Source of the DNA: Candidatus Competibacteraceae bacterium
GTDB lineage: Bacteria > Pseudomonadota > Gammaproteobacteria > Competibacterales > Competibacteraceae
Direction: 5' to 3'
Assembly: GCA_016699715.1 (NCBI GenBank)
Contig: CP065007.1
Coordinates: forward strand, 563,950 to 627,949
Length of the DNA: 64,000 nt
A program made the translations under genes and the position numbers. Shown piece after piece: positions 1 to 64,000 of the stretch. A model generated the notes under the pieces. It did no database searches. It was not told the DNA's origin and saw only the letters and a list, made by a program, of their open reading frames with translations. Every line of letters begins with the position of its first letter. Within the stretch, counting starts at the first letter, position 1.

Positions 1-1026
1 GAGCGACTCCAGTGCCTGATGAAAAGCGTATTGCCGGGCGGATTCTTGGTGATGAAATAAACAACTTCTCAAATAATCTAATCCATAGCGAAAAAGACTT
101 TGGGTGGGACGGCCATGTTTTTTGATCTTGATCGGTTTAATTTCATGGCGCCATTCACCAATGATATGCGCCCAACTAAATGCAATAGCGAGAAAAGCCA
201 TCCATTTTTCAAGTCGCTGGGGGTCAGTTATATGGGTGGATTCCAGATCGAATCCCCGAGTTTTTAAGCAAATGAAAAGCGTTTCGATCGGCCAGCGTTC
301 CTTATAATTTTCCAACGCGGTTTCCGGTTGTTCTTGCGTTGCGAGAATAACGAATTCACCGTTGGCCATTTTCAGACCAATCACATAAAGAGAGTGCCCC
401 CACACGGTTCGTTGGCCCGATAAAACCAGAGCGCTGCCACGGGGTAGGCCTCGAAAAAGATTTTCGGCGGAGACGGGGACCCCTCGGGAGTTAGAGATTT
501 GCGTATTCTTTTTGATGCGTATTACGAATTTAATTTGATTTTCAATAAGATAACCAAACCATTGAATCCCAATAAACTCGCGATCCGCAAACAAGCAGGC
601 GATCATTTGCGGGCCGAAAATCGTAAGGAATCGATTCATTAATGCTATTCTTTCTTGGGTATTTGAGTTGCCTTTTTTATCTAAAGCAACCCATAGTATA
701 GGAAAAGCAGATCCGCGATAGACGACTCCTAAAACAAGGTAATTGATATTGACATCACCATATTTCCAATTGGTTCTATCGAGTGTCAATTTGAACTGAA
801 GCACAGGAATGAGACTGGCAATGAACCGGGCGACTTGATTCAGATCTAGAGAAAATTGACAAAAAAGTCGTTGAAGGCGTTTGTAATGAGAGGCCGGTTG
901 CGCACGCCCAGGAAAGGTGACAGCAATCTTTGCGAGATTGACCGTTCCCATCTGGATGATTCCGATAATTAAATAGACGATGCAAGAGATACGCGCTCGG
1001 TTCCAGTGAAAATGATGATGAAGCAT
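1..1026 (-). CDS. IS4-family DDE transposase; 3' end runs off the window start
   Basis: Absent from the ORF track because there is no stop inside the window. Manual reverse-complement translation from ATG (1026..1024) gives 342 uninterrupted codons down to base 1: MLHHHFHWNRARISCIVYLIIGIIQMGTVNLAKIA...LDRTNWKYGDVNINYL...CLFADREFIG...NYKERWPIETLFICLKTRGFDLESTH.... The DRTNW / ADREF / YKERWPIE contexts fit the DDE triad of IS4-like transposases. An in-frame TAA lies 16 codons upstream of the ATG. Confidence 0.85.
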   Translation of the reverse strand, partial: MLHHHFHWNRARISCIVYLIIGIIQMGTVNLAKIAVTFPGRAQPASHYKRLQRLFCQFSLDLNQVARFIASLIPVLQFKLTLDRTNWKYGDVNINYLVLGVVYRGSAFPILWVALDKKGNSNTQERIALMNRFLTIFGPQMIACLFADREFIGIQWFGYLIENQIKFVIRIKKNTQISNSRGVPVSAENLFRGLPRGSALVLSGQRTVWGHSLYVIGLKMANGEFVILATQEQPETALENYKERWPIETLFICLKTRGFDLESTHITDPQRLEKWMAFLAIAFSWAHIIGEWRHEIKPIKIKKHGRPTQSLFRYGLDYLRSCLFHHQESARQYAFHQALESL

Positions 1027-1255
1027 TTCTGCAAAGTGCCGGGTATTAAAAAAGGGGAATTCACGGAATTAACCTCGCCTGTTTTAGAATTAATGTTATC
1101 AATCAATTAGTTATGATAACAGCAACCTCGCGATCCTACTACCCTCAAAATAGCTGTTATTTTTTATCTTAATTTTCAGCAAGTTATTTTTGTCCTGTAC
1201 AATGTAAACACTGATAAGTTTTCGAGAAAAAACCATTATTAATCAAAGACAAGGA
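1..1255. mobile_element. Partial IS4-family insertion sequence; only one end is inside the window
   Basis: AT-rich block carrying the transposase. Composition switches to the GC-rich background at about 1255-1265, just before the stop (1299) of the neighbouring gene. The terminal IR cannot be defined without the partner end, so the boundary is approximate. Confidence 0.5.
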
Positions 1256-1298
1256 AAGAGACCGGGAATCGCTGACAGCTTGCTGTGGGGTCGTTTAT

Positions 1299-2264
1299 TC
1301 ACACTCTAGTTTTTTCCGGCCTGCAAAGAACCTCTGGCCGCTTACCGCCGATGCCCAACACCCCGACCGCTAACCCGCCCAGCGCCACCGCGAACCATAG
1401 CGTCGCGATCCGGCACAGCAGCGTAATCGCCACCGCCGCTGGACCGTCCGCGCCGAAGGCCACCAGCAGCATACCCATCACCGCCTCGGCGCCACCCAAG
1501 CCACCGGGCAGGAACGACAGCGCCCCGGCCAGCACCGCGATAGCGTAGATGCCGATGCCCGTTTCCACGTCGACTCCGACGCCGACATTCCGAGCAATCA
1601 AATACAAGGATAATCCTTCCAGCCCCCAGGACAGCACACCCAATCCTAATCCGAATAGAAAGTAACCCGGTCGCAACAGTACCGCCGCCGAATCGAGCAA
1701 GCGCGCCAGCCGGTCGAACTGATGACCATGGCGATGATTCTGTCCCCATGCCCGCAATTTTTCCGGTAGCCATGCGCGGGTAGCCAGCCAGCCCAGCCCC
1801 AGCGTCAGCATCCAGGCCACCGCCACCAGCCCGGCGTAATCGGGCCGGGCCAATAGAATCAGCAACGCCAGCAGGCTCATCGCCAGCACGTCCAGCAACC
1901 GCTCGACGAACAGCGCTGCCAGGCTCTGGGCATAGCTCACGCCATGGCCGTGCAAATACAGCGACCGCACCGCCTCGCCGGCCTTGCCTGGCGTCACAGT
2001 CAGGGTAAAGCCCGCCAGATAGTAGAGGAAATGTCGCCACCATGGCAGGGCGTGGCCGAACGCGGCAATGTAGCGCTGCCAGCGCCAGAAGCGCAGCAGA
2101 TAGTTGAGCAGCGACAGGGCAAAGATCGCCAGTAGCACCGGCAGTCCGACCCGCCGCAAGGCGGCGAATACAGCGGCGCGGTCGGCGAACAGTACGAAAC
2201 CCAGATACAGCAGCGCAGCCAAGGCGATGCTCAGGGTCAGGGCGCGACGATGATGGGAGGACAT
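1299..2264 (-). CDS. UPF0104 / lysylphosphatidylglycerol-synthase-TM-region-like (flippase-like) integral membrane protein
   Basis: Track ORF 1299..2321, with the start moved to internal Met20 (MSSHHRRALTLSIALAALLYLG...). Polytopic and hydrophobic. LNYLLRFWRWQRY and GFTLTVTPGKAGE segments resemble this family as I recall it. Confidence 0.65.
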   Translation of the reverse strand: MSSHHRRALTLSIALAALLYLGFVLFADRAAVFAALRRVGLPVLLAIFALSLLNYLLRFWRWQRYIAAFGHALPWWRHFLYYLAGFTLTVTPGKAGEAVRSLYLHGHGVSYAQSLAALFVERLLDVLAMSLLALLILLARPDYAGLVAVAWMLTLGLGWLATRAWLPEKLRAWGQNHRHGHQFDRLARLLDSAAVLLRPGYFLFGLGLGVLSWGLEGLSLYLIARNVGVGVDVETGIGIYAIAVLAGALSFLPGGLGGAEAVMGMLLVAFGADGPAAVAITLLCRIATLWFAVALGGLAVGVLGIGGKRPEVLCRPEKTRV

Positions 2265-2345
2265 GGCGTCAGCTTGAAACAGCGGCAGGATGCCGGCATC
2301 CACCGGTCTGGCGAAGCCCAATCGCCGAGCGAAAATCCCGATCCA

Positions 2346-3587
2346 TCATTTCCCGTCCCCAACCAGCAGCCGATGCGCGCCGTAGGCCAGCACGCCGCAG
2401 CCGGCGATGACCGCCGCCATCGAGAGCGCCGAGCCATTGCCCAGCAGTCCGACCAGCATGCTGGAAACCGTGGCCACCGCAAATTGCAGCGTGCCGATCA
2501 GGGCCGAGGCGCTGCCGGCGCGACCGCCCTGATCGGCCAGCGCGCAGGCCATCGCGTTCGGTCCGGTGAAGCCGAGGCTGGCGATATAGCCGAATAGCGG
2601 GATCAGCAGTACCGGCAGGCCACCCCAGCCGCTGGCCGCGACCGCCAGCAGCCCCAGCCCCAGCAGCACGGTCGCACGGTTGGCGCGGCGCAGGAGCGCG
2701 TCGGCGCTGTGATGCGTCAGCAGCCGGCGGTTGTACTGCGAGCTGGCGATCAGCCCCAGCGCGTTGAGTCCGAACAGCCAGCCGAAGGACTGCGCCGGCA
2801 CGCCGTACAACTCGATGAACACATGCGGTGAGCCGGTGATGTAGGCGAACATGCCGCCCAGCGCGAAACCGCCGCTCAGGGCATAGCCGATGAAGCGCCG
2901 GTCGCGCAACAGCTCGCCATAGACCCGCAACGCCGCGCCGACTCCGGCGCTGCCGACAGTGCCCGCCGGGCGGGTTTCCGGCAGGTGGCGCCAACTGAGC
3001 ATCAGAGTGGCGAACCCGAACAGGGCCAGTACTCCAAAAATCGCGCGCCAGCTCGCCAGCGTCAGAATCCAGCCGCCCATGATCGGGGCCAGGATCGGCG
3101 CCAGTCCCATCACCAGCATCAGCAGCGAATAGATCTTGGCCGAGGTCCGCGCGTCGAAACGGTCGCGCACCACGGCGCGGGCGATCACCACGCCGGCGCA
3201 ACCGCCCGCCGCCTGCACGAAACGCAGCGCCGTCAGCGTGGCGATGTCGGGCGCCAGCGCGCAGCCGATCGAGGCCACGATATAGAGCGCCAGTCCGGCA
3301 TACAACGGCGGCTTGCGGCCGTAGCGGTCGGCGAGTGGGCCGTAGACGGCTTGACCCAGCGCCAGTCCGATAAAGAAACTGGCCAGGGTGTATTGGGCGG
3401 CGGCGGGGTCGGCGGCGAACGCGCTGGCAATGGCCGGCAGACTGGGCAGATACATGTCGATCGACATCGGCGCGAAGGCGGTCAGCGCGCCAAGCAGCAG
3501 TAGCCAGGATAAGGGGGGATGAGTCAGGATCGGTGCTCCAAGTCGGGTAGTCGGATGGCAGCGGAAGTCGGGCAATTGTAAGCTCAT
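2346..3587 (-). CDS. Bcr/CflA-family MFS drug-efflux transporter
   Basis: C-terminal 413 aa of track ORF 2346..3896, starting at Met104 (cat at 3585..3587). FAPMSIDMYLPSLPAIA, GPLADRYGRKPPL and RFVQAAGGCAG motifs are typical of Bcr/CflA. The upstream part of the ORF is low-complexity read-through antisense to the regulator gene. Confidence 0.85.
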   Translation of the reverse strand: MSLQLPDFRCHPTTRLGAPILTHPPLSWLLLLGALTAFAPMSIDMYLPSLPAIASAFAADPAAAQYTLASFFIGLALGQAVYGPLADRYGRKPPLYAGLALYIVASIGCALAPDIATLTALRFVQAAGGCAGVVIARAVVRDRFDARTSAKIYSLLMLVMGLAPILAPIMGGWILTLASWRAIFGVLALFGFATLMLSWRHLPETRPAGTVGSAGVGAALRVYGELLRDRRFIGYALSGGFALGGMFAYITGSPHVFIELYGVPAQSFGWLFGLNALGLIASSQYNRRLLTHHSADALLRRANRATVLLGLGLLAVAASGWGGLPVLLIPLFGYIASLGFTGPNAMACALADQGGRAGSASALIGTLQFAVATVSSMLVGLLGNGSALSMAAVIAGCGVLAYGAHRLLVGDGK

Positions 3588-3630
3588 CGCATGGGTTGTA
3601 CTGACAATCGAGTGGAGTGGAGCGTTCGGG

Positions 3631-4293
3631 ATGCGCGTGTTGCTGGTGGAAGATGACACGATGATCGGCGACAGTCTGCGCAAGGGTTTGCGCGGCGAAG
3701 GGTTTACCGTGGACTGGGCGCGGGACGGGCGCGACGCGGAACTGGCGCTGGAGACCGCGGAATATGCGTTGGTGTTGCTGGATTTGGGTCTGCCGAAGAA
3801 GGACGGGCTGGCGGTGTTGCGCGACTGGCGCCAGCGCGGGAACGCCGTGCCGGTACTGGTACTCACCGCCCGCGATGCGGTGCCGGACCGGGTCATGGGT
3901 TTGGACAGCGGCGCCGACGATTATCTGGTCAAGCCGTTCGATCTGGCCGAACTGCTGGCGCGGATGCGGGCGCTGCTGCGCCGGCAGGCCGGGCGGGCGC
4001 GGGATTTGATCGAGATGGGAACGCTGCGGCTCGATCCGGTCGCGCATGGGGTCGAGTATCGCGGGCAGCCGGTATTCCTGTCGGCGCGGGAATTCGCGCT
4101 GTTGCACGCGCTGCTGGAAACGCCGGGCGCGGTGTTGTCCCGCGAGCAGTTGGAGGATCGGCTGTACGGTTGGGGCGAGGAGGTGGAAAGCAATGCCGTC
4201 GAGGTCCACATCCACAATCTGCGCCGCAAGCTCGATCCACGGATCATCCGCACCGTGCGCGGAGTCGGCTACCGGCTGGGGGATGCCAGCTGA
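3631..4293 (+). CDS. OmpR/PhoB-family response regulator (QseB/BasR-like); no cognate histidine kinase adjacent
   Basis: 220-aa ORF. Receiver domain MRVLLVEDD...LLDLGLPKKDG...DDYLVKPF plus winged-helix output domain (LSAREFALLHALL...VEVHIHNLRRKL...IRTVRGVGYRL). Confidence 0.92.
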   Translation: MRVLLVEDDTMIGDSLRKGLRGEGFTVDWARDGRDAELALETAEYALVLLDLGLPKKDGLAVLRDWRQRGNAVPVLVLTARDAVPDRVMGLDSGADDYLVKPFDLAELLARMRALLRRQAGRARDLIEMGTLRLDPVAHGVEYRGQPVFLSAREFALLHALLETPGAVLSREQLEDRLYGWGEEVESNAVEVHIHNLRRKLDPRIIRTVRGVGYRLGDAS

Positions 4294-4299
4294 GCGGGT

Positions 4300-4617
4300 T
4301 CAACTCAGATGGCGCGGCGCCACCAGGGTGGCCAGGGCGGCGCGGATCGGTTCCGGGTCGTCGAGCCGGCGCATCAGCTTGCCGATGAGTTGCAGTTGCC
4401 GCTTGTGCGCCCCCCGCTGCGGGATCGCCTGCGCCGTTCGTACCGCGGCCAACAAGTCTTCCGGCAGCGGCACTCGTCGCAACTGCGCCGGAGTGAGCTT
4501 CACCAGGTGTTCGCCCAGATCCTGCAAGGCGGTGGCTTCCCGCTTGCGTTGGCTTTTGCTGGGTGGCTCAAGCGCTTCCGGGTCATACGGTTCTTCATCG
4601 AAGTCGTGGTCGTGCAT
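4300..4617 (-). CDS. yjgA: DUF615/YjgA-like ribosome-associated protein, apparently C-terminally truncated (105 aa)
   Basis: Track ORF 4300..4776, start moved to Met54 (MHDHDFDEEPYDPE...). SKSQRKREATALQDLGEHLVKL...RQLQLIGKLMRRLDDPEPIRAALA parallels the N-terminal half of E. coli YjgA (183 aa, from memory). The frame stops about 7 residues after the IR.AL segment. Confidence 0.55.
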   Translation of the reverse strand: MHDHDFDEEPYDPEALEPPSKSQRKREATALQDLGEHLVKLTPAQLRRVPLPEDLLAAVRTAQAIPQRGAHKRQLQLIGKLMRRLDDPEPIRAALATLVAPRHLS

Positions 4618-4711
4618 ATTGGAATTTTCCGGCTCAAGAAATGTGCGGACGGGGACGGTGGCGCAAAAAAGCCCCGTCCGCTTTCCGAGGCGAACGGGGC
4701 TATCCATGGAA

Positions 4712-6476
4712 CTACTTCTTGCGCATGGGAGGCAGATCGGTGCAGACACCCTCGAATACTTCCGCCGCCATGCCAACCGATTCGCCCAGTGTCGGATGCG
4801 GATGAATGGTCAGACCGATGTCGGCCGGATCGCAGCCCATTTCGATGGCCAGCGCCACCTCGCTGATCAGGTCGCCGGCGTGGGTGCCGACGATGCCGCC
4901 GCCGACGATGCGGTGGCTGTCCTCATCGAAGATCAGCTTGGTGAAGCCTTCGTCGCGACCGTTGGCGATGGCGCGGCCGGATGCGGCCCAGGGGAACTTG
5001 CCCACGCGTACCTTGATGCCCTGCGCCTTGGCTTCCGCCTCGGTCAAACCCGCCCAGGCCACTTCCGGATCGGTATAGGCCACGCCGGGAATCACCTTGG
5101 CGTCGAAGAAGCTCTTCTGCCCGGCGGCGGCTTCGGCGGCGACGTGACCCTCATGCACCGCCTTGTGCGCCAGCATCGGCTGGCCGACGATGTCGCCGAT
5201 GGCGAAGATGTGCGGCACGTTGGTGCGGCAGTTGTTTGTCCACCGGGATGAAGCCGCGGTCGCTCACGGTGACGCCCGCCTTTTCGGCGGCGATCTTCTT
5301 GCCGTTGGGCGAGCGTCCGGCCGATTGCAGGATCATGTCGTAAAGTTGCGGCTCGGCCGGGGCGTTGGCACCCTCGAAGGTCACCAGCAGCCCCTCCGGC
5401 CTGGCTTCGACCGCGACCGTCTTGGTCTTGAGCATGATCTGGTCGAAGCGGCCGGTGTTCATCTTTTCCCACACCTTGACCAGATCCCGATCGGGACCCT
5501 GCATCAGGGCGTCGAGCATTTCCACCACCTCGATGCGGGTGCCCAGCGTCGAGTAGACCGTGGCCATCTCCAGGCCGATGATGCCGCCGCCGATCACCAG
5601 CAACCGCTTCGGGATGAAGCGCAGTTCCAGCGCGCCGGTGGAATCGACGATGCGCGGATCGTTCGGGATGAAGGGCAAATGCACCGCCTGACTGCCGGCG
5701 GCGATGATGCACTTCTCGAAGCGGACGATTGTCTTCTCGCCGCTCTTGTCCTGGCCGTCGCCGGCGGTGAGTTCGACCTCCAGATGATGGGGATCGAGAA
5801 AGCTCCCGTAGCCACGCACGGTTTCCACCTTGCGGGCCTTGGCCATGCCCGCCAATCCGCCGGTCAGCTTGCCCACCACCTTGCCTTTGTGAGCACGCAG
5901 TTTGTCCAGATCCACGGTGGGTGTGCCGAAGCTCACGCCCAGATCGGCGAAATGCGCCGCCTCGTCCATGACCGCCGCCACATGCAGCAGGGCTTTGGAG
6001 GGAATGCAGCCGACATTGAGGCAGACCCCGCCCAGAGTGGAATAGCGTTCCACCAGCACGGTCTTCATGCCCAGATCGGCGGCGCGGAACGCGGCGCTGT
6101 AACCGCCCGGTCCGGCGCCGAGCACCAGCATTTCGCAGTCGAGATCGGCTTTGCCGGCAAACGCGCCCGCGACGGGCGCGGGCGCGGGCGCGGGCGCGGG
6201 TTCGGCGGGTTTGGCTGGAGCCGTCGCCGCTGGTGCGGTGCTCGCTTCCAGCATCAGAATGACATCGCCTTCGGAGACCTTGTCGCCGACCTTGACCTTG
6301 AGTTCCCCGACCGTCCCGGCCTGGGGCGCGGGTACTTCCATCGAGGCCTTGTCGCTTTCCAGCATGATCAGCGGATCTTCCGCGGCGATGGCATCGCCCG
6401 GTTTGACCAGCACTTCGATGATTTCCACGCCTTTGAAGTCACCGATGTCGGGGACTTTGACTTCCACGAGACTCAT
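4712..6476 (-). pseudogene. lpdA: Dihydrolipoyl dehydrogenase (PDH E3) with N-terminal lipoyl domain, interrupted by a 1-nt frameshift (pseudogene or sequencing error)
   Basis: Two track ORFs (5151..6476 and 4712..5218) together make one E3. The first has the lipoyl domain ([13 protein letters not shown]), FAD site (GAGPGGY...[13 protein letters not shown]) and ...GFIPVDKQL, then goes out of frame. The second resumes as (V)[23 protein letters not shown]...HPHPTLGE. Removing one C from coding-strand ctgCcgcacc (plus strand about 5226-5229) restores [16 protein letters not shown]. Confidence 0.88.
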
Positions 6477-6492
6477 GAGCAGCGGCCTCCGG

Positions 6493-8106
6493 TTAAAGCA
6501 GCACGCGGCGGAAATCCGCCAGCAGTTGCGCGAGGTAGACGTTGAAGCGGGTCGCCAGCGCGCCGTCGATCACCCGATGGTCGGCGCTCAGCGACAGCGG
6601 GAGGATCAGGCGCGGTCCGAACTGCTGGCCATCCCACACCGGTTTCATCACCGACTTGCTGACACCCAGGATCGCCACCTCCGGGGCGTTGATGATCGGC
6701 GAAAAGGCCGTACCGCCGATGCCGCCCACCGAGGAGATGGTGAAGCAGGCACCCTGCATCTCCGCGGGCCCCAGCTTGCCGTCGCGGGCCTTTTTGGCCA
6801 GTTCGCCAGTCTCCCTGGCGATGTCGAAGATGCCTTTTTTATCGGCGTCCTTCACCACCGGCACCACCAGTCCGTTGGGCGTGTCGGCGGCGAAGGCGAT
6901 GTGAAAGTACTGCTTGTAGACCAGATTGTCGCCATCGAGCGAGGTGTTGAACTCCGGAAATTTTTGCAACGCCCGCACGCAGGCCTTGATCAAGAAGGCC
7001 AGCATGGTCAGCTTGGTGCCACCGGTCTTTTCGTTCTCCTTGTTGATCTGGAGGCGGAAAGCTTCCAGGTCGGTGGTGTCGGCGTCCTCGTGATAGGTGA
7101 CCGCCGGGATCATCACCCAGTTGCGCGCCAGATTGGCGCCGGAGAGCTTCTTGATCCGCGATAGCGGCTTGGATTCCACCGGGCCAAACTTGGCGAAATC
7201 CACCGTCGGCCAGGGCAGCAAATCCAGTATCCCGCCACCGGTCACGCCGCCGGCTGGCCCCGCCGCTGGAGTCGAGCCCGTCATCACCCCCTTGACGAAA
7301 GCTTGCACATCCTCCTTGAGAATCCGCCCCTTGGGACCGGAACCTTTGGCCAGGCGGGTCAGATCGACACCCAGTTCCCGGGCAAAACGCCGTATCGAGG
7401 GGCTGGCATGGACCTTGGCGAAGCTGGCCGCCGGCATCGATTCGGCCGACGGCGGCTTCGAGACCGGCGGCGGTTTCGGTGCACCTTCCGGCTTGCGCGC
7501 GCGCGGACCCAGCGCGATGGCGCTGAGCGTATCGGGTAGTTGCGGCTTGGCGGCGGTATCGGCACCGCTCGTGTTCAAGGTCAGGATCAGGTCGCCCTGC
7601 GAGACCGGGTCGCCGACCTTGGCCGCGATGCTTTGTACCGTGCCGGCATGGGGCGAGGGTACTTCCATGCTGGCCTTGTCGCTTTCCAGGGTAATCAATG
7701 GGGTATCGATCTCGACATGATCCCCGGCCGCGACCAGTACCTCGATGATCGGGATATTCTTGAAATCGCCGATGTCCGGCACCCGTACCTCGCGCGTTTC
7801 GCCGGAATCGCCGGGCGCGGCTGCATCGGTATCGGCGGCGGGACGCTCGGGCGCGGATACGCTCTCGGCCACATCCAGATACAGAATCAGGTCGCCCTGC
7901 GAGACCTTGTCGCCGGCCTTGATCTTGACTTCCCGAACCACGCCGGCCAATGGGGAAGGCACCTCCATGGACGCCTTGTCGGTTTCCAGGATGATCAGCG
8001 GCGCTTCCACATCGACGTTGTCGCCAGCGGCAACCAGCACGTCGATGACGTCCACGCCCTTGAAGTCGCCGATATCCGGCACATGAATTTCTTTAATGAT
8101 GCTCAC
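6493..8106 (-). CDS. aceF: Dihydrolipoyllysine-residue acetyltransferase (PDH E2), two lipoyl domains
   Basis: 537-aa ORF. Two lipoyl modules ([24 protein letters not shown]), a peripheral-subunit-binding segment ([16 protein letters not shown]) and a catalytic domain ending [13 protein letters not shown]. Confidence 0.95.
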
Positions 8107-8118
8107 CGGGATTCTCCC

Positions 8119-10779
<2,661 letters not shown>

Positions 10780-11023
10780 GAGGGGGTCCTGTAGTGGTTG
10801 GTTGTGGTTATACGCCCGCCTTATTACGGGGGGAAACGCCAGTACGGCAGGGATCGGAGGGCGGCATGGTCCGTCCATCTGCCTGCCATCGATAAGTAGT
10901 AGAACTATAGACGGGCTGTTGGCAATTGCATTCGACCGCGGTCGGGGCCAAAGTTGCGGTCGTGAACGCCACGGAGTTGGTGTTAAGCTAAAATTCCAAA
11001 CTGAATCAGTAGGGTAATCAATC

Positions 11024-11881
11024 ATGCAGCGTCTGAAGATAAAACATCGCACTACTTATCAATTTTCCAGCATGGTGACGCTGCTGCCGCATCAGCTCCT
11101 GCTGCGTCCGCGCGAGGGGCACGATGTGCGTATCGAAGCATCGAAGCTCGACATCTCGCCTGCTCATCGTCTCAAGTGGCATCGCGACGTGTTCGACAAT
11201 TCGGTGGCCGTGGCCAGCTTTTCGGAAACCGCGCAGCGACTGGTCATCAGCAGCGAAGTGATCATCCGGCATTATGAAGTGGCGCCGCTCGATTTCATCG
11301 TCGAGGACTACGCGGTCTATTATCCGTTTGAATACCTCCAGGAAGAAAGGGTCGATCTTGCGCCCTTCCAGCAACCGGTTTATCTCGATCAGCAGCCGGC
11401 GGTGCGCGATTGGTTCAACAGCCTGGATCTGATGCGCGACAAGGTGGAAACCTATGTGTTGCTGGATCGACTGAACCGGCTCATTGCCAAGGAATTCAAG
11501 TACGTCGTCCGCGAGGAGCCCGGTGTGCAACCGCCCGAACTCACCTTGGACATCCACAGCGGTTCCTGTCGCGACTACGCGACCCTGTTTATCGAAACCT
11601 GCCGTTTTCTCGGCCTGGCGAGCCGGTTCGTCAGCGGTTATTCGCACGTTCCCGAACTTGGGCCAGGTGGTGCGACGACGCACGCCTGGGCGGAAGTCTA
11701 TCTGCCCGGTCCGGGTTGGAAAGGTTTCGATCCGACCGCCGGTGAGCTGACTGGCAGCCGGCATATCCCGGTCGCGGTGGCTCGTCATCCGGAAGCAGTG
11801 CCGCCGGTTGCCGGCAGCTTCGTCGGGCCCAAGGGCCAGATCCCGATGCTGACGGTCGATGTCCAAGTAACGGCGCTTTGA
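11024..11881 (+). CDS. Transglutaminase-family protein (N-terminal Bact_transglu_N-like region plus transglutaminase core)
   Basis: 285-aa ORF. Core motifs GSCRDYATLFIETCR (Cys), THAWAEVYLPGPGWKGFDPT (His, Asp). Confidence 0.85.
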   Translation: MQRLKIKHRTTYQFSSMVTLLPHQLLLRPREGHDVRIEASKLDISPAHRLKWHRDVFDNSVAVASFSETAQRLVISSEVIIRHYEVAPLDFIVEDYAVYYPFEYLQEERVDLAPFQQPVYLDQQPAVRDWFNSLDLMRDKVETYVLLDRLNRLIAKEFKYVVREEPGVQPPELTLDIHSGSCRDYATLFIETCRFLGLASRFVSGYSHVPELGPGGATTHAWAEVYLPGPGWKGFDPTAGELTGSRHIPVAVARHPEAVPPVAGSFVGPKGQIPMLTVDVQVTAL

Positions 11882-11971
11882 GGGAATATTGACCAGTCAG
11901 GTACGGGTCGTCATCGAAGAGACCCTATCAACTTGATTTGTCTGATTTTCATTGAATTTTTCAATAGACAC

Positions 11972-12000
11972 TTGTTTTGTCTTGTCCTGTACCTTATAGT
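11972..12000 (+). promoter_or_regulatory. Candidate sigma70 promoter for the cold-shock gene (TTGTTT-17 nt-TATAGT), implying a ~140-nt 5' UTR
   Basis: -35-like TTGTTT at 11972..11977, 17-nt spacer, -10-like TATAGT at 11995..12000, in an AT-rich region. A long leader is expected for cspA-type genes. Prediction by eye only. Confidence 0.35.
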
Positions 12001-12147
12001 GATCGGTGCAAGATTTTTAAGTAGATTATCTGCCCATCCGCTGCAAACCCTTTACTTGGTATTCGGCTCGTCAGTTCCTCTATTTTGACTCTTGTGCCCA
12101 TGAGCGGCTGCTCAATTTTTTCAATCTTTTTTCGAGATCTTAAAGAC

Positions 12148-12354
12148 ATGGCAAGTGGTACTGTTAAATGGTTTAACGAAGCAAAAGGCTTTGGTTTCAT
12201 TTCCCCGGACGACGGCGGCGAAGATTTATTCGCGCACTTCTCGGCCATTCAAGGGCAAGGGTTCAAAACCCTTAGGGAAGCCCAGAAGGTTTCATTTGAT
12301 GTAACCACCGGCCCCAAAGGTAAGCAGGCAGCCAATATCCGCTCCATGGACTAA
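12148..12354 (+). CDS. cspA: CspA-family cold-shock protein (68 aa)
   Basis: Track ORF 12085..12354, start moved to ATG 12148 ([34 protein letters not shown]). RNP1 (KGFGFI) and RNP2-like (LFAHF) motifs present. Confidence 0.95.
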
Positions 12355-12376
12355 GCGTTCAGGATTGAGATTGATG

Positions 12377-12408
12377 AAATAGCCCGGCTTCGCCGGGCTA
12401 TTTCGTTT
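12377..12408 (+). terminator. Rho-independent terminator downstream of cspA
   Basis: Perfect 12-bp stem AAATAGCCCGGC / GCCGGGCTATTT (12377..12388 and 12392..12403) around a 3-nt loop, followed by cgTTT. Confidence 0.7.
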
Positions 12409-12537
12409 GGTCCTCGATCTCCGCCTTCCTGGGGCTGACGGACAGGCGCTTCATCGTTTGCGTGGATCACTTCGAGCGGGACTGGCGATTCTTTATGGCC
12501 ACAAAGCGTTTCAGCTTCGAGCAGCCTCCACACTAAG

Positions 12538-12566
12538 GAACTGCGCAAAAATAACTTGGTTATTTT
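12538..12566. repeat. Left terminal inverted repeat of the ISAzo13-family element
   Basis: See the mobile-element entry; 28/29 match to the reverse complement of 13808..13836. Confidence 0.85.
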
Positions 12567-12575
12567 GATTAAAAT

Positions 12576-13814
12576 ATGATTGTATGTAGTATGCATGATG
12601 AAGAGGCGATCAAACACAAATTTCAGGTACTTAAACCACTTTTAGACGAGCGGAGCCGTCGATGGTGGGCGGCTTGTGAGGCCGAGGTACTGGGTTGGGG
12701 CGGAATAGCGGTCGTGTCGCAAGCCACGGGAATCTCCCGAACGACGATTGCGGCAGGTTTGCGCGAATACCGACAACCAACAGAGCGGTCGCAAGCGGTG
12801 GCGGTACCCCGGACACGGCAGGCGGGCGGGGGTCGAAAACCGCTCACGCAGCAAGATCCTCATCTGTTGCGCGATTTGGAATCACTGGTCGATCCGGTCA
12901 CGCGGGGTGATCCGCAATCACCCCTGCGGTGGACGTGCAAAAGTACCTACAAACTGGCGAACGAACTCGACGGGATGGGACATCAGGTGGGGGCGCGCAC
13001 GGTTGCACACCTCTTGCGGAAGATGCACTACAGTTTGCAAGCGAATCGGAAGACGCACGAAGGGGGAGATCATCCCGATCGGGATGCCCAGTTCCGTCAT
13101 ATCAATGACCAGACGAAAGCCTTTCAAGTCCGCCATCAGCCGGTAGTGTCCGTCGATACCAAGAAGAAGGAGTTAGTGGGCGACTTCAAAAACGCTGGGC
13201 GAGAATGGCAGCCCAAAGGGACGCCCGAGGCTGTTCGGGTCTACGATTTTCTGGATCCGCAGCTGGGCAAAGCGGTGCCCTATGGGGTCTATGATGTCAC
13301 GACCAATACCGGCTGGGTCACCGTGGGCATGGATCATGATACGGCGGAATTTGCCGTGGAAACCGTGCGACATTGGTGGCAACAAATGGGGATGAGGACT
13401 TATCCGGGCGCTACTGAGTTGTTGATCATTGCTGATGGGGGCGGGAGTAACGGCTCGCGTCTCCGACTGTGGAAAACGCAGTTGCAACAACTGGCGGACG
13501 AGACACAGTTGCGGATCCTGGTCTGTCATTTGCCACCCGGCACCAGCAAGTGGAATAAGATCGAGCATCGACTGTTTGCTTACATTACGCAGAATTGGCG
13601 CGGACGCCCCCTGACGAGCCATGCGGTGATCGTCAATCTCATCGGTAATACCACCACACAGACGGGTCTCTCTATCCATGCCGAACTCGATACTCGCCCC
13701 TACGCGACGGGAATAAAAGTCACCGATGAGGAATTGGCTGCGGTACAGATCGAGCGGGACGCCTTTCACGGTGAATGGAATTACACCATCGTTCCCAGAG
13801 CATCGGGAAAATAA
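12576..13814 (+). CDS. ISAzo13-family (Rhodopirellula-type DDE) transposase
   Basis: 412-aa ORF. LLDERSRRWWAACEAEVLGWGG N-terminus and the hallmark CHLPPGTSKWNKIEHRLFAYITQNWRGRPL segment. The stop codon (13812..13814) lies inside IRR. Confidence 0.9.
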   Translation: MIVCSMHDEEAIKHKFQVLKPLLDERSRRWWAACEAEVLGWGGIAVVSQATGISRTTIAAGLREYRQPTERSQAVAVPRTRQAGGGRKPLTQQDPHLLRDLESLVDPVTRGDPQSPLRWTCKSTYKLANELDGMGHQVGARTVAHLLRKMHYSLQANRKTHEGGDHPDRDAQFRHINDQTKAFQVRHQPVVSVDTKKKELVGDFKNAGREWQPKGTPEAVRVYDFLDPQLGKAVPYGVYDVTTNTGWVTVGMDHDTAEFAVETVRHWWQQMGMRTYPGATELLIIADGGGSNGSRLRLWKTQLQQLADETQLRILVCHLPPGTSKWNKIEHRLFAYITQNWRGRPLTSHAVIVNLIGNTTTQTGLSIHAELDTRPYATGIKVTDEELAAVQIERDAFHGEWNYTIVPRASGK

Positions 13815-13836
13815 CCAAGTTATTTTTGCGCGGTTC
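13808..13836. repeat. Right terminal inverted repeat of the ISAzo13-family element
   Basis: See the mobile-element entry. Confidence 0.85.
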
Positions 13837-13849
13837 CTAAGGAATTCTT

Positions 13850-14683
13850 ATGCTGATCCGGGCCGGTTACGACATTATCTTCGAGCATCCGGCACCGACG
13901 CCGATCATCGTGATGCTCTATCCTCATCCCTCACGCGGACCCTCGATTCGTCGGGGCGACTATCTGCTGGTCGAACCGCCGGTGCAGGTCAGCGAATACA
14001 TCGACGTGTTTGGCAACCGCTGTGGCCGTTTGGTGGCCCCCGCCGGTCCCATCCGCTTTTGGAACGACGCGGTGGTCGAGGATAGCGGTCAGCCGGACCA
14101 GCAGAATCCCGCCGCCGAACAGCACGAAATCCACGACTTGCCGGATGCGACGCTCACCTTCCTGATGCCGAGCCGTTATTGCGAGGTGGATCGGATGGTG
14201 GATCTGGCCTGGCAACTGTTCGGCACCGTGCCGAAGGGTTGGGCGCGAGTACAGGCAATCTGTGACTTCGTGCATAATCACATCATGTTCGACTATATGC
14301 AGGCCCGCAAGACCCGTACCGCCTACGAAACCTATCAAGAGCGAGTCGGCGTCTGTCGTGACTTCACCCACTTGGCGGTCACGTTCTGCCGCTGCTTGAA
14401 CATCCCGGCGCGATATTGCACCGGCTATCTGGGCGACATCGGGGTGCCGGTGACGGGTCCGATGGATTTCAGCGCCTGGTTCGAGGCGTATTTGGGCGGT
14501 CGCTGGTACCCTTTCGATCCGCGTAACAACATACCTCGCATCGGTCGAGTGCTGATGGCCCATGGTCTCGATGCCGCCGATGTGGCGCTGCTGACTTCTT
14601 TCGGCCCCAGCCGGTTGGAACGATTCACGGTATGGACCGACGAGGTGGGCGAGGACGCCCTGTTGCCGGTCCCGAGTCCATAG
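13850..14683 (+). CDS. Transglutaminase-like family protein (second, shorter paralog type)
   Basis: 277-aa ORF. GVCRDFTHLAVTFCR (Cys) and ...MDFSAWFEAYLGGRWYPFDPRN (Asp present; Ser where His is expected). AAGGA RBS 8 nt upstream of the ATG, immediately after the IS end. Confidence 0.85.
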   Translation: MLIRAGYDIIFEHPAPTPIIVMLYPHPSRGPSIRRGDYLLVEPPVQVSEYIDVFGNRCGRLVAPAGPIRFWNDAVVEDSGQPDQQNPAAEQHEIHDLPDATLTFLMPSRYCEVDRMVDLAWQLFGTVPKGWARVQAICDFVHNHIMFDYMQARKTRTAYETYQERVGVCRDFTHLAVTFCRCLNIPARYCTGYLGDIGVPVTGPMDFSAWFEAYLGGRWYPFDPRNNIPRIGRVLMAHGLDAADVALLTSFGPSRLERFTVWTDEVGEDALLPVPSP

Positions 14684-14815
14684 AGCGTCGGCTCAGTTCG
14701 AACGGCCTGTCAAAAATCCCCGATCCGCTGCCCGAACCATCTCAGTTACCTTAAATATCACAGACTCGCTTGGATCTCCCGGTCGGCGCACCCGCGAAAT
14801 TTGGCGGGATCGATC

Positions 14816-15697
14816 ATGACGCTCGCCCGTTATCACCTCGGCTGTCCGGTGTGGAGCAACCGCGACTGGGTCGGCGAGCTGTTCGCCCCCGCCGCCAAGC
14901 CCCGTGATTTCCTGCGCCAGTATTCGGCGGTGTTCGACACGGTTGAGGGCAACAACTGCTTCTACGGGTTGCCCAGGCCGGAAACCGTCCTGCGCTGGCG
15001 GGACGAGGCCGCGCCGGGGTTCCGGTTCTGTTTCAAGTTTCCGCGTGTCATCAGCCACGAGCGGCGGCTACATGGCGTTACGGCGGAGACGACGGAGTTC
15101 CTGACGCGGTTGACGCCGCTGGCGGAGGCCGGGCGGCTGGGTCCGAGCTTCCTGCAATTGCCGCCCCGCTTTGGTCCGAACGATCTACCGGTGTTGCGCG
15201 ATTATCTGAGCGCGCTGCCGGCCGGATTTCAGTACGCGGTCGAGGTGCGGCATCGAGCCTTTTTCGCCAAGGGCGAGGCGGAGCGCCAGTTGAACCGGTT
15301 GTTACGGGATCTCGGTCTCGACCGAGTCATGCTGGACAGCCGCGCCTTGTTCGATGCCGACCCGAGCGATCCGGATACCCGAACCGCCCAGGGTCGGAAA
15401 CCGCGCCTGCCGGTTCACGCCATCAGCTTGGGTCCGCGCCCTTTCATCCGTTATATCGGCCATCCCGTCCCCGAGGCGAATCGGCCGTATCTGGCACCTT
15501 GGCTGGACAAACTCGATCTTTGGTTGGACGAGGGCCGGGAGCCATATATCTTCATTCACACCCCCAATAATCGACAGGCTCCGCTCTTGGCCCGGCTGTT
15601 TCACGAGTGGCTACGGGTCCGCCGTCCCGAAGTGGGTGCGCCGTCGCCCTGGCCGGCGAGGGCGACGAGCGACGATGGCTATGGCAACCCTCTTTGA
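14816..15697 (+). CDS. DUF72 (YecE-like) family protein
   Basis: Track ORF 14801..15697 (TTG), start moved to ATG 14816 (MTLARYHLGCPVWSNRDW...FDTVEGNNCFYG...FCFKFPRVISHE), which is the typical DUF72 N-terminus. Confidence 0.85.
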   Translation: MTLARYHLGCPVWSNRDWVGELFAPAAKPRDFLRQYSAVFDTVEGNNCFYGLPRPETVLRWRDEAAPGFRFCFKFPRVISHERRLHGVTAETTEFLTRLTPLAEAGRLGPSFLQLPPRFGPNDLPVLRDYLSALPAGFQYAVEVRHRAFFAKGEAERQLNRLLRDLGLDRVMLDSRALFDADPSDPDTRTAQGRKPRLPVHAISLGPRPFIRYIGHPVPEANRPYLAPWLDKLDLWLDEGREPYIFIHTPNNRQAPLLARLFHEWLRVRRPEVGAPSPWPARATSDDGYGNPL

Positions 15698-15771
15698 GTG
15701 GTGGAAGTGTGAGCCGCCGAGATCAATCCCCCTGCCGCTGACGCGACGTCCTCCTTTTTCAAAGGGGGGTT

Positions 15772-15823
15772 GGGGGGATTTCCGCTCCTGAGTTGGCCAC
15801 CACATCCTTGAGGAGCGCTATAG
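15772..15823. repeat. Dispersed palindromic (REP-like) element, copy A
   Basis: GGGGGGATTTCCGCTCCTGAGT-N14-TTGAGGAGCGCTATAG. CGCTCCT and AGGAGCG can pair. A second copy is at 53992..54047. Preceded by a G/C-run sequence (cctcctttttcaaaggggggttgggggg) of the kind seen in intergenic repeats. Confidence 0.6.
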
Positions 15824-15896
15824 CAGTCGGGCGCTTGGGTCGCACCAGGAATGAAGAAAAGGTATTAGCCCCTCTGTTGCGAAATCAGTGGTATTC

Positions 15897-18068
15897 CTAC
15901 TGCCGTTGCGGGAGGGAATCCGAGCGCTCGCTGTAGCGGGGAGACCAATGATCACGGCGCTCAATCCGGGCGGTTTCGCCGTTGCCGTTCAGCGCCCGGT
16001 TGGCGCTTTCCAAACCACGTTGCACTTCCGAGCCCACCACCTTGCTGGTGCGGCTGACCCAGCGGGTGAAGGTTTCAGCCGGACCGCGGACATCGTTGGC
16101 CGTGCCCGCCGCCGGTCTGGAGCGGCTCACCAGCTTGATCGGTGGCAGGGTCGGCGGTGCCGGTTGCGAGCGCGATTTCAGTTCGATCGGTGGTAGCGTC
16201 AGCGCCGTGGGTTGCGAGCGCGATTTCAGTTCGATCGGCGGTAGGGTCGGCGACGCTGGTTGTGGCCGTGGCGCGGCGCGGGCGACCGCTGGTTTGGCGG
16301 ACGCGGCGGCGGGTCGGGTCGCGCGCGCAGCAGCGGCGGGGGTCGCTTTGGCGGCGCGGCGGCTGCGGGTGGCCGGTGTGGCTTTGGCGGTGCGGCGGGC
16401 GCGGGTGGAGGTCGCCGCCGTTGGCGCGGTCGGTTTCGATGCCGATTTCGTGACCCGCGAAGCTGGTACTGGCGCTGGTGCGTTTTCTTTGACGGTGGGC
16501 GCGACGGGGGCCGCTTTGACGGTTCTTGCCTGGGTCGGATGTTTGGGCCGAGCCGCCGGAACGGGTTTCGGCGTGGCGGGCGTCACGATCTCGGGTGGAG
16601 CAACGATAACCACCGGCTCGACGGGTTCGACCTCGTTAGGAGCAGCGACGGTTGTTGCCGGTTCGGTTTCGGCATCGGTTTCGGTGGGCGCCGGTGGATC
16701 GGTATTGTCCACGACCGGTGCGGCGTCCACCTCCTGGCGTGATTCCGGCGCGGCGGTGGAGGTCGGTGGTGGTGGCGCGTCGGCGACCTTGGGTGTCGGA
16801 GTCGGGAGTACGGCCGGTTCCGCCGGTGGCGCGGCATCGAATGTCACTGGGGCGCTGGCGACGGCGTCCGGCGACTGCTCGTGATCCTGTCGGATCTGAC
16901 CGGGCGGCTGGAGGAGGAGCGTCCAGGCCAGCGCGCCCGCCAGCCCGAGTATCCCGGCCAGCCCCACCGACCGTCGCAGCCAGGGCGACAAAGTCGGCGC
17001 GGTGGTGTGGCGTGGGTGTCGGCGCGGCGAATCGGCCGACAGCGGCAGGTCCCAGTCCGGTTCCGTGGTTGGGGCGGACAGGATGGGCTGGCCGGCGCGC
17101 GCCGCGTCCAGCACGGCACGGATGGCGGCGCCGTCGGCTGGCCGGTCGGCGGGGTCGCGCGCCAGCAATTGCTCGATCAGGTCCGTCAACAGGGCCGCCG
17201 CGCCGCCGTGCCCGTGTTCCGGCAGCGCCGGTACCGTCCAGAATTCGATGGAACGCCGCAGCCGTTCCCGCTCGTCCCCGGTGATGCCGCCCAGTTGCTC
17301 GCGCCGCTGGCCGGCGCCTTCCTGACCATGCAGGGCCAGCAGCTGACCGAGCCGGCGCTGGGCCTCGGTGGTCGGCTGCTCGGTGATCAGGCTGAACAGC
17401 AGCAGTCCCAGAGCGTAGTAGTCGGCGCGGTAGTCCACCGCGTACTCGCAGCCGCCCGCGCCGTGACCGACCGGCAATATCTGCTCCGGCGCCATGGTGG
17501 CGGGGGTGCCGATGAACGAACGGGTGCTGTCACCGTTCTCACGTTTGAGCGAACCGAAATCGGCCAGCTTGAGCAGATCGCCGTCGTCGCCGACCAGGAT
17601 GTTGCTGAGTTTAAGATCGCGGTAAACGAAGCCAGCACGATGGATAACCTCCAGGCCCGTCAAAATTTGCCTGGCCCAGCCAAGAATGCGGTCCAGTTCC
17701 TGGGGTAGCGCATCGTCCCGTCGCTGCTGTGCCAGCCACTGACCGAGGTTGGCCTGCAATCGCTCCAGCACCAGCACCGGCTGATGGTCGATTTGATCGT
17801 GGTCGAGCAGGGCGACGATATGCCGCGACTGTTCGGCGCTCAGGCCGTCCAGAAAGGTGATCTCCCGCTCCAGGTGCGCGCGCCAGTGACCCTGTAGGGC
17901 GGGATCGGCCTGGGACATCGCCTCGGTGTTGATGAACTTCAGGGCGACGGCGCGTCCACTGGCATCGGTAGCCGCCCAAACTTGGCCGTAGCTGCCGGCG
18001 CCAGGCGAAAGAATGGCGCCGAGCCGGTAACTTCGGCCGTTGATCGCGATTCGTTCACCGCTTTGCAT
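15897..18068 (-). CDS. Hanks-type Ser/Thr protein kinase, single-pass membrane protein with a long Pro/Ala/Lys-rich C-terminal region
   Basis: 723-aa ORF. GAGSYGQVW (G-loop), VALKF (Lys), VYRDLKLSNILV (catalytic loop, Y-R-D), LADFGS, GTPATMAPEQ. TM segment SVGLAGILGLAGALAWTLLL at about residues 370-390, then low-complexity sequence with tandem PPIELKSRSQP repeats. Confidence 0.9.
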   Translation of the reverse strand: MQSGERIAINGRSYRLGAILSPGAGSYGQVWAATDASGRAVALKFINTEAMSQADPALQGHWRAHLEREITFLDGLSAEQSRHIVALLDHDQIDHQPVLVLERLQANLGQWLAQQRRDDALPQELDRILGWARQILTGLEVIHRAGFVYRDLKLSNILVGDDGDLLKLADFGSLKRENGDSTRSFIGTPATMAPEQILPVGHGAGGCEYAVDYRADYYALGLLLFSLITEQPTTEAQRRLGQLLALHGQEGAGQRREQLGGITGDERERLRRSIEFWTVPALPEHGHGGAAALLTDLIEQLLARDPADRPADGAAIRAVLDAARAGQPILSAPTTEPDWDLPLSADSPRRHPRHTTAPTLSPWLRRSVGLAGILGLAGALAWTLLLQPPGQIRQDHEQSPDAVASAPVTFDAAPPAEPAVLPTPTPKVADAPPPPTSTAAPESRQEVDAAPVVDNTDPPAPTETDAETEPATTVAAPNEVEPVEPVVIVAPPEIVTPATPKPVPAARPKHPTQARTVKAAPVAPTVKENAPAPVPASRVTKSASKPTAPTAATSTRARRTAKATPATRSRRAAKATPAAAARATRPAAASAKPAVARAAPRPQPASPTLPPIELKSRSQPTALTLPPIELKSRSQPAPPTLPPIKLVSRSRPAAGTANDVRGPAETFTRWVSRTSKVVGSEVQRGLESANRALNGNGETARIERRDHWSPRYSERSDSLPQRQ
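16137..16275. repeat. 48-bp tandem repeat (~2.9 copies) inside the kinase C-terminal coding region
   Basis: gatcggtggcagggtcggcggtgccggttgcgagcgcgatttcagttc (16137..16184) is repeated with a few substitutions at 16185..16232 and partially from 16233. It encodes TLPPIELKSRSQP.. units on the minus strand. Confidence 0.85.
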
Positions 18069-18169
18069 GGGACGTTCTCCAGGCTGGCCATTCTCGGGGC
18101 AGAATGGTAATCCAGTAAACTAATCGGTGGTCGCTGGGTCAAGTGACTCCGCTATTTATATCATTACAC

Positions 18170-21100
18170 ATGAAATCTGTATCGATACTGAATCGTGCCG
18201 CATCGCGTCGGCTGTTGCCATCCGCCCTGTTCGTGCTGGGCGTGGTTCTTGGCATGGGGGCGTTATGGGCGCAACTGGCGGCGATTTATACCCGGCCGAC
18301 GCCCCTGCCGGCGGCGCCGGCGCGGTTGCCGGCGGGCTTGCCGGAGGAGGCGGTGACCGTGCCCGCCGAAGCGGGATTTCAGTCGATTAGCCTACGCCAA
18401 GGGCTGCTGCTGGTTCGAGGACCGGACCGACCGATCGGCCAGCAGGACCTGGCCTTGTGCGATCAAAGCGTCGATTCCGCCGCTGGACCCGTCATGGCGC
18501 CGCTGTATGTCGGCTGGGACTGGCCACGGCTGCGGGAAGCCGCCGCCGCCAATCGTGCCGCTCGCCCCTCCCGGCCGATGGATGGCGGTTTGAAGAACTC
18601 ATTGCTGGACGATGGTCCCGACGGGGTGGACGTACCGGCTTTCGCCGTGACCGCGGAACCGGCGGGTGGGCCGCCGCGACCGTATGCCGACGCGGGGTCG
18701 TTGCGGGTGACCCTGTATGATCGCCGACCGGTCTTGCTGCTGGCGGACACGGCGGAAACGGGCACGGGGCCGGCGCTGGCATTCCGGCGCGATCTCTGGT
18801 TGCTGTGGAACGCCGGCCCGGTTGTCGCCGGGCACTGGGATCGCGCGCTGCGAATACGATTGCTGGAGGATCGCGTCTGTCCGCTCGGGCGACTGCGGAT
18901 CGAGGTATACGGTCCTTCACCGGAAAATGCCGGGATGGTCGACGCGGAACCGCGAACCGTGCTGTGGTATGCGGGCGACGGCTCGGCGCGGGAATTCCGC
19001 CTGGCGCCTGGCCATTACGCGCCCGCCGCGCCGTCACCGCCTCGCGAGGACGCCGAGCTGTTCGAGCGGTCGCTGGCCGCCGGTTTGCTGCGATCGGGCG
19101 AAGATGGCCGGATTGCCATTGCGCCCGCCGATCTGTCATTGCGCCGCGCGTTCGCCCGTTTTCACCCCGATCTGCTGGCATCCGGCGACGACGAGCACGA
19201 TTGGTTGGATGGACCCTGGAGCGCTGAAACGCAGCGCCTGCATCAGGCACTGCGTTTCAGCGTCACCGGCCGCTACGTACGCCGTCAGGTGGCCACGTTC
19301 AACGCCCGCCAACTGCTGGCGGCGGTGCGCTGGCGGCCGGAGAATGCCGATCCGAGCGGAGATTGGCGGGCGGATTGGAAGGAGGTGCCGCTGGTGTTGA
19401 CCGGGTCCATGCCACTGCTGGCCGAACGCCTGTTCACCGAAGCGCCACATGGTTGGCAAGCCTGGCGGCGGGTGGCGCGCTGGCCGGCACTGGAGCAGCG
19501 GTGGCCGGTGCGGTTTCGGTTAAGCCTGCCGCGACCGGCCCGGTCCGGCGAGCGGCTGGAACTCCTGGTGGTGGGCGGCCCTCCGGCCGTGAGCGGTGCC
19601 GCGGTGCTGGCCAGCGCGCCGCGTTGCGTGGACGCGCGACCCTGCGCCGAGCGGGATGCGCTGGCCCGCTGGTTGCGGCTGGAAATGCGGGCGGGCGCCA
19701 CGGAATTGGAACTGGTTTTTCAACCGCTGCCGGCCGAGGTATTCCCCGGTTTGTACCGTTACGACTTTGCCCATATCCGCCGGGTCGATGGTCGCTTGCG
19801 CTGGTACGATTCGCCGGGGGCCAATGGTGGCGATCCGTCCCGACCGTCGCCGGCCGAGGTGACGCTGCGCGACCGGGAAGGGACTCTGTTGTGGGAAGCC
19901 GGCCAACCGACCGGAGCCGTGTGGGAGCTGGGATTGGCGGCGCTGGTCGGTCTGGGTCCGGTCCATGCCGGTTCGGTGGGCGGCGTGCTGGCGCGGTTGG
20001 GCCGACACGGCGCAACGGTGGTCGAGGCCCGCCTGACCGTGGACTCTCGCTTGCAACAGGCAGCGCGGCGGGCCTTGCTGGAACGGTTGCCGGCCATCAG
20101 TACCACGGCGAGCGAAACCGATGCCCGACAGGAGGAGCGCGTGGCGAGCCTGATCGTGTTGGATGCCGACCGAGGCGATATCCTGGCCGTGGCCGGTAGC
20201 CCGGAACCGCCGGTCGGCATTGTCTGGAGCGATCTATCCACGTTCGTGGCGGCCGTGCGGCCACGCCGCAATCCGCTGTGGGTTCGAGCCTGGCAGCGCG
20301 ACGGCGATGGATTGGACTCGGCCGGCTCGGCTTTTGAGCTGGTCGATGCCTTGTTGCTGGAACGGGAAGCCGGCCATCGCCCGCAATTGGCGGCGGCGCT
20401 GGCGGGTTTGAGCGCCGGCGAGTTGGCGGGATGGCCGCCCGCGTTGGCCTATGGTTTTGCGGCGGACGCGGCGTGTTATCCGGTCCACGCCGGTGGTCTC
20501 GAACCGTCGGCGCTTTGCGATGAACCGGGTGGCGGGCAGACCTTACTGGAACGGATGCGACGCCACGGCGACCAGCGGTATGGCCTGGTTCAGGCGTTGC
20601 GCGATTCCGCGCGCGGCTGGTTCGCCTGGCTGGTGGAGAGCACCGATGCCACGCTGGACGACGCGGGTTCGTCGTGCCTGGCCAGTGCGCGGGCGCTGAC
20701 TCCGGCGGCGTTGCGGGGGGTGCGACCGCTGCTGGATATCATGGCCGAACTTGATTTCGACTCGGCCCAGGATCTGGATGGCGGCTTGTTGCCGGCCGGC
20801 CTGATCGCGGCGAACGATGTTTTGCGAGCCAGCGCGGCGGCACTGGAACCGATGAGCGATCGCGGGCGGGTCCGGCGCGCGGCGCTGGGACAGGGGGTAT
20901 ATGTCACGCCGCTGCAACTCGCCGAACTGGCGGCGGCTATCGCCACCGGCCAGCGGATGCCGCCGAGAGTGTTGGCCGAGCTGAACGGCCAACCGGTGCG
21001 AGATCCGGCGGCAACCGCGCTCGGCATCGCCACCGACCGTATCCGACGGGGCATGCGGCTGGCGCTGAACGAGGAACCGCTCCGTACCGCTTTTGCAGGT

Positions 21101-21346
21101 TTGCGCTTCGATACGATCCGAGCGTCGCTCTATCTGAAGGCTGGCGCCGCATGGTTGGATGCCACGAAAGCGGCGGCGAATGCCTGGCTGGTGGGTTGGC
21201 TGGAGCCGGGTGCGCTACCGGGCGAGAATCGGCGTCTGGCCTTCGCTTGCTGGATCAGTCCCGCCACCGGTCCCGACGGTACGGAATGCGGCGAGTTGAC
21301 GGCGGCCTGGCTGACGGCACTGGCTGGGGCGAAAAGCGATGAGTGA
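18170..21346 (+). CDS. Large membrane-anchored class-B-PBP-like protein with degenerate (SAFE / SAR / KAG) penicillin-binding motifs and a ~630-aa N-terminal region of unknown function
   Basis: Track ORF 18143..21346 (GTG); the first ATG is at 18170. N-terminal TM (LPSALFVLGVVLGMGALWAQLAAI). The C-terminal ~400 aa parallel the transpeptidase domain by eye: VASLIVLDADRGDILAVAGSP, AGSAFELV (SxxK position), LRDSARGWFAWL (SxN position), YVTPLQLAELAAAIATG, LYLKAGAAW (KTG position), NAWLVGW. Confidence 0.7.
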   Translation: MKSVSILNRAASRRLLPSALFVLGVVLGMGALWAQLAAIYTRPTPLPAAPARLPAGLPEEAVTVPAEAGFQSISLRQGLLLVRGPDRPIGQQDLALCDQSVDSAAGPVMAPLYVGWDWPRLREAAAANRAARPSRPMDGGLKNSLLDDGPDGVDVPAFAVTAEPAGGPPRPYADAGSLRVTLYDRRPVLLLADTAETGTGPALAFRRDLWLLWNAGPVVAGHWDRALRIRLLEDRVCPLGRLRIEVYGPSPENAGMVDAEPRTVLWYAGDGSAREFRLAPGHYAPAAPSPPREDAELFERSLAAGLLRSGEDGRIAIAPADLSLRRAFARFHPDLLASGDDEHDWLDGPWSAETQRLHQALRFSVTGRYVRRQVATFNARQLLAAVRWRPENADPSGDWRADWKEVPLVLTGSMPLLAERLFTEAPHGWQAWRRVARWPALEQRWPVRFRLSLPRPARSGERLELLVVGGPPAVSGAAVLASAPRCVDARPCAERDALARWLRLEMRAGATELELVFQPLPAEVFPGLYRYDFAHIRRVDGRLRWYDSPGANGGDPSRPSPAEVTLRDREGTLLWEAGQPTGAVWELGLAALVGLGPVHAGSVGGVLARLGRHGATVVEARLTVDSRLQQAARRALLERLPAISTTASETDARQEERVASLIVLDADRGDILAVAGSPEPPVGIVWSDLSTFVAAVRPRRNPLWVRAWQRDGDGLDSAGSAFELVDALLLEREAGHRPQLAAALAGLSAGELAGWPPALAYGFAADAACYPVHAGGLEPSALCDEPGGGQTLLERMRRHGDQRYGLVQALRDSARGWFAWLVESTDATLDDAGSSCLASARALTPAALRGVRPLLDIMAELDFDSAQDLDGGLLPAGLIAANDVLRASAAALEPMSDRGRVRRAALGQGVYVTPLQLAELAAAIATGQRMPPRVLAELNGQPVRDPAATALGIATDRIRRGMRLALNEEPLRTAFAGLRFDTIRASLYLKAGAAWLDATKAAANAWLVGWLEPGALPGENRRLAFACWISPATGPDGTECGELTAAWLTALAGAKSDE

Positions 21347-23729
21347 ATCTGGACCCCGCGCCGGCGGCGATCCTCCCGTCACGTCCCGCTGGCTGGCGCC
21401 GTGGGTTGACCGGTGGTGGTTGCCATTGCTCTGGTTGCTGCCGGTGTTGGCGATGGGGTGGACAGTGTATCGGGCACCGGCCTGGCTGGAACCCCGGATA
21501 CTGACCGTCACTTTGGAACCTGGCCAAACGGTCATGTTGGGCCGCGAGGCGTTGCGGGCGCCCCAGGCCGACAGCGAACATATTCTGCTGCGACGCGAAG
21601 CCGGCGGCTGGCGGCTGGCCAATATCGCCGCCGGCAAGCAGGTGTTATGGCAACCGGCCCGTGGCGGCGACGAGCGGCCGATCCGGGAATGGCCGCTGCG
21701 GGTGGGAGCGACGTTCGTCGTGGGCGGTCAAGCCTTTAGCGTGCTGGGCGCGGAAAGTGGGCGACTGGTGCTGCAAGGGGGCGGGCGGCGCTGGGATTAC
21801 GATGGTTTTCGTTTGCGCCGGGACGGCCAGCCGCTGCCCGAATGCTACCCGGACTGGCGGAGCCCTTGGCGCGAACGCTTGGCCAAACTGGGATGGTTCG
21901 GCCTGATCCAGCGATCGCTGCGCTTGGGTGGCGGCGTCTATTGCGCCGACCGACTGGGCTTGGTGGGGGTGCCGCTGGATACCGTGGTGCTGGCGCCCGC
22001 CGGCTTGGGCTTCGTGCTGCGCCCCGGCGAGGCCGGACGACCGGACGGTCCGGCGGTGACGGTGGCGGCGGGTGGGCCGGAGGCCGAATCGCTGTGGCGG
22101 CGTTCCGTCCCGCTGGCGGTTGGCGACAACTTGATCGTCGGCCGTACCCGATATCGAGTGCTACGGACCGCGCCGACCTTGGAACTGGCGGTCGTGGCCC
22201 ATGCCCAGCGCTGGCCCGCCGCGATAGCCCCACGTCCGGTCACGCCGCCAGTGGAGGTGCGCTGGCGCCCGGTGGCCTGGCTATGGCCACCCGGTCCGGG
22301 CGCGCTGGTCTGGCCACTGGGCCTGGCGCTGCCTCTGTTGGTGCTGGGGCTGGTCTGGCCGGTTCGGGCGGGTGGCGGGCGGTGGCCGAGCGTGGGCGAC
22401 CGTGGCCGGATCGCGGGCGCGCTGGCGTTGGCCGGGGGGGGACTGGGTCTCTATCTGAGCAGTTTGATCGTTCCGGTGCTGTGGCCCTACTTGTTGGCGT
22501 GGCCGGCGCTGCTGCTTTGGCTGACGGCGGTACGCTCGCCGTGGAGCCTTGGTTTGCTGGTCGTGCTGACGCTGTTGCTGGGCGGTGGGTGGGTCACCCT
22601 GCTGCAATTGGGCGCCGGCGCCGAAGAGTCCGGTTGGCCGCGCTTCGGTGGCGGCGGCGCGGCGCTGGCCGGGGCATTCGGCTGGCTGACGTGGGCCGGG
22701 TGGAGCGTCTGGCGCCGCTGGCGGCCGGCCGGCCGGATGGATTTCCGGCTGGCACGCTGGGGGTCGCTGGCGCTGGGCGGCGCGGCGCTGACCTTGCTGG
22801 CGGCGCAGGCCGCGTTTGGCGACGAGGGCGGCTGGCGCGGTTTCCAGCCGTTCGAACTGGCCAAGCTGGCATTGGTGCTGTTAGCGGCTCATGCTTTGAC
22901 GGTCCGCGTGGAGGCGGGAAGTGCCCGCAAGCTTTTCCGATGGGCGCGTTCCGCGGGACCCGTGCTGTTGTTGCTGGCGGCGAGCGGTTTTGCACTGGTG
23001 GTTCTGCGCGATTTTTCGCCCCTGGTTTTGTTGCTGTTCTGGGTGCTGGCGCTCGTGCTGGCATGGGTGTTCCACCGACGAGTGCATCCTCGGCCGGGTG
23101 GGCGGTGGGGCAGCCGATTGACACTGCTCGTGTTGGTCGGGTTGCTCACGACCGGGGCGATGGGATTGCGCCAATGGCCGGACCGCTTGCCGTTGGGTTT
23201 GCAGCCAATTCGGATTCGAGCCTGGGTGGCGCCGGAACAGTACCCGCACGCCGGCTATCAACTGCGCCGGGCGCTGGAGGTGATTCGGGCCGGTGGCTGG
23301 ACCGGCGCGGTCTGGAGCGATACGGCCAACGGGCGGGTCATGACCGTGCCCCTGGTGGAAAACGACTTCACGCCGACGTTTTTCCTGAACCGCTACGGCG
23401 GTCTGGCGGCGTTGCTGCTGGTGGTCACCCAGACGGCGTTCATTCTGCTGCTGCTGGCGATCGCCGATCGCGCCCTGAGACGGAGCAACCGCAATGACCA
23501 GCGATCGGCGGCGTCTGGCGACTTCGCCTATTTCGCGCTGTGCGGCGGATCGGCCTTGATCGGCGCGCATTTTTTGGTGTCATGGGGCACCAATCTGGGA
23601 TTTCTGCCGGTGATGGGCCAGCCGATGTCGTTGCTCTCGGCCGCCGGCAGCCATCTGGTGCTATTCGTGTTGCCGGTCGTGGCGCTGGCCGTCACGGTCG
23701 AGGAAGGAGATTATGACCACCCACCCTAA
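21339..23729 (+). CDS. SEDS (FtsW/RodA/SpoVE)-like polytopic membrane protein with a ~300-aa N-terminal extension
   Basis: 796-aa ORF overlapping the upstream stop by 8 nt. The C-terminal ~480 aa parallel RodA motifs recalled from E. coli: GFQPFELAKLALVLLAAH (vs FQPSEIAKIA), LRDFSP (vs QPDLGT), GYQLRRALEVIRAGGWTG, VPLVENDFTPTFF (vs LPERHTDFIFAV), GFLPVMGQPMSLLSAAGS (vs GILPVVGVPLPLVSYGGS). The N-terminus has one TM, then two beta-rich modules with weak FHA-like features (VMLGRE...SEHILL; LIVGRTRYRVL). Confidence 0.7.
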   Translation: MSESGPRAGGDPPVTSRWLAPWVDRWWLPLLWLLPVLAMGWTVYRAPAWLEPRILTVTLEPGQTVMLGREALRAPQADSEHILLRREAGGWRLANIAAGKQVLWQPARGGDERPIREWPLRVGATFVVGGQAFSVLGAESGRLVLQGGGRRWDYDGFRLRRDGQPLPECYPDWRSPWRERLAKLGWFGLIQRSLRLGGGVYCADRLGLVGVPLDTVVLAPAGLGFVLRPGEAGRPDGPAVTVAAGGPEAESLWRRSVPLAVGDNLIVGRTRYRVLRTAPTLELAVVAHAQRWPAAIAPRPVTPPVEVRWRPVAWLWPPGPGALVWPLGLALPLLVLGLVWPVRAGGGRWPSVGDRGRIAGALALAGGGLGLYLSSLIVPVLWPYLLAWPALLLWLTAVRSPWSLGLLVVLTLLLGGGWVTLLQLGAGAEESGWPRFGGGGAALAGAFGWLTWAGWSVWRRWRPAGRMDFRLARWGSLALGGAALTLLAAQAAFGDEGGWRGFQPFELAKLALVLLAAHALTVRVEAGSARKLFRWARSAGPVLLLLAASGFALVVLRDFSPLVLLLFWVLALVLAWVFHRRVHPRPGGRWGSRLTLLVLVGLLTTGAMGLRQWPDRLPLGLQPIRIRAWVAPEQYPHAGYQLRRALEVIRAGGWTGAVWSDTANGRVMTVPLVENDFTPTFFLNRYGGLAALLLVVTQTAFILLLLAIADRALRRSNRNDQRSAASGDFAYFALCGGSALIGAHFLVSWGTNLGFLPVMGQPMSLLSAAGSHLVLFVLPVVALAVTVEEGDYDHPP

Positions 23730-25431
23730 TGCCCTGATTGCCTCCGATTACGTCATCTGCGTGACCTTGCGCGCGGTGCCGGACATCTTCAACGCCGAAT
23801 GGTTGTGGGATCGGGTTCGGAGCGGCCAGGAGGGCGTGTTGCTGCTGGAGGCACTCAAGCGCCATCCGCGGCGTATCGCGCGTTCCTCGGGCCAGCGCCA
23901 GGAAACCTACTACAGCCATGTCGTCATCCGGATTTCGGAACGCGATTCCATTCGCGACGAACGGCTGGAGGATGGGTTCGGCCACCGTTTGCTCCTGCGG
24001 GAGCTGCGGCGTCTGCACGAACGGGATCTGGGCGAGCATCTGGCCGAGAACGCGACGGTTCGTTATCGCCTGGAGCCGGACCCGGTGTTGCGTCCGGGCG
24101 AGGTGCAGGCGCTGTTCGGTCGGGCGATCTACCTGCCGGCCGACGACGAAGCGCCGGCCTTTCGGATCGAGGTGACGGCCGATGGGCAGAGCGATTGGCG
24201 GGACGTGGGATCGATCTATCCCGGCCAGCGGCTGACGCTGCTCAACGGCGACCGGCGCGCCAGCAGCTTCGCGGTGGTGGCCTGGCCGTTCCCAGGCAAC
24301 GAGTCGATATTGTTGCTGCGGCAGTCCAGGGCGCCGACCCAGGTGGATGTGGTGGAGGAGCCACCGGCCTGTCTGAATCTGAGCAGCGACGGTCAGGGCG
24401 GCTTCGTGGCGCGCGACCACCGCGGCCGCGGTTTGCGGCTGCGGGTCGTGGCGCTGTCGTCGGCGGGCGTGGAACCCTCGACCTTAGCGGAGCAGGCGCC
24501 GCCGGAATCGCCGGCGCGGCCGGAACAACGGCGCGTTGCCCCGGTCACCGATTTGGGCCAGCCGGCGTCGGGCTCGAAGCCATCCGCCCCGGCGGACGGC
24601 GATTACACGATGATCGATCATTGGGGTCGGCGCGAGCCGGTGTTCGGCATCCCGGTGCACTTCGAGGAACCGTCCGCGCCGCCGGCCGCCATTCTGGAGT
24701 CCTCCCCGTCACCCGCTCCCGCATCGCCGAATGGACTCGACCAGCACACCTGGATTCCCCGGCGACCGGCGGCTTGCTTGCAGGTGGTGGGCCTCGCCTT
24801 GCAGCGCTTGTCGACCTATGCGGCGGCCGGCATCAGCGACTGGCGGATCAGCTTCAACCGCGCGGGCGGGTTGGTGCTGGACAACCATCCCGATGCCGCC
24901 GCCTGGCTGCGGATCGACAGCGCGGATCGGCTGTTTGGCGAGGTCGTGGGGCTGTCGGCGTCGCTGGAACCGCCGAGCGTGTGGCGGCCGTTTCCGGATC
25001 TGGAACTGGAATTCCTCGCCGCGCCATCATCAATGGCGGGGCATTATCTCGGTTGGGTGCGGCTGCCGACGCCGCTGGCGCTGCCGGTCCCGCGCGAGCG
25101 GGCGGTGAGTTTCGGCCGCGGTTCGGAGGCGGACATCGCGCCACGCCTGCTGGCCGATCCGCGTTCCCTGCGCTGGGAGGGCAAACCGAACAAGACGGTT
25201 GGTATCAGCGCTGAATATCTGGGACTGTCGCGTCGCCATTTGCGGGTGCAGGTGCGGCGCGAGGATTGGTGGGTGCAGTTGGAAAGCCAGAATATGTCGG
25301 TTTACCGGCTGGCGCCGTCGGGCGAAGTGCTGGACGTGCTCAGCCCCGGCGTGGACACCGCCGCCGCCGCCAAGCCGGGCGATCTATTGGTGGCGGGGGG
25401 TTACGTACTGGCGCTGGGGGCGGTGGAGTGA
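23713..25431 (+). CDS. FHA-domain protein (C-terminal canonical FHA; N-terminal ~450 aa unknown)
   Basis: 572-aa ORF overlapping the upstream gene by 17 nt. C-terminus: VSFGRGSEADI...LGLSRRHLRVQV...LESQNMSVYRL...GDLLVAGGYVLAL carries the G-R, S-x-x-H and N signature residues of FHA domains. No TM segments. Confidence 0.75.
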   Translation: MTTHPNALIASDYVICVTLRAVPDIFNAEWLWDRVRSGQEGVLLLEALKRHPRRIARSSGQRQETYYSHVVIRISERDSIRDERLEDGFGHRLLLRELRRLHERDLGEHLAENATVRYRLEPDPVLRPGEVQALFGRAIYLPADDEAPAFRIEVTADGQSDWRDVGSIYPGQRLTLLNGDRRASSFAVVAWPFPGNESILLLRQSRAPTQVDVVEEPPACLNLSSDGQGGFVARDHRGRGLRLRVVALSSAGVEPSTLAEQAPPESPARPEQRRVAPVTDLGQPASGSKPSAPADGDYTMIDHWGRREPVFGIPVHFEEPSAPPAAILESSPSPAPASPNGLDQHTWIPRRPAACLQVVGLALQRLSTYAAAGISDWRISFNRAGGLVLDNHPDAAAWLRIDSADRLFGEVVGLSASLEPPSVWRPFPDLELEFLAAPSSMAGHYLGWVRLPTPLALPVPRERAVSFGRGSEADIAPRLLADPRSLRWEGKPNKTVGISAEYLGLSRRHLRVQVRREDWWVQLESQNMSVYRLAPSGEVLDVLSPGVDTAAAAKPGDLLVAGGYVLALGAVE

Positions 25432-25467
25432 TCGCCGCCCGCGCGTCCGAACCGAAACGGGCGAGGC

Positions 25468-26904
25468 TCAGGGCGTGCTTACCGAGCGGACTTGCATTTG
25501 CTTCGGCACGAAAATCGGGGACGCGATGACATCGGCCGCGGCGATGGCAAAATTGAGGTTCTGGCCGACTTTCAGCCCCATGGTGGCGACGCCGATGACG
25601 GTGCCATCCCGCAGGATGACCGGTCCGCCACTATTGCCGGGGCTGATCGGCGCGGAAATCTGAATGTAGCGAACCCCATCGATCTCACGCAGCCCGCTGA
25701 TCACGCCGGTCGAAAAGGTACTCTCCAGGCCGTAGGGGTTGCCGATCACGAACACATCCAGCCCGATCAGATCCTGGCTGTAGGTTTGGTTGAGAATAAA
25801 GCTTTCCTTGCTTTTGAGAGCGGTTGCCAACAGGGCCAGGTCCGGTTCCTTGCTGCGTTTGCGGATGCGAGCCACCGATTCCCGGTCGCCGCAGCGGACC
25901 GCCAGGTTTTCGGCTTTATCGATGACATGGTTATTGGTGATGACCAGCCCATCTTTCGAGACCAGCAAACCGCTGCCCAGATTGGCGGTTTTGCCGTTCT
26001 GGAAGGTGACGATCAGGCAGGTAAGCGGCATGCTGCGCCGGTAAATGCGTTGCCCCGGATTGCCGTTATTCACCGCCAGCGCGGCTGGCTCCGCCGCGGC
26101 GGAGCCAGCCGGCTTTGCCAGCGTGGCCAGGCTTTGTTTTAGCGAGCTGAGCAGGCCGCCGGCCGCCGTGGATGGGGGGGTGGTTTGGACTTGGGGAGCG
26201 TGGTTGGAACCGACCGCCGGTCGAACCGGCGCGGCTGGTTGGGGCTGCGGCGGGCTGGCGGGCCAAACGGGCTGGGTGGCGGCGGGCGTGGGTCGCACCG
26301 ACTGCAAGGCTTGCAGCGCGCCGATACGGACGGCATCCGCCGGATCGGCGGTGGCCAGTTGCCGCAGTTGTTCGGTCACCTGTGGCCGATCCTGGGCGAA
26401 ACGGTGGGCGTTGACGAACGCGCCGGTCGCTCGGTGGGCGTCGCCCTGCTGACCGTAGACCTGTCCCAGGGCGAGCCAGGACGCCGAACGGGTCGGTGCC
26501 AGGGACAGCGCATAGACCAATAGTCGTTCCGCTTCCTTGAAACGGTGTAACCGCAGGTAGGTCAGGCCGAGTGCGCCGGCGATTTCCGGATCGGCGGGAT
26601 CGGCGATGAAGGCTTGGCGGAATGCGGCCAGCGCTTCCTTTAGTTGGCCGCCCGTCAACTGTTCCTGGCCCCGTTGCCTGAAAGGTCTGGCCTGCTGGGC
26701 ATCGCCCGGCTCCGGCCGGGGCAGATTTTCCATCTGTTCCCGGAAGATCAGCACGCCGGCTTCTTCGTTGGCGCCGGCCAGGGTGATCATTTGCTGGACG
26801 TAATAATCGATGGTTTCGTATTGACCGGCCGCGACGGGCAAAGCACCAGCCAGCGCCAGCGCCAGCGCCAGCGCCACGCCGCGGATGAATGGCGGAAAAT
26901 TCAT
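25468..26904 (-). CDS. Secreted TPR-repeat / trypsin-like (S1C, DegP-type catalytic domain, no PDZ) serine protease
   Basis: 478-aa ORF. Signal peptide (ALALALALAGALPVAAG), N-terminal TPR module, Pro-rich linker, then LVITNNHVI (His), EPDLALL (Asp), ISPGNSGGPV (Ser). Confidence 0.85.
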   Translation of the reverse strand: MNFPPFIRGVALALALALAGALPVAAGQYETIDYYVQQMITLAGANEEAGVLIFREQMENLPRPEPGDAQQARPFRQRGQEQLTGGQLKEALAAFRQAFIADPADPEIAGALGLTYLRLHRFKEAERLLVYALSLAPTRSASWLALGQVYGQQGDAHRATGAFVNAHRFAQDRPQVTEQLRQLATADPADAVRIGALQALQSVRPTPAATQPVWPASPPQPQPAAPVRPAVGSNHAPQVQTTPPSTAAGGLLSSLKQSLATLAKPAGSAAAEPAALAVNNGNPGQRIYRRSMPLTCLIVTFQNGKTANLGSGLLVSKDGLVITNNHVIDKAENLAVRCGDRESVARIRKRSKEPDLALLATALKSKESFILNQTYSQDLIGLDVFVIGNPYGLESTFSTGVISGLREIDGVRYIQISAPISPGNSGGPVILRDGTVIGVATMGLKVGQNLNFAIAAADVIASPIFVPKQMQVRSVSTP

Positions 26905-27623
26905 GGCGCGCGGCCGGGGCTCGGCGTGCTGTTCATCGGCACGATGCCGCCGGGGTTGGCCGGCAGTGGCGGAACGATGACGGTTTCCGCCGGCAGGTGG
27001 AATAGCCGCAGGGCTTCCAGAGCAGCGTTGCGCAGGCTGTCGGCCGCCTCGTTTTCGGCGATGTTGCGCAGGATTTCCTCGGCGCGCATCTGGTTTTGGG
27101 CGAAGCGGTAGGTGTTGGCCAGGGCGCCCAGCGCGCGGTGGGCGTCGTTTTTCAGGCCGTACACCTGAGCGAGTTGGAACCAGGCCACGGCTCGGGTGGG
27201 CTCGAGAGTGAGCGCCTGCTGCAAGGCGGCTTCCGCTTCGGGAAAACGGCCCATTTTGCGGTAGACCAGCCCCGCGTAGTTGGCGGCGTCGGTATTACCG
27301 GGATCGTCCCGGCTCGCCTGCTGGAACGCCTCCAGCGCCGTGTCCAGCGCATCCTGCCCAAACAAGGTCAGACCACGCTGAAAGGCGGCGCGCGCCGCCG
27401 CCGGGTCGGATGCCGCCGGCCGTGGATTCTGTTCCAACATCCGCTGCATGCTCACCACCCCTTGCTCGTTGTCGGCGGCGGCCATTTCGATCATTTGCTG
27501 GACGAAATAACGGTTTCGTTCGCTATCCTGGGCCAATGCCGCCGGCATCGTGGCCATCCATGCCGCCAGCAACAGCGCCGGCATCCGGCAAGCATCGTTC
27601 ATGCTCCACGTCCCGTGTCTCAC
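26901..27623 (-). CDS. Secreted TPR-repeat protein, paralogous to the N-terminal module of the adjacent protease
   Basis: 240-aa ORF. The stop overlaps the protease start (ATGA). The start is either GTG 27623 (overlapping the upstream stop) or ATG 27602. RYFVQQMIEMAAADNEQGV...LTLEPTRAVAWFQLAQVYGLKNDAHRALGALANTYRFAQ aligns by eye with DYYVQQMITLAGANEEAGV...LSLAPTRSASWLALGQVYGQQGDAHRATGAFVNAHRFAQ of the protease. Confidence 0.75.
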   Translation of the reverse strand: MRHGTWSMNDACRMPALLLAAWMATMPAALAQDSERNRYFVQQMIEMAAADNEQGVVSMQRMLEQNPRPAASDPAAARAAFQRGLTLFGQDALDTALEAFQQASRDDPGNTDAANYAGLVYRKMGRFPEAEAALQQALTLEPTRAVAWFQLAQVYGLKNDAHRALGALANTYRFAQNQMRAEEILRNIAENEAADSLRNAALEALRLFHLPAETVIVPPLPANPGGIVPMNSTPSPGRAP

Positions 27624-28120
27624 AGATTCTTGATGGCGTCGTACTGCCGTTCCAGACTGAGCCGTTTGGAATTGGCCTGGGCGGCGGTCAGTTGGCCCTT
27701 GTCAAGCTGGACCTCGAACTCCTGGATGTCGCGGTTCAACTGTTGTTGCTTGCGCTGCAACGCCACCGTGCGCTGCTCGGTGGCGGATTTGGATTGCTTC
27801 AACTGATCGACCCGTCTGGCGAGCGCCCGGTTTCTGGCCTTGAGCGAGGCCAACTGACGGCGCTGTTCGGCCACCTCGTCGGCTTTCATCTGTCGTTCGC
27901 TTTCCAGATAGGCGCCTTCTTCCCGCAGGGCGCGCAGTTGGTTCAAGCTGTCGTCCCGCTGCCCTTGCAATCCCTGCTGGCGCGTTTCGTAGTCGCCGGC
28001 CGCCAGTCCGCGCACGCCGCCGAAGAATCCGCCGCCGTGTGGATCGTTGGTCGGATCGGTGGCGCAGGCTCCCAGCAGGAGCAGGCTCAGGATACCGGCG
28101 TAACCGCGTGTGAATGCCAT
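27620..28120 (-). CDS. Coiled-coil lipoprotein (166 aa)
   Basis: Lipobox LLLLGAC at residues about 14-19. The remainder is heptad-rich, with Gln/Arg/Leu repeats (QLRALREEGAYLESERQMKADEVAEQRRQLASLKARNRALARRVDQLKQ). Confidence 0.7.
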   Translation of the reverse strand: MAFTRGYAGILSLLLLGACATDPTNDPHGGGFFGGVRGLAAGDYETRQQGLQGQRDDSLNQLRALREEGAYLESERQMKADEVAEQRRQLASLKARNRALARRVDQLKQSKSATEQRTVALQRKQQQLNRDIQEFEVQLDKGQLTAAQANSKRLSLERQYDAIKNL

Positions 28121-28188
28121 GATGGTGATCTCCCATCCCCCCTGCCCGATGGCGGGCGAGGGGGATGTTTCGGGCGTTGTGCTAGGTG

Positions 28189-28863
28189 CTAGATGGACAT
28201 GCTGTCGTAAACCCGCTGCAAGCTGGCGACGTTCTGGCTGGATTGCTGACGGGTTTCCTTCAGTTCCACCAGATTGGACTCCAACTGCCGGGTATATTGA
28301 TCCTGTGGTCCCCGCTGCTGCCGGGATTCCTGATGGACCTGCTCGGCGTCGGCCAGTTGTTTTTCGGTCAGCGAGTTGAGTTGTTTGGCCTTGGCCAGTT
28401 GCTTTTCCACGGCGCTTTTCTGCCGGACGAGGGCGTCCCGCGAGGCTTTGCCCGCCCGATATTGCCGCGCCAGCCGCTGTGATTCGCGGTCCAGTTGAGC
28501 GATTTCCTGGTAGAGCTGGCGGTTCTGGGCGTCGGCCTCTTGAATGAACTCCTGGTTACGGTGGATTTCCGCGACCAGGAAGTCTTCCTCATTGGCGTAC
28601 TGAGCCTTGCGTTCGGCGATGGAACTGCCGATGCCGGCACCGATCAAACCACCGGCCGCGGCCCCGATCAGCGCGCCCCGGCCCCGGTTGTCGCTGACGG
28701 CGGCGCCGAGCAGGCCGCCCACGATGGCCCCAAACACCGCGCCCTGGGCGACGGTCGCCTGCTGGTCGTTCGTGGTGCCGTCGGGGTTGGCGGCACACCC
28801 GGATAAGGCCGCGCCGATCGCAACGGCGGCGAACCATTTCGTGCCTGAATGGTGAACATGCAT
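28189..28863 (-). CDS. Glycine-zipper plus coiled-coil lipoprotein (224 aa)
   Basis: Track ORF 28189..28968, start moved to Met36 (MHVHHSGTKWFAAVAIGAALSGCA; lipobox LSGC). Glycine-zipper stretch GAVFGAIVGGLLGAAV...GALIGAAAGGLIGAGIGS followed by a long coiled-coil-like tail. Confidence 0.7.
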   Translation of the reverse strand: MHVHHSGTKWFAAVAIGAALSGCAANPDGTTNDQQATVAQGAVFGAIVGGLLGAAVSDNRGRGALIGAAAGGLIGAGIGSSIAERKAQYANEEDFLVAEIHRNQEFIQEADAQNRQLYQEIAQLDRESQRLARQYRAGKASRDALVRQKSAVEKQLAKAKQLNSLTEKQLADAEQVHQESRQQRGPQDQYTRQLESNLVELKETRQQSSQNVASLQRVYDSMSI

Positions 28864-28957
28864 AACTGTCTCCCGGCCGTGGTAACGGTTGGTTTTATAT
28901 CCTTTGACAATTCTGAGAGCGGCCGGGTGCGAAATCAACGCATCGCCGGCCGGCCGG

Positions 28958-28986
28958 AGAAAAATCACCGGTCGCGCCGCGACCGG
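28958..28986 (-). terminator. Candidate rho-independent terminator (minus strand) between the TerD-like gene and the lipoprotein operon
   Basis: 8-bp perfect stem CCGGTCGC / GCGACCGG (28968..28975, 28979..28986) with a 3-nt loop. On the minus strand it is followed by TGATTTTTCT. Confidence 0.4.
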
Positions 28987-29145
28987 TTTGCCCGGTCCGG
29001 AATGAGCGACCGGTAGCTTGTTAAGGTACCATTCAGCCGGTAGTGCGCAAATCTGCCAACGGCTCCCACTCTCCGAAAACCACGCCTCGAACGACCATGA
29101 TATGAACTTGGTGCATGCGCTGCGTCGGCTGGCCAGACCTTGGAG

Positions 29146-30093
29146 TCAGTATCCGCGATTATTCCAGCTTGTTTGTGGCGAATGTGGCCTGTTCAAGGCG
29201 GGTTCCGAGCCGCTACTTGAGTTTGGGTTCGGATCTGGCGTGGTGGCCGGTTGCTGGACCATGGTTGGCGTGGTGGCCGGCTGTATCATCACCACTGATG
29301 GATGGGGCGCGCACTGGGTAACCAGTGTGGTAATGGCGGTGGTCAGTGAGCCAAAGGCGATGGCCAGCGTGGCGTAGGTCTTGAGTTTTTCGTGTCTGTC
29401 GTGAGGTGGCGCGGGTGCGAGTGGTCCGACCGGGACTGGAGATGACAACGGCACTGAATCCGGTGTGGGGGTCGGTGTAGTCCCCGCCGTGGCTGCCGGG
29501 GTGGGTTTTGGCACCGGCGCGGGCACTGGCGCCGGACGTCTGGTGACAGGCTCGCGCGAATGCTGGGCCGATGTGGCTTCATCGCGGTTTTCCTCGTCCA
29601 TCACGTCGACGCCGAAGGTGCGGGCCAGCACGGCCAAATCATGTTTGAGGCCATCGCCTTTGGCTCGAATTTTCCACAAGTCGCCATAGCGGTAGAGTTC
29701 GGCGATCAGCAGTGAACGACCGCTGACAGGTTCGGCCAGCCGGAATCGAGCGTCGCTGCCCGCCGCCGCCGTCGCTTCGAGCGTGAAATTGTCGACCGAC
29801 TCGAAATGACCGTCATTCAGAGTGGCGGTAAAAACACATTTCCTGATTTCGACGGGCAGGTTATTCAGATTGACCAAAAACAAGGCGTGCTGGGAATCGA
29901 AGCGGATAGCACCATTGGGACTGCTGGGTTGGTTGTAAAACAAAAACCATGGGTCGCTTGGCACTTGTTCGCGGGCGTCAAGCGCAAAACAGGCGAAGTC
30001 AATCTCGCTCGGAGCGGTACGCCAGCTTAGGTGGATTCGGATCTTGCCGGAAGTGGCTAGTGGTGCGTTGGCACCCTTGATCAGTTCTTTCAT
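29146..30093 (-). CDS. TerD-like domain protein with Pro/Thr-rich linker and C-terminal TM anchor
   Basis: Track ORF 29146..30180, start moved to Met30 (MKELIKGANAPL, cat at 30091..30093). EIDFACFALDAREQV...WFLFYNQ...VEIRKCVFTATL...LLIAELYRYGDLWKIRAKGDG follows the TerD beta-sandwich pattern. Then PAPVPAPVPKPTPAATAGTTPTPTP and a hydrophobic segment YATLAIAFGSLTTAITTLV. Confidence 0.65.
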   Translation of the reverse strand: MKELIKGANAPLATSGKIRIHLSWRTAPSEIDFACFALDAREQVPSDPWFLFYNQPSSPNGAIRFDSQHALFLVNLNNLPVEIRKCVFTATLNDGHFESVDNFTLEATAAAGSDARFRLAEPVSGRSLLIAELYRYGDLWKIRAKGDGLKHDLAVLARTFGVDVMDEENRDEATSAQHSREPVTRRPAPVPAPVPKPTPAATAGTTPTPTPDSVPLSSPVPVGPLAPAPPHDRHEKLKTYATLAIAFGSLTTAITTLVTQCAPHPSVVMIQPATTPTMVQQPATTPDPNPNSSSGSEPALNRPHSPQTSWNNRGY

Positions 30094-30140
30094 GCCAGTA
30101 CGCGAAAATCCATACTTGATATGGTCAGGATTATACAACC

Positions 30141-30488
30141 ATGACAGCCAGGAGCGTGTGGGCTGGGGTTGATCTGGCAAGTCTTTCCGTTGATCAAGCC
30201 ATGGACTACGCCGCCTGGTTGTCCGCGCAAACGGGTCAAGCCTATCGCCTGCCGGCCGAACTGGAATGGGAGTATGCCGCCCGCGCCGGCGTGATGGCTT
30301 CCGCGCCGGATTCGGATGGGCAGGTCCGGGAGTGGACCTGTTCCGAATACCGGCGGGAGTACGAGGGTCAGGAACAGCGCTGCGCCAGTCGCTTGCCGGA
30401 AGCGGTGGCGATTCGCGACGGCCACTGGCGGGCGGGCGCCGATCCGCTCAGCGACGATCTGGAGTTTCGGTTGGTGCGGGAGCCCTAG
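30141..30488 (+). pseudogene. Fragment of an FGE-sulfatase (SUMF1-like) domain protein (115 aa; likely remnant)
   Basis: DQAMDYAAWLSAQTGQAYRLPAELEWEYAARAG matches the central signature of FGE/SUMF1-type domains. Full domains are roughly twice this length, and the N-terminal part is missing because the TerD-like gene occupies the upstream DNA on the other strand. Confidence 0.5.
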
Positions 30489-30509
30489 CCGGAACGAGTC
30501 GGGCGGCGC

Positions 30510-31124
30510 TCACTCCTGTTGAACGGTCACCAGACCTTTGGGCTGGCTGGCGAAATAGCTGGCGAGATCGGTGATGTCCCGCGGCGACAGTGGCTTGGCC
30601 ATGCCGCCCATGATCGCGTTCTTGCGGGCGCCGCTCTGATAATCTTCCAACGCCTTGCGCAGATAATCTTCGTGCTGGCCGGCCAGTCGAGGATAAATCG
30701 GGATATTGCCGTTGCCATCCGCGCCGTGGCAGGCCACGCAGGTCGCGCTTTTGGTCTTGCCGGCGGCGGTGTCGCCTCGAACCGGGTAGGGTGCGGCGGC
30801 GGCGGGGAAGCTGGACAGATAGGCGGCGATGTCCTGCATGTCCTGCTCGTTGAGCGAAAAGGCGTTGGCATGCATGGTGGGATGCTTGCGCTCGCCGGCC
30901 TGGTAGGCTTTGAGCGCGACGATGATGTAGTCGGCATGCTGACCACCCAGCCGGGGGACGTGATAGGTGGGGTAGACGTTGGTATAGCCGGGGATGGCAT
31001 GACAGCCGGCGCAAGTCGAAAACTTGGATTTGCCGGCGGCGGGATCGCCGGCGGCCTGCGCGGCGCTGGCCAAGACACCGCTGATCCCCAGGACCAACAA
31101 TTGCCATAGTACGGATCGGATCAT
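30510..31124 (-). CDS. Dihaem cytochrome c4
   Basis: 204-aa ORF. Signal peptide, two CxxCH sites (CAGCH, CVACH), and a duplicated PRLAGQH.DY...AL..Y module. Confidence 0.9.
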   Translation of the reverse strand: MIRSVLWQLLVLGISGVLASAAQAAGDPAAGKSKFSTCAGCHAIPGYTNVYPTYHVPRLGGQHADYIIVALKAYQAGERKHPTMHANAFSLNEQDMQDIAAYLSSFPAAAAPYPVRGDTAAGKTKSATCVACHGADGNGNIPIYPRLAGQHEDYLRKALEDYQSGARKNAIMGGMAKPLSPRDITDLASYFASQPKGLVTVQQE

Positions 31125-31582
31125 ATCGTCCTCTGCAGTGGATTTTGGATTGGAGTTATTTGAAATGCGATAGCGCTGTTCCGTGTACCCAGCCAGGAGC
31201 TTTGTTGCGTTGCATGATCCCGCAAAATCCCTGAAAAATCAAGCGCTAAAAAGAAAACTGGATTTCGGTATCGTCAGGTAATTCACGCACGATTTCTAAC
31301 GATAGCCGTCTCTCTCTCAGGTATCAATCGTCGAGGCCAATTTCTTTCGCCTTTCTCGGCAAGGTGGTACGGCTCACGCCGAGCAGGGCGACAGCCCAAC
31401 CGCGCTTGCCGTGGGTCTTTGTTCCCTTCGAGGAAAAGAGGAGTGACTCATGACACTGGGGTAGCGGTGCGGGAATCGACGACTACCGTCTTACAAAACC
31501 GGTTACCGGCCCTGATCCAATGGAACAAATAGCCAGTGTTTTTATCGGCTATTTTTTATTTACAGGCAAATCTTTACAGGAC

Positions 31583-31603
31583 AAATGAGAATAACTATCA
31601 TTT
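31583..31603. promoter_or_regulatory. Fur-box-like dyad upstream of the Fe(3+) ABC transporter operon
   Basis: cAAATGAGAATAACTATCATTTg: a 7-bp inverted repeat CAAATGA/TCATTTG separated by 9 nt. 13 of 16 positions match AATGATAATCATTATC of the Fur consensus by eye. Lies about 60 nt upstream of the ATG at 31661. Confidence 0.4.
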
Positions 31604-31660
31604 GAAAACAACCGCATTCAAATGATTTTCTCAATATTTCTCGAAACCCCGGAGAGGTTC

Positions 31661-32695
31661 ATGCCCAAGCTATCAAAACCCCGCGTTTTATTCCCCGTGC
31701 TCTGTCTGTTGTCCGGCCTGCTGGCGTCGCCGCTGCTGGCGGCCGGGGAGGTCAACATCTATTCGGCGCGCAAGGAAGACCTGATCAAGCCGTTGCTGGA
31801 GGATTTCAGCAAACAGACCGGCATCACCGTCAACCTGGTGACCGGCAAGGAAGAGGCGCTGTTGCAGCGCCTGCAAAGCGAAGGCGTCAATACCCCGGCG
31901 GATGTGTTGCTGACCTCGGATGCCGGCCGTTTGGCCGCCGCCCGTCAGGCGGGCGTGCTGCAAGCGGTGCAATCCGAAGCGCTGGTGAAACACCTCCCGG
32001 CCGCCTACCGCGATCCCGAGGGCTACTGGTACGGATTGTCGGTTCGCGCCCGACCGATCATTTACGCCAAGGACCGGGTCAAGCCGGCGGAACTCTCCAC
32101 TTATGAGGATCTGGCCGCGCCGCAATGGCGGGACAAGGTGTGCGTGCGCTCTTCCGACAGCATTTACAATCAATCGCTGGTGGCGGGGATGATCGCCCAT
32201 CACGGCGACGCCAAAACCCAAGCCTGGGCCAAGGGGCTGGTCGCCAACTTCGCCCGCCCACCCAAGGGTGGCGACCGTGATCAGATCAAGGCCGTGGCCG
32301 CTGGCGAGTGCGATGTGACCCTGGCCAATACCTATTACCTGGGCGGCATGGTGAACTCGCAAGACCCGACGGAACAGGCGGCGGCGGCCAAGGTGGCGGT
32401 GTTCTGGCCCGATGCCAAGACCACCGGCGTGCATGTCAACATCAGCGGCGCCGGTGTGACCGCTCATGCCAAAAACCGCGATAACGCGGTCAAATTGCTG
32501 GAGTTTCTGGCCAGTGACCCGGCACAGCGCTGGTATGCCGACGTGAACAACGAATATCCGGTCAATCCGGCCATTCCGCCCAGCGCCACCCTCCAATCCT
32601 GGGGCGAGTTCAAGGCCGATACCCTCAACGTGGCCAAGCTGGGCGAACTGAACGCCGCCGCCGTTCGCCTGATGGACCGGGCTGGGTGGAAGTAG
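31661..32695 (+). CDS. Fe(3+) ABC transporter periplasmic substrate-binding protein (FbpA/AfuA-like)
   Basis: Track ORF 31622..32695, start moved to Met14 (MPKLSKPRVLFPVLCLLSGLLASPLLAAGEVNIYSARKEDLIKPLL). YWYGLSVRARPIIY and NTYYLG segments are typical of the family. Confidence 0.88.
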   Translation: MPKLSKPRVLFPVLCLLSGLLASPLLAAGEVNIYSARKEDLIKPLLEDFSKQTGITVNLVTGKEEALLQRLQSEGVNTPADVLLTSDAGRLAAARQAGVLQAVQSEALVKHLPAAYRDPEGYWYGLSVRARPIIYAKDRVKPAELSTYEDLAAPQWRDKVCVRSSDSIYNQSLVAGMIAHHGDAKTQAWAKGLVANFARPPKGGDRDQIKAVAAGECDVTLANTYYLGGMVNSQDPTEQAAAAKVAVFWPDAKTTGVHVNISGAGVTAHAKNRDNAVKLLEFLASDPAQRWYADVNNEYPVNPAIPPSATLQSWGEFKADTLNVAKLGELNAAAVRLMDRAGWK

Positions 32696-34392
32696 AGCCG
32701 TCCCGGACCTCTCCCCACCCCGACGCTCCCCCGCGAGAGGGGAAGGGGCTCGGGGCGCTGGCCGCGCGGGCCGACCGCTGGACGCTGCTGGTGGTCGGAA
32801 CCGCTTTATTGCTGGCGCTGCCGGTGCTGACCGTGTTCGTCACCGCGTTGCAACCGGCGGGCGCGGTGTGGCGGCATCTGGTCGATACCGTGCTGGCGGA
32901 CTATGTCACGGATTCCGTGTTGCTGATGCTCGGGGTCGGCGCCGGCACCTTGCTGGTCGGGGTGCCAGCCGCGTGGTTGGCCGGCGTGTGCGAATTCCCG
33001 GGCCGGCGGCTATTCGAGTGGGCGCTGCTGCTGCCGATGGCGATTCCCGCCTATATCATCGCTTACACCTATACCGGCCTGCTGGATTTTGCCGGCCCGC
33101 TGCAAACCGTTCTGCGCGAGACCTTCGGCTGGACCCGGCACGATTACTGGTTTCCGCAAATCCGCTCGCTGCCGGGGGCGGTCGCGATGCTGACGCTGGT
33201 GCTGTACCCCTATGTTTATCTGCTGGCGCGGGCGGCATTTCTCGAACAGTCGGCGGCGGTGCTGGAGGTTAGCCGCAGCCTGGGCGCCGGTCCGTGGCGG
33301 CGTTTCTTCCGCGTCGCGTTGCCCCTGGCGCGGCCCTCGCTGATTGCCGGGGTGTCGCTGGTGCAGATGGAGGCGCTGGCCGATTACGGCACGGTGCAGT
33401 ACTTCGGAGTCAGCACCTTCACCACCGGCATTTTCCGGGTCTGGTTCGGGATGAACGATGCCACCGCCGCCGCGCAACTGGCCACGCTGCTGCTGCTGTT
33501 TGTCTTTGCCCTGCTGGTGATGGAGCGGCTGTCGCGGCGGCAGGCGCGGTTTCATCCGACCAGTGCCCGCCAGCACCGGTCGCCGCGTCTGCCGTTGCGG
33601 GGCAAACTCGGCGGGCTGGCGGTGCTGGCCTGCCTGATTCCGCTGCTGTTGGGTTTTGTGATCCCCGCCAGCGTCTTGGCGGTTTGGGCGGCGCGAACCG
33701 CGCCCCAGATGTTGGATGCACGCTTCCTGCAACTGGCGGCGCACAGCCTGCTGCTGGCGGCGGGAGCAGCCGGGCTGGCCTTGTTACTGGCGCTGCTGCT
33801 GGGTTACGGACAACGCTTGCGGCCGCGACCGCTGGTGCGGTTGGCGGTGCGCGGCGCGGGCCTGGGTTACGCGGTGCCGGGCACGGTGATCGCCATCGGG
33901 GTGATGCTGCCGTTCGCCGCCATCGACCGGAGCGTGGACGGCTGGGCGCGGGAATGGTTCGGCGTGTCCACCGGGCTGCTGCTGAGCGGGACGTTGGCCG
34001 CGCTGCTGTTTGCCTACTGCGCGCGCTTTCTGCCGGTGGCGCTGCACAGCGTGGAGGCGGGTTTGACCCGCATCCGGCCGAGCATGGACGATGCCGCCCG
34101 CGCCCTGGGGGCGACGCCGCGCGCGGTGCTGTGGCGGGTGCATGTGCCGATTCTGCGCGGCAGTTTGCTGACCGCGCTGTTGCTGGTGTTCGTGGACGTG
34201 CTGAAGGAACTGCCGGCGACGCTGATTTTGCGGCCATTCAATTTCAATACGCTGGCGGTGCGGGCCTACGAACTGGCTTCGGACGAGCGGCTGGCGGATT
34301 CGGCCGGTTTCGCCCTGGCCATCGTGCTGGCCGGTGTCGGGCCGGTCATCCTGCTTAGCCGCGCCATCGGCCGCGCGAGGCCCGGACAATGA
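32686..34392 (+). CDS. Fe(3+) ABC transporter permease (fused double-permease, FbpB-like); start uncertain
   Basis: 568-aa ORF (GTG overlapping the upstream stop). Two tandem ABC permease modules (...ARPSLIAGVSLVQMEALADYGTVQYFG... and ...LKELPATLILRPFNFNTLAV...). The first ~25 codons run through a REP-like G/C-rich sequence, so the true start may be further downstream. Confidence 0.85.
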   Translation: MEVEPSRTSPHPDAPPREGKGLGALAARADRWTLLVVGTALLLALPVLTVFVTALQPAGAVWRHLVDTVLADYVTDSVLLMLGVGAGTLLVGVPAAWLAGVCEFPGRRLFEWALLLPMAIPAYIIAYTYTGLLDFAGPLQTVLRETFGWTRHDYWFPQIRSLPGAVAMLTLVLYPYVYLLARAAFLEQSAAVLEVSRSLGAGPWRRFFRVALPLARPSLIAGVSLVQMEALADYGTVQYFGVSTFTTGIFRVWFGMNDATAAAQLATLLLLFVFALLVMERLSRRQARFHPTSARQHRSPRLPLRGKLGGLAVLACLIPLLLGFVIPASVLAVWAARTAPQMLDARFLQLAAHSLLLAAGAAGLALLLALLLGYGQRLRPRPLVRLAVRGAGLGYAVPGTVIAIGVMLPFAAIDRSVDGWAREWFGVSTGLLLSGTLAALLFAYCARFLPVALHSVEAGLTRIRPSMDDAARALGATPRAVLWRVHVPILRGSLLTALLLVFVDVLKELPATLILRPFNFNTLAVRAYELASDERLADSAGFALAIVLAGVGPVILLSRAIGRARPGQ

Positions 34393-35459
34393 CAATGACG
34401 CCTTTTCTCGAACTGATCGCTCTCGATGTTGCCTATCCACCGCGCAAAGTGATCCGGGATCTGAGCTTGCGGATGCACTGCGCCGGTATCGGTTGCCTGC
34501 TGGGTCCCAGCGGTTGCGGCAAAACCACTTTGCTGCGGGCCATCGCCGGTTTCGAGCCATTACGGCGCGGTTCCATCCGACTGGAGGGGGTCGAACTCAG
34601 TCGGCCCGACTGGACGCTGCCGCCGGAGCGGCGACGGATCGGCCTGATGTTTCAGGATCTGGCGCTGTTTCCGCATCTGAGCGTCACGGACAACATCGCC
34701 TTTGGTCTGTGCGACTGGAAGGCGGCCGAACGGCGGGCGCGGGTGACCGAGTTGTTGCGGTTGATCGGGCTGGAGGAGTATGCCGGGCGTTACCCGCACC
34801 AGCTTTCCGGCGGCCAGCAGCAGCGGGTGGCGCTGGCCCGGGCGCTGGCGCCCCGACCGCGACTACTGTTACTGGACGAGCCATTCTCCAATCTGGACGT
34901 GACCTTGCGCGAGGGGCTGGCGCGCGAGGTGCGGACCATCCTGCTGCGGGAGGGTACCAGCGGTCTGCTGGTCAGCCACGATCAGTTCGAGGCATTCGCC
35001 TTCGCCGACGAGATCGGCGTGCTGCATCAGGGCCAGCTGTTGCAGTGGGATAGCGCCTACAACCTTTACCACCGACCGGCCGACCGTTTCGTCGCCGATT
35101 TCATCGGGCAGGGTGTGTTCTTACCCGGCCGGCTGGGCGGTGAGGGGCGGGTGAGTACGGAACTGGGCGAGATTGGGGGGATGTCGTCGGATGGCCACTG
35201 CGTGGCGGGCGAGCAGGTGGAGGTGCTGGTTCGGCCGGACGATGTGGTGCATGACGACGACAGCCCACTGTTGGCGGAGGTGGTGGACCGGGCGTTTCGA
35301 GGAGCGGAGTTTCTATACACCCTAAGGCTGTCCAGTGGCGCGCGGCTGCTGTGTCTGGCGCCCAGCCATCACAATCACGCGCTGGGGCAGCGCATCGGCA
35401 TCCGGCTGGACATCGATCATCTGGTGATGTTTCGGCGGGGGAATGGCGCGAGTGGATGA
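34389..35459 (+). CDS. ABC transporter ATP-binding protein (FbpC-like)
   Basis: 356-aa ORF with ATGA overlap to the permease. Walker A GPSGCGKTT, signature LSGGQQQRVALARAL, Walker B LLLLDEPFS, and a C-terminal TOBE-like region. Confidence 0.9.
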   Translation: MTMTPFLELIALDVAYPPRKVIRDLSLRMHCAGIGCLLGPSGCGKTTLLRAIAGFEPLRRGSIRLEGVELSRPDWTLPPERRRIGLMFQDLALFPHLSVTDNIAFGLCDWKAAERRARVTELLRLIGLEEYAGRYPHQLSGGQQQRVALARALAPRPRLLLLDEPFSNLDVTLREGLAREVRTILLREGTSGLLVSHDQFEAFAFADEIGVLHQGQLLQWDSAYNLYHRPADRFVADFIGQGVFLPGRLGGEGRVSTELGEIGGMSSDGHCVAGEQVEVLVRPDDVVHDDDSPLLAEVVDRAFRGAEFLYTLRLSSGARLLCLAPSHHNHALGQRIGIRLDIDHLVMFRRGNGASG

Positions 35460-35482
35460 TACGGGTGTCCGCTGGGTCCGAG

Positions 35483-35513
35483 TGCTGGCAAAATAAGCTC
35501 TTGATTGCCAGCA
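35483..35513 (+). terminator. Stem-loop after the iron-transport operon (possible terminator; no T-tract)
   Basis: Perfect 9-bp stem TGCTGGCAA / TTGCCAGCA (35483..35491, 35505..35513) with a 13-nt loop. Not followed by a U-run, so the function is uncertain. Confidence 0.3.
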
Positions 35514-35555
35514 TCCATGAAAACCCAGTGATGGATCAACCCGGAAGATAGAGTC

Positions 35556-37352
35556 ATGTCGGAATTGCAAGAACCCGCCGCTCGGCCCGAGGTGCAAACG
35601 CCGTCCGAGCAAAGCGGCGCCGAAATCGCCATCGACGTGCTGAACGAACTCGGCGTCGATTACCTGTTCGGCCATACCGGCGGGGCCATCATCCCGCTGC
35701 ACGCCGAACTCAACCTCAGAATGCGGCAGGGGCGGCAAGCGCCCCGTTTCGTCCTGTTCCGGCAGGAGGGCGGGGCGGGCCACGCCGCCGAGGGCTACGC
35801 CCGGGCCAGCGGCCGGACCGGGGTTGCGTTGGTCACCTCCGGGCCGGGGGCCACCAATCTGGTCACTCCCATCGCCGACGCTTACAAGGACTCGGTGCCC
35901 TGCGTGTTCATCACCGGGCAGGTGCCCAGCGCCATGCTGGGCAAGGACGCCTTCCAGGAAGTGGACATGGTGGGCATTACCCGCTCCATCACCAAGCACA
36001 ACTACCTGGTCAAGGACACCGCCGAACTGGCTGGCGTGCTGCGCCAGGCCTTTTTCGTCGCCGGTAGTGGCCGGCCGGGGCCGGTGGTGGTCGATATCTG
36101 CAAGAGCGCCCTGGTCGGTTGCGCAACCTCCCAACAACAAGCCAGGACCTTGCGCGGCTATCGCCCGCGAGCCTCGATGAAGCGGGGTGCCGCCGATCGC
36201 CTGCTGGCGGCGTTGCGGCAAGCCAGGCGGCCGGTGGTTCTGGCCGGCGGCGGCGTCGTCAGCGCCGGGGTCGGTCAGGAACTGCGGCGGTTCGTGGAAA
36301 AATACCGTCTGCCGGTCGCGCTGACCTTTATGGGTTTGGGCGCGGTCCCACACGATCACCCACTGTGCTTGGGCATGCCCGGCATGCACGGGACCGTCGC
36401 CGCGAATGGGGCTTTGCGAGAGGCGGATTTCATCCTGTCCATCGGCGCCCGTTTCGATGATCGGGTCGCGGTGCGGGAGTTCGGCCGGGGCATCGACCTC
36501 GCCCATGTGGACATCGACGCGACCGAGATCAACAAGGCCATTTCGGTGGCTTACGCGCTGCGGGCCAACGCCCGCGATTTTCTCGCCTACGCCAACGATC
36601 TCGATCTGGACGGTGCCGACGTTGCCGAGTGGCTGGACACGGTGCGGGACTGGAAACAGCGGTTTGCGCCCCGTTATCGGGCGGGTGGTGATTTCATCAA
36701 GCCGCAACAGTTCATCGAGGAACTTTCCAGCCTGACCCACCGGACCGGCATCGTGGTCACCGGCGTGGGTCAGCATCAGATGTGGGCGGCTCTGTTCTAC
36801 AACTACCAGGAACCGCGTCAATGGATCAGTTCGGGCGGGCTCGGCACCATGGGCTTCGGCCTGCCGGCCGCCATCGGCGCCTGTTACGCCCGGCCCGACA
36901 AGACGATCCTCTGCATCGACGGTGACGGCAGTTTCCAGATGAATCTCCAGGAACTGGCCACCATTGCCGCCCATCGAATTCCGGTCAAGGCATTCATCCT
37001 CAACAACGGCTTTCTGGGCATGGTCCGGCAGTGGGAGGACATGTTCAATGAGGGGCATCATTACGAGACCTGCCTGGTCCGGACCAGCGACTGCGATCCG
37101 GCCTGTATCGAGAGCAAGGAATGCCGAATGCCCAATCCCAATTTTCTCAATCTGGGGCGAGTGTTTCCCGGTATCGAAACCCTGCGGATCACTCGCCCGG
37201 AGCAGATCCGGGCGGGCATCGAGCGGGCGCTGGCGCATGAGGGTCCCTGCGTGGTCGATGTCTGGGTCGAACGGACCGAGGATGTCAAACCGATGATCCC
37301 ACCCGGCGGGACCCTGGCCGATATCATCCACGATCTCGACGGCGGCGGGTGA
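35556..37352 (+). CDS. Acetolactate synthase large (catalytic) subunit-like ThDP enzyme; no small subunit adjacent
   Basis: 598-aa ORF. GVDYLFGHTGGAIIPL, VTSGPGATNLVTPIADAYKDSVP, GRPGPVVVDICKS, GLGTMGFGLPAAIGA...IDGDGSFQMNLQELAT...NNGFLGMVRQWE. Confidence 0.85.
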   Translation: MSELQEPAARPEVQTPSEQSGAEIAIDVLNELGVDYLFGHTGGAIIPLHAELNLRMRQGRQAPRFVLFRQEGGAGHAAEGYARASGRTGVALVTSGPGATNLVTPIADAYKDSVPCVFITGQVPSAMLGKDAFQEVDMVGITRSITKHNYLVKDTAELAGVLRQAFFVAGSGRPGPVVVDICKSALVGCATSQQQARTLRGYRPRASMKRGAADRLLAALRQARRPVVLAGGGVVSAGVGQELRRFVEKYRLPVALTFMGLGAVPHDHPLCLGMPGMHGTVAANGALREADFILSIGARFDDRVAVREFGRGIDLAHVDIDATEINKAISVAYALRANARDFLAYANDLDLDGADVAEWLDTVRDWKQRFAPRYRAGGDFIKPQQFIEELSSLTHRTGIVVTGVGQHQMWAALFYNYQEPRQWISSGGLGTMGFGLPAAIGACYARPDKTILCIDGDGSFQMNLQELATIAAHRIPVKAFILNNGFLGMVRQWEDMFNEGHHYETCLVRTSDCDPACIESKECRMPNPNFLNLGRVFPGIETLRITRPEQIRAGIERALAHEGPCVVDVWVERTEDVKPMIPPGGTLADIIHDLDGGG

Positions 37353-37457
37353 ATTCGATGAGTCAGGGCGTTGGAACGGATACCGATCCCCTGATCGCCG
37401 CTATGCGAGGGTTCAGGGGCCGGGTCGTGAGGGCATGGAAAGGGAAGGGAAGGGAGC

Positions 37458-38111
37458 TTAAGCGCCGGCGGCGATCTGCTGTTGTATGGTTTCCACTATC
37501 CCCTCGCTGGTGGGGGAATCGACGATGAGCAACAATCCTTTTTGGCGGTAGAACTCGATCAGCGGGGCAGTCTTTTCCAAATAGGTGTCGAGGCGCTTGC
37601 CGATGGCTTCGTCGGTCTCGTCTTCGCGCTGCACCACCGGACTGCCGCACTTGTCGCAGACCCCCGCCACCTTGGGCGGGTTGCTCCTGATGTTGTAAAT
37701 GGCTTGGCAACTGGTATTGGAGCAGGTGCGGCGAGTGGTCAGGCGCTGGAGGATCTCCTCGCGCGGCACTTCGATATTGGCCACGACATCCAGCTTGATC
37801 CCTAATTTGTTCAGCAGCACCTTCAGCGCCTCGGCCTGCGGGATGGTGCGCGGGAAACCGTCCAGCAGAAAGCCTTTGGCGCAATCGGGTTCCTGTAAGC
37901 GCTTTTCCATGATGCCCATGATCAGATCGTCCGGCACCAGGTCACCGGCTTTCATGTAAGCGTCTGCTTGCTTACCCAACTCCGTGCCAGCCTGTACCGC
38001 GCTACGCAGGATATCGCCGGTGGAGATCTGCACCGAGCCATCGATCTGCGTCAGCAGCTTGGCCACGGTGCCCTTGCCGGCGCCCGGGGCGCCCAACAGA
38101 ATCAGTCGCAT
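37458..38111 (-). CDS. adk: Adenylate kinase (long type with four-Cys lid)
   Basis: Track ORF 37458..38180, start moved to Met24 (MRLILLGAPGAGKGT). GFLLDGFPRT. Lid segment TCSNTSCQAIY...GVCDKCGSPVVQREDD. Confidence 0.9.
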   Translation of the reverse strand: MRLILLGAPGAGKGTVAKLLTQIDGSVQISTGDILRSAVQAGTELGKQADAYMKAGDLVPDDLIMGIMEKRLQEPDCAKGFLLDGFPRTIPQAEALKVLLNKLGIKLDVVANIEVPREEILQRLTTRRTCSNTSCQAIYNIRSNPPKVAGVCDKCGSPVVQREDETDEAIGKRLDTYLEKTAPLIEFYRQKGLLLIVDSPTSEGIVETIQQQIAAGA

Positions 38112-38257
38112 GAATTGTTCCTCGTTATCCGATGACGGGTTCAAATGATTTCCGGTCGCCGCAAGCGCGCCGTCCAGCACCGCTTGGAATTATAAACCAT
38201 GGTTCCGGCTGGATTCGGATAATCGCCGCTCTGTTGGTTCGAGAGCGTCAGGATTGT

Positions 38258-40543
38258 TCAGAAGTGCCATGTGGGTTGCCGTAACCATTGCATCGCTTCG
38301 ACGGCCGGCGCCGGCTTGCCGATGAGAAATCCCTGAATTCCGTCGCAGTGCCGCGCCTGCAAAAACGCCAGCTGTTCGGCGGTTTCCACCCCCTTGGCCA
38401 CGACGCTCATCCCCAGCGCGTGCCCCAGATCGATGAGTATGCCGATGATCACCCGATTGTCGGTATCCTGAGCCGGATTTTGCAGGAAAGAGCGGTCGAT
38501 GCTCAGTTGGTGTACCGGCAGCTCGCATAGGCGGCGCGGCTTGAAGGAGCTGCCGCCGAAATCGTCGATACCGCAGCGCACGTCCTGTGCCCGCAGGTTT
38601 TGTAATAACCGCGGCAGAAATCCGGTATCGGCCAGCAGGGCCTCTCCGCTCATCTCCAGTTCCAGGGCACTGGGTTCCAGCCCGGTTTCCGCCAGGATGG
38701 TGGCGATGGTGGCGGGTAGGGCACGCGTTGAGATCTGTCGCGCCGACAGATTGACCGTGATCGGCACGACCGGTAGCCCAGCCTGTTGCCAGGCGCGATT
38801 TTGCCGGCATGCCTCGCGCAGCACCGATTCGTCCAATTGGCCGATCAGTCGGCGGTCTTCGGCCAGCGGGATGAATTCGGCCGGTGGCAGCACATCAGGA
38901 AAGCCGGGACGCCGCCAACGGACCAGCGCTTCCAGACCGATCAAGCGGCCGCTGGCCAGTTCGACCCGCGGTTGGTAGTACAGCAGTAGTTCGTTTCGTT
39001 CCAGCGCGCCGCGCAAAGCCGCTTCCGTTTCCAGCGCCGCCAGCACCGGAGCGTTCAGGTCCGATGTGTAGAATTGATAGCTGTTACGAGCGCTTTCCTT
39101 GGCGCGGTACATGGCAATGTCGGCGTTCTTGATCAGGGTTTCGGTGTCGCGGCCGTCGTCGGGGAAGATGCTGATGCCGATGCTGGTGCCTAGGCTGAAT
39201 TCGTGTCCCATGATCGACAGTGGCCGCGCCAGCGCCTGCTGGATCAGTTTGGCGACCCGCACGGCGTCCCGGCCGTGCCGGGCATCGGGCAGCACGACGA
39301 GAAACTCGTCGCCGCCCATCCTGCCGATGGTGTCCTCCTGCCGTACCACCGCGCTCAACAGACGAGCGACCTGCCGCAGGCAGACATCGCCCGCCGCATG
39401 TCCCAGGGAATCGTTGATCCGCTTGAAACGGTCGAGGTCGACAAAGAGCACGATGACCTTGTGGCCGGCCCGATTCGCCACCGCCAGCGCCTGGTCGATG
39501 CGGTCCAGCAGCAGCCTGCGGTTGGGCAGACCAGTCAGGGTATCGTAGTACGCCAGTTGGCGGATTTGCGCCTCGGCCTGCTTTTGCGCGGTGATGTCGG
39601 CATAAGCACCCAACACGCCGATAATGTGCCCGTCGGCGTCGATCAGCGGGGCTTTGCTGGTGTGAAACCAGGCCTCCGAGTCATCGGCATGGTAGCCCGG
39701 CTCCTCGAAATCGAGTTTGGCCTGGCCCGACGCCATCACCGCGCGGTCGTCGTCGCGGTAGCGGGCGGCGGTGGCGGGCTCGAACGGCAGGTCCAGGTCG
39801 GTTTTGCCCAGCAGGTCGTCAAGATGAGCAAGGCGGGCGTCTTGCAGAAAAAGCCGGTTGGCGCCCAGATAACGCGATTCGCGATCCTTCCAGAAGATGC
39901 GGACCGGCACGCTATCGAGAATGGTGTGCAACATTTGCCGCGATTGCCGCAGCTCCGCTTCGGTTCGATGGAGTTCGAGCAGCAGCCGGGCGGTACTGGT
40001 CACCTGGTCGATCAGGCTCAGTTCGGCTTCGGTCGGTTCGCGCTTTTCGCGGTAGTAGACGGCGAAGGTGCCCAGCACCGACTGATCGTCGCTCAGGATC
40101 GGCGTGGACCAACAGGCGGCCAGTCCGAAGCAGCGGGCGATGTCCCGGATACCCCGCCAGTACGGGTGGGTGTCGATATCGCTGACGACGATTTGCCGTT
40201 TCCGCCAGGCCGCCGCGCCGCATGAGCCGACCTCGGGTCCGATCTCCAGGCCGTCCGCCTGACGGATATATTCGGCGGGCAGCCGAACGCTGCCGCCATG
40301 GCGCAGCCAGCGTCCTTCTTCAAGCAGCAGAATCGAGCAGTAGGCGTCGGGCATCCAGCGTTCGATCAGCTTGCAAAGCTCGTCCAGCGCCTCGCGCAGG
40401 GAGTGGCCGGTGCCAACCAGGCTAAATACCTGGGCGATTTCTTCCAGGCGCACTTTTAGATCGCGAGCCCCATGGGGGTGGGCGGTCGAGGACAAGAGTG
40501 GAAACGGTTGCAGTGGGTGCAGCACGATACCTTCTGGTCTCAT
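38258..40543 (-). CDS. GAF-PAS-GGDEF-EAL signalling protein (c-di-GMP turnover)
   Basis: 761-aa ORF. N-terminal GAF-like region, PAS (ILDSVPVRIFWKD), GGDEF (RMGGDEFLVVL, with RFKRINDSLGH), and EAL domain (YYQPRV...EALVRW...QLDESV...LELEMSG...DDFG...LSIDRSF). Confidence 0.9.
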   Translation of the reverse strand: MRPEGIVLHPLQPFPLLSSTAHPHGARDLKVRLEEIAQVFSLVGTGHSLREALDELCKLIERWMPDAYCSILLLEEGRWLRHGGSVRLPAEYIRQADGLEIGPEVGSCGAAAWRKRQIVVSDIDTHPYWRGIRDIARCFGLAACWSTPILSDDQSVLGTFAVYYREKREPTEAELSLIDQVTSTARLLLELHRTEAELRQSRQMLHTILDSVPVRIFWKDRESRYLGANRLFLQDARLAHLDDLLGKTDLDLPFEPATAARYRDDDRAVMASGQAKLDFEEPGYHADDSEAWFHTSKAPLIDADGHIIGVLGAYADITAQKQAEAQIRQLAYYDTLTGLPNRRLLLDRIDQALAVANRAGHKVIVLFVDLDRFKRINDSLGHAAGDVCLRQVARLLSAVVRQEDTIGRMGGDEFLVVLPDARHGRDAVRVAKLIQQALARPLSIMGHEFSLGTSIGISIFPDDGRDTETLIKNADIAMYRAKESARNSYQFYTSDLNAPVLAALETEAALRGALERNELLLYYQPRVELASGRLIGLEALVRWRRPGFPDVLPPAEFIPLAEDRRLIGQLDESVLREACRQNRAWQQAGLPVVPITVNLSARQISTRALPATIATILAETGLEPSALELEMSGEALLADTGFLPRLLQNLRAQDVRCGIDDFGGSSFKPRRLCELPVHQLSIDRSFLQNPAQDTDNRVIIGILIDLGHALGMSVVAKGVETAEQLAFLQARHCDGIQGFLIGKPAPAVEAMQWLRQPTWHF

Positions 40544-40777
40544 CTCGGGTGGAGGGAGCGGTTGCTTTAGGTGGCAAAAAGCCGACAGCGGCTATTTAAC
40601 GCAAGCGCATGGTGCAATTTGCGACAGTATTCTTACAAACTTCCGTTGCGGGTTTCTACCCGATAATTTGATGGGGCATCGCTAATAATGATGCTAGTTC
40701 TTCATGGTGTGTTTCACTAAGGTTGCCCGCGTCTTTTTGGCGAGTCGATTTCATCCGAAAAATCGGAGCGAGTTTCG

Positions 40778-42094
40778 ATGATGAATGAGTCGGTTTACAG
40801 GATTTTTAGATGGGTGCCGTGGATGGTGGGATTGGCCGCCATTTTCGGTTCCATGGCGGTCGCCGGCGACACGCTGTCCACCGAACGGGGCGCGGTTTGC
40901 CAGGATCGGCCGGAGTGTCGGATTATCGAGACGCTGGATGCCGGCAGGGCCGCCGACGGCACGTCACTGGCCGTGCTACACCTCGCGCTGGGTAGCGAAA
41001 ATCAGCCCGCCGATGCCGAAGGGCGGCAATGTCGGCCTTATCCCGAGGATTACTGGCTCAAGCAGGTTGGCCGGGATGGCAAGGCCGTTCATCGGCGCTT
41101 GTTCGCCTTTTGCAACGATGGCTATGGTGCTTCCGGAATCGGGGAGGATGTCGTCACGATCAGTCCGAACCGCATCACGCTCGACCGGGTCGGCGGCAGT
41201 GCCTGGCGCTGGGAGATCGGTGCAAGCTATCAACTGATGCCGGAGCGGCCGCTGCTACGTCGGGAGGCCAGCTATCACACCTTGGGCGGTGGTTGCCTGG
41301 AAACCGAAACCGATTTTCGAGCGCTGCGACAGCGCGGCTGGCTTAATCCATCGCCGGCCGAGGAGACGCTGGATGCCGATGCGACAGTCGGTTGTGACCG
41401 GGAAAGCGCCATCGGCCGGTTTATCGCGATTCCCCAGCTTGAGCACGGCGGCGACGAACTAGCGGCGCTGGAACGACAATCCGCCGGTTTGGGCAGTTGC
41501 GCGCTGACGCTGAGGGCCACCGGCAACGAGGAAGATGGTTTTATCGTGCATGGTGGTCCGACCCCGGAAGCGCGGAGCGATCTCAAGTTGCTGTTGCTGT
41601 CGGCCCATACCCTGCTGGCACAGGTGCGCGATGTGGGGCGGACTCCGGTGGTGTCTGGAAACTGGATCAATGACGACCGCCTGGAACTATGGCTGGGACC
41701 CACGTTGTACGGGGGGTGGCCATCCGCTGATCGAAAAAAGCAGCTTTATCAGTTCGGCATCCGGCTGGCCGACGGCGCGGTGTTCGCGGGTTACGGCAAG
41801 TCGGCGCGGTTGCCGGCGGTGCGGCGCTGGCGGCGGGGTGACGCGCATCTGCTGTTGGTGGATTGGGGGGATGCGGGATTGGAGCCGAATTCGATGACGG
41901 TGGTGTACGGTCAGGGCGATGGCCGCCGGCAGGGGCGGATGCTGGCCACCAGTCATCTCAAGTACGGCGACCCCGATACGCTCGGTCAACTCTGGGCCTT
42001 TCCGGCAAGCTGCGAATTGCGGGATGGGTGGCTGCAAGCCGGTGCCTTGCGGCCGGAAACGACCGCGATGGCGCAGGACGATACGGCCGATTGA
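40778..42094 (+). CDS. Hypothetical secreted protein (438 aa), no recognisable family
   Basis: Long ORF with a coding-like composition. N-terminal hydrophobic segment WVPWMVGLAAIFGSMAVAG. Several Cys residues in the first half (CQDRPEC, C at RQCRPYP, FCNDGYG, GGGC, VGCD, LGSC). No motif recognised by eye. Confidence 0.5.
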   Translation: MMNESVYRIFRWVPWMVGLAAIFGSMAVAGDTLSTERGAVCQDRPECRIIETLDAGRAADGTSLAVLHLALGSENQPADAEGRQCRPYPEDYWLKQVGRDGKAVHRRLFAFCNDGYGASGIGEDVVTISPNRITLDRVGGSAWRWEIGASYQLMPERPLLRREASYHTLGGGCLETETDFRALRQRGWLNPSPAEETLDADATVGCDRESAIGRFIAIPQLEHGGDELAALERQSAGLGSCALTLRATGNEEDGFIVHGGPTPEARSDLKLLLLSAHTLLAQVRDVGRTPVVSGNWINDDRLELWLGPTLYGGWPSADRKKQLYQFGIRLADGAVFAGYGKSARLPAVRRWRRGDAHLLLVDWGDAGLEPNSMTVVYGQGDGRRQGRMLATSHLKYGDPDTLGQLWAFPASCELRDGWLQAGALRPETTAMAQDDTAD

Positions 42095-42140
42095 TTGGAG
42101 GCTGGCCAGTCGTGGGCGGCCTGCGGGCACGGGAGCGGCG

Positions 42141-42623
42141 CTACCGTGTCGTCAGCAGCCTACCGCTGAAAATAAGGGGCAGATCCAGGATGGGTACCGG
42201 AGTTTCGGCGTCGAGGAAGCAAGAGATGGCCAGGTCGTGCCAGCCGCTCGGTTGTTCGGGTAACTTGCAAGCTTGGGTGTCGGAGACTTGCACACGCTCT
42301 GGAATATCGCGCAGCAGCAATACACCGTACTCGGTCTCGTCCATCCGCGGCTGGTAGGCGACCACGCCGGCTAGCTTCCGCTCTTGCCACGTCGGTTGCC
42401 CCCGCCCCCATAGCCAGGCGGCCAAATCCATCGCCGGCAACAGGAGGTTGTTCCACAGGATCGCCTGCCGGCAGTAGTACGGGCTCAGCGGCACTTCCAG
42501 CAGTGTGGGCGCCTCGATCATGTGGATCAGCTCACGCTCGCCCACGGCGGCGCGCAGTCGATCGTCCAGCGCCAGCATCCAGGCCGTGCTTTCCCTCGGG
42601 CTTTCAGTGGTGGCCACCGGCAT
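42141..42623 (-). CDS. CheW-like coupling protein
   Basis: 160-aa ORF, last gene of the chemosensory operon, overlapping the upstream gene by 20 nt. CheW-like pattern (...LLEVPLSPYYCRQAILWNNLLLPAMDLAAWL...GVLLLRD...PILDLPLIF). Confidence 0.7.
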   Translation of the reverse strand: MPVATTESPRESTAWMLALDDRLRAAVGERELIHMIEAPTLLEVPLSPYYCRQAILWNNLLLPAMDLAAWLWGRGQPTWQERKLAGVVAYQPRMDETEYGVLLLRDIPERVQVSDTQACKLPEQPSGWHDLAISCFLDAETPVPILDLPLIFSGRLLTTR

Positions 42624-43086
42624 CCTCCGCGAGCGCGGCGAGCAACGCCGCCAGATGCTCGGTGTCGGTCACACAACCCAGCCCCTCGTCAAGCGGTGCC
42701 AGCGCCTGAACGGGGGAGTCCGGCGACCCCATGCAGGCCGGCAGCGCCAGCAGGCGCGGGGCTTTGGCGAGCGTTTCGACCTGATCGCAAAGCAAGCCGA
42801 AGCGATCGGCGCCATTATCCAGTAACGCACAGATCCGTCGATTGTCCGGTAGTTGCGGCAATAGCCGCAATTCGCTGGATAGGCAGTACACCGGCCACCA
42901 CTCACCGCCGAGCGCGATGGCGCCGATACTTCGCGGTGCTTGCACCTCTTGGTCGATATCGAGGAGCGATTCCAGGGACCTGATCTCCGTTTGTGGCAAT
43001 AGCCATGAGTATCCACCCAGGGTTAGCTTGGCCAACGCCCGAGTCTCCCGCGGTTCGGCCACCGTGTTTCGAAGGGGTTGGCTCAT
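42604..43086 (-). CDS. CheW-like coupling protein
   Basis: 160-aa ORF with ATGA overlap to the CheA-like gene. LLPQTEIRSLESL...IGAIALGGEWWPVYCLS...ICALLDNGADRFGLLCDQVETL resembles the CheW fold pattern. Confidence 0.75.
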   Translation of the reverse strand: MSQPLRNTVAEPRETRALAKLTLGGYSWLLPQTEIRSLESLLDIDQEVQAPRSIGAIALGGEWWPVYCLSSELRLLPQLPDNRRICALLDNGADRFGLLCDQVETLAKAPRLLALPACMGSPDSPVQALAPLDEGLGCVTDTEHLAALLAALAEDAGGHH

Positions 43087-46000
43087 GAGTGCAATAACCT
43101 GTGTATCTGTTCGATGAGTTCGTCTTCCATGAACGGCTTGGTCAGATAAGTATCGACGCCGACGGTCTCGGCTTCATTCCGGTGCTTGGCGGTGGAGCGC
43201 GAGGTGATCATGATGACCGGTAAATCGTGGGTGGGCTGGTTGGCCCGCAGATGCGCGGTTAGCTCCAGGCCGTTCATGCGCGGCATCTCCAAGTCGGCTA
43301 ATACCAGGTCTGGGCGCTGGCCGTTGATGATTTCGATCGCCTCCAGGCCGTCGCGCGCGGTACGCACTTCGAAGCCGGCGTCTTGCACGAACTGCGCTAG
43401 CGAACGGCGCGCGCTCAGCGAATCGTCCACCGCCAGCACGATTTGTCGGTGGGGGACGGAGGCGGCGGATTTCGCCGATTGGGCAGCGGCCGTCGGTAAC
43501 CGCTGGCCGGCGGTGCGGGTGCGCAACAGCTCGGGCAGATCCAGCACCGGCGCCACGCTGCCGTCGCCAAGGATGGTGGCGCCCACGATGCCGGGGAGTG
43601 TGGGGATGTATTGGCCCATGTTTTTGACCACCAAGTCGCGGCTGTCCAACACTTCCTGCACCAGCACGGCTTGGAGGCTACCGGTTTCTTCTCGCACCAG
43701 CAGCACCGGCGCCGCGCTGCGGTCGTGCTCGCGCCGGTCTTGCGGCAGATTGAGCAGGTTTTCCAGCAAGGTGAGTTCGTGAGTGTCGTTGCCCAGTCGG
43801 TAGGTGGTTATTTTGCCCAGCGTCTGTATCTTGCCGGCTCCGGAGTACAGGATTTGTTCGACGCCGCGATCGGAGAGGGCATAGATCTGGTCCCGTACAC
43901 GCAACAGCAGCGCGTGGGTGGAGATCAGGGTGACCGGTAGCCGCAATTCCATCAGGCAACCCTTGCCCGCTTCGGTCTGGATACGCAGCGAGCCTTTCAT
44001 GTCCAACAGCCGGCTGTAGACCATGTCCATGCCGATGCCGCGCCCCGAGGTTTGAGTCGCCGAGCCACGGGTGGAGAATCCCGGCAGCAGGATCAACCGG
44101 GCCAGCTTGTCCGGCTCCAGCGGTTTGTCGGGGGCGAGCAGGCCACGTTCTTCCGCCGTCCGGCGGATCGCCGCCAGATCCAGCCCGGCGCCATCATCCC
44201 GGCAGTGGATGGCGATGTTGTTGCCCTCGCGCATGAAATGCAGCTCGATCCGTCCCGCTTGGGGTTTGCCCAGACGCTGGCGCTGGTGGGGCGACTCGAT
44301 GCCGTGATCGATCGCGTTGCGCAGGATGTGCATCAACGGATCGACCATGTTGTTGAGCACGTTGCTGTCCATGGGGGTGTCGGCGCCGCGTACCACCAGT
44401 TCCGCTTCCTTATCCACCAGCCGGCAGGTTTGGCGCACGCTGCGTTGTAGCCGGGGCACCATGGTTTGAATGGGCACCATGCGGGTACGCAGCACCGCTT
44501 CCTGGCTGTCCCGGTGTAGACGGCCCTGGTCTACCAGCAGCGAATCCAGCAGTACCAGGTTGTCCTCCACGGCGCGGTTCATCTCGCGGGCGTCGATGGC
44601 GGTTTCCACCAACCGGTGAGTAACCGTGTTAAGTTCGTTGTACTGTTCCAGTTCCAGGGGGTCGAAATCGCCGCGCTGTATCGATTTGGATAGTGGCGAG
44701 GATACGTTGCGGACATCGACCAGTTGTTCCAGCTCGGCGGTCAGGCCCTGGAACAGCCGATTTTGCGCCGCCACTGCTCGAGTGTGATCAATGGTTTTAC
44801 GAATCCGCTCCTGTACTTGGCCGGTGAGGATGATGCTTTCTCCCACCAGTCGCAGTAGGTTGTCCACTAGATGGGCGGGAACCCGCAAGGCCGTTTCGGT
44901 GGTCGAAGCGGCGGGTTGCTGCGGTGCGAGCGCGGTTTCTGGCGGTTGTGCGGCGGCGGCGGGAGGCTCTTCCGGTCGGGCAGTCGCCGGGGGCGGGATT
45001 TCGTCGCTGGCGGGCACTCCCACCCGGTCGATGCGGTTGGCCCAGTCCAACACGGTTTGCAGCACGGTCAGCGCCTGCGGCGGCGGCTCACTCATGCCCA
45101 GTAGCGCCTCGCTCATGGTTTCCAGGCAGTCGGCGGCGTTGAGCAGGGTATCGGCCAGCGGTCGGTTGGGCAGCACGCCATGCTTGGAGAGTGCTTGCAG
45201 GATATCTTCCATGTGGTGGGTCAGAGTGGCGATGCCACGCACCCCAACGGTGTTGCCGGCGCCCTTCAAGGTATGGGCGATGCGCCGCGCCACTTCCATG
45301 TCGGCGAGTTGGCCATCGCCGGCGGCCAGCCGTTGGATGGCGGTGGAGAAGTCCGCGGCTTGTTGGGGCAGTTCCTGCAGCAAGCCATCCAGCAAGTCCT
45401 GATTGACATCGGCCGGTAGTTCCAGCGATACATCGCTGGGTTGTGCCTGTTGCGGCCGGGCTTCCGCATCGGCTTCCTCGGTGACCAACTTCGGCGCAAG
45501 CAGCAGATCGCTCAGCGCGGTCGCGTCGGCGGCTGCCAGCGGTTGCGGCCAGTGAGTCTCTTGCAGATGCCGAATCAGTGCTTCGCATGTCGAGCGGTCG
45601 TCGGGCGCTCGCAGGTAGCTAAGCGCCAGCGCGGGCCAGGCGCCCACCACGCGCTGCTGCTCCGGATGCAGCGGGCCATCCTGAGCAGCCAGTTCGAGCA
45701 GGTTGGTGTACAGATAGGCACAGGCTTGTTGTAGGCCTGTCAAGTTGATGGAGGCCGAAGCCTCTCCCAGTCGCTCCAGGTATTCGGCATAGCCGGACCA
45801 AGCTTCGGCGCGGGTTTCGGGTGCGCTGTCGGCGGCCGAGACCACAGCCAAAACTTCAGTGGTGGCTTCGGCGATCTGTGCGATTTCCTCGCAAAGGATT
45901 TCCAACAGTTCCTGCTGGGCGGCGTCTGGCGCGAACGATGTTGCCGGACTTCCCAGATCTTCCGTGGCTTCCAGGTCTTCCGTGGCTTCCAGGTCTTCCG

Positions 46001-47057
46001 TGGCTTCCAGGTCTTCCGTTTCCGCCGCGAAACCCGTTCCTTCCCGAAGGGGGGTCAATGGTGTGTCGCTGACGGTTACGACAGGAGGCTCCAGTTCTTG
46101 CTCAAGGGTTCCAGTCGCCGCAACCTCGAGCGATTCCAACGGAGTCACTACAGGGGCTTCTTGCGTGGGTTCTGTCGCCGTGGCGGGCGTCGTTTCCTCG
46201 ACGGTCGCGGTGGCGAAAGTTTCCGGCGCGGCTTCGATAACCGGTTGCGGTTCCGCCGCCGGAGGGGCGGCTGTGGCATGACCGGTGTCGATTTGAGGCT
46301 CGACCGCGATCGGGATCGTCGGTTCGCCGGCCAGCGCCGGTGGTGGCGCGGTGGTGGAGTCGGGTGGTTCCACCGGAAGTATTGCGGGTGTCAATCCTTC
46401 GAATTTCCGATCTCCGTCCTCTCCGATCAAAGGGGAAGGAGCCCATGCGGAGCTGTCGGTTACCGGTTCTGCCCCCTTTTCTGGGGAGAGCGTCGCGGGA
46501 GAAGGGCGAACGCCGGTTTCCGCCTGAAGAAGTTTCGCCACCGTTTCTTTCGTTATAACGGTGACCGGTTCGGTGGGTTCAGCCCAGGTTTCCGGCGTTT
46601 CGCCCGACTCTTCCCGACCTGGCGCCGATTCGGCTGGTATCAGCAGATCGCGCAGTACCTGGGCTTCCGCCGCCGGCAGCGGCGTACTCCAAACTGGGTT
46701 TTGCAAATGCTCGAGCAGCGCATCGCTGGCCTGCGAGTCGCTCGGAGACATCAGATAGCCAATGACCAGTGTCGGCCATTCCTCCAGTCGTTCCCGTTCG
46801 GTGTCGCTGAGCCCCCCTCGGGCGCTCAGGGCCGTCAGGTTTTCCTGAAATAACAGACAAGTGTCCTGCAGCCCCGAAAAACCAGCCTCGCCAGCCGCTA
46901 AACCGATACGTTCCACCTGCTCGGCATAACGGCGGATCGCCGCGGTGATCCCGTCTTGATCGGCTCCGCCGTTTTCAGCGGGCAATCCCTCCAAAATGCC
47001 GAGCGCTTCGGCGACCTCGGCTTCCAATACCGCAATGCTTTCTTCCGATATCAGCAT
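43083..47057 (-). CDS. ChpA/PilL-like hybrid CheA histidine kinase (N-terminal repeated modules, Hpt, HATPase, CheW-like, C-terminal receiver)
   Basis: 1324-aa ORF. Hpt RIAHTLKGAGNTVGV; kinase core NMVDPLMHILRNAIDHGIE, DDGAGLD, GRGIGMDMV; CheW-like region; C-terminal REC (VLAVDDS...LVLADLEMPRMNGLEL...ITSRS...KPF). Confidence 0.9.
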   Translation of the reverse strand: MLISEESIAVLEAEVAEALGILEGLPAENGGADQDGITAAIRRYAEQVERIGLAAGEAGFSGLQDTCLLFQENLTALSARGGLSDTERERLEEWPTLVIGYLMSPSDSQASDALLEHLQNPVWSTPLPAAEAQVLRDLLIPAESAPGREESGETPETWAEPTEPVTVITKETVAKLLQAETGVRPSPATLSPEKGAEPVTDSSAWAPSPLIGEDGDRKFEGLTPAILPVEPPDSTTAPPPALAGEPTIPIAVEPQIDTGHATAAPPAAEPQPVIEAAPETFATATVEETTPATATEPTQEAPVVTPLESLEVAATGTLEQELEPPVVTVSDTPLTPLREGTGFAAETEDLEATEDLEATEDLEATEDLGSPATSFAPDAAQQELLEILCEEIAQIAEATTEVLAVVSAADSAPETRAEAWSGYAEYLERLGEASASINLTGLQQACAYLYTNLLELAAQDGPLHPEQQRVVGAWPALALSYLRAPDDRSTCEALIRHLQETHWPQPLAAADATALSDLLLAPKLVTEEADAEARPQQAQPSDVSLELPADVNQDLLDGLLQELPQQAADFSTAIQRLAAGDGQLADMEVARRIAHTLKGAGNTVGVRGIATLTHHMEDILQALSKHGVLPNRPLADTLLNAADCLETMSEALLGMSEPPPQALTVLQTVLDWANRIDRVGVPASDEIPPPATARPEEPPAAAAQPPETALAPQQPAASTTETALRVPAHLVDNLLRLVGESIILTGQVQERIRKTIDHTRAVAAQNRLFQGLTAELEQLVDVRNVSSPLSKSIQRGDFDPLELEQYNELNTVTHRLVETAIDAREMNRAVEDNLVLLDSLLVDQGRLHRDSQEAVLRTRMVPIQTMVPRLQRSVRQTCRLVDKEAELVVRGADTPMDSNVLNNMVDPLMHILRNAIDHGIESPHQRQRLGKPQAGRIELHFMREGNNIAIHCRDDGAGLDLAAIRRTAEERGLLAPDKPLEPDKLARLILLPGFSTRGSATQTSGRGIGMDMVYSRLLDMKGSLRIQTEAGKGCLMELRLPVTLISTHALLLRVRDQIYALSDRGVEQILYSGAGKIQTLGKITTYRLGNDTHELTLLENLLNLPQDRREHDRSAAPVLLVREETGSLQAVLVQEVLDSRDLVVKNMGQYIPTLPGIVGATILGDGSVAPVLDLPELLRTRTAGQRLPTAAAQSAKSAASVPHRQIVLAVDDSLSARRSLAQFVQDAGFEVRTARDGLEAIEIINGQRPDLVLADLEMPRMNGLELTAHLRANQPTHDLPVIMITSRSTAKHRNEAETVGVDTYLTKPFMEDELIEQIHRLLHS
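45958..46020. repeat. 18-bp tandem repeat (~3.5 copies) inside the CheA-like gene, encoding (EDLEAT)n
   Basis: tcttccgtggcttccagg occurs three times exactly (45958..46011), then a partial fourth copy. The protein reads TEDLEATEDLEATEDLEATEDLGS. Confidence 0.9.
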
Positions 47058-47117
47058 CAGCGCTAAACTCCTCTCGCAAGCAGCAGCAACCCGGCGGCGG
47101 GCATGGGGGGGTCGCCC

Positions 47118-48911
47118 TTAGGCCGGCAGCCGGAACACACGCACAGAGTTCAACAGATTTTTGGCGTATTCCACCAGATTGGTGGTCTGCACGGTCTGCT
47201 CCAGCAACTGTTGGCTGGTTTGCTGGGTGCTGGCTTGAATTTGTTCGGCACGGCCCAATAGTTCGTTGCTGATCCGTGCCTGTTCCTGTGAGCGGGAGGC
47301 GATTTGCTGCACGGCGGTTACCAGCTCGGTGGTGGTTTCCTGAGTGAGTTGCATTTGTTCGCCAGCTTGTTCCGCTAGCCGGCTACCGTCCACCACCTGG
47401 CTGATGGCGGTGTTCATCGCATTCACCGTGTCCGCCGTTTCGATCTGGATATTGCTGACCAGAGTGGCGATTTGCGAAGTCGCTTCGCGGGCGTTTTGCG
47501 CCAGCCGCTGTACTTCGTCGGCCACGACCGCGAAGCCCCGGCCCGCCTCGCCGGCCGAGGCCGCGTGCATGCTGGCGTTTAGCGCCAGGATGTGGGTGCG
47601 TTCGGCGATGGTGTTGATCAGGTTCACCACGCCGCTGATCTCTTGGGAGCGTTCACCCAATCGCTTGATACGCTTTTCCGTTTCGCGGATGGTGTCGCGG
47701 GTGCTGTTGATACCGCTGACTGTACTGGTCACTGCTTGCAGCGCCGCTTGGGTGGTCTTGATGGTGGTTTCAGCCGTGGCGCTGCATTCCTGTGCCAGTT
47801 GGGCGATCTGTTGCATGGTTTCGGACGCGGCGATCAAGTCGACGGCGGTTTGATCCACGGCCAGCCGCTCGTTTTCAGCCACGACGATTACCGCATCGGA
47901 CTGTGTTTTCACCTTGTCGGACGCGGTCGCCACTTCCTCGGAGATGCGGGTCACACCCTTCAATACCGTGACGGTTTCGCTGGTGAGCAGGTTCAAGGCG
48001 TCCGCCACCGGTCCGGTCATATCCTCGGTGACCGGCACATGGACGGTCAGGTCTCTCTGGCTAATCAGGGACACCGCTTGCAGCAGATTGATGATGGAGT
48101 CATTCAGTGTTTCATTCTCTTTCTCCGTCTGCACCAATACAGCCAGTCTCTCATCCAGCAACCGGTCGAATGCCTGCCCCAAAGTCGCCAGTTCATCGCT
48201 GCCCGTCACCGCGGAGCGGATAGTAAAGTCACCCGCGGTGACCCCCTGTACGGTACCCGTTAAGCGTTGTAGAGTCGTTGAGATGGATCTGTAAATATAA
48301 AATCCCAGTAAACCCGAAAACAGGATACCGGCAATGCCCAGTATGGTCAGTAGGGTCAGGAATCTATCGTTTGCTTGTGCAGTGTTTTCAAGGCCCTCTT
48401 GCGCTTCTTGCTGAGTGGTTAATGTCAGGGCTTGCAAAGCGTCGAAGAAAGAAACAGTCAAACCGGATAGCTCGTTTTCCAAGTACAGGGTCAATCGGGC
48501 GTGGTCTCGCCCTTTGACGAGGCTCTGTAATTCCTCAAACGCCTGGGTGATGTTTGCGACTTCTGGGCCGAAGGTATCTTGCGTGATTTCCTTGCGGGCT
48601 TCCTCCGCGGTGGCAAGATAGCCGTTCCAAATCCGCTCAAATTCAGGCTTGGCGGACACCAGTCGTCGGTCGGCTTCTTCCCAGCTTATCGTGCCATAGC
48701 TCACTCCATTAGCTACTTCCTGCAAATCCGTGCGGACTGTCGCGGACAGGGAAGTAAAGAAGTTTATCTCACTCAACTCTTTATCGATTTTTGTAAAAAC
48801 TTTGTTAGCGGCAACAAGACCTATATAAGCGTCAATGCCGATAATCAGCAATATCACTAGCGGAACTAACAGCAAAAGAAAAAGACGTGTACCGATTTTA
48901 AGATTACGCAT
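47118..48911 (-). CDS. Methyl-accepting chemotaxis protein (periplasmic helical-bundle-like sensor, HAMP, MA domain)
   Basis: 597-aa ORF. Two TM segments flank a ~170-aa periplasmic region. HAMP (GDFTIRSAVTGSDELATLGQAFDRLL). Signalling hairpin TIAERTHILALNASMHAASAGEAGRGFAVVADEVQRLA. Confidence 0.9.
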   Translation of the reverse strand: MRNLKIGTRLFLLLLVPLVILLIIGIDAYIGLVAANKVFTKIDKELSEINFFTSLSATVRTDLQEVANGVSYGTISWEEADRRLVSAKPEFERIWNGYLATAEEARKEITQDTFGPEVANITQAFEELQSLVKGRDHARLTLYLENELSGLTVSFFDALQALTLTTQQEAQEGLENTAQANDRFLTLLTILGIAGILFSGLLGFYIYRSISTTLQRLTGTVQGVTAGDFTIRSAVTGSDELATLGQAFDRLLDERLAVLVQTEKENETLNDSIINLLQAVSLISQRDLTVHVPVTEDMTGPVADALNLLTSETVTVLKGVTRISEEVATASDKVKTQSDAVIVVAENERLAVDQTAVDLIAASETMQQIAQLAQECSATAETTIKTTQAALQAVTSTVSGINSTRDTIRETEKRIKRLGERSQEISGVVNLINTIAERTHILALNASMHAASAGEAGRGFAVVADEVQRLAQNAREATSQIATLVSNIQIETADTVNAMNTAISQVVDGSRLAEQAGEQMQLTQETTTELVTAVQQIASRSQEQARISNELLGRAEQIQASTQQTSQQLLEQTVQTTNLVEYAKNLLNSVRVFRLPA

Positions 48912-48955
48912 AATCTATATCTCGCTTTTAAGTTATTTTGAAATTAGCCAGGAAG

Positions 48956-49540
48956 TTATTTATTTCTGGCTTGTTTTTCTTTAATGTAATCTAATTTGAT
49001 ACCCATCACCAAAACGCCAATCGTCTTGTTTTGATCAATCACTGGTACGGAAATCTGGGTAGAAGCAGTGCCAGTGCTTGCATCCTGTTCAATTTTTCCC
49101 ACGAAAACCTGGCCCTTGCCACCGTTGAAAGAAGCGGTCCATTTCTCTTCATCCCCTTGCCAATAATCACTGGTGGGAGGGTACATGGCTACATTGGCTC
49201 CTTGATTATCCGTCAAAAATGCCTCGCTGAAAGCGGAGTTGGTGTCTATCCGTTTTTTTAGGAAAACCCCTGCCTTATTTTGTTGTAAAGATAGCATGAA
49301 AGAAGTGGGTTCTCCAGTATTGCTCCATTCCCGATCTCTTTGTTTAATCGTATCCAGGCTCAATTTTTCAGCATTTTGGTTCTGTACCGCCTTGACCAAA
49401 ACCGGGTTGTTTGAAAAAATTCGCACGACTCGAATTTTTGAATCAAGTAGTTCTTTAAGTTGGGCATCAGTCATCTGCTGCCCAAGCGCAGACATTGAGG
49501 CCACGGTTAATAAAAAAGAAAGAAATGTTTTATGGTACAT
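48956..49540 (-). CDS. Small periplasmic PDC/Cache-like sensor-domain protein (194 aa)
   Basis: Track ORF 48956..49699, start moved to Met54 (MYHKTFLSFLLTVASMSALG, signal peptide). AFLTDNQGANVAMYPPTSDYWQGDEEKW...ISVPVIDQNKTIGVLVMGI resembles stand-alone PDC sensor domains as I recall them. The gene is visibly AT-richer than its surroundings. Confidence 0.5.
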   Translation of the reverse strand: MYHKTFLSFLLTVASMSALGQQMTDAQLKELLDSKIRVVRIFSNNPVLVKAVQNQNAEKLSLDTIKQRDREWSNTGEPTSFMLSLQQNKAGVFLKKRIDTNSAFSEAFLTDNQGANVAMYPPTSDYWQGDEEKWTASFNGGKGQVFVGKIEQDASTGTASTQISVPVIDQNKTIGVLVMGIKLDYIKEKQARNK

Positions 49541-49825
49541 AATAACCTCCAAATAATTCAGACCATGGTGTTGTCTGTTCATAACAACATGATTGACAAA
49601 AACCAAAAATTCTACATGGCGCTGGCATAAAAATGCCTGACGACAAGTGCCCAGTATTGCGGAGCCGCGATGGCGCGCGAACTGACCGATCTGACTCACG
49701 GCGTTGTCGATGCGGCTTACGCCTCAGAGCGATTTCACCTTTCCACCGTCACCGGCTTGTCACCGTGCCAGCACACTGACTCCAAAGTCATTCCTTATGC
49801 GTATGCGCGGAGATCTCCTCAAAAT

Positions 49826-51100
49826 TTATTGGGTGAACAGTTTGTTGATATCGCTCGGCTCGATCACCGTGAAATGGCCGTCTTGCAATAAGGTCATCAG
49901 GATAAAATCGGAACCTTGGTTGCTGGTGGTGAAATCCACCTGGATACCGCCGATGTCATAGGGCTGGCGGCGCGCGGCCTTGAGAAAGTTTTCCCGAGTC
50001 AGCGGTTTGTCGATCGCTTGTAGGATTGCGAGGAACAACTTGCCGACAATGTAGCTTTCCAACGACACGTAATTCAGGTCGTTACCCAATGCCTTGCGTG
50101 CGTCCACGACCACCGGCAGCGGTGAATTGGGCGCTGGTACGACCTGAGTGGCGATCACCTTGTCCCGAATTTTGTGGTCTTTGAGAAGATCCGCCAGCCG
50201 CTCGCCTGCCGCCGGCGATGGCGAGCTAAAAATCCAGTCTTCGCCCTTGAAGCGAGCATACCCCATAAACTTGACGGTTGGCTCGTATACCGCAATGGTG
50301 GCTACTAACCGGCAACGGTCACCGGTGTCGGTTTCCCATTTCTTCAAGGAGAGATAGCCGGGCCGCGCGCTCAGGGTATCGCGTTGGTAAGTGCCGACTG
50401 GACCGATGCCATTGCGTGTCGGGTTATCCCCCGGTGCGTTCAGAATCTGGTCTACCTTGGCGACAATGGATTCAGTGCCGGGCTGTTTGGCCAGAGCCGC
50501 GCGGAATCCCTGAATGCCGGCCATGCCGTAAGCGTCGTTTTGGGCGTAGGCGCACACTTCGGTCGGTTTGAGGCCCGCCGCCAGCGCTGTCTCCACCACC
50601 GTCTCCACTTCCTTGGCGTAGCCGGCGCGGAAGTTCAACACATCGCCTGGCCCAGTAAAGGCCGCACCGGTGTAAAAGCCGATCGCGGGTACTTTATTTT
50701 CGGCCAGTAGCGGCAGCACCGCTTTGGTGGTCGGCGAGCCGAAACTATTGACCATTGCAAAAATCCCTTTTTCAATTAATTGCTGGGCAGCGTTAACCGC
50801 TTCGGCGGGGTTGTAAAAGTCGTTGATCGCGATGAACTCGATGCGACGTTTCTGCACCGTTTGGTCGGCCAGCGCCGCCTCCATCCCACGTTTCATCGAT
50901 AGGCCATACACTCTGAAGTCCCCTTCCAGGGGAATGGTGGCGCCGATGCGGATGCTGTTACTGGTAATGCCTGGGTCTTCGGCCCAACTCCAGGGTGTGG
51001 CCGCGCAAAAGCCGAGCAGTAGCCCCAGAGCCATGCCACCCTTCATCCGTCGTCGGCCTGCCGTGAGGGTGCTGGCGGTGGCGTCGTTTTGTATGTGCAT
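49826..51100 (-). CDS. Periplasmic binding protein, Leu/Ile/Val-binding (type I, Peripla_BP_6-like) family, without adjacent permease genes
   Basis: Track ORF 49826..51136, start moved to ATG 51100 (MHIQ..., preceded by AAGGGAG 8 nt upstream). Signal peptide ...GLLLGFCAATPWSWA. IRIGATIPLEG...FIAINDFYNP...GSPTTKAVLPLLAENKVPAIGFYTGA. Confidence 0.85.
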   Translation of the reverse strand: MHIQNDATASTLTAGRRRMKGGMALGLLLGFCAATPWSWAEDPGITSNSIRIGATIPLEGDFRVYGLSMKRGMEAALADQTVQKRRIEFIAINDFYNPAEAVNAAQQLIEKGIFAMVNSFGSPTTKAVLPLLAENKVPAIGFYTGAAFTGPGDVLNFRAGYAKEVETVVETALAAGLKPTEVCAYAQNDAYGMAGIQGFRAALAKQPGTESIVAKVDQILNAPGDNPTRNGIGPVGTYQRDTLSARPGYLSLKKWETDTGDRCRLVATIAVYEPTVKFMGYARFKGEDWIFSSPSPAAGERLADLLKDHKIRDKVIATQVVPAPNSPLPVVVDARKALGNDLNYVSLESYIVGKLFLAILQAIDKPLTRENFLKAARRQPYDIGGIQVDFTTSNQGSDFILMTLLQDGHFTVIEPSDINKLFTQ

Positions 51101-51184
51101 GCGAGTAGCTCCCTTTGTTTTATTCGGTTGTTCCACCGAGATATTTTCTAGAGCGCGCCGCTCCAGGCTTATTTTTGGCCGGAA

Positions 51185-51742
51185 TCAGGATATTCCAGCG
51201 ACTTGTTGACCCAGGGTTCGGAAAAAGCTTCGGTGGTCGAACCCCAGCCAGGTTTGGTCGTCCTGCGAGTAGCCTCCGGCGATATGGATTCGCAATGCGG
51301 CCGGCAATGGTGGTAAGCGGGGGAGGGCTTGGTGGGCACTTACGGGCTGAGGTAGACCATCGATAAAAAAGCCGACCGTACCCTCACCCTGGTCCAGGAT
51401 CAGCAGCCAGCGTTTTTCCCGGGCGCCTTCTTCCATTTGCAAGAACTGTTTCACGTCGAATATCGGCACCAAATTGCCGCGCAGGTTGATCAGCCCGAGA
51501 AACCAGGAGGGTACGTTAGGTAGCGGATAAATCACCCATCGTTCCAGCACCTCGCTGGTGGTGTCCTGGTCGATGAGCAAACCGATGTCGCCGATCCAGA
51601 AACCGTACCGTGCGCGCCGACGTTCGGTGGCGGCCAGTCCGCCCATGATGCCGGGTGGCGGTTTGAAGCGGTTGAGCGCCGCGCTGGGTTCCAGCCAGCG
51701 TCGGGGAATCCGGTCAGCCTTGTCGTTCATAGGGTTTCCCAT
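51185..51742 (-). CDS. pilI: PilI-like CheW-domain protein; start uncertain (51742 or 51730)
   Basis: Track ORF 51185..51844, trimmed so that it starts after the upstream stop. WFLGLINLRGNLVPIFDVKQFL...WLLILDQGEGTVGFFIDGLP is CheW/PilI-like. Confidence 0.75.
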   Translation of the reverse strand: MGNPMNDKADRIPRRWLEPSAALNRFKPPPGIMGGLAATERRRARYGFWIGDIGLLIDQDTTSEVLERWVIYPLPNVPSWFLGLINLRGNLVPIFDVKQFLQMEEGAREKRWLLILDQGEGTVGFFIDGLPQPVSAHQALPRLPPLPAALRIHIAGGYSQDDQTWLGFDHRSFFRTLGQQVAGIS

Positions 51743-51756
51743 CGGACCAGGACGGT

Positions 51757-52122
51757 TTACAGAAACGCTTTCAGTTGATCCGTGATAGCGTCCGCTGTGT
51801 AGGGTTTGGTGATAAATCCCTTGCCACCCTGCATCTGCGCCCACAGTCGGTCGGCCTTTTGGCTTTTACTGGTGACGAAGATCACCGGAATATTTTTGGT
51901 TTCCGCCTGGTTGCCGAGCGAACGGCAAGCGGCATAGCCGTCCATATCGGGCATGATGATGTCCATGAAAATCAGATCCGGTTTTTCCTCCGTGGCTTTT
52001 TCGATGGCATCCTTGCCATTGGTGGCGGTAACGATGACGCAACCCGCCTCACCGAGGATGCTTTTGATATTGGCCAGATCCGTCGGGGAATCATCGACGA
52101 CAAGGACTTTTCGTATCGGCAT
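51757..52122 (-). CDS. pilH: CheY-like single-domain response regulator (PilH-like)
   Basis: Track ORF 51757..52182, start moved to Met21 (MPIRKVLVVDDSPTD...DLIFMDIIMPDMDGY...VIFVTSKSQ...GFITKPY). Confidence 0.88.
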   Translation of the reverse strand: MPIRKVLVVDDSPTDLANIKSILGEAGCVIVTATNGKDAIEKATEEKPDLIFMDIIMPDMDGYAACRSLGNQAETKNIPVIFVTSKSQKADRLWAQMQGGKGFITKPYTADAITDQLKAFL

Positions 52123-52217
52123 GGAGGTCTCCTTAAATTTTCGTTGGCTAAAACATAACATCATCGATCTAGCATGGGCCATTCCCGCTATTTCTCAAAG
52201 GCAGGACATCAGCTCAT

Positions 52218-52997
52218 TTAGGGCGTTTTCAGGTATTTCTTGACTACCTTCTGAAAGGAATTTTGTTTGGCGGGTTTGGTTAGATAGGTGTCGCAGCCGG
52301 CCAATGCGCCTCTGACCCGGTCGAAGGGTGACGATTTGCTGGTCAGCATGATGACCGGCGTTTTCTTTTTGGTTTTATCTTTTTTGATCGTCTTGCAGAT
52401 CTGATAGCCGTCAACCCCGGGTAAGATTACGTCCAGAAAAATGATGTCGTAGTCATTTTTAGAGAGTAATTCGAAAGCTTGCTCACCAGATTCGGCGGTG
52501 TCGGTTCGAATCCCAAGTAGCTTTAATTCCAGCTCAACCTGCATTCTGATCGTACTGCTATCATCTACTACCAAAGCCTTGAGAGTTTGCTCCGAGGTTC
52601 CGCCAGCTATCGATGTTTCGCTGATAGTGCGTTCTTCGGTGGGAACGGTCGATATTTGATTGGCAACCCGATCTAATACACTAAGTACGCGAGTCGCGAT
52701 AAAGGGTCGGTGCAGGGTATAGGGGAATTCATTAGCCAGCTGATCTTTGGCGATCATTATGCTGACTAGGGAAGAAGATGAGCTTTCATTAGGTGTGGCA
52801 GGCTTATAGGAACGCCATTCCTCCATTGCGCTTGGGTTTTCCGCGTCCACCATCAATATTTGGATTGGTTCGCCAGCAGTGGCAAAGGAGTAGGTGTTAG
52901 GACGGTAAAGAGAAAGCTTGAAGATATTTCTCAGAACATTGCGCTCGTTTTCGGGAATTCCGATTAAAGCGACTTTAAAGGATTTCTTATCGCTCAT
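52218..52997 (-). CDS. PilG-like response regulator with an extra N-terminal receiver-like module (259 aa)
   Basis: C-terminal REC: ALVVDDSSTIR...DIIFLDVILPGVDGYQICK...VIMLTSKSSPFD...YLTKP. The N-terminal ~130 aa (FKVALIGIPENERNVL...ILMVDAENP) look receiver-like but atypical. Strong RBS (GGAAGGAGGAGG) upstream. Confidence 0.8.
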   Translation of the reverse strand: MSDKKSFKVALIGIPENERNVLRNIFKLSLYRPNTYSFATAGEPIQILMVDAENPSAMEEWRSYKPATPNESSSSSLVSIMIAKDQLANEFPYTLHRPFIATRVLSVLDRVANQISTVPTEERTISETSIAGGTSEQTLKALVVDDSSTIRMQVELELKLLGIRTDTAESGEQAFELLSKNDYDIIFLDVILPGVDGYQICKTIKKDKTKKKTPVIMLTSKSSPFDRVRGALAGCDTYLTKPAKQNSFQKVVKKYLKTP

Positions 52998-53476
52998 AAG
53001 ATCCTTGCCCCTCCTCCTTCCATACTTCTATTGTTCGTTGTCCAGGATGACTTTGTCGAAACCCGGATTATCATTAATGTTGGTAGTAACCATAAGCCAA
53101 GAACGACATCCGTCATGGGTTTCCCCATGGATTTCCCCATGGTAGCGTGACCAAGGCCCATTTATGATACAATTGCATATTTATTTTAGCCAACAGAAAT
53201 TTTAATTCAAGATTAGGAAGGAAAAAAATAAGGTCCAGCTCATACATAGTCGTCCCTTCCTAAGGACGGCATCGATATACCAAAGTGAAGAAACGAAGGC
53301 ATCCATGTAACGACAAGGGGCGACCGCGATGAAGATGACGATGATCGGACTGGATTTGGCAAAGGGCGTAACCAGTCGAGCATGTCCATGGCTGAAGCCA
53401 CGAGGCGGAGCCAGGCAGATTGCGGTTGGAGCGGGGAGTCGTCTGGAGCCGGGTGTTTCCTGGTGGATGGAGTGGT

Positions 53477-53950
53477 TCATGAACGACGCCGCGCGGTTTG
53501 ATTTGATTTGAGTAGCGTCTGGGCGCCCAGCGGAGTCCAGCGCATCCCGGTCCGTTCCATCCCGTCCTTGACCACAGGGCGGCGGGCGCCCTCGATCACG
53601 CCAGAGGCGATGGGGTAACCGGCGGCGAGGTGCCGATCATGGTGAATCCAGTCGCGATGACGGTCGAAATAGTTAGCCAACTGTTGCAACCAGCGGATCA
53701 CGCCGGTGCCCATGCCGCCCAGCAAGCCACCCATCAGCAACTTCATTCATTTCAGCGCCAGGTCACCGCCGGGCGCGTGAAAGAGATGCGCCGCTTCCCA
53801 TAGATAGCCGGTGGCATGGAGCGGGTCGAGAATCTCGACCCGCGCGGTGTCGCCCAAAGTCGCGGCGGTGGGTATCCCACAGGGCCGGCTGGCCGTCCAT
53901 CAGCAGCACCAGGTTCACCTGTGGTCGGGGTCGCCCCACATCAGCGTTTA
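53477..53950 (-). pseudogene. Degenerate ISKra4-family transposase remnant (frameshifted, internally deleted)
   Basis: Three minus-strand frame pieces: ..NLVLLMDGQPALWD.., ..LGDTARVEILDPLHATGYLWEAAHLFH..(stop), then track ORF 53477..53746 with ...AAGYPIASGVIEGARRPVVKDGMERTGMRWTPLGAQTLL. These resemble the ILD..H..YLW and G.IEG.C...VK.R....GMRW blocks of ISKra4-type transposases as I recall them. Confidence 0.55.
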
Positions 53951-53991
53951 CGCCAGAAAAGATAGGGCGTTAAGTCGGCGCGTATGGGTTT

Positions 53992-54047
53992 GGGGGGTTC
54001 GCTCCTGAGTCGACTACGATTCATTGAGGAGCGCTATATAGCGCTCC
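53992..54047. repeat. Dispersed palindromic (REP-like) element, copy B
   Basis: GGGGGGTTCGCTCCTGAGT-N13-TTGAGGAGCGCTATATAGCGCTCC. Shares both arms with copy A (15772..15823). Contains a perfect 20-nt palindrome GGAGCGCTATATAGCGCTCC at 54028..54047. Confidence 0.6.
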
Positions 54048-54092
54048 CATACCAGTTGTGGAATCGACAGTCTCGGACTCCCCATCACAACT

Positions 54093-55370
54093 TCACGGTT
54101 GAAATACTTTGGCCAGTTGTTGGGGCGTAGTACTCTTCAATTCTCCATTATCGAGATAGGCCAGTTGCACGAAATCGGAGCCCTGATTATCGTTGGTGAA
54201 ATCCAGCTTCAAGCCGCCCAAATCGAAGGTCTGGCCACGCACGGCGCGAAGGAAATTTTCGCGGGTGATCTCGCCTTTAATATTGCGCGCGATTGCCAAA
54301 AACATCTTAGCGACGATGAATCCTTCCAGCGATACGTAACCCAATTGGTTTCCAAGGGCTTTGCGGGCTTCTTCCACAATGGGCAGCTGCGAATCCAAAG
54401 CAGGTACAACGTTAGTCAGGATGACCTTGTCGGTTACCTTGTGATCCACCAAGGCTTTCATTAAGTTGTCGGCACCGGTAAAAGATACCGCGCTGACGAC
54501 CCAATGGTCACCCTTGTAGCGCGAATAACCGATGAAGGAGGCAATCGGAGAATATGTTCCTACCGTCACCACTAAGCGGCAATGTGTGCCCGCCGCCTGT
54601 TCCCATTGTTTCAGCGACAGATAACCTTCTCTCGCACGGTTCGCGTTACGAAGATAAACACCGACGGGCCCAATCCCATTACGAGCCGGCTCATCCCCTT
54701 GCATGGCAAGGATTTGCTCTAGTTTGCCGACAACCTCAGCCATGCCGGGTTGTTTTGATAGCACTTCCTTAATTCCCAAGACGCCGGCCATGCCATAGGC
54801 ATCGTTCTGAACATAGGCGCAAATCTCTTGGGGCTTCACGCCCGCGGAAAGGGCGGCCTCAATCGTATTGGTGATTTCCTGAACGTAGCTGGCGCGAAAG
54901 TTGACAATGTCGCCAACGCCGGGCCGCAAGAGACCGGCGCCGGTGAAAAACCCAACGGCGGGAACCTTGTTTTCGGCCAGAATTGGAAGGGCGACTTTTG
55001 CCGTGGGAGTACCCACACTACCCAGCATAAGAAATATTCCTTGGTCAATCAATTGGTTGGTAGATTTGATCGTATCCGCGGGGTTATAGAAATCGTTGAG
55101 CGCCATAAATTCAATCGCCCGGTTTTGGATTTTCTCTCCCTTGAGCGCAGCATTGATACCCGCTTCCATTCCTAGACCCAGCTCATTGGACTGACCCTTC
55201 AAATCCATCACCCCGCCGATTTTGACGGCGGTGCTGGTTACTCCCGCTTCCTCCGCCAAGGCTTGAACGCCGCTCGCCGCAATCAAACTTAGCATAAGCA
55301 GCAAATAAGAGCGCATCGTTGCTGGCCAATTATTTCTTGGGCTTTTTAGCCCTTGACTGAATATGGACAT
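54093..55370 (-). CDS. Periplasmic binding protein, type I (Peripla_BP_6-like); paralog of 49826..51100
   Basis: Track ORF 54093..55418, start moved to ATG 55370 (GGAGA 6 nt upstream). VKIGGVMDLKG...FMALNDFYNP...GTPTAKVALPILAENKVPAVGFFTGA. Colinear with the other copy over its full length; roughly half the positions look identical by eye (not computed). Confidence 0.85.
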   Translation of the reverse strand: MSIFSQGLKSPRNNWPATMRSYLLLMLSLIAASGVQALAEEAGVTSTAVKIGGVMDLKGQSNELGLGMEAGINAALKGEKIQNRAIEFMALNDFYNPADTIKSTNQLIDQGIFLMLGSVGTPTAKVALPILAENKVPAVGFFTGAGLLRPGVGDIVNFRASYVQEITNTIEAALSAGVKPQEICAYVQNDAYGMAGVLGIKEVLSKQPGMAEVVGKLEQILAMQGDEPARNGIGPVGVYLRNANRAREGYLSLKQWEQAAGTHCRLVVTVGTYSPIASFIGYSRYKGDHWVVSAVSFTGADNLMKALVDHKVTDKVILTNVVPALDSQLPIVEEARKALGNQLGYVSLEGFIVAKMFLAIARNIKGEITRENFLRAVRGQTFDLGGLKLDFTNDNQGSDFVQLAYLDNGELKSTTPQQLAKVFQP

Positions 55371-56151
55371 GACTATCTCCTGGTTTGAAATTACATCAAA
55401 AAAATGTTTTTTTATCAATCAACAGCTTGTCTCTCGTAGCCGCAATTAAGATCCAACTCAAGGTTTTTCTGATCAAAGCCATTCAACTCAAAAGGCACGG
55501 CCAATAACTGGACTTCTGTTATGGCGGAAATGGCTGCGAGTCAGTCCTGGATAGACATCGGGCTTACCATGCCGTGATATAGCCACCAATTACATCAGCA
55601 ACTGAAGTAGCTTTAAGCAATAAGCAAGCCAATATGGTAATTCATGCTGTGAAATCCGGATCGTCAGCTGATCCCGTATGGGTCGTCGTCACCCATAATC
55701 AGTTTTTTTAGAGTCATGAAAAAATTACACGTTTTTTTTCAATTAGTTAAAGCGTGGCTTTGAGGTGTTTTCAAGGTAAAAAGAGGATTATGCGGAGATT
55801 GTTAAATATATAGTACATGCAAAAAATACAAAATTTCAATTGTATCAATAATTGTAATTAAAAAAAGCCATTAATTGACTTAACGCTACTTTTTGAAATC
55901 ATGTGTCAAAATATATGACAAAACAGGAGATGGGTCGGGCCAGTTTGAGCTGGCGAAACCATGAGAGCGTTAAGATGCTGTCGATTACATGCAACCCACT
56001 AAATTATTGGGTATTTTTTATGGTGTAGCCTTGCGGGATGAAGTGGGAGCCGTGTGAAGAGATAAAGAGGTGTGGGTTTGTCGGCCAGCGGATCGCTTGC
56101 TCCGCTGAGTCGGCGCGCCGTTGAGAGCAGGGAGAGAAGCGGGGTGACGGC

Positions 56152-56952
56152 TTATTCGCCCGACTGCAGCAGCGAACCATGTTCGCGTGCATGACGGACG
56201 GCAGCTAAAAATACATTGATCGCCAAACCGAGGTAGCCGGCATTCAGCAGCAGGGCATACAGAAAATAATCCAACCGGAACGCATGATCCAGCAGTACCG
56301 CCCGCATCCCCTCGAACACATGACTGGCGGGTAAGATCCAGGCCAGCGGTTGCAGCCAGCCGGGCAGGGTGGCGATGGGGTAGTAGATCCCGCACAACGG
56401 CGCCAGGGCGAAGATCGCCGCCCAAGCGATGCTTTCGGCGCCCATGCCATGGCGCAGCACCAGGGCGGCGACCAGCAGACCGATGGCCCAGCCCATCAAC
56501 AGCAGGTTGAGAAAAAAGCCGGCCAGCGGCGGTCCCAGCGCGAACAGGTTGTAGCCGTAGAACGGCAGCGCCAGCGCCACCGCGACCCCGACGCCGACCA
56601 GCGTGCGAATCAGGCTGATCGACATCAGCGCCAGGATCAGTTCGATCGGCCGCAGCGGACTGACGAACAGTTGAGCCAGATTGCGGGCGTGCAGCTCCTC
56701 GAAGAACACCACCGATACGCCCAACTGGCTGCGAAACAGAATATCCCACAGCAGCACGCCCGACAGCAGCAGCCCCGCCGCCTGGCCGAGTACGTCGCTG
56801 TGACCGGCCAGATAGCGGGTGATGAAGCCCCACAGGATCATCTGCACGGTGGGCCAGTAGGCCAGCTCGACGATGCGGATCCAGGAACGGCGCAGCAGGT
56901 AGAGGTAGCGCAGCGCCAGCGCGCCGATGCGTTGCGGGGAAATTCCATTCAT
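56152..56952 (-). CDS. ABC-2-type transporter permease
   Basis: 266-aa ORF, six predicted hydrophobic helices. N-terminus RIGALALRYLYLLRRSWIRIVELAYWP is typical of ABC-2 exporters. Overlaps the ATPase stop (ATGA). Confidence 0.85.
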   Translation of the reverse strand: MNGISPQRIGALALRYLYLLRRSWIRIVELAYWPTVQMILWGFITRYLAGHSDVLGQAAGLLLSGVLLWDILFRSQLGVSVVFFEELHARNLAQLFVSPLRPIELILALMSISLIRTLVGVGVAVALALPFYGYNLFALGPPLAGFFLNLLLMGWAIGLLVAALVLRHGMGAESIAWAAIFALAPLCGIYYPIATLPGWLQPLAWILPASHVFEGMRAVLLDHAFRLDYFLYALLLNAGYLGLAINVFLAAVRHAREHGSLLQSGE

Positions 56953-57701
56953 TCGATCACCTCGCCGCTTTGGATGCCGCGGGCGATGTCGAGAAACACT
57001 TCTTCCATGTCCTTGCGGCCGTAGCGGTGGATCAGCTCGCGCGGCGTGCCGCTGGCGACGACGCGCCCGGTCCGCAGCATGATCACCTGATCGCAGAGCC
57101 GTTCCACCTCGCTCATGTTGTGCGAGGCCAGCAGCAGGGTCGCGCCGCTGTGGCGCTGGAAGTTGGTCAGGATGCCGCGCATCCGGTCGGCGGTATCGGG
57201 GTCGAGTGAGGCGGTCGGCTCGTCGAGCAGCAGGATGTCCGGTTCGTTCAGCAGCGCCTTGGCCAGCGCCACCCGGGTTTTCTGGCCGGCGGACAGACTG
57301 CCGTAGGGACGTTGGAAGAAAGCATCGATATCCAAATCCCGCCCCAGCACCGCCAGCCGCTCGCGCACGCGGGGCACGCCGTACAGGCGAGCGTAGACGG
57401 TCAGGTTTTCCGCCACGGTCAAGCGTTGCGGCAGATCGACATAGGGTGAGGAGAAGTTCATGCGCGGCAGCACGCGGTGCTGGTGGCGCGGCACCTCTTC
57501 GCCGAGAATGTGAATTCGGCCGCCGGTCGGTAGCAGTAGCCCCAGTAGCATGGCGATGGTGGTGGTTTTGCCGGCACCGTTACCGCCGAGCAGGGCGCAG
57601 GTGGCGCCACGAGCGATGTCGAAGCTGATGCCGTCCACGGCCCGCACCGAACCGTAGTGCTTACACAGATCCTCGACCTGGATGACGGGTGGTTCAGCCA
57701 C
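56949..57701 (-). CDS. ABC transporter ATP-binding protein (ABC-2/DrrA-like exporter ATPase)
   Basis: 250-aa ORF (GTG start). Walker A GGNGAGKTT, signature LSAGQKTRVALAKAL, Walker B ILLLDEPTASLD. Confidence 0.9.
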   Translation of the reverse strand: MAEPPVIQVEDLCKHYGSVRAVDGISFDIARGATCALLGGNGAGKTTTIAMLLGLLLPTGGRIHILGEEVPRHQHRVLPRMNFSSPYVDLPQRLTVAENLTVYARLYGVPRVRERLAVLGRDLDIDAFFQRPYGSLSAGQKTRVALAKALLNEPDILLLDEPTASLDPDTADRMRGILTNFQRHSGATLLLASHNMSEVERLCDQVIMLRTGRVVASGTPRELIHRYGRKDMEEVFLDIARGIQSGEVIE

Positions 57702-58050
57702 CGGCGCGTTCCAGGGGATCGAGCGCGATCAGCCAGCCGTCCCGCTCGATCAGCGCCACCGCTTGCAGCGACTGCCGGGCGCAGGGGCCGGAAACGCAAT
57801 AACCGTCTTCAATACGAAACAGGGCTCCGTGGATGCCGCACTGGATGACCGTGCCGGTGCAATCCAGAAACTGGTCGGGTTCCCATTCCATCGGCGCGCC
57901 GGTATGCGGGCAGCGGTTGCGGTAGGCGTAAATGCCCTCCCGCGTGCGCACCAACACGAGGTCGGCGTAGCGGGAAGCCGGGTTGATGACGATGCCCTTG
58001 CTTTGACCTTCGGCCAGGTCGTCCAGGCGACAGAGGGGGTGTTCGGGCAT
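57694..58050 (-). CDS. Small Rieske [2Fe-2S] domain protein
   Basis: 118-aa ORF. CPHTGAPM ... CGIHGALF (CxH...CxxH Rieske ligands). The stop overlaps the ABC ATPase start, and the start lies 6 nt after the ubiI-like stop. Confidence 0.85.
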   Translation of the reverse strand: MPEHPLCRLDDLAEGQSKGIVINPASRYADLVLVRTREGIYAYRNRCPHTGAPMEWEPDQFLDCTGTVIQCGIHGALFRIEDGYCVSGPCARQSLQAVALIERDGWLIALDPLERAGG

Positions 58051-58056
58051 CGGAAC

Positions 58057-59277
58057 TCAGCTCGCCGCCCGCGCCAGTTTCGGCAGATCGCCCTCCAGCC
58101 CCATCGCCCGCCGGGCGATGCGGTTTTTCAGCGGGCCGGCGGCGTCGGTCAGGTTGAGGCCAAGATTCCGCAGTAGCCGCACCGGTGGCAGCGGGTTGCC
58201 GAACAGCCGCTTGAAACCGTCCATGACGCCCAGCATTAGCAGATTATCGCCTTTGCGCCAGCGTTCGTAGCGCCGCAGTACCCTGAGTGCGCCCACCTCG
58301 TGACCGGCGGCCAGGCCGTCCAGCAGCACCTCGGCCAGCGTCGCCGCGTCCAACAGTCCCAGATTGACGCCCTGTCCGGCCAGCGGGTGGAGCACATGGG
58401 CGGCGTCGCCGATCAGAGCCAGGCCAGGTTTGACGTAGGCGTGGGCGTGCTGCAAACGCAGGGGGAAAGCACCGCGTGGCCCGACCTGCACGATCTCACC
58501 CAGTCGCCGGTCGAAGGCTTCCGTCAGCGCCCGAGCGAAATCGTGCTCGTCCAGCCCCAGTAACTGGTCGGCCTGTTCCGGTGTGGTGGACCAGACGATG
58601 GAACAGCGCCCGTCGTGCAGCGGCAGGAACGCCAGCGGCCCGGTCGGCAGAAAACGCTGCCAGGCGGTTTCCTGATGTGCTTCGGCGGTGCGCACGTTGG
58701 CGACCAGCGCCTTCTGGTCGTAGCTCCAGCCGCGAGTGTCGATTTCCGCCAGTTCTCGCACCCTGGATTGCGCGCCGTCCGCGCCGACCAGCAGCCGCGT
58801 CGCGAATTCGCGCCCATCGGTCAAGCGCACTCGCCAGCCACCCGCGTCCTCGGGCCAAGCGGTTTCCAGCGCCGCCGGACACAGCAGATCCACCGCCGGC
58901 AGTTGCCGCGCCCGCTCCAGGAGAGCGTACTGAATCACCCGATTTTCGACGATCCAGCCCAGCAGCGGCTCGCCGAGGGTGGCGCTGTCGAAATGAATCT
59001 GACCAAAGCCACCGGCGTCCCATACCCGCATGTCGCGGAAGGGACTGACCCGCCAGGCGGTCATGCCGCTCCAGGCGTCCACCGCCGCGAAAATGCGCTG
59101 CGAGGCGCGATGGATGGCGGAGACCCGCAGGTCGGCTTCCTCGTTCGGACGGATGCGCTCCAGCGGCACGCCTTCCAGCAGGGCGATTTTGAGATCGGCG
59201 TGGCCCAGCGCGCAGGCCAGCGTCGAGCCGACCATGCCGCCGCCGGCGATGATGAGGTCGTAATCGGGATTCGTCAT
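58057..59277 (-). CDS. ubiI: UbiH/UbiF/VisC/COQ6-family FAD-dependent ubiquinone-biosynthesis hydroxylase (UbiI/VisC position)
   Basis: Track ORF 58057..59373, start moved to Met33 (MTNPDYDLIIAGGGMVGSTLA), giving an ATGA overlap with the ubiH stop. GDAAHVLHPLAGQGVNLGL motif. Confidence 0.8.
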   Translation of the reverse strand: MTNPDYDLIIAGGGMVGSTLACALGHADLKIALLEGVPLERIRPNEEADLRVSAIHRASQRIFAAVDAWSGMTAWRVSPFRDMRVWDAGGFGQIHFDSATLGEPLLGWIVENRVIQYALLERARQLPAVDLLCPAALETAWPEDAGGWRVRLTDGREFATRLLVGADGAQSRVRELAEIDTRGWSYDQKALVANVRTAEAHQETAWQRFLPTGPLAFLPLHDGRCSIVWSTTPEQADQLLGLDEHDFARALTEAFDRRLGEIVQVGPRGAFPLRLQHAHAYVKPGLALIGDAAHVLHPLAGQGVNLGLLDAATLAEVLLDGLAAGHEVGALRVLRRYERWRKGDNLLMLGVMDGFKRLFGNPLPPVRLLRNLGLNLTDAAGPLKNRIARRAMGLEGDLPKLARAAS

Positions 59278-60530
59278 GGGATCGTCGCCCCCGAGGGTGA
59301 TGCCGTCAGCGCCAGCCCGCGCGCCAGTTTCGGCACCCGCCCGTCCAGCCCCATGGTTTGTCGGGCGAACCAATGCTTGAGCGGTGGCAGCAGGTCAAAT
59401 CCCAGCAGTCCCAGATTGCGGGCGGCCCGCACCGGCGGCAGCGGGTTGGCGAACAGCCGGTTCAGCGCGTCGGTGAATGCAATCGTCCGTCGCTGATCCC
59501 AGCGCCGCCAGTCGGCGTAGCGGTTGAGCACCCTAAGATCGCCGATGTCCTCGCCACGCCGACCCGCGTCCGCGACCACTTCCGCCAGCGCCGCCACGTC
59601 GCGGATGCCGAGGTTGAAGCCCTGGCCGGCGATGGGATGCAGGGTGTGGGCGGCATTGCCGAGGATCGCCACGCGCTGGCGGGCGTGTTCGCGTGCTTTC
59701 AGCAGAAACAGCGGATAGGCTTGCCGACGGCCGACGCGGAGAAACGGCCCCAGCCGGTCGCCGAATCGTTGCTGCAGCAGGGCGATGAAACCGGCGTCGT
59801 CGAGGTCCAGCACCGCCGCCGCTTCGGCGTCGTCCACCGTGCAGACCACCGCGCAGCGGTTGTCGCTCATGGGCAGCAGCGCCACCGGTCCGTCCGGGGT
59901 GAAGCGCTCGTAGGCCACGTGGCGATGCGGCAGGGTCGGGGTGACGTTGGCGATCACCGCCTGCTGGCCATACTCCCAGCGCAGGGTGGCGATGCCGAGT
60001 TGTTCGCGCACCGGCGAGCGGGCGCCGTCGGCGGCCACCAGTAAGCGAGCCCGCAGTTCCACCGTCCGTTCGTCGCCAAAACGGACGCCGATACAGGCGG
60101 CGTCCGGTTCGATGCGCACGGTTTCCAGTCGGGCCGGGCAGAGCAGTTCCACCTTGCTCAAGGTCGGCAATTTCGCCAGTAGCGCCGCGCCGATCAAGCG
60201 CGCCTCGGCCACGTAACCCAGCGCCTCCACGCCCTCGTCGCGGCAGTCGAGATGGGCGAAGCCGGGGCTGCCGCGCTCGGAAATGTGGATTTGGCGGATC
60301 GGCGTGGCGGTGGCGGCCAGCGTTTCCCACAGATCCAGGGTCTGGAAGATGCGTCGGGTCCCCTGCGCCAGGGCCAGGGTGCGGTCGTCATAGCCGGGGT
60401 GCTCGCTGACGGTCAGCGGCGCGGCCTCGATCAGGCCGATCCGTAAATCCTGACCGTCCAGCGCGCAGGCCAGACTGGCGCCGACCATGCCGCCGCCAAC
60501 GATCAGCAGATCGTAGTCCACGTTGTTCAT
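59274..60530 (-). CDS. ubiH: 2-octaprenyl-6-methoxyphenol hydroxylase (UbiH-like)
   Basis: Track ORF 59274..60548, start moved to Met7 (MNNVDYDLLIVGGGMVGASLA), overlapping the pepP stop. GNAAHTLHPIAGQGFNLGI. Gene order pepP-ubiH-ubiI as in E. coli. Confidence 0.82.
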   Translation of the reverse strand: MNNVDYDLLIVGGGMVGASLACALDGQDLRIGLIEAAPLTVSEHPGYDDRTLALAQGTRRIFQTLDLWETLAATATPIRQIHISERGSPGFAHLDCRDEGVEALGYVAEARLIGAALLAKLPTLSKVELLCPARLETVRIEPDAACIGVRFGDERTVELRARLLVAADGARSPVREQLGIATLRWEYGQQAVIANVTPTLPHRHVAYERFTPDGPVALLPMSDNRCAVVCTVDDAEAAAVLDLDDAGFIALLQQRFGDRLGPFLRVGRRQAYPLFLLKAREHARQRVAILGNAAHTLHPIAGQGFNLGIRDVAALAEVVADAGRRGEDIGDLRVLNRYADWRRWDQRRTIAFTDALNRLFANPLPPVRAARNLGLLGFDLLPPLKHWFARQTMGLDGRVPKLARGLALTASPSGATIP

Positions 60531-61894
60531 CCGCCCTCCCGCATCCATGCTTCGATGTCGGCGATTTCCTTGGGCGCGGCCTCGGTCAGCACTTCGGGCT
60601 CGTCGGCGGTGACCAGCACGTCATCCTCGATGCGGATGCCGATTCGCCACCAGCGTTCGTCCACATCGGTTTCCAGCCGAACGCCGAGCCGCGCCCAGCT
60701 CTCCTCCATGCGTTTACTGCCGGCGGGGATGTACAGTCCGGGCTCGATGGTGGTCACCATGCCCGGTTCGAACGCCCGCCAGTCGTCGCCGGTCTTGTAG
60801 TCGCCGACGTCGTGGACGTCCATGCCCAGCCAGTGGCCGGTGCGGTGCATGTAGAATCCCTTGTGCTGTTCCGTCTTGATCAGTGCGTCCACTTCGCCGT
60901 GCAGCAGGCCGAGCGCCACCAGCCCCTCGGTCAGAACGCGGACCGCCGCGTCGTGCGGCTCGTTGAAGCGGCGGCCGGGGCGGACCTGGTCGATGGCGGC
61001 TTTCTGCGCGGCTAGCACCAGCTCGTAAATGGCGCGTTGCTCGCCGGAGAAGCGGCCGTTGACCGGAAAGGTGCGGGTGATATCGGACGCGTAGCCGTCC
61101 ACCTCGGCGCCGGCGTCGATCAACAGCAGGTCGCCGTCGCGCAGTTCGGCGTTGTTTTCGATGTAATGCAGGATGCAACTGTTGTCGCCGCCGCCGACGA
61201 TGGCTGGATAGGACCAGCCGGCGCCGTTACCGAGAAAGGTGTGGAAGATTTCCGCCTCGATCTGGTATTCCATCATGCCCGGTCGGCAGGCCCGCATGGC
61301 CCGGCGATGCGCTTCGCAGGCGATGCGGGCGGATTCGCGCATCACCGCGATTTCCTCGGGTTCCTTGCGCAGTCGCATGGCATGCAGCAGGTGTTCCAGG
61401 GCAATGAAGGCGACCGGTGCCCGCACCCCGGTGCGGGCCTGGCCACGGACCCGGTTGATCCAGTCCATGACCCGCCGGTCGAAATCCGGGTTGTAACCGA
61501 TGGCGTAAAATACCCGTTCGCGGTTTTCCAGCAAGGGCGGTAGCAGCTGGTCCAATTGGGCGATGGGATGGGCGTTGTCGGCGCCGTAGCGCTCCACCGC
61601 GCCTTGCGGTCCGGCGCGACGACCGTGCCAGATTTCCATTTGCGGGTCGCGCTCGCGGCAGAACAGCAGAAACTCCTGTTCGCCACCGGGGGCCAGCACG
61701 GCGATCGCTTCCGGCTCGGGAAAACCGGTCAGATAATAAAAATCGCTGTCTTGACGGTAGGGATAGTGGATATCGCGGTTGCGCGGGGCCGACGGCGCGG
61801 CCGGCAGCACGGCGACCGAACCGGGACCCATGCCTGCCATCAGCGTGCGGCGGCGGCGGGCGAAAACGCTGGGCGGTATGGTACGGGCAAGCAT
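60527..61894 (-). CDS. pepP: Xaa-Pro aminopeptidase
   Basis: 455-aa ORF. YRQDSDFYYLTGF N-domain, then metal ligands in LIDAGAEVDGYASDITRTF, HRTGHWLGMDVHD, EPG.Y and RIED. Confidence 0.9.
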   Translation of the reverse strand: MLARTIPPSVFARRRRTLMAGMGPGSVAVLPAAPSAPRNRDIHYPYRQDSDFYYLTGFPEPEAIAVLAPGGEQEFLLFCRERDPQMEIWHGRRAGPQGAVERYGADNAHPIAQLDQLLPPLLENRERVFYAIGYNPDFDRRVMDWINRVRGQARTGVRAPVAFIALEHLLHAMRLRKEPEEIAVMRESARIACEAHRRAMRACRPGMMEYQIEAEIFHTFLGNGAGWSYPAIVGGGDNSCILHYIENNAELRDGDLLLIDAGAEVDGYASDITRTFPVNGRFSGEQRAIYELVLAAQKAAIDQVRPGRRFNEPHDAAVRVLTEGLVALGLLHGEVDALIKTEQHKGFYMHRTGHWLGMDVHDVGDYKTGDDWRAFEPGMVTTIEPGLYIPAGSKRMEESWARLGVRLETDVDERWWRIGIRIEDDVLVTADEPEVLTEAAPKEIADIEAWMREGG

Positions 61895-61916
61895 CGGCGG
61901 CGGGGCTCCGGGTTGA

Positions 61917-62462
61917 TTAGTGCAGGCGGGTGGAGGGGCGGCTCAGGTCCTGCTGGACGATCAGCAACCCGACCCGCAGGTATTCGACCACTTCGGCGTA
62001 AGCGGTTTCATCGGCTTCGGTGGCGTCTTCGGTTTCGAAGCCAACCCGGGCAATTTCGGCCGCGTCGTGCAGAAATTCCCGGCTTTCCTCGGAGAGCGCG
62101 CGGTGCTGGTCAGCCTGCCCCAGACCCAAGCCGAACAGCAGGCCCTGACACCAGGCGCCGAGTGCATCGGTGCGTTGCCGCAGGGGGGCCTCGTCTTCAG
62201 GCAACAGAGGGGTTGCCGTGCAGTCGATATCGCTCAATTGGGCGGCGCCGTATTCGAACAGCTTCCGTAGCAGATCGTCGGCGGCTTCGGAGTCCTCGCT
62301 CTTGTCGGCCAGTTCTTCGTGGACACAGCTTAGCCACCGCTCGCAGTTCAGGTTCGGGTCGGCGCACAGCAGGCCGCACAGCAATCCATGCAACTCGGCG
62401 GGGTTGAAGGGATCGAGCAACCGGGTCAGGCGTTCGAATATGGGCGAATGGCTGGCAAGCAT
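61917..62462 (-). CDS. ygfB: UPF0149 family protein (YgfB-like)
   Basis: 181-aa acidic protein. ELHGLLCGLLC...LGAWCQGLLFGLGL motifs. Conserved position upstream of pepP. Confidence 0.8.
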   Translation of the reverse strand: MLASHSPIFERLTRLLDPFNPAELHGLLCGLLCADPNLNCERWLSCVHEELADKSEDSEAADDLLRKLFEYGAAQLSDIDCTATPLLPEDEAPLRQRTDALGAWCQGLLFGLGLGQADQHRALSEESREFLHDAAEIARVGFETEDATEADETAYAEVVEYLRVGLLIVQQDLSRPSTRLH

Positions 62463-62582
62463 CGGGAGAACTCCTGCACTCTTGAAGCGACGCGTCGGCG
62501 GGCAATCCTAACATTCCTCGCTTTGACCTCGAAAGCGGGCGGAAAATTGACCCGGCTGGAATGACCGCTCTATAGTATTTAC

Positions 62583-62861
62583 ATGGAAACCGACGAACTG
62601 TACGAAACCGCAGCGCCCGCCGAGGTGGGCGATCTGGAAAATACCCCTGAAACCGCCACGACCGGTCTCGCCATCCTTGCCGAACGGCTGGAACGGCTGG
62701 CCGCGCTGTGCGAGCGTTTGCAGGAAGACAACCACTTTTTGCGCGAGCAGAATCAGGTATTGCAGGCGGAAAGCAGCACCCTGCGCGAGCAGAACGAACA
62801 GTCGCGTTCCCGCATCGAGGCCATGATCGTGCGCCTGAGGGGTTTGGAGCAAGCCTCATGA
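62583..62861 (+). CDS. Small coiled-coil protein of the type found upstream of zapA (TIGR02449-like)
   Basis: 92-aa ORF. LERLAALCERLQEDNHFLREQNQVLQAESSTLREQNEQSRSRIEAMIVRLRGLE heptad pattern. ATGA overlap with zapA. Confidence 0.6.
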   Translation: METDELYETAAPAEVGDLENTPETATTGLAILAERLERLAALCERLQEDNHFLREQNQVLQAESSTLREQNEQSRSRIEAMIVRLRGLEQAS

Positions 62862-63175
62862 GCCAGGAAACCGTGGGTGTCACCGTGCATCTGATGGGTT
62901 GTGAGTATCGCTTTGCCTGCCGACCCTCCGAGCGCGACGATCTGTTGGAGGCGGCCCGCTATCTCGACGAACAGATGCGGGAAGTGCGTGATCACACCAG
63001 CAAGCTGCTGAGCTTGGAAGCGGTTGCGATGATGGCCGCGCTCAATGTCAGCAACGAGTTGCTGCGGCAGCGGCGTTTGTCGGCTGAAGCGAATACGCTG
63101 GTCGACCGTCAGGTGGGGGATTTATTACAAAAAGTTGACGCTGTGCTTAGCAAAGCTGAGTCGGAAGGGTTATAA
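62858..63175 (+). CDS. zapA: Cell division protein ZapA
   Basis: Track ORF 62708..63175, start moved to Met51 (MSQETVGVTVHLMGCEYRFACRPSERDDLLEAARYLDEQMREV...AVMAALNVSNELL). Confidence 0.85.
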   Translation: MSQETVGVTVHLMGCEYRFACRPSERDDLLEAARYLDEQMREVRDHTSKLLSLEAVAMMAALNVSNELLRQRRLSAEANTLVDRQVGDLLQKVDAVLSKAESEGL

Positions 63176-63203
63176 TCCCCTCCAAGGATCTCTATTTCAG
63201 TTT

Positions 63204-63398
63204 GGGCGTTCTCTGCGGTGTTCGAGTAATGGGCCGGGTAACCCCTTGATCCTAGATATTTTTACCCAGGGAGCACGGTCGTCGGTGTGGTGTGCATGTC
63301 CGCCATGTTGCGGAAAGCCTGATATGCCGCTCTGTTCCCCCACTTGAACCACATGGTTCAAGGGCAAAGGCTCGAGACGGCACAGGCGGAGAACGCCC
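63204..63398 (+). ncRNA. ssrS: 6S RNA
   Basis: Located between zapA and the 5-formyl-THF cyclo-ligase gene, as in other gammaproteobacteria. The 5' arm GGGCGTTCTCTGCGG can pair with the 3' arm CAGGCGGAGAACGCCC. Contains the conserved CTTGAACC...GGTTCAAGGG hairpin, as in E. coli 6S. Ends are approximate (plus or minus 10 nt). Confidence 0.8.
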
Positions 63399-63410
63399 TC
63401 TTCCCAACCC

Positions 63411-63437
63411 AGCGACGCATTACGCGTCGTTTTTTTA
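63411..63437 (+). terminator. Rho-independent terminator after 6S RNA
   Basis: Stem CGACGC / GCGTCG (extendable by A-T and G-T pairs) with loop ATTAC, followed by TTTTTTT (63430..63436). Confidence 0.6.
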
Positions 63438-63453
63438 TGTCTCGCAATCCGTG

Positions 63454-64000
63454 ATGATCGACTCGCAATCGCTACGTCGACAGCTTCGTGCCTTGCGGCG
63501 CGGTCTATCCCCCGCCGCGCGCCAACAGGCCGCGCTGGCCGTCGCTCGTCGTCTGGAATCCTGGCCGTTGGCTCGCGCCATTCGGATTGCCGGTTACTGG
63601 GCTTGCGATGGCGAGTTGGACCCAGAGCCGTTGCTGAAACGAGCCTGGACCGAAGACCGACAGATTTTTCTGCCGGTGTTGGCCGGCGAACCGCCGCGCT
63701 CGCTCCGGTTCGCGCCCTACCGGGCCGGCGCGCCGCTGCGCCGCAACCGATTCGATATCCCCGAACCCGAGGTTGCGCCGGCGGAATGCTTGCAAGCCGC
63801 GGATCTGGATCTGGTCCTGGTGCCGCTGGTGGCTTTCGATTCGACCGGTACCCGCCTCGGCATGGGAGGGGGGTTCTACGATCGCAGCTTCGCTTTTCCG
63901 CGCGGTGCGAACGAACTGGGCCGAAGGCCCTACCTGTTGGGGGTGGGCTATGAATTCCAAGCGGTTGCCGAACTGGTTCGGCAACCGTGGGATGTACCGC
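63454..64000 (+). CDS. ygfA: 5-formyltetrahydrofolate cyclo-ligase (partial; runs off the window end)
   Basis: Absent from the track (no stop in the window). Manual translation from ATG 63454: MIDSQSLRRQLRALRRGLSPAARQQAALAVARRL...IFLPVL...FDIPEP...DLVLVPLVAFDSTGTRLGMGGGFYDR... Confidence 0.85.
   Translation, partial: MIDSQSLRRQLRALRRGLSPAARQQAALAVARRLESWPLARAIRIAGYWACDGELDPEPLLKRAWTEDRQIFLPVLAGEPPRSLRFAPYRAGAPLRRNRFDIPEPEVAPAECLQAADLDLVLVPLVAFDSTGTRLGMGGGFYDRSFAFPRGANELGRRPYLLGVGYEFQAVAELVRQPWDVP

Follow-up and report, generated by a model that had tools for sequence, protein, structure and literature searches.

A divergent SEDS-like and PBP-like gene module linked to a Hanks-type kinase and an FHA-fold protein in a Competibacteraceae genome

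The locus described here is best explained as an accessory module that makes a glycan of the cell envelope and is regulated by phosphorylation. It would follow the plan of the mycobacterial fhaA...rodA-pbpA-pknAB operon while belonging to a lineage of its own, and a very divergent one; we give this reading a probability of about 0.6. A Hanks-type kinase, a relative of class-B penicillin-binding proteins (bPBP), a SEDS protein and an FHA-fold protein occur together at this locus, in agreement with what a preliminary description of the DNA had proposed. The window, i.e. the whole stretch of 64,000 nucleotides analyzed, has the gammaproteobacterial background that had been assigned to it: the homologues come under the names Candidatus Competibacter or Competibacteraceae, and the top genome match is Ca. 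Competibacter phosphatis (93%).

The kinase gene (15897..18068, minus strand) is separated by a divergent intergenic region of 101 bp (18069..18169) from three plus-strand genes, which encode a PBP-like protein (18170..21346, or from 18143 with the alternative start), a SEDS-like protein (21339..23729) and a soluble protein named here p4 (23713..25431). This layout of four genes, with a gap of about 100 bp and coding overlaps of 8 and 17 nt, had been described before and was confirmed by the sequence. The PBP-like and SEDS-like genes share the 8 nt ATGAGTGA, while the SEDS-like and p4 genes share 17 nt, with GGAGA directly 5′ of the p4 ATG; these overlaps point to translational coupling of the three genes. 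Both putative promoters are presumed to be located in 18069..18169, and a consensus promoter scan of this region gave no match.

The SEDS-like protein (796 aa) matched the Pfam profile FTSW_RODA_SPOVE with 66.8 bits (cut-off 26.4) over residues 502–778. Its scores with the equivalog models of RodA and FtsW were 62 and 59 bits, respectively, versus cut-offs of approximately 337. Homology to SEDS proteins, and likewise that of the upstream product to bPBP, was borne out by the profile searches. The AlphaFold model (pLDDT 80, pTM 0.80) displays a SEDS core of 10 helices starting at about residue 400 and preceded by three extra helices, and its top Foldseek matches were FtsW and RodA (TM 0.67–0.69), with the O-antigen ligase WaaL in the fourth place (0.45). 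When aligned with Pseudomonas aeruginosa FtsW, the catalytic motifs were found intact: QPFELAK (nt 22845..22865), RDFSP (nt 23007..23021), ENDF (nt 23358..23369), whose Asp676 aligns with the ECL4 aspartate in the TDF motif of FtsW, and GQPMSLLSAAGSH (nt 23616..23654). The corresponding patterns QPxExxK, RDFSP, (N/D)DF and GQPM..SH are invariant columns among the SEDS-like relatives. At the N-terminus there is a transmembrane segment (residues 27–45) followed by a large, unique beta-rich domain (residues 46–318), for which the search returned no known relatives. Judging from the model, this extension is probably periplasmic; being so placed, it would not be a cytoplasmic phospho-reader and would not read directly the marks of the kinase.

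The PBP-like protein is bitopic and has 1058 aa when it starts at ATG 18170, as in the database call of an identical protein, the alternative start being GTG 18143. It contains a transmembrane segment (residues 14–41), a variable periplasmic region (residues 42–284), a conserved middle domain named after its REDAELF motif (residues 285–565, nt 19022..19864) and a degenerate transpeptidase domain (residues ~615–1058). The Pfam Transpeptidase score was marginal (22.7 bits; cut-off 22.1) and the pbp2_mrdA score was 36 bits versus a cut-off of 455, while the family profile found Thermus thermophilus PBP2 in its complex with RodA (6pl5_B, 1e-7) in an alignment spanning SxxK and KTG. Motif comparison indicates that SxxK is replaced by SAFE (nt 20327..20338), SxN by SAR (within nt 20603..20623) and KTG by KAG (nt 21137..21145). 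The earlier proposal of a catalytically dead PBP is right for this genome, where the catalytic Lys, Asn and Thr are gone and the transpeptidase is apparently inactivated, but it does not extend to the family, as SxxK, SxN and KTG are kept in 14 of the 25 full-length copies of the Competibacteraceae type and in all 13 distant copies. So, the intact transpeptidase appears to be the ancestral state and the dead form to be derived in the Competibacter clade. Besides the point inactivation seen in the window, the transpeptidase partner may be truncated to the transmembrane segment plus 100–280 aa, or be absent, and truncated or frameshifted copies occur in several related genomes. The point-inactivated domain is still under purifying selection (dN/dS 0.22–0.29), as are all the parts of the module.

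Concerning the regulatory components, the kinase (723 aa, bitopic) matched Pkinase with an E-value of 2.7e-33 over residues 23–311 (nt 17136..18002) and keeps the complete set of motifs (G-loop, VALK, YRDLKLSN, DFG and APE), which upholds its assignment as a membrane Hanks-type Ser/Thr kinase. Hydropathy predicts a single transmembrane segment (residues 367–388), followed by an extracytoplasmic, Pro/Ala-rich tail of about 335 aa with three repeats of the LPPIELKSRSQP type (nt 16137..16262), which correspond to a 48-bp tandem repeat in the DNA. It is from gene linkage that control of the module by this kinase can be proposed: the kinase gene adjoins divergently the plus-strand genes in most Competibacteraceae loci.

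Protein p4 (572 aa) seems to be a soluble, FhaA-like adaptor; hydropathy revealed no transmembrane segment. It is composed of a globular N-terminal region (residues 7–250), a disordered linker (residues 251–349) with conserved WGRREP and T346-x-x-P349, a beta domain (residues 350–460) and a C-terminal domain (residues ~460–572) which, according to the AlphaFold model (pLDDT 77), is an FHA fold. With this model, all the top Foldseek matches were FHA domains, including that of FhaA (Rv0020c), and there was also a weak match to the N-terminal domain of Rv0020c. The claim of a canonical FHA domain stands for the fold and for the GR...SRRH...N residues, i.e. G468 and R469 (nt 25111..25125), S506, R507 and H509 (nt 25225..25239) and N527, of which the G, R and S hardly vary among 66 diverse relatives. 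It does not stand for the sequence models: neither p4 against Pfam and NCBIfam nor the p4 family profile against PDB sequences gave any FHA match, even at E = 10. Of the Pfam families expected for the four proteins, Pkinase, Transpeptidase (marginally) and FTSW_RODA_SPOVE were recovered and FHA was not.

The module formed by the PBP-like, SEDS-like and p4 genes is rare, patchy and undescribed in proteobacteria; 230 representatives of the p4 family were found among 1.84 billion proteins. The genes are linked in three different orders. In Competibacteraceae, the kinase gene is divergent from PBP-like, SEDS-like and p4. In Oxalobacteraceae, the order is Gly-zipper, kinase, SEDS-like, p4, SH3_3, PP2C-like and FHA protein. 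In unassigned metagenomic contigs, it is p4, PBP-like and SEDS-like (11/11 loci with enough flank), with a kinase or PP2C-like gene added in some of them. The neighbor of the module is often a kinase and/or a PP2C-like phosphatase. SEDS polymerases as a rule need a bPBP, and the Oxalobacteraceae copies, near which no PBP-like partner was found, do not fit with this rule. Another point to consider is that no kinase adjoins many of the distant copies, and control by a kinase may therefore not apply to all of them.

The parallel with the fhaA-fhaB-pstP-rodA-pbpA-pknA-pknB operon of Mycobacteriales (10.1101/2024.08.13.607006), already drawn in the preliminary description, is strengthened by relatives in which a PP2C-like gene and another FHA protein are present. 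In both systems, a SEDS polymerase occurs with a class-B PBP, a Hanks kinase and a soluble protein whose globular N-terminal part is joined through a long disordered linker to an FHA domain at the C-terminus; p4 matches structurally the FHA domain of FhaA and, weakly, its N-terminal domain. A PP2C-like phosphatase is present in the Oxalobacteraceae version and in some metagenomic ones, and the second FHA protein, membrane-anchored, in the Oxalobacteraceae version. The differences are that the present module occurs in Proteobacteria, with one kinase devoid of PASTA domains and, as had been noted, no PP2C gene encoded in the window; that the SEDS-like protein is enlarged by four helices and by a periplasmic domain of 270 aa; that in the PBP-like protein a recognizable pedestal is replaced by some 600 aa of uncharacterized periplasmic sequence and, here, the active site is degenerate; that p4 does not match FhaA or FHA sequence models; and that the present module is rare and patchy, unlike the conserved core represented by the actinobacterial operon.

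Compared to the RodA-PBP2 and FtsW-FtsI pairs (PDB 6pl5, 8tj3, 8bh1 and 8p1u), there are in common adjacent genes with coding overlap, the fold and motifs of the SEDS core, and a bPBP with transmembrane anchor and transpeptidase fold. The scores far under the equivalog cut-offs, the extra domains, the apparently inactive transpeptidase and the absence of a dcw/mre context set the module apart. SpoVE-SpoVD is the sporulation-specific SEDS-bPBP pair of Firmicutes, and it shares with the module the concept of a third, specialized pair for a particular envelope structure, but there is no orthology (spoVE, 30 bits versus a cut-off of 449), the host is Gram-negative and non-sporulating, and regulation differs. 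A survey of non-canonical bPBP/SEDS genes in Senegalimassilia, Streptomyces and Pedobacter (PMC12516126) shows them with Ser/Thr kinase and phosphatase genes on their flanks. They resemble our genes, which are probably accessory too, in being additional to the canonical pairs, which the surveyed genomes keep, but are fusions instead of a three-gene module; the terms FHA and Oxalobacter are absent from that survey, and none of the passages retrieved from it deals with the present family or with a degenerate transpeptidase partner.

It seems reasonable to propose a mechanism, whose substrate, direction of regulation, phospho-sites and physical contacts we infer. The 14-helix SEDS-like protein would be the catalytic heart, presumably polymerizing a lipid-linked precursor of the lipid II type, in partnership with the bitopic PBP-like protein encoded directly upstream, which in the Competibacter clade, with its catalytic residues lost, may act as scaffold or activator rather than as cross-linker. 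The membrane kinase would phosphorylate threonines that face the cytoplasm, with T346-x-x-P in the p4 linker or the kinase itself as candidate targets, and the FHA domain of p4 would bind phosphothreonine, coupling kinase activity to the assembly or activity of the polymerase. Very little of the SEDS-like protein is accessible from the cytoplasm, which makes it speculative that p4 is linked directly to the polymerase.

Downstream of the module, and convergent with it, there is a gene for an exported TPR and trypsin-like (HtrA-type) serine protease (25468..26904, minus strand; Trypsin_2 3.8e-25, with TPR matches). It adjoins the module in only part of the Competibacteraceae (L008–L013, L023, L036, L040, L042, L046 and L058), has a homologue farther downstream in L029 and L044, and is absent from the Contendobacter-type loci. 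It is overlapped by the gene of a TPR protein (26901..27623, minus; TPR matches) of the same distribution, and followed by that of a glycine-zipper membrane protein (28189..28968, minus; Gly-zipper_Omp 1.7e-8), to which a 140-aa protein of L001, also a Gly-zipper, is weakly similar. An FGE-sulfatase fragment is found at 30174..30479, and an ISAZ013 transposase upstream of the module. Caspase/FGE-sulfatase and TPR-protease genes recur near the module, a hint of another kind of biology.

Other explanations were weighed against the accessory module. That the SEDS-like protein polymerizes or ligates a non-peptidoglycan, undecaprenyl-linked glycan of envelope, capsule or matrix, with the PBP-like and periplasmic domains handling the substrate and the kinase and FHA protein setting the timing, would agree with a transpeptidase partner that is dispensable (point-inactivated, truncated or absent), with WaaL as fourth structural match, with the large unique periplasmic domain and with the habit of Competibacteraceae and Oxalobacteraceae, which form aggregates or biofilms. 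We consider it rather doubtful, given that no SEDS-specific motif has been lost, the ECL4 Asp being retained as well, that FtsW and RodA are much better structural matches (0.67–0.69 versus 0.45), that the intact DD-transpeptidase site in 13/13 distant copies implies a peptide-bearing substrate, and that the distant locus L089 adjoins a Peptidase_M15/DUF882 gene, presumably for a peptidoglycan peptidase. An envelope response to conflict, stress or programmed death, with caspase/FGE-sulfatase sensors and TPR-protease, glycine-zipper and TerD proteins, unrelated to growth-linked wall synthesis, is unlikely. Caspase-FGE-sulfatase or kinase-FGE-sulfatase genes do recur a few kb or less from the module in each of the three architectures (in one case with a diversity-generating retroelement alongside), the TPR-protease, TPR protein and Gly-zipper genes are downstream in many Competibacteraceae loci, and the sulfatase fragment and the transposase of the window point in the same direction. 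But PADLOC reported generic kinase and protease similarity and no match for the three plus-strand proteins, neighbors vary (the protease set is missing in Contendobacter-type loci and several distant loci have unrelated neighbors), and adjacency may be due to chance if the FGE-sulfatase and caspase families are abundant in these genomes.

It is very improbable that the genes are the ordinary RodA-PBP2 of the elongasome or FtsW-FtsI of the divisome after strong divergence. SEDS and bPBP homology would suit it, but the equivalog scores (about 60 versus 337 bits, and 36 versus 455 for pbp2_mrdA), the lost transpeptidase motifs, the window free of dcw, mre, mur and fts neighbors, the limited and patchy distribution and the truncated or frameshifted copies do not; the preliminary view that the module is distinct from mrdAB and ftsWI is maintained, and the module looks accessory on these sequence grounds. 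Finally, the kinase and p4 could be a threonine-phosphorylation pair of type VI secretion (PpkA/Fha1 type), placed beside wall-synthesis genes by chance, since in contig L037 a kinase/p4 pair without SEDS or PBP adjoins a fused VipA-VipB sheath gene. This is barely credible, as L037 stands alone: the sheath gene is present in no other examined locus nor in the window. In addition, the FHA domain of p4 is C-terminal, and across the three gene orders p4 remains linked to the SEDS-like and PBP-like genes.

The four open reading frames of the cluster were borne out by ORF calls at the positions proposed in the preliminary description: a kinase gene on the minus strand (15897..18068, 723 aa) and three plus-strand genes, coding for a PBP-like protein (18170..21346), a SEDS-like protein (21339..23729, 796 aa) and a soluble FhaA-like protein named here p4 (23713..25431, 572 aa). 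The kinase and PBP-like genes diverge from a 101-bp interval, in agreement with the earlier estimate of about 100 bp; a promoter and terminator scan yielded nothing informative, with no consensus promoter in this interval. The overlaps between consecutive plus-strand frames are also as described, 8 nt for PBP-like and SEDS-like (ATGAGTGA) and 17 nt for SEDS-like and p4, with GGAGA preceding the ATG of p4. The 1067 aa ascribed to the PBP-like protein correspond to the ORF read from GTG 18143, but the public call for the identical protein starts at ATG 18170 and yields 1058 aa; residues are numbered here from ATG 18170. The source is a Candidatus Competibacter. Relatives of the three plus-strand proteins carry the names Competibacter, Contendobacter or Competibacteraceae, and among species genomes that of Ca. 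Competibacter phosphatis is nearest (93%). The flanks are typical of a chromosome: they contain genes for pyruvate dehydrogenase E1/E2/E3 and an ABC transporter, besides a chemosensory cluster, pepP, ubiH-type monooxygenases and 6S RNA. The annotated ORFs of the window include no mre, mrd, mur or fts genes, and PP2C was indeed lacking among the window genes.

The SEDS-like protein matched FTSW_RODA_SPOVE (PF01098) with 66.8 bits (curated cut-off 26.4), over residues 502-778 only, and fell below the NCBIfam equivalog cut-offs (rodA_shape, 62.4 vs 336.7; ftsW, 58.6 vs 337.5). Neither these equivalog scores nor the gene context, which is not that of mrd or dcw, correspond to a housekeeping RodA/FtsW orthologue. 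The AlphaFold model obtained with 30 homologues (pLDDT 80, pTM 0.80) displays an N-terminal helix (residues 27-45), a beta-rich region (49-311) and then 13 helices; the Trp-rich first helix was taken from this model, as it had been missed by a Kyte-Doolittle scan. The best Foldseek matches were FtsW (8p1u, 8bh1) and RodA (8tj3), with TM 0.67-0.69 and probability 1.0, the match to WaaL being clearly weaker (TM 0.45). So, the predicted structure contains the ten-helix core fold of solved RodA and FtsW. In the family profile alignment, QPFELAK of the window protein (family QPfeLtK) corresponds to QPSEIAK of Pseudomonas aeruginosa FtsW, and RDFSP (family rDFSP) to PDFGA. Likewise, D676 in the ENDF motif (family (N/D)DF) aligns with the Asp of HTDF in ECL4 of the same FtsW, and GQPM..SAAGSH (family GQPMslLSaaGSH) with its GLTLPFLSYGGSS. 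Since none of these motif columns varies among 30 family members or in nine copies that are very distant, the polymerase machinery looks intact.

Concerning the large N-terminal extension, ten helices separate the beta-rich region from the periplasmic ECL4, Arg is abundant in the loop 340-351, the positive-inside rule holds for all other loops, and C169 and C202 do not vary among the 30 aligned members and are mostly retained outside that set. Taken together, these features point to a probable periplasmic location of residues 46-318. No recognisable relative of this domain was found by sequence, either in Pfam or by comparing its profile with PDB sequences. A pattern LGRE..H..LRR..GGW.L.N suggested a cytoplasmic FHA domain fused to the SEDS-like protein. 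This idea was rejected: hhalign to the p4 FHA profile was not significant, the structural FHA match had a probability of 0.66 only, and, from the number of helices and the positive-inside rule, the domain should lie in the periplasm. Three MAG contigs have two overlapping ORFs in place of a single SEDS-like gene (L058, 4911..7141; L059, 9003..9828; L061, 2335..4682), as a result of either frameshifts in pseudogenes or errors of assembly.

The PBP-like protein has an N-terminal TM anchor (residues 14-41) and a marginal match to Pfam Transpeptidase (PF00905; 22.7 bits vs a cut-off of 22.1), while many of its homologues have a precomputed match to the same model. Its family profile found the PBP2 of the Thermus thermophilus RodA-PBP2 complex (6pl5_B, 1e-7) and MrdA (7kis, 3e-5), aligning AGSAFKL on PGSTFKL and KTGTA on KTGTA of PBP2. 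The dimerisation model PF03717 gave no match even at E = 10; a conserved domain, residues 285-565, occupies the place where the pedestal would be. The active-site motifs SxxK, SxN and KTG are replaced in the window protein by SAFE, SAR and KAG. Among 25 full-length copies from Competibacteraceae-type loci, this triple change was present in 8, which form the clade of the window, whereas the three motifs were kept in 14. One copy (L047) has the Lys-to-Glu change only, and two have lost the serine too. In the distant metagenomic copies, the motifs were intact in 13 out of 13. So, it can be said that the catalytically dead PBP proposed earlier holds for the window genome, but not as a trait of the family. 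Judged from substitution rates, the degenerate transpeptidase domain is under selection and not decaying: its dN/dS was 0.22-0.29 between the window and four clade members, and the rest of the cluster was much alike. In 14 other Competibacteraceae loci, the protein is cut down to the TM anchor plus residues ~285-390 or 285-565, as exemplified by a 336-aa ORF of Ca. Competibacter denitrificans. The segment kept in these reduced copies bears (R/T)ED..LF, the best-conserved motif of the whole protein. No PBP-like gene was found near the module loci of Oxalobacteraceae.

The FHA domain attributed to p4 was recovered by structure prediction, not by sequence models. The protein has no predicted TM segment and, in Pfam searches at E = 10, nothing was matched by either the whole protein or its last 109 residues; NCBIfam likewise returned nothing, the family profile found no FHA domain among PDB sequences, and 66 diverse relatives lacked any Pfam domain, PF00498 included. 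Weak matches of p4 to MalK-type ATPases in sequence searches were taken as chance. The AlphaFold model (47 homologues, pLDDT 77, the C-terminal domain mostly >90) comprises a globular part (7-250), a disordered part (251-349) and a beta-rich C-terminal half. All of the 38 best Foldseek matches were to FHA domains or to proteins that contain one, among them CT664, OdhI, GarA, DgcB and FhaA Rv0020c, most with probability 1.0 and the best with target TM 0.6-0.7. The model thus predicts an FHA beta-sandwich for the C-terminal domain. The N-terminal domain of Rv0020c (2lc0) was matched weakly as well (probability 0.97, 73 columns), and p4 shares with mycobacterial FhaA a layout in which a long disordered linker connects a globular N-terminus with a C-terminal FHA domain. 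The residues predicted to contact phosphothreonine, i.e., the GR, SRRH and N of the original claim, are present (G468 R469; S506 R507 H509; N527). G468-R469 and S506 are nearly invariant in the 66 relatives at 20-45% identity, and distant members do not retain His509 and Asn527. The linker contains conserved WGRREP and T346-x-x-P349, and T346 is a candidate phospho-acceptor.

The kinase matched Pkinase (2.7e-33) and contains all the catalytic motifs, namely the glycine loop GAGSYGQV, VALK, YRDLKLSN, DFG and APE, by which it is recognised as a Hanks-type Ser/Thr kinase. A single TM segment is predicted (residues 367-388), followed by an extracytoplasmic, Pro/Ala-rich tail of ~335 aa without PASTA domains in the Pfam scan. 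This tail includes three 16-aa repeats of the LPPIELKSRSQP type, encoded by a 48-bp tandem repeat (16137..16262, minus strand, 2.6 copies, 83% identity). The kinase of Ca. Competibacter denitrificans (935 aa) has a much longer tail than that of the window. In summary, profile searches with the four proteins supported the kinase, SEDS and, marginally, transpeptidase assignments (Pkinase, FTSW_RODA_SPOVE and Transpeptidase), but not the FHA model; with this caveat, the four-gene observation was confirmed.

Searched with HMMER against the full set of 1.84 billion representative proteins, the p4 profile yielded only 230 matches with E <= 1e-3, 159 of them with E <= 1e-10. A scan with one genome per species gave 277 relatives, the best 80 of which belong to Competibacteraceae and Oxalobacteraceae (Duganella, Pseudoduganella, Massilia and Rugamonas). 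Three gene orders were distinguished. Type A, in Competibacteraceae, is that of the window, with the kinase gene on the minus strand and PBP-like, SEDS-like and p4 on the plus strand, often followed by TPR-protease, TPR-protein and Gly-zipper genes on the minus strand. Type B, in 19 of 19 Oxalobacteraceae loci, runs Gly-zipper, soluble kinase, SEDS-like, p4, SH3_3 membrane protein, PP2C-like (a weak match) and TM-anchored FHA protein (PF00498, 25.6 bits), all tightly packed on the same strand and without a PBP-like gene. Type C, from metagenomic contigs of unassigned taxa, has the order p4, PBP-like, SEDS-like in each of the 11 loci whose downstream DNA was long enough; in some of them, a kinase or PP2C-like gene lies beside p4. 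In addition, three contigs have only the kinase/p4 pair (L037, L038, L043) and one has p4 alone (L022). No canonical SEDS or PBP genes turned up in the fetched flanks of the loci. Conserved co-occurrence was found for p4 and SEDS-like, linked in the three architectures, but not always for the kinase, which is absent beside many distant copies. Since the linkage survives rearrangement at 25-35% identity, there is good evidence that p4, SEDS-like and, ancestrally, an active bPBP (class B penicillin-binding protein) work together. Kinase and phosphatase genes seem to form a layer that is often added to the module.

Several relatives deserve separate mention. A version of the module at 45-48% identity (L006, 233..5864; L005, 4125..5864) has a caspase-FGE-sulfatase gene, instead of a kinase gene, just upstream of PBP-like, and an ECF-type sigma factor gene between PBP-like and SEDS-like; in L006, a diversity-generating retroelement (bAvd and reverse transcriptase) lies beside the caspase-FGE-sulfatase gene. 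Another embedding of the caspase family in the module occurs in a low-GC (0.50) metagenomic contig (L116, 8277..20749), with kinase, p4 and PP2C-like genes, then genes for WD40-caspase and caspase-FGE-sulfatase proteins, and a PBP-like gene 3.5 kb beyond them. In a distant version, a Peptidase_M15/DUF882 gene (L089, 9096..9677; 6e-50), which we take to code for a peptidoglycan peptidase, is directly upstream of p4. The kinase/p4 pair of L037 (870..7607), without SEDS or PBP genes, adjoins a gene for a fused VipA-VipB (type VI sheath) protein of 821 aa.

The closest known system is the fhaA-fhaB-pstP-rodA-pbpA-pknA-pknB operon of Mycobacteriales (10.1101/2024.08.13.607006). The parallel with it drawn in the preliminary description stands as far as the logic and the FhaA-like layout are concerned, but the gene set of the window is incomplete. 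The full actinobacterial set includes two FHA proteins, PP2C, SEDS, bPBP and PASTA kinases, whereas the window has one FHA-fold protein, one kinase without PASTA, no PP2C and a degenerate bPBP, and none of its components reached orthologue-level scores. Relative to the window, the loci of Oxalobacteraceae code in addition for a PP2C-like protein and a second FHA protein, but they lack the bPBP. A 2025 survey reported, for Actinomycetota and Pedobacter, non-canonical bPBP and SEDS genes with Ser/Thr kinase and phosphatase genes beside them (PMC12516126), so the general theme was already known. A term search of that survey gave no occurrence of 'FHA' or 'Oxalobacter', and none of the passages returned describes the module family. 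The literature searched gave no account of the module or its family for proteobacteria.

Considering all the results, the locus is most likely an accessory, phospho-regulated SEDS-type glycan polymerase module. The observations behind this reading are the domain identities, the intact SEDS motifs, the degenerate but selected transpeptidase, the linkage with overlapping frames, and the FHA fold of the predicted p4 model with its conserved phosphate-contacting residues. The kinase would phosphorylate a cytoplasmic threonine, in either its own chain or the linker of p4, the FHA domain of p4 would bind the phosphorylated threonine, and this binding would gate the assembly or activity of the polymerase, while in the clade of the window the PBP-like protein may act as a scaffold or activator. 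As the SEDS extension is probably periplasmic, the only cytoplasmic handles of the membrane proteins would be short tails and loops, so that any direct contact of p4 with the polymerase is speculative. The interpretation advanced earlier was largely right, except that the dead transpeptidase is clade-specific and the SEDS extension is more likely periplasmic. A bolder proposal is that the SEDS polymerase is independent of a catalytic bPBP, the fused periplasmic domain and a TM-anchored 'REDxxLF' partner domain replacing the pedestal as activator, the strands being made without dedicated transpeptidase cross-linking, and the Ser/Thr kinase and FhaA-like adaptor acting as the switch. The partner domain is the sole remnant of the PBP-like gene in many genomes. 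This proposal is tentative and we would give it clearly less than even odds; if true, Gram-negative bacteria would have their first example of a SEDS system that is both phospho-regulated and bPBP-independent.

The dispensability of the transpeptidase could also mean that the module makes a polymer other than peptidoglycan, but this is unlikely in view of the intact ancestral DD-transpeptidase site and of the FtsW/RodA-like motifs. A conflict or stress system, to which the recurrent caspase/FGE-sulfatase, TPR-protease and Gly-zipper neighbours might point, seems more improbable still, because those neighbours vary between loci and PADLOC returned generic kinase and protease similarity only. 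It is very hard to regard the genes as a diverged housekeeping pair, given equivalog scores so far under the cut-offs and a gene context that does not fit. A type VI secretion phospho-pathway formed by the kinase and p4 is the least credible reading: it draws on a single contig (L037), the VipA-VipB sheath protein of which had no match in the window or the other fetched loci, and no T6SS family was found among the scanned window ORFs.

SEDS-bPBP pairs are core wall synthases and major antibiotic targets, their activation being an active question, and regulation by Hanks kinases and FHA domains is established mainly in Actinobacteria and Firmicutes. The accessory polymerase module would carry the kinase/FHA logic into Proteobacteria, in a separate lineage and with new domains. 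It combines an undescribed p4 family, without Pfam or NCBIfam model and newly defined here, with a rare SEDS lineage showing a natural gradient of bPBP loss. The transpeptidase partner forms a natural series (intact, point-inactivated but maintained, truncated, absent), which could serve to test what a bPBP gives to a SEDS polymerase beyond cross-linking. The culturable carriers Duganella, Massilia and Pseudoduganella make the module directly testable.

Concerning the surroundings of the cluster, its GC content is higher (0.68-0.69) than that of the flanks (0.54-0.63). Just upstream, in a low-GC patch, there is an ISAZ013-family DDE transposase gene (12576..13814, plus strand, 9e-146) bracketed by two transglutaminase-like genes (11024..11881 and 13850..14683). 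Downstream, a short stretch (30174..30479, plus strand) is 31% identical to the FGE-sulfatase domain of a caspase-FGE-sulfatase protein, and adjoins a TerD-domain gene (29146..30180); related Competibacter loci have the full caspase/FGE-sulfatase gene a few hundred bp past the Gly-zipper gene, the window keeping the fragment only. The chemosensory cluster (43083..55418, minus strand), partly in low-GC DNA (0.48-0.52), includes a hybrid CheA-like kinase of 1324 aa with Hpt, CheW and receiver domains, besides an MCP, a dCache protein, CheW, a receiver protein and two periplasmic binding proteins. The 6S RNA gene (ssrS) is located at 63207..63396 (plus strand, 93.5 bits), with the pepP and ubiH-type monooxygenase genes upstream.

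Follow-up and report, generated by a model that had tools for sequence, protein, structure and literature searches.

[quoted passage not shown] The question is raised by a locus in the window, the 64,000-nucleotide stretch of a Candidatus Competibacteraceae genome that was analyzed here. In the SxxK motif of class B PBPs, Ser is the nucleophile and Lys is the general base. The first-pass annotation had reported that SxxK, SxN and KTG read SAFE, SAR and KAG in this protein, and had suggested that the protein acts as a scaffold or activator of an SEDS-like partner or as a sensor. Our analysis confirmed the substitutions and suggests that the protein is probably a pseudo-transpeptidase of natural origin, retained to scaffold or activate its SEDS partner by non-enzymatic means. 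The features of the gene are as follows.

18170-21346, forward strand: giant class-B-PBP-like gene (open reading frame and translation; 1058 aa from the ATG at 18170)
18215-18289, forward strand: predicted single N-terminal transmembrane (TM) helix, residues 16-40 (helix H16-40 in the model; hydrophobic LLPSALFVLGVVLGMGALWAQLAAIY)
20327-20338, forward strand: degenerate motif 1, S720-A-F-E723 (tcg gct ttt gag), SxxK with Lys replaced by Glu and Ser kept
20606-20614, forward strand: degenerate motif 2, S813-A-R815 (tcc gcg cgc), SxN with Asn replaced by Arg
21074-21082, forward strand: E969-P970-L971 in place of the family-conserved G-T-A, upstream of motif 3 (conserved-column scan)
21137-21148, forward strand: degenerate motif 3, K990-A-G-A993 (aag gct ggc at 21137-21145), KTGT with both Thr replaced by Ala

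Residues are numbered from the ATG at 18170, which is the start of all database orthologs; one database entry (P0001) is 100% identical over 1058 aa. The first-pass annotation had numbered from a GTG at 18143 (1067 aa), so that its S729, E732, S822, R824, K999 and G1001 correspond to S720, E723, S813, R815, K990 and G992. The protein consists of an N-terminal TM anchor, a beta-rich part of ~560 aa, a pedestal-end and a transpeptidase-like domain. Class B PBPs are bitopic with one N-terminal TM helix, and the PBP-like protein is predicted to be the same. No Pfam match to the PF03717 pedestal was found in it; residues ~50-560 form another, larger beta-rich region that matches no Pfam model. The family profile does align with PBP2 structures over the final ~60-110 residues ahead of their TP domain. 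The AF2 model (pLDDT 71.8) gave 309 Foldseek matches in the PDB at E<=1e-3, the best of which are class B PBPs (PBP3, PBP2 and PbpA, E about 1e-13); M. tuberculosis PbpA (3upp/3upo) is among the matches. The similarity covers the C-terminal 450-560 residues of the model (E 4e-13; TM-score <=0.68, target-normalized). By this model, the family profile and PF00905, the protein has a transpeptidase (penicillin-binding) fold.

A family profile built from 40 sequences was aligned to solved structures and matched the PBP2 proteins of P. aeruginosa (7kis, E 6.6e-27) and T. thermophilus (6pl5_B, E 6e-25). In these alignments the profile GSTFK lies opposite GSTVK/GSTFK, SvNtWF opposite SCNTWY (the SCN of T. 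thermophilus PBP2 being the motif 2 column), and KTGTA opposite KSGTA/KTGTA. The columns are highly conserved in the family: motif 1 has K in 99% of 131 representatives, motif 2 has N in 100% of 133, T991 and T993 of motif 3 are 99% and 91% conserved, and the G-T-A columns upstream 96% each. Orthologs from the sister clade and the Oxalobacteraceae carry canonical SxFK, SLN and KTGT in exactly these columns. Therefore, the profile-guided alignment that the first-pass annotation had proposed places the true motifs at SAFE, SAR and KAG; the codons are as it had given them, and the flanking blocks that it quoted, VASLIVLDADRGDILAVAGSP, YVTPLQLAELAAAIATG and NAWLVGW, are all found in the translation. 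An alternative motif set is excluded because a scan of all 1058 residues found no S..K, [SY].N or [KH][TS]G and the protein has only 6 Lys. PF00905 scored marginally (22.7 bits against a cut-off of 22.1), as expected for a degenerate domain, and a phmmer search of the PDB with this protein alone was insignificant. The cross-linking domain has thus lost all three catalytic motifs. The PBP2 profile alignment, the fold match and the canonical orthologs agree with the earlier view that the protein has a PBP fold and the Ser but not the residues for acyl-enzyme chemistry, and it is probably unable to acylate.

Canonical SxxK/SxN/KTG motifs are present in about 125 of the 127 representatives counted (the best-scoring 50%-identity ones spanning all three motifs) and in all Oxalobacteraceae homologs that are correctly framed, and the default state of the family is catalytic by these motifs. 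In the Competibacter clade of the window, 13 of 13 sequence clusters (65-100% identity) have SxxE and with it the catalytic Ser, and Glu723 occurs together with Arg815 in 12 of the 13. The changes K to E and N to R came first in this clade, and the drift of KTG to KAG, KMG or RAG followed; motif 2 now reads SAR, SPR, SSS or ASR and motif 3 KAG, KTG, KMG or RAG, and in P0009 the Ser of SxN is replaced by Ala. The tree has at least four independent departures from the canonical state (the window clade, P0039/40, P0036 and L013), and even the nucleophile Ser is lost in the P0039/40 lineage. Moreover, among the 69 family columns conserved at >=85%, the first 27, up to residue 673, are all kept in the window protein, and the 12 that it has lost all lie in the TP domain, mostly clustered in four short stretches, the three motifs among them. 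Eleven are substitutions (K723E, N815R, G862D, L934V, V965A, G969E/T970P/A971L, T991A, T993A and G1036D), and the twelfth, a nearly invariant Asn, is removed by a deletion of 14-16 aa. By this column count, loss is concentrated in the TP domain. Open reading frames are full-length in most of the 13 clusters, the shorter ones being P0012 (814 aa) and P0021 (824 aa), and the substitutions are common to independent assemblies from many samples. The first-pass annotation had named canonical residues in orthologs as a refutation that would suggest strain-specific decay or sequencing error. Orthologs of the sister clade are indeed canonical and thereby validate the columns, but the window clade as a whole shares the substitutions, and the objection applies only by half.

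The PBP-like gene lies in a cassette with three further genes.

15897-18068, reverse strand: divergent Hanks-type Ser/Thr kinase gene, 723 aa (PF00069, E 2.7e-33)
21339-23729, forward strand: SEDS (FtsW/RodA-family) gene, 796 aa, its start sharing 8 nt with the end of the PBP-like gene
23364-23366, forward strand: retained SEDS catalytic Asp, D676 in 'VENDFTP', aligned with the Asp of 'HTDF' in FtsW (P. aeruginosa) and RodA (E. coli)
23713-25431, forward strand: third operon gene, 572 aa, overlapping the SEDS stop by 17 nt

The SEDS protein matches PF01098 (E 2e-18), TIGR02210 and TIGR02614, and its profile matches FtsW/RodA structures. An extra N-terminal TM helix and a beta-rich domain of ~280 aa (residues 49-311) precede the polymerase domain (pLDDT 85-94 over residues 30-330); a fold search with the whole SEDS model was uninformative. 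D676 is invariant in 22 SEDS orthologs and is also present in the partners of fully dead PBP-like proteins, and the QPxELxK motif is kept (QPFELAK opposite QPSEIAK) and invariant or nearly so in orthologs. The SEDS polymerase is apparently active, as judged from these residues. The SEDS gene lies beside the PBP-like gene in all Competibacteraceae loci that extend far enough to reveal the pair. The PBP-like genes of the Oxalobacteraceae and of an ~800-aa subfamily have no adjoining SEDS gene, so that not every member of the family is paired in this way.

The kinase comprises a kinase domain, one TM segment and a Pro/Ala-rich, low-complexity extracytoplasmic tail; its Pfam matches are limited to the kinase domain, with no PASTA domains. 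Its position is conserved in Competibacteraceae loci, and it is linked to the PBP-like gene in the Oxalobacteraceae and the ~800-aa subfamily as well. For the 572-aa protein we found no Pfam domain, no PF00498 match and no PDB sequence match. Its C-terminal ~120 aa carry, by eye, an FHA-like signature, FGRG...LSRRHL...ESQNM (GR...SxxH...N), with a faint match to PF16697 of the FHA clan (E 0.12), and the UniRef name of its ortholog P0392 begins 'FHA domain-con...'; the FHA assignment is tentative. The open reading frames scanned between 8119 and 30180 gave no match to a PP2C gene. A PP2C gene flanks L051, a distant ~800-aa family member. The cassette, in the order kinase / PBP-like - SEDS - FHA-like, is conserved; its three forward genes form an operon, the FHA-like product of which would be cytoplasmic. 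The hosts are uncultured wastewater bacteria, in which the module is accessory.

Pairwise dN/dS values for the TP domain, obtained with a simple Nei-Gojobori estimator from pairs that are not independent of one another, were 0.20-0.33 in the clade that lost the motifs, out to a dS of about 1.35 (window versus L009). The lowest value, 0.13, was found for the L022/L023 pair of a dead lineage that also lost the Ser. The dead TP domain is under purifying selection and is therefore maintained rather than decaying. Fixation across the clade (13 clusters) together with this selection rules out both sequencing error and strain-specific decay.

We favor the scaffold or activator reading. The TP domain of this membrane-anchored protein would have been inactivated in evolution by replacement of Lys, Asn and both Thr, with the conserved GTA and the Asn-containing loop likewise gone, whereas selection has kept the pedestal-end blocks and the large N-terminal region as well as the fold. 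The protein would no longer cross-link peptidoglycan. We infer that its cognate SEDS glycosyltransferase would require it as a structural and activating partner, with cross-linking of the product left to other transpeptidases, and that the cassette may be phospho-regulated, its activity being gated by kinase/FHA signaling. The earlier suggestions of a scaffold, activator or sensor would fit an overlapping SEDS gene with intact catalytic residues. bPBPs are known to activate SEDS polymerases and to be needed for their activation (10.1101/358663). Catalytically inactive canonical bPBPs can support division if another bPBP cross-links (PMC12516126, which cites Sassine 2017 and Shrestha 2025; PMC12713402). 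The Ser retained in 13 of 13 clusters counts against this reading, since a pure scaffold would not need it, and so do the family members that have no adjoining SEDS gene.

Like RodA-PBP2 and FtsW-FtsI/PBP3, the pair joins a bitopic PBP-fold protein to an adjoining SEDS gene, and, as in cognate pairs, the genes are translationally coupled and the SEDS protein has the catalytic Asp and QPxExxK. Unlike them, the window PBP-like protein has all three motifs substituted and is ~2x longer, with a ~560-aa beta-rich N-terminal region outside Pfam models; its SEDS partner has the extra TM helix and ~280-aa domain, and the locus lies outside a dcw or mrd context. TP-dead forms of B. subtilis PBP2B and C. 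difficile SpoVD, engineered or conditionally dispensable, perform their essential role without catalysis while another bPBP cross-links (PMC12516126; PMC12713402), as is proposed here. However, those are laboratory point mutants of canonical enzymes, whereas the loss in the window is natural, spans many residues, is fixed in a clade and is recurrent. The actinobacterial locus fhaA-fhaB-pstP-rodA-pbpA-pknA-pknB also links SEDS, bPBP, Hanks-type kinase and FHA genes (PMC6273383 Table 7; PMC6554272), and kinase and phosphatase genes on the flanks of non-canonical bPBP/SEDS genes are described for various bacteria (PMC12516126). In contrast to the actinobacterial locus, the window cassette belongs to a gammaproteobacterium and has no PP2C gene, its kinase has no PASTA domains and its FHA protein is tentative; PbpA is an active transpeptidase of ~490 aa, whereas the window protein is degenerate and has 1058 aa.

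The clades also differ in rate. Compared with the intact clade, the window clade has a somewhat higher TP-domain dN/dS, and at similar dS its SEDS polymerase domain has values of 0.28-0.41 versus 0.12-0.20; for the third gene and the kinase domain the clades do not differ in this way. Faster SEDS evolution could reflect a weakening of the whole pair as a synthase, in which case something other than polymerase activation may be the conserved role. It is possible, but unlikely, that the dead TP domain is instead a receptor that binds stem peptides or precursors without acylation and reports to the kinase/FHA proteins, the module serving mainly in signaling. In line with this, the signaling components are equally constrained in both clades, with relaxation in the SEDS and TP domains, loss of catalysis has recurred in lineages that keep the gene, and the kinase stays linked even without an adjoining SEDS gene. 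Since the kinase has neither PASTA nor any other recognizable sensor domain, a separate sensor would be needed. Against this, the kinase would have to make contact with the PBP-like protein, and the loss of K, N, T, T and GTA, most of the substrate-site residues, leads one to expect weaker ligand binding too. BlaR1 and MecR1 signal through acylation, which requires the Ser-Lys pair. The sensor domain of BlaR1/MecR1 and the beta-lactam sensor PbpP (PMC8092216) are precedents for a PBP fold that serves signaling and not cross-linking. However, they keep the Ser-Lys pair and signal by beta-lactam acylation, which PbpP needs as well, whereas the window protein has no Lys, Asn or Thr at these positions and its locus has no M56 protease or sigma-factor partner.

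A broader hypothesis, which we hold to be quite unlikely, is that the giant PBP-like proteins of the Competibacteraceae, Oxalobacteraceae and metagenomic relatives form a kinase-coupled envelope module in which the PBP fold is mainly a non-catalytic wall receptor or scaffold. The core function of such a module would do without transpeptidase chemistry, which would therefore have been dropped at least four separate times, with the gene, the large N-terminal domain and the signaling partners still selected. If true, wall sensing by PASTA kinases would have a Gram-negative counterpart based on the PBP fold.

We give little credence to slow decay of the module in the window clade, with a functionless PBP-like protein that survives through operon structure or because the loss is recent. 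The higher dN/dS of the TP and SEDS polymerase domains and the drift at the remaining catalytic positions (including the Ala of P0009) would suit decay, but the TP values stay far below 1 even at the largest dS, the Ser-less lineage has the lowest of them, most clusters have full-length frames and 27 of 27 conserved residues up to residue 673 are kept. Glu is the general base of class A beta-lactamases, and S-x-x-E/S-x-R might accordingly be a re-tooled active site, for example that of a Ser-Glu hydrolase with peptidoglycan or something else as its substrate. The Ser kept in all 13 clusters and the Glu723-Arg815 combination, which could be a functional pair, would agree with such a site. However, after the K to E change the pocket drifts on at motifs 2 and 3 with no new conserved constellation, GTA and the Asn loop are lost as well, and the Glu-Arg pair may equally be a structural salt bridge replacing a Lys-Asn contact; we regard new chemistry as very improbable. 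An artefact of misaligned motifs, sequencing error or wrong frame, for which the marginal Pfam and insignificant phmmer results might speak, is effectively refuted by the PBP2 alignments of all three motifs, the canonical orthologs, the identical substitutions in independent assemblies, the lack of alternative motifs and a frame open for 1058 codons.

Taken together, the probable scaffold or activator role bears on SEDS-bPBP pairs, which are core cell-wall synthases and beta-lactam targets. The separability of the structural and activating role of bPBPs from catalysis has so far been examined in laboratory point mutants. This family is a natural experiment, in which intact and several independently inactivated orthologs occur with identical gene partners. 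SEDS-partner pseudo-transpeptidases are invisible in standard surveys because degenerate members are labeled 'hypothetical protein', whereas intact relatives are annotated as 'penicillin-binding transpeptidase domain-containing protein'. The matched natural pairs could be used to find the bPBP surfaces sufficient for SEDS activation and the route by which the product is cross-linked. A beta-lactam-insensitive pair might sustain glycan synthesis under drug exposure.

The cassette genes and the codons at issue are placed in the window as follows:

15897..18068, minus strand, Hanks-type kinase gene, divergent from the other three
18143/18170..21346, plus strand, PBP-like gene, 1058 aa from the ATG used by database orthologs
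20327-20338, plus strand, motif 1 codons tcg gct ttt gag, read from the sequence as SAFE
20606-20614, plus strand, motif 2 codons tcc gcg cgc, read as SAR
21137-21145, plus strand, motif 3 codons aag gct ggc, read as KAG
21339..23729, plus strand, SEDS gene, its start overlapping the PBP-like stop by 8 nt
23713..25431, plus strand, third gene, 572 aa, overlapping the SEDS stop by 17 nt

The Lys of SxxK, the Asn of SxN and the Thr of KTG are required for acylation and deacylation in PBPs. The first-pass annotation had reported all three motifs as substituted, and the codons were found exactly as it quoted them; its residue numbers are 9 higher and its protein is 1067 aa long because it counted from an upstream GTG. 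Its assignment of these codons to the true catalytic columns was borne out by orthologs, solved PBP2 structures and the lack of alternative motifs. An ortholog database search returned 41 proteins, and all source-named ones came from Competibacteraceae. In the alignment, 24 clusters and the distant homolog P0041 carry S-x-F/A-K, S-L/V-N and K-T-G-T at the columns of SAFE, SAR and KAGA in the window protein. The annotation had also raised the prospect of canonical orthologs at these columns, which holds for those 24 clusters and P0041 and fails for all 13 clusters of the window clade, which carry SxxE.

On its own, the window protein barely passes the Pfam transpeptidase threshold (22.7 bits vs 22.1). 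Single-sequence searches of PDB sequences gave an insignificant best E of 0.13 for this protein and nothing for the SEDS protein, and profiles were therefore needed to match both to structures. A profile built from 40 sequences of the wider family, the kind of alignment that the annotation had proposed as a check, matches PBP2 of P. aeruginosa (7kis, E 6.6e-27) and T. thermophilus (6pl5_B, E 6e-25) and places all three motifs, pairing GSTFK with GSTVK/GSTFK, SvNtWF with SCNTWY and KTGTA with KSGTA/KTGTA. The patterns S..K, [SY].N and [KH][TS]G occur nowhere in the entire window protein, which contains six lysines only. Motifs located elsewhere in the protein are ruled out by the PBP2 profile alignment, the canonical orthologs in the same columns and the lack of alternative motifs. 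Sequencing error and a wrong frame are ruled out by the clade-wide ortholog substitutions and the PBP2 profile alignment, and an artefact is excluded.

The substitutions are shared across the window clade, whose clusters (65-100% identity) include Ca. Competibacter phosphatis at 88% identity. S-x-x-E is present in 13/13 clusters; the SxN Asn is Arg in 12 and Ser in the remaining one, and in one member, P0009, the SxN Ser itself is Ala. The KTG column reads KAG, KTG, KMG or RAG, and the next Thr is Ala in all. When the neighbour-joining tree is rooted with Oxalobacteraceae homologs, canonical motifs are the ancestral state, with at least four departures: the window clade, the P0039/P0040 lineage (AVFG or AVFS, DFP, KSA or KAA), P0036 (STFQ/ALD) and L013 (SAFE/SSN/KTGT, with a canonical sister). 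In the P0039/P0040 lineage the nucleophile Ser has thus been lost as well.

An exhaustive profile search gave 206 representatives at E<=1e-30, and motifs were read in the best 150 of them. The 127 that cover all three motif columns are canonical except P0039 and P0247, plus single Ser-to-Ala changes in P0163 and P0201. No second, intact paralog was found in any genome of the species-level scan. A cluster look-up for ten distant family representatives gave hardly any names.

The L013 protein (L013:8001-11201, Ca. Competibacter sp. SCELSE-4-Com) is an apparent intermediate. Its close sister L014, at dS 0.13, is fully canonical, and the same Lys-to-Glu change (AAG to GAG) has therefore apparently evolved twice; alternatively, the L013 state may reflect an artefact of the MAG consensus. 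P0247 (1026 aa, from a Logan assembly), distant and outside the Competibacteraceae group, is fully degenerate (GAALI/SLS/ITA), which suggests more independent losses elsewhere in the family.

In cultivable Oxalobacteraceae, loci L033-L049 (Massilia, Herbaspirillum and Janthinobacterium) hold canonical family members of 1050-1230 aa at 33-38% identity. All of these homologs read in the correct frame are canonical, L040, L042, L044 and L045 being left out as wrong-frame. They occupy a different operon from the Competibacteraceae cassette: neither tblastn nor hhalign found an adjoining SEDS gene, and downstream lie four genes without Pfam domains, then a zinc-ribbon protein of ~740 aa and a Ser/Thr kinase. 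A further subfamily of ~800 aa lacks the first ~290 residues. Its gene lies in a cassette of PP2C phosphatase, PBP-like protein and kinase with an FGE-sulfatase domain, on a metagenome contig carrying P0208 (L051:7599-13041), and P0140 in locus L050 has FGE-sulfatase and caspase-like genes alongside.

The losses are targeted to the transpeptidase (TP) domain. Among 69 family columns at >=85% conservation, the window protein keeps 27/27 of those up to residue 673 and loses 12, every one in the TP domain. These comprise eleven substitutions (K723E, N815R, G862D, L934V, V965A, G969E/T970P/A971L, T991A, T993A and G1036D) and, in the window clade, the deletion of an almost invariant Asn from the loop that separates motif 1 from motif 2. 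Most of the 12 fall in four short stretches, the three catalytic motifs among them.

The class B PBP fold is predicted to be retained. The AlphaFold2 model (38 homologs, mean pLDDT 71.8) has a TM helix at 16-40, a beta-rich region to ~560 and then an alpha/beta C-terminal domain. Foldseek returned 309 PDB matches at E<=1e-3, the best 50 of which are all class B PBPs over 450-560 aligned columns, including PBP3, PBP2, M. tuberculosis PbpA and bPBPs of Atopobium and Eggerthella. The large beta-rich N-terminal region, residues ~50-560 (window 18320-19850, plus strand), has no Pfam match; its family-invariant residues, e.g. E293, D294, G367, N378, R387, W432 and C492, are all kept in the window protein.

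The four-gene arrangement is found in all sufficiently long Competibacteraceae loci regardless of motif state. Profile alignment with FtsW and RodA structures identifies SEDS D676 ('VENDFTP') as the catalytic Asp ('HTDF') and aligns QPFELAK with QPSEIAK. This Asp is conserved without exception, and the partners of dead PBP-like proteins keep it too. Only in the P0039/P0040 lineage (L023:10984-13173 and L002:8694-10883) is the QPxELxK Lys replaced by Gln (QPVELTQ), with the catalytic-Asp motif ESDF retained.

At its N-terminus, the SEDS protein has an extra TM helix and then a beta-rich domain of ~260 aa, residues ~49-311 (window 21480-22340, plus strand), modelled confidently (pLDDT 85-94). 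Foldseek with the whole SEDS model gave 0 matches at E<=0.001, and Pfam at E<=10 with two N-terminal pieces gave no match to this domain, whose GR...SxH...N stretches are FHA-reminiscent by eye. Pfam recognises no domain in the 572-aa protein, whose profile gave only chance-level matches in the PDB. Its C-terminus has a GR...SxxH...N pattern, with only a faint FHA-clan PF16697 match at E<=10, and the UniRef name of one ortholog starts 'FHA domain-con...'; it is a likely but unproven FHA protein. The end of the kinase's extracytoplasmic tail, residues ~628-678 (window ~16035-16190, minus strand), holds three tandem ~16-aa units, TLPPIELKSRSQP... twice and then TLPPIKLVSRSRP, within a long Pro/Ala/Thr-rich segment.

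The wider surroundings are ordinary chromosomal genes (pyruvate dehydrogenase complex, ABC transport and a chemotaxis-like cluster with a CheA-like hybrid kinase at 43083-47057, MCP, Cache, CheW and two Peripla_BP_6 genes). An ISAzo13-family DDE transposase gene (12576-13814, PF07592, E 9e-146) is flanked by two transglutaminase-like genes (11024-11881 and 13850-14683), and GC dips to 0.54 across 11024-14683. GC is 0.47-0.52 at 48001-56000, inside the chemotaxis-like cluster, and at 1-2000, vs ~0.65 elsewhere; these low-GC stretches may be horizontally acquired.

We compared the window (lost) clade with its intact sister clade by pairwise Nei-Gojobori dN/dS, in which pairs are not independent. 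TP-domain values were 0.20-0.33 in the lost clade (eight pairs, dS up to 1.35) and 0.14-0.24 in the intact clade; those of the SEDS polymerase domain were 0.28-0.41 and 0.12-0.20 at comparable dS. The kinase domain (0.12-0.21 lost, 0.12-0.25 intact) and the C-terminal domain of the third gene (0.07-0.16 and 0.10-0.25) were not raised, and the pattern therefore points to a modest relaxation restricted to the two cell-wall proteins and not clade-wide. Because the pairs are not independent, we regard this as suggestive only. The faster evolution was measured for 21339-23729 and 18170-21346 against loci L005-L029.

SEDS partners are activated by bPBPs (10.1101/358663). Catalytically inactive canonical bPBPs can still support division if another bPBP cross-links (PMC12516126; PMC12713402). 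Because the motif, spread, selection, fold and context findings combine with this published knowledge, we propose that the PBP-like protein is probably a natural pseudo-transpeptidase, retained because it supports an active SEDS polymerase structurally and activates it; other enzymes would cross-link in trans, and control would run through kinase/FHA signalling. Alternatively, it may be a non-acylating wall receptor serving the kinase pathway; in favour of this, the kinase linkage persists even without an adjacent SEDS gene and constraint on the signalling genes is unchanged, but we consider this reading unlikely. Slow decay of the module is very unlikely: the PBP-like gene is not decaying, and in the fully dead lineage the L022/L023 pair has a TP-domain dN/dS of 0.13. 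Equally improbable is an active site re-tooled around Ser and Glu.

The cassette most closely resembles cognate SEDS-bPBP pairs and, in actinobacteria, the FHA-PstP-RodA-PbpA-PknA/B locus (PMC6273383, PMC6554272). A survey across bacteria lists non-canonical bPBP/SEDS genes with flanking kinase genes and makes no mention of degenerate catalytic motifs (PMC12516126). For naturally degenerate bPBPs, the literature searched yielded only engineered or conditionally dispensable TP-dead cases, and natural ones may be described elsewhere. Since the window protein lacks three features that define an active bPBP, we do not class it as a functional one. Taken together, what is new here is a SEDS partner in the form of a giant bPBP-like protein that has been inactivated naturally and recurrently.
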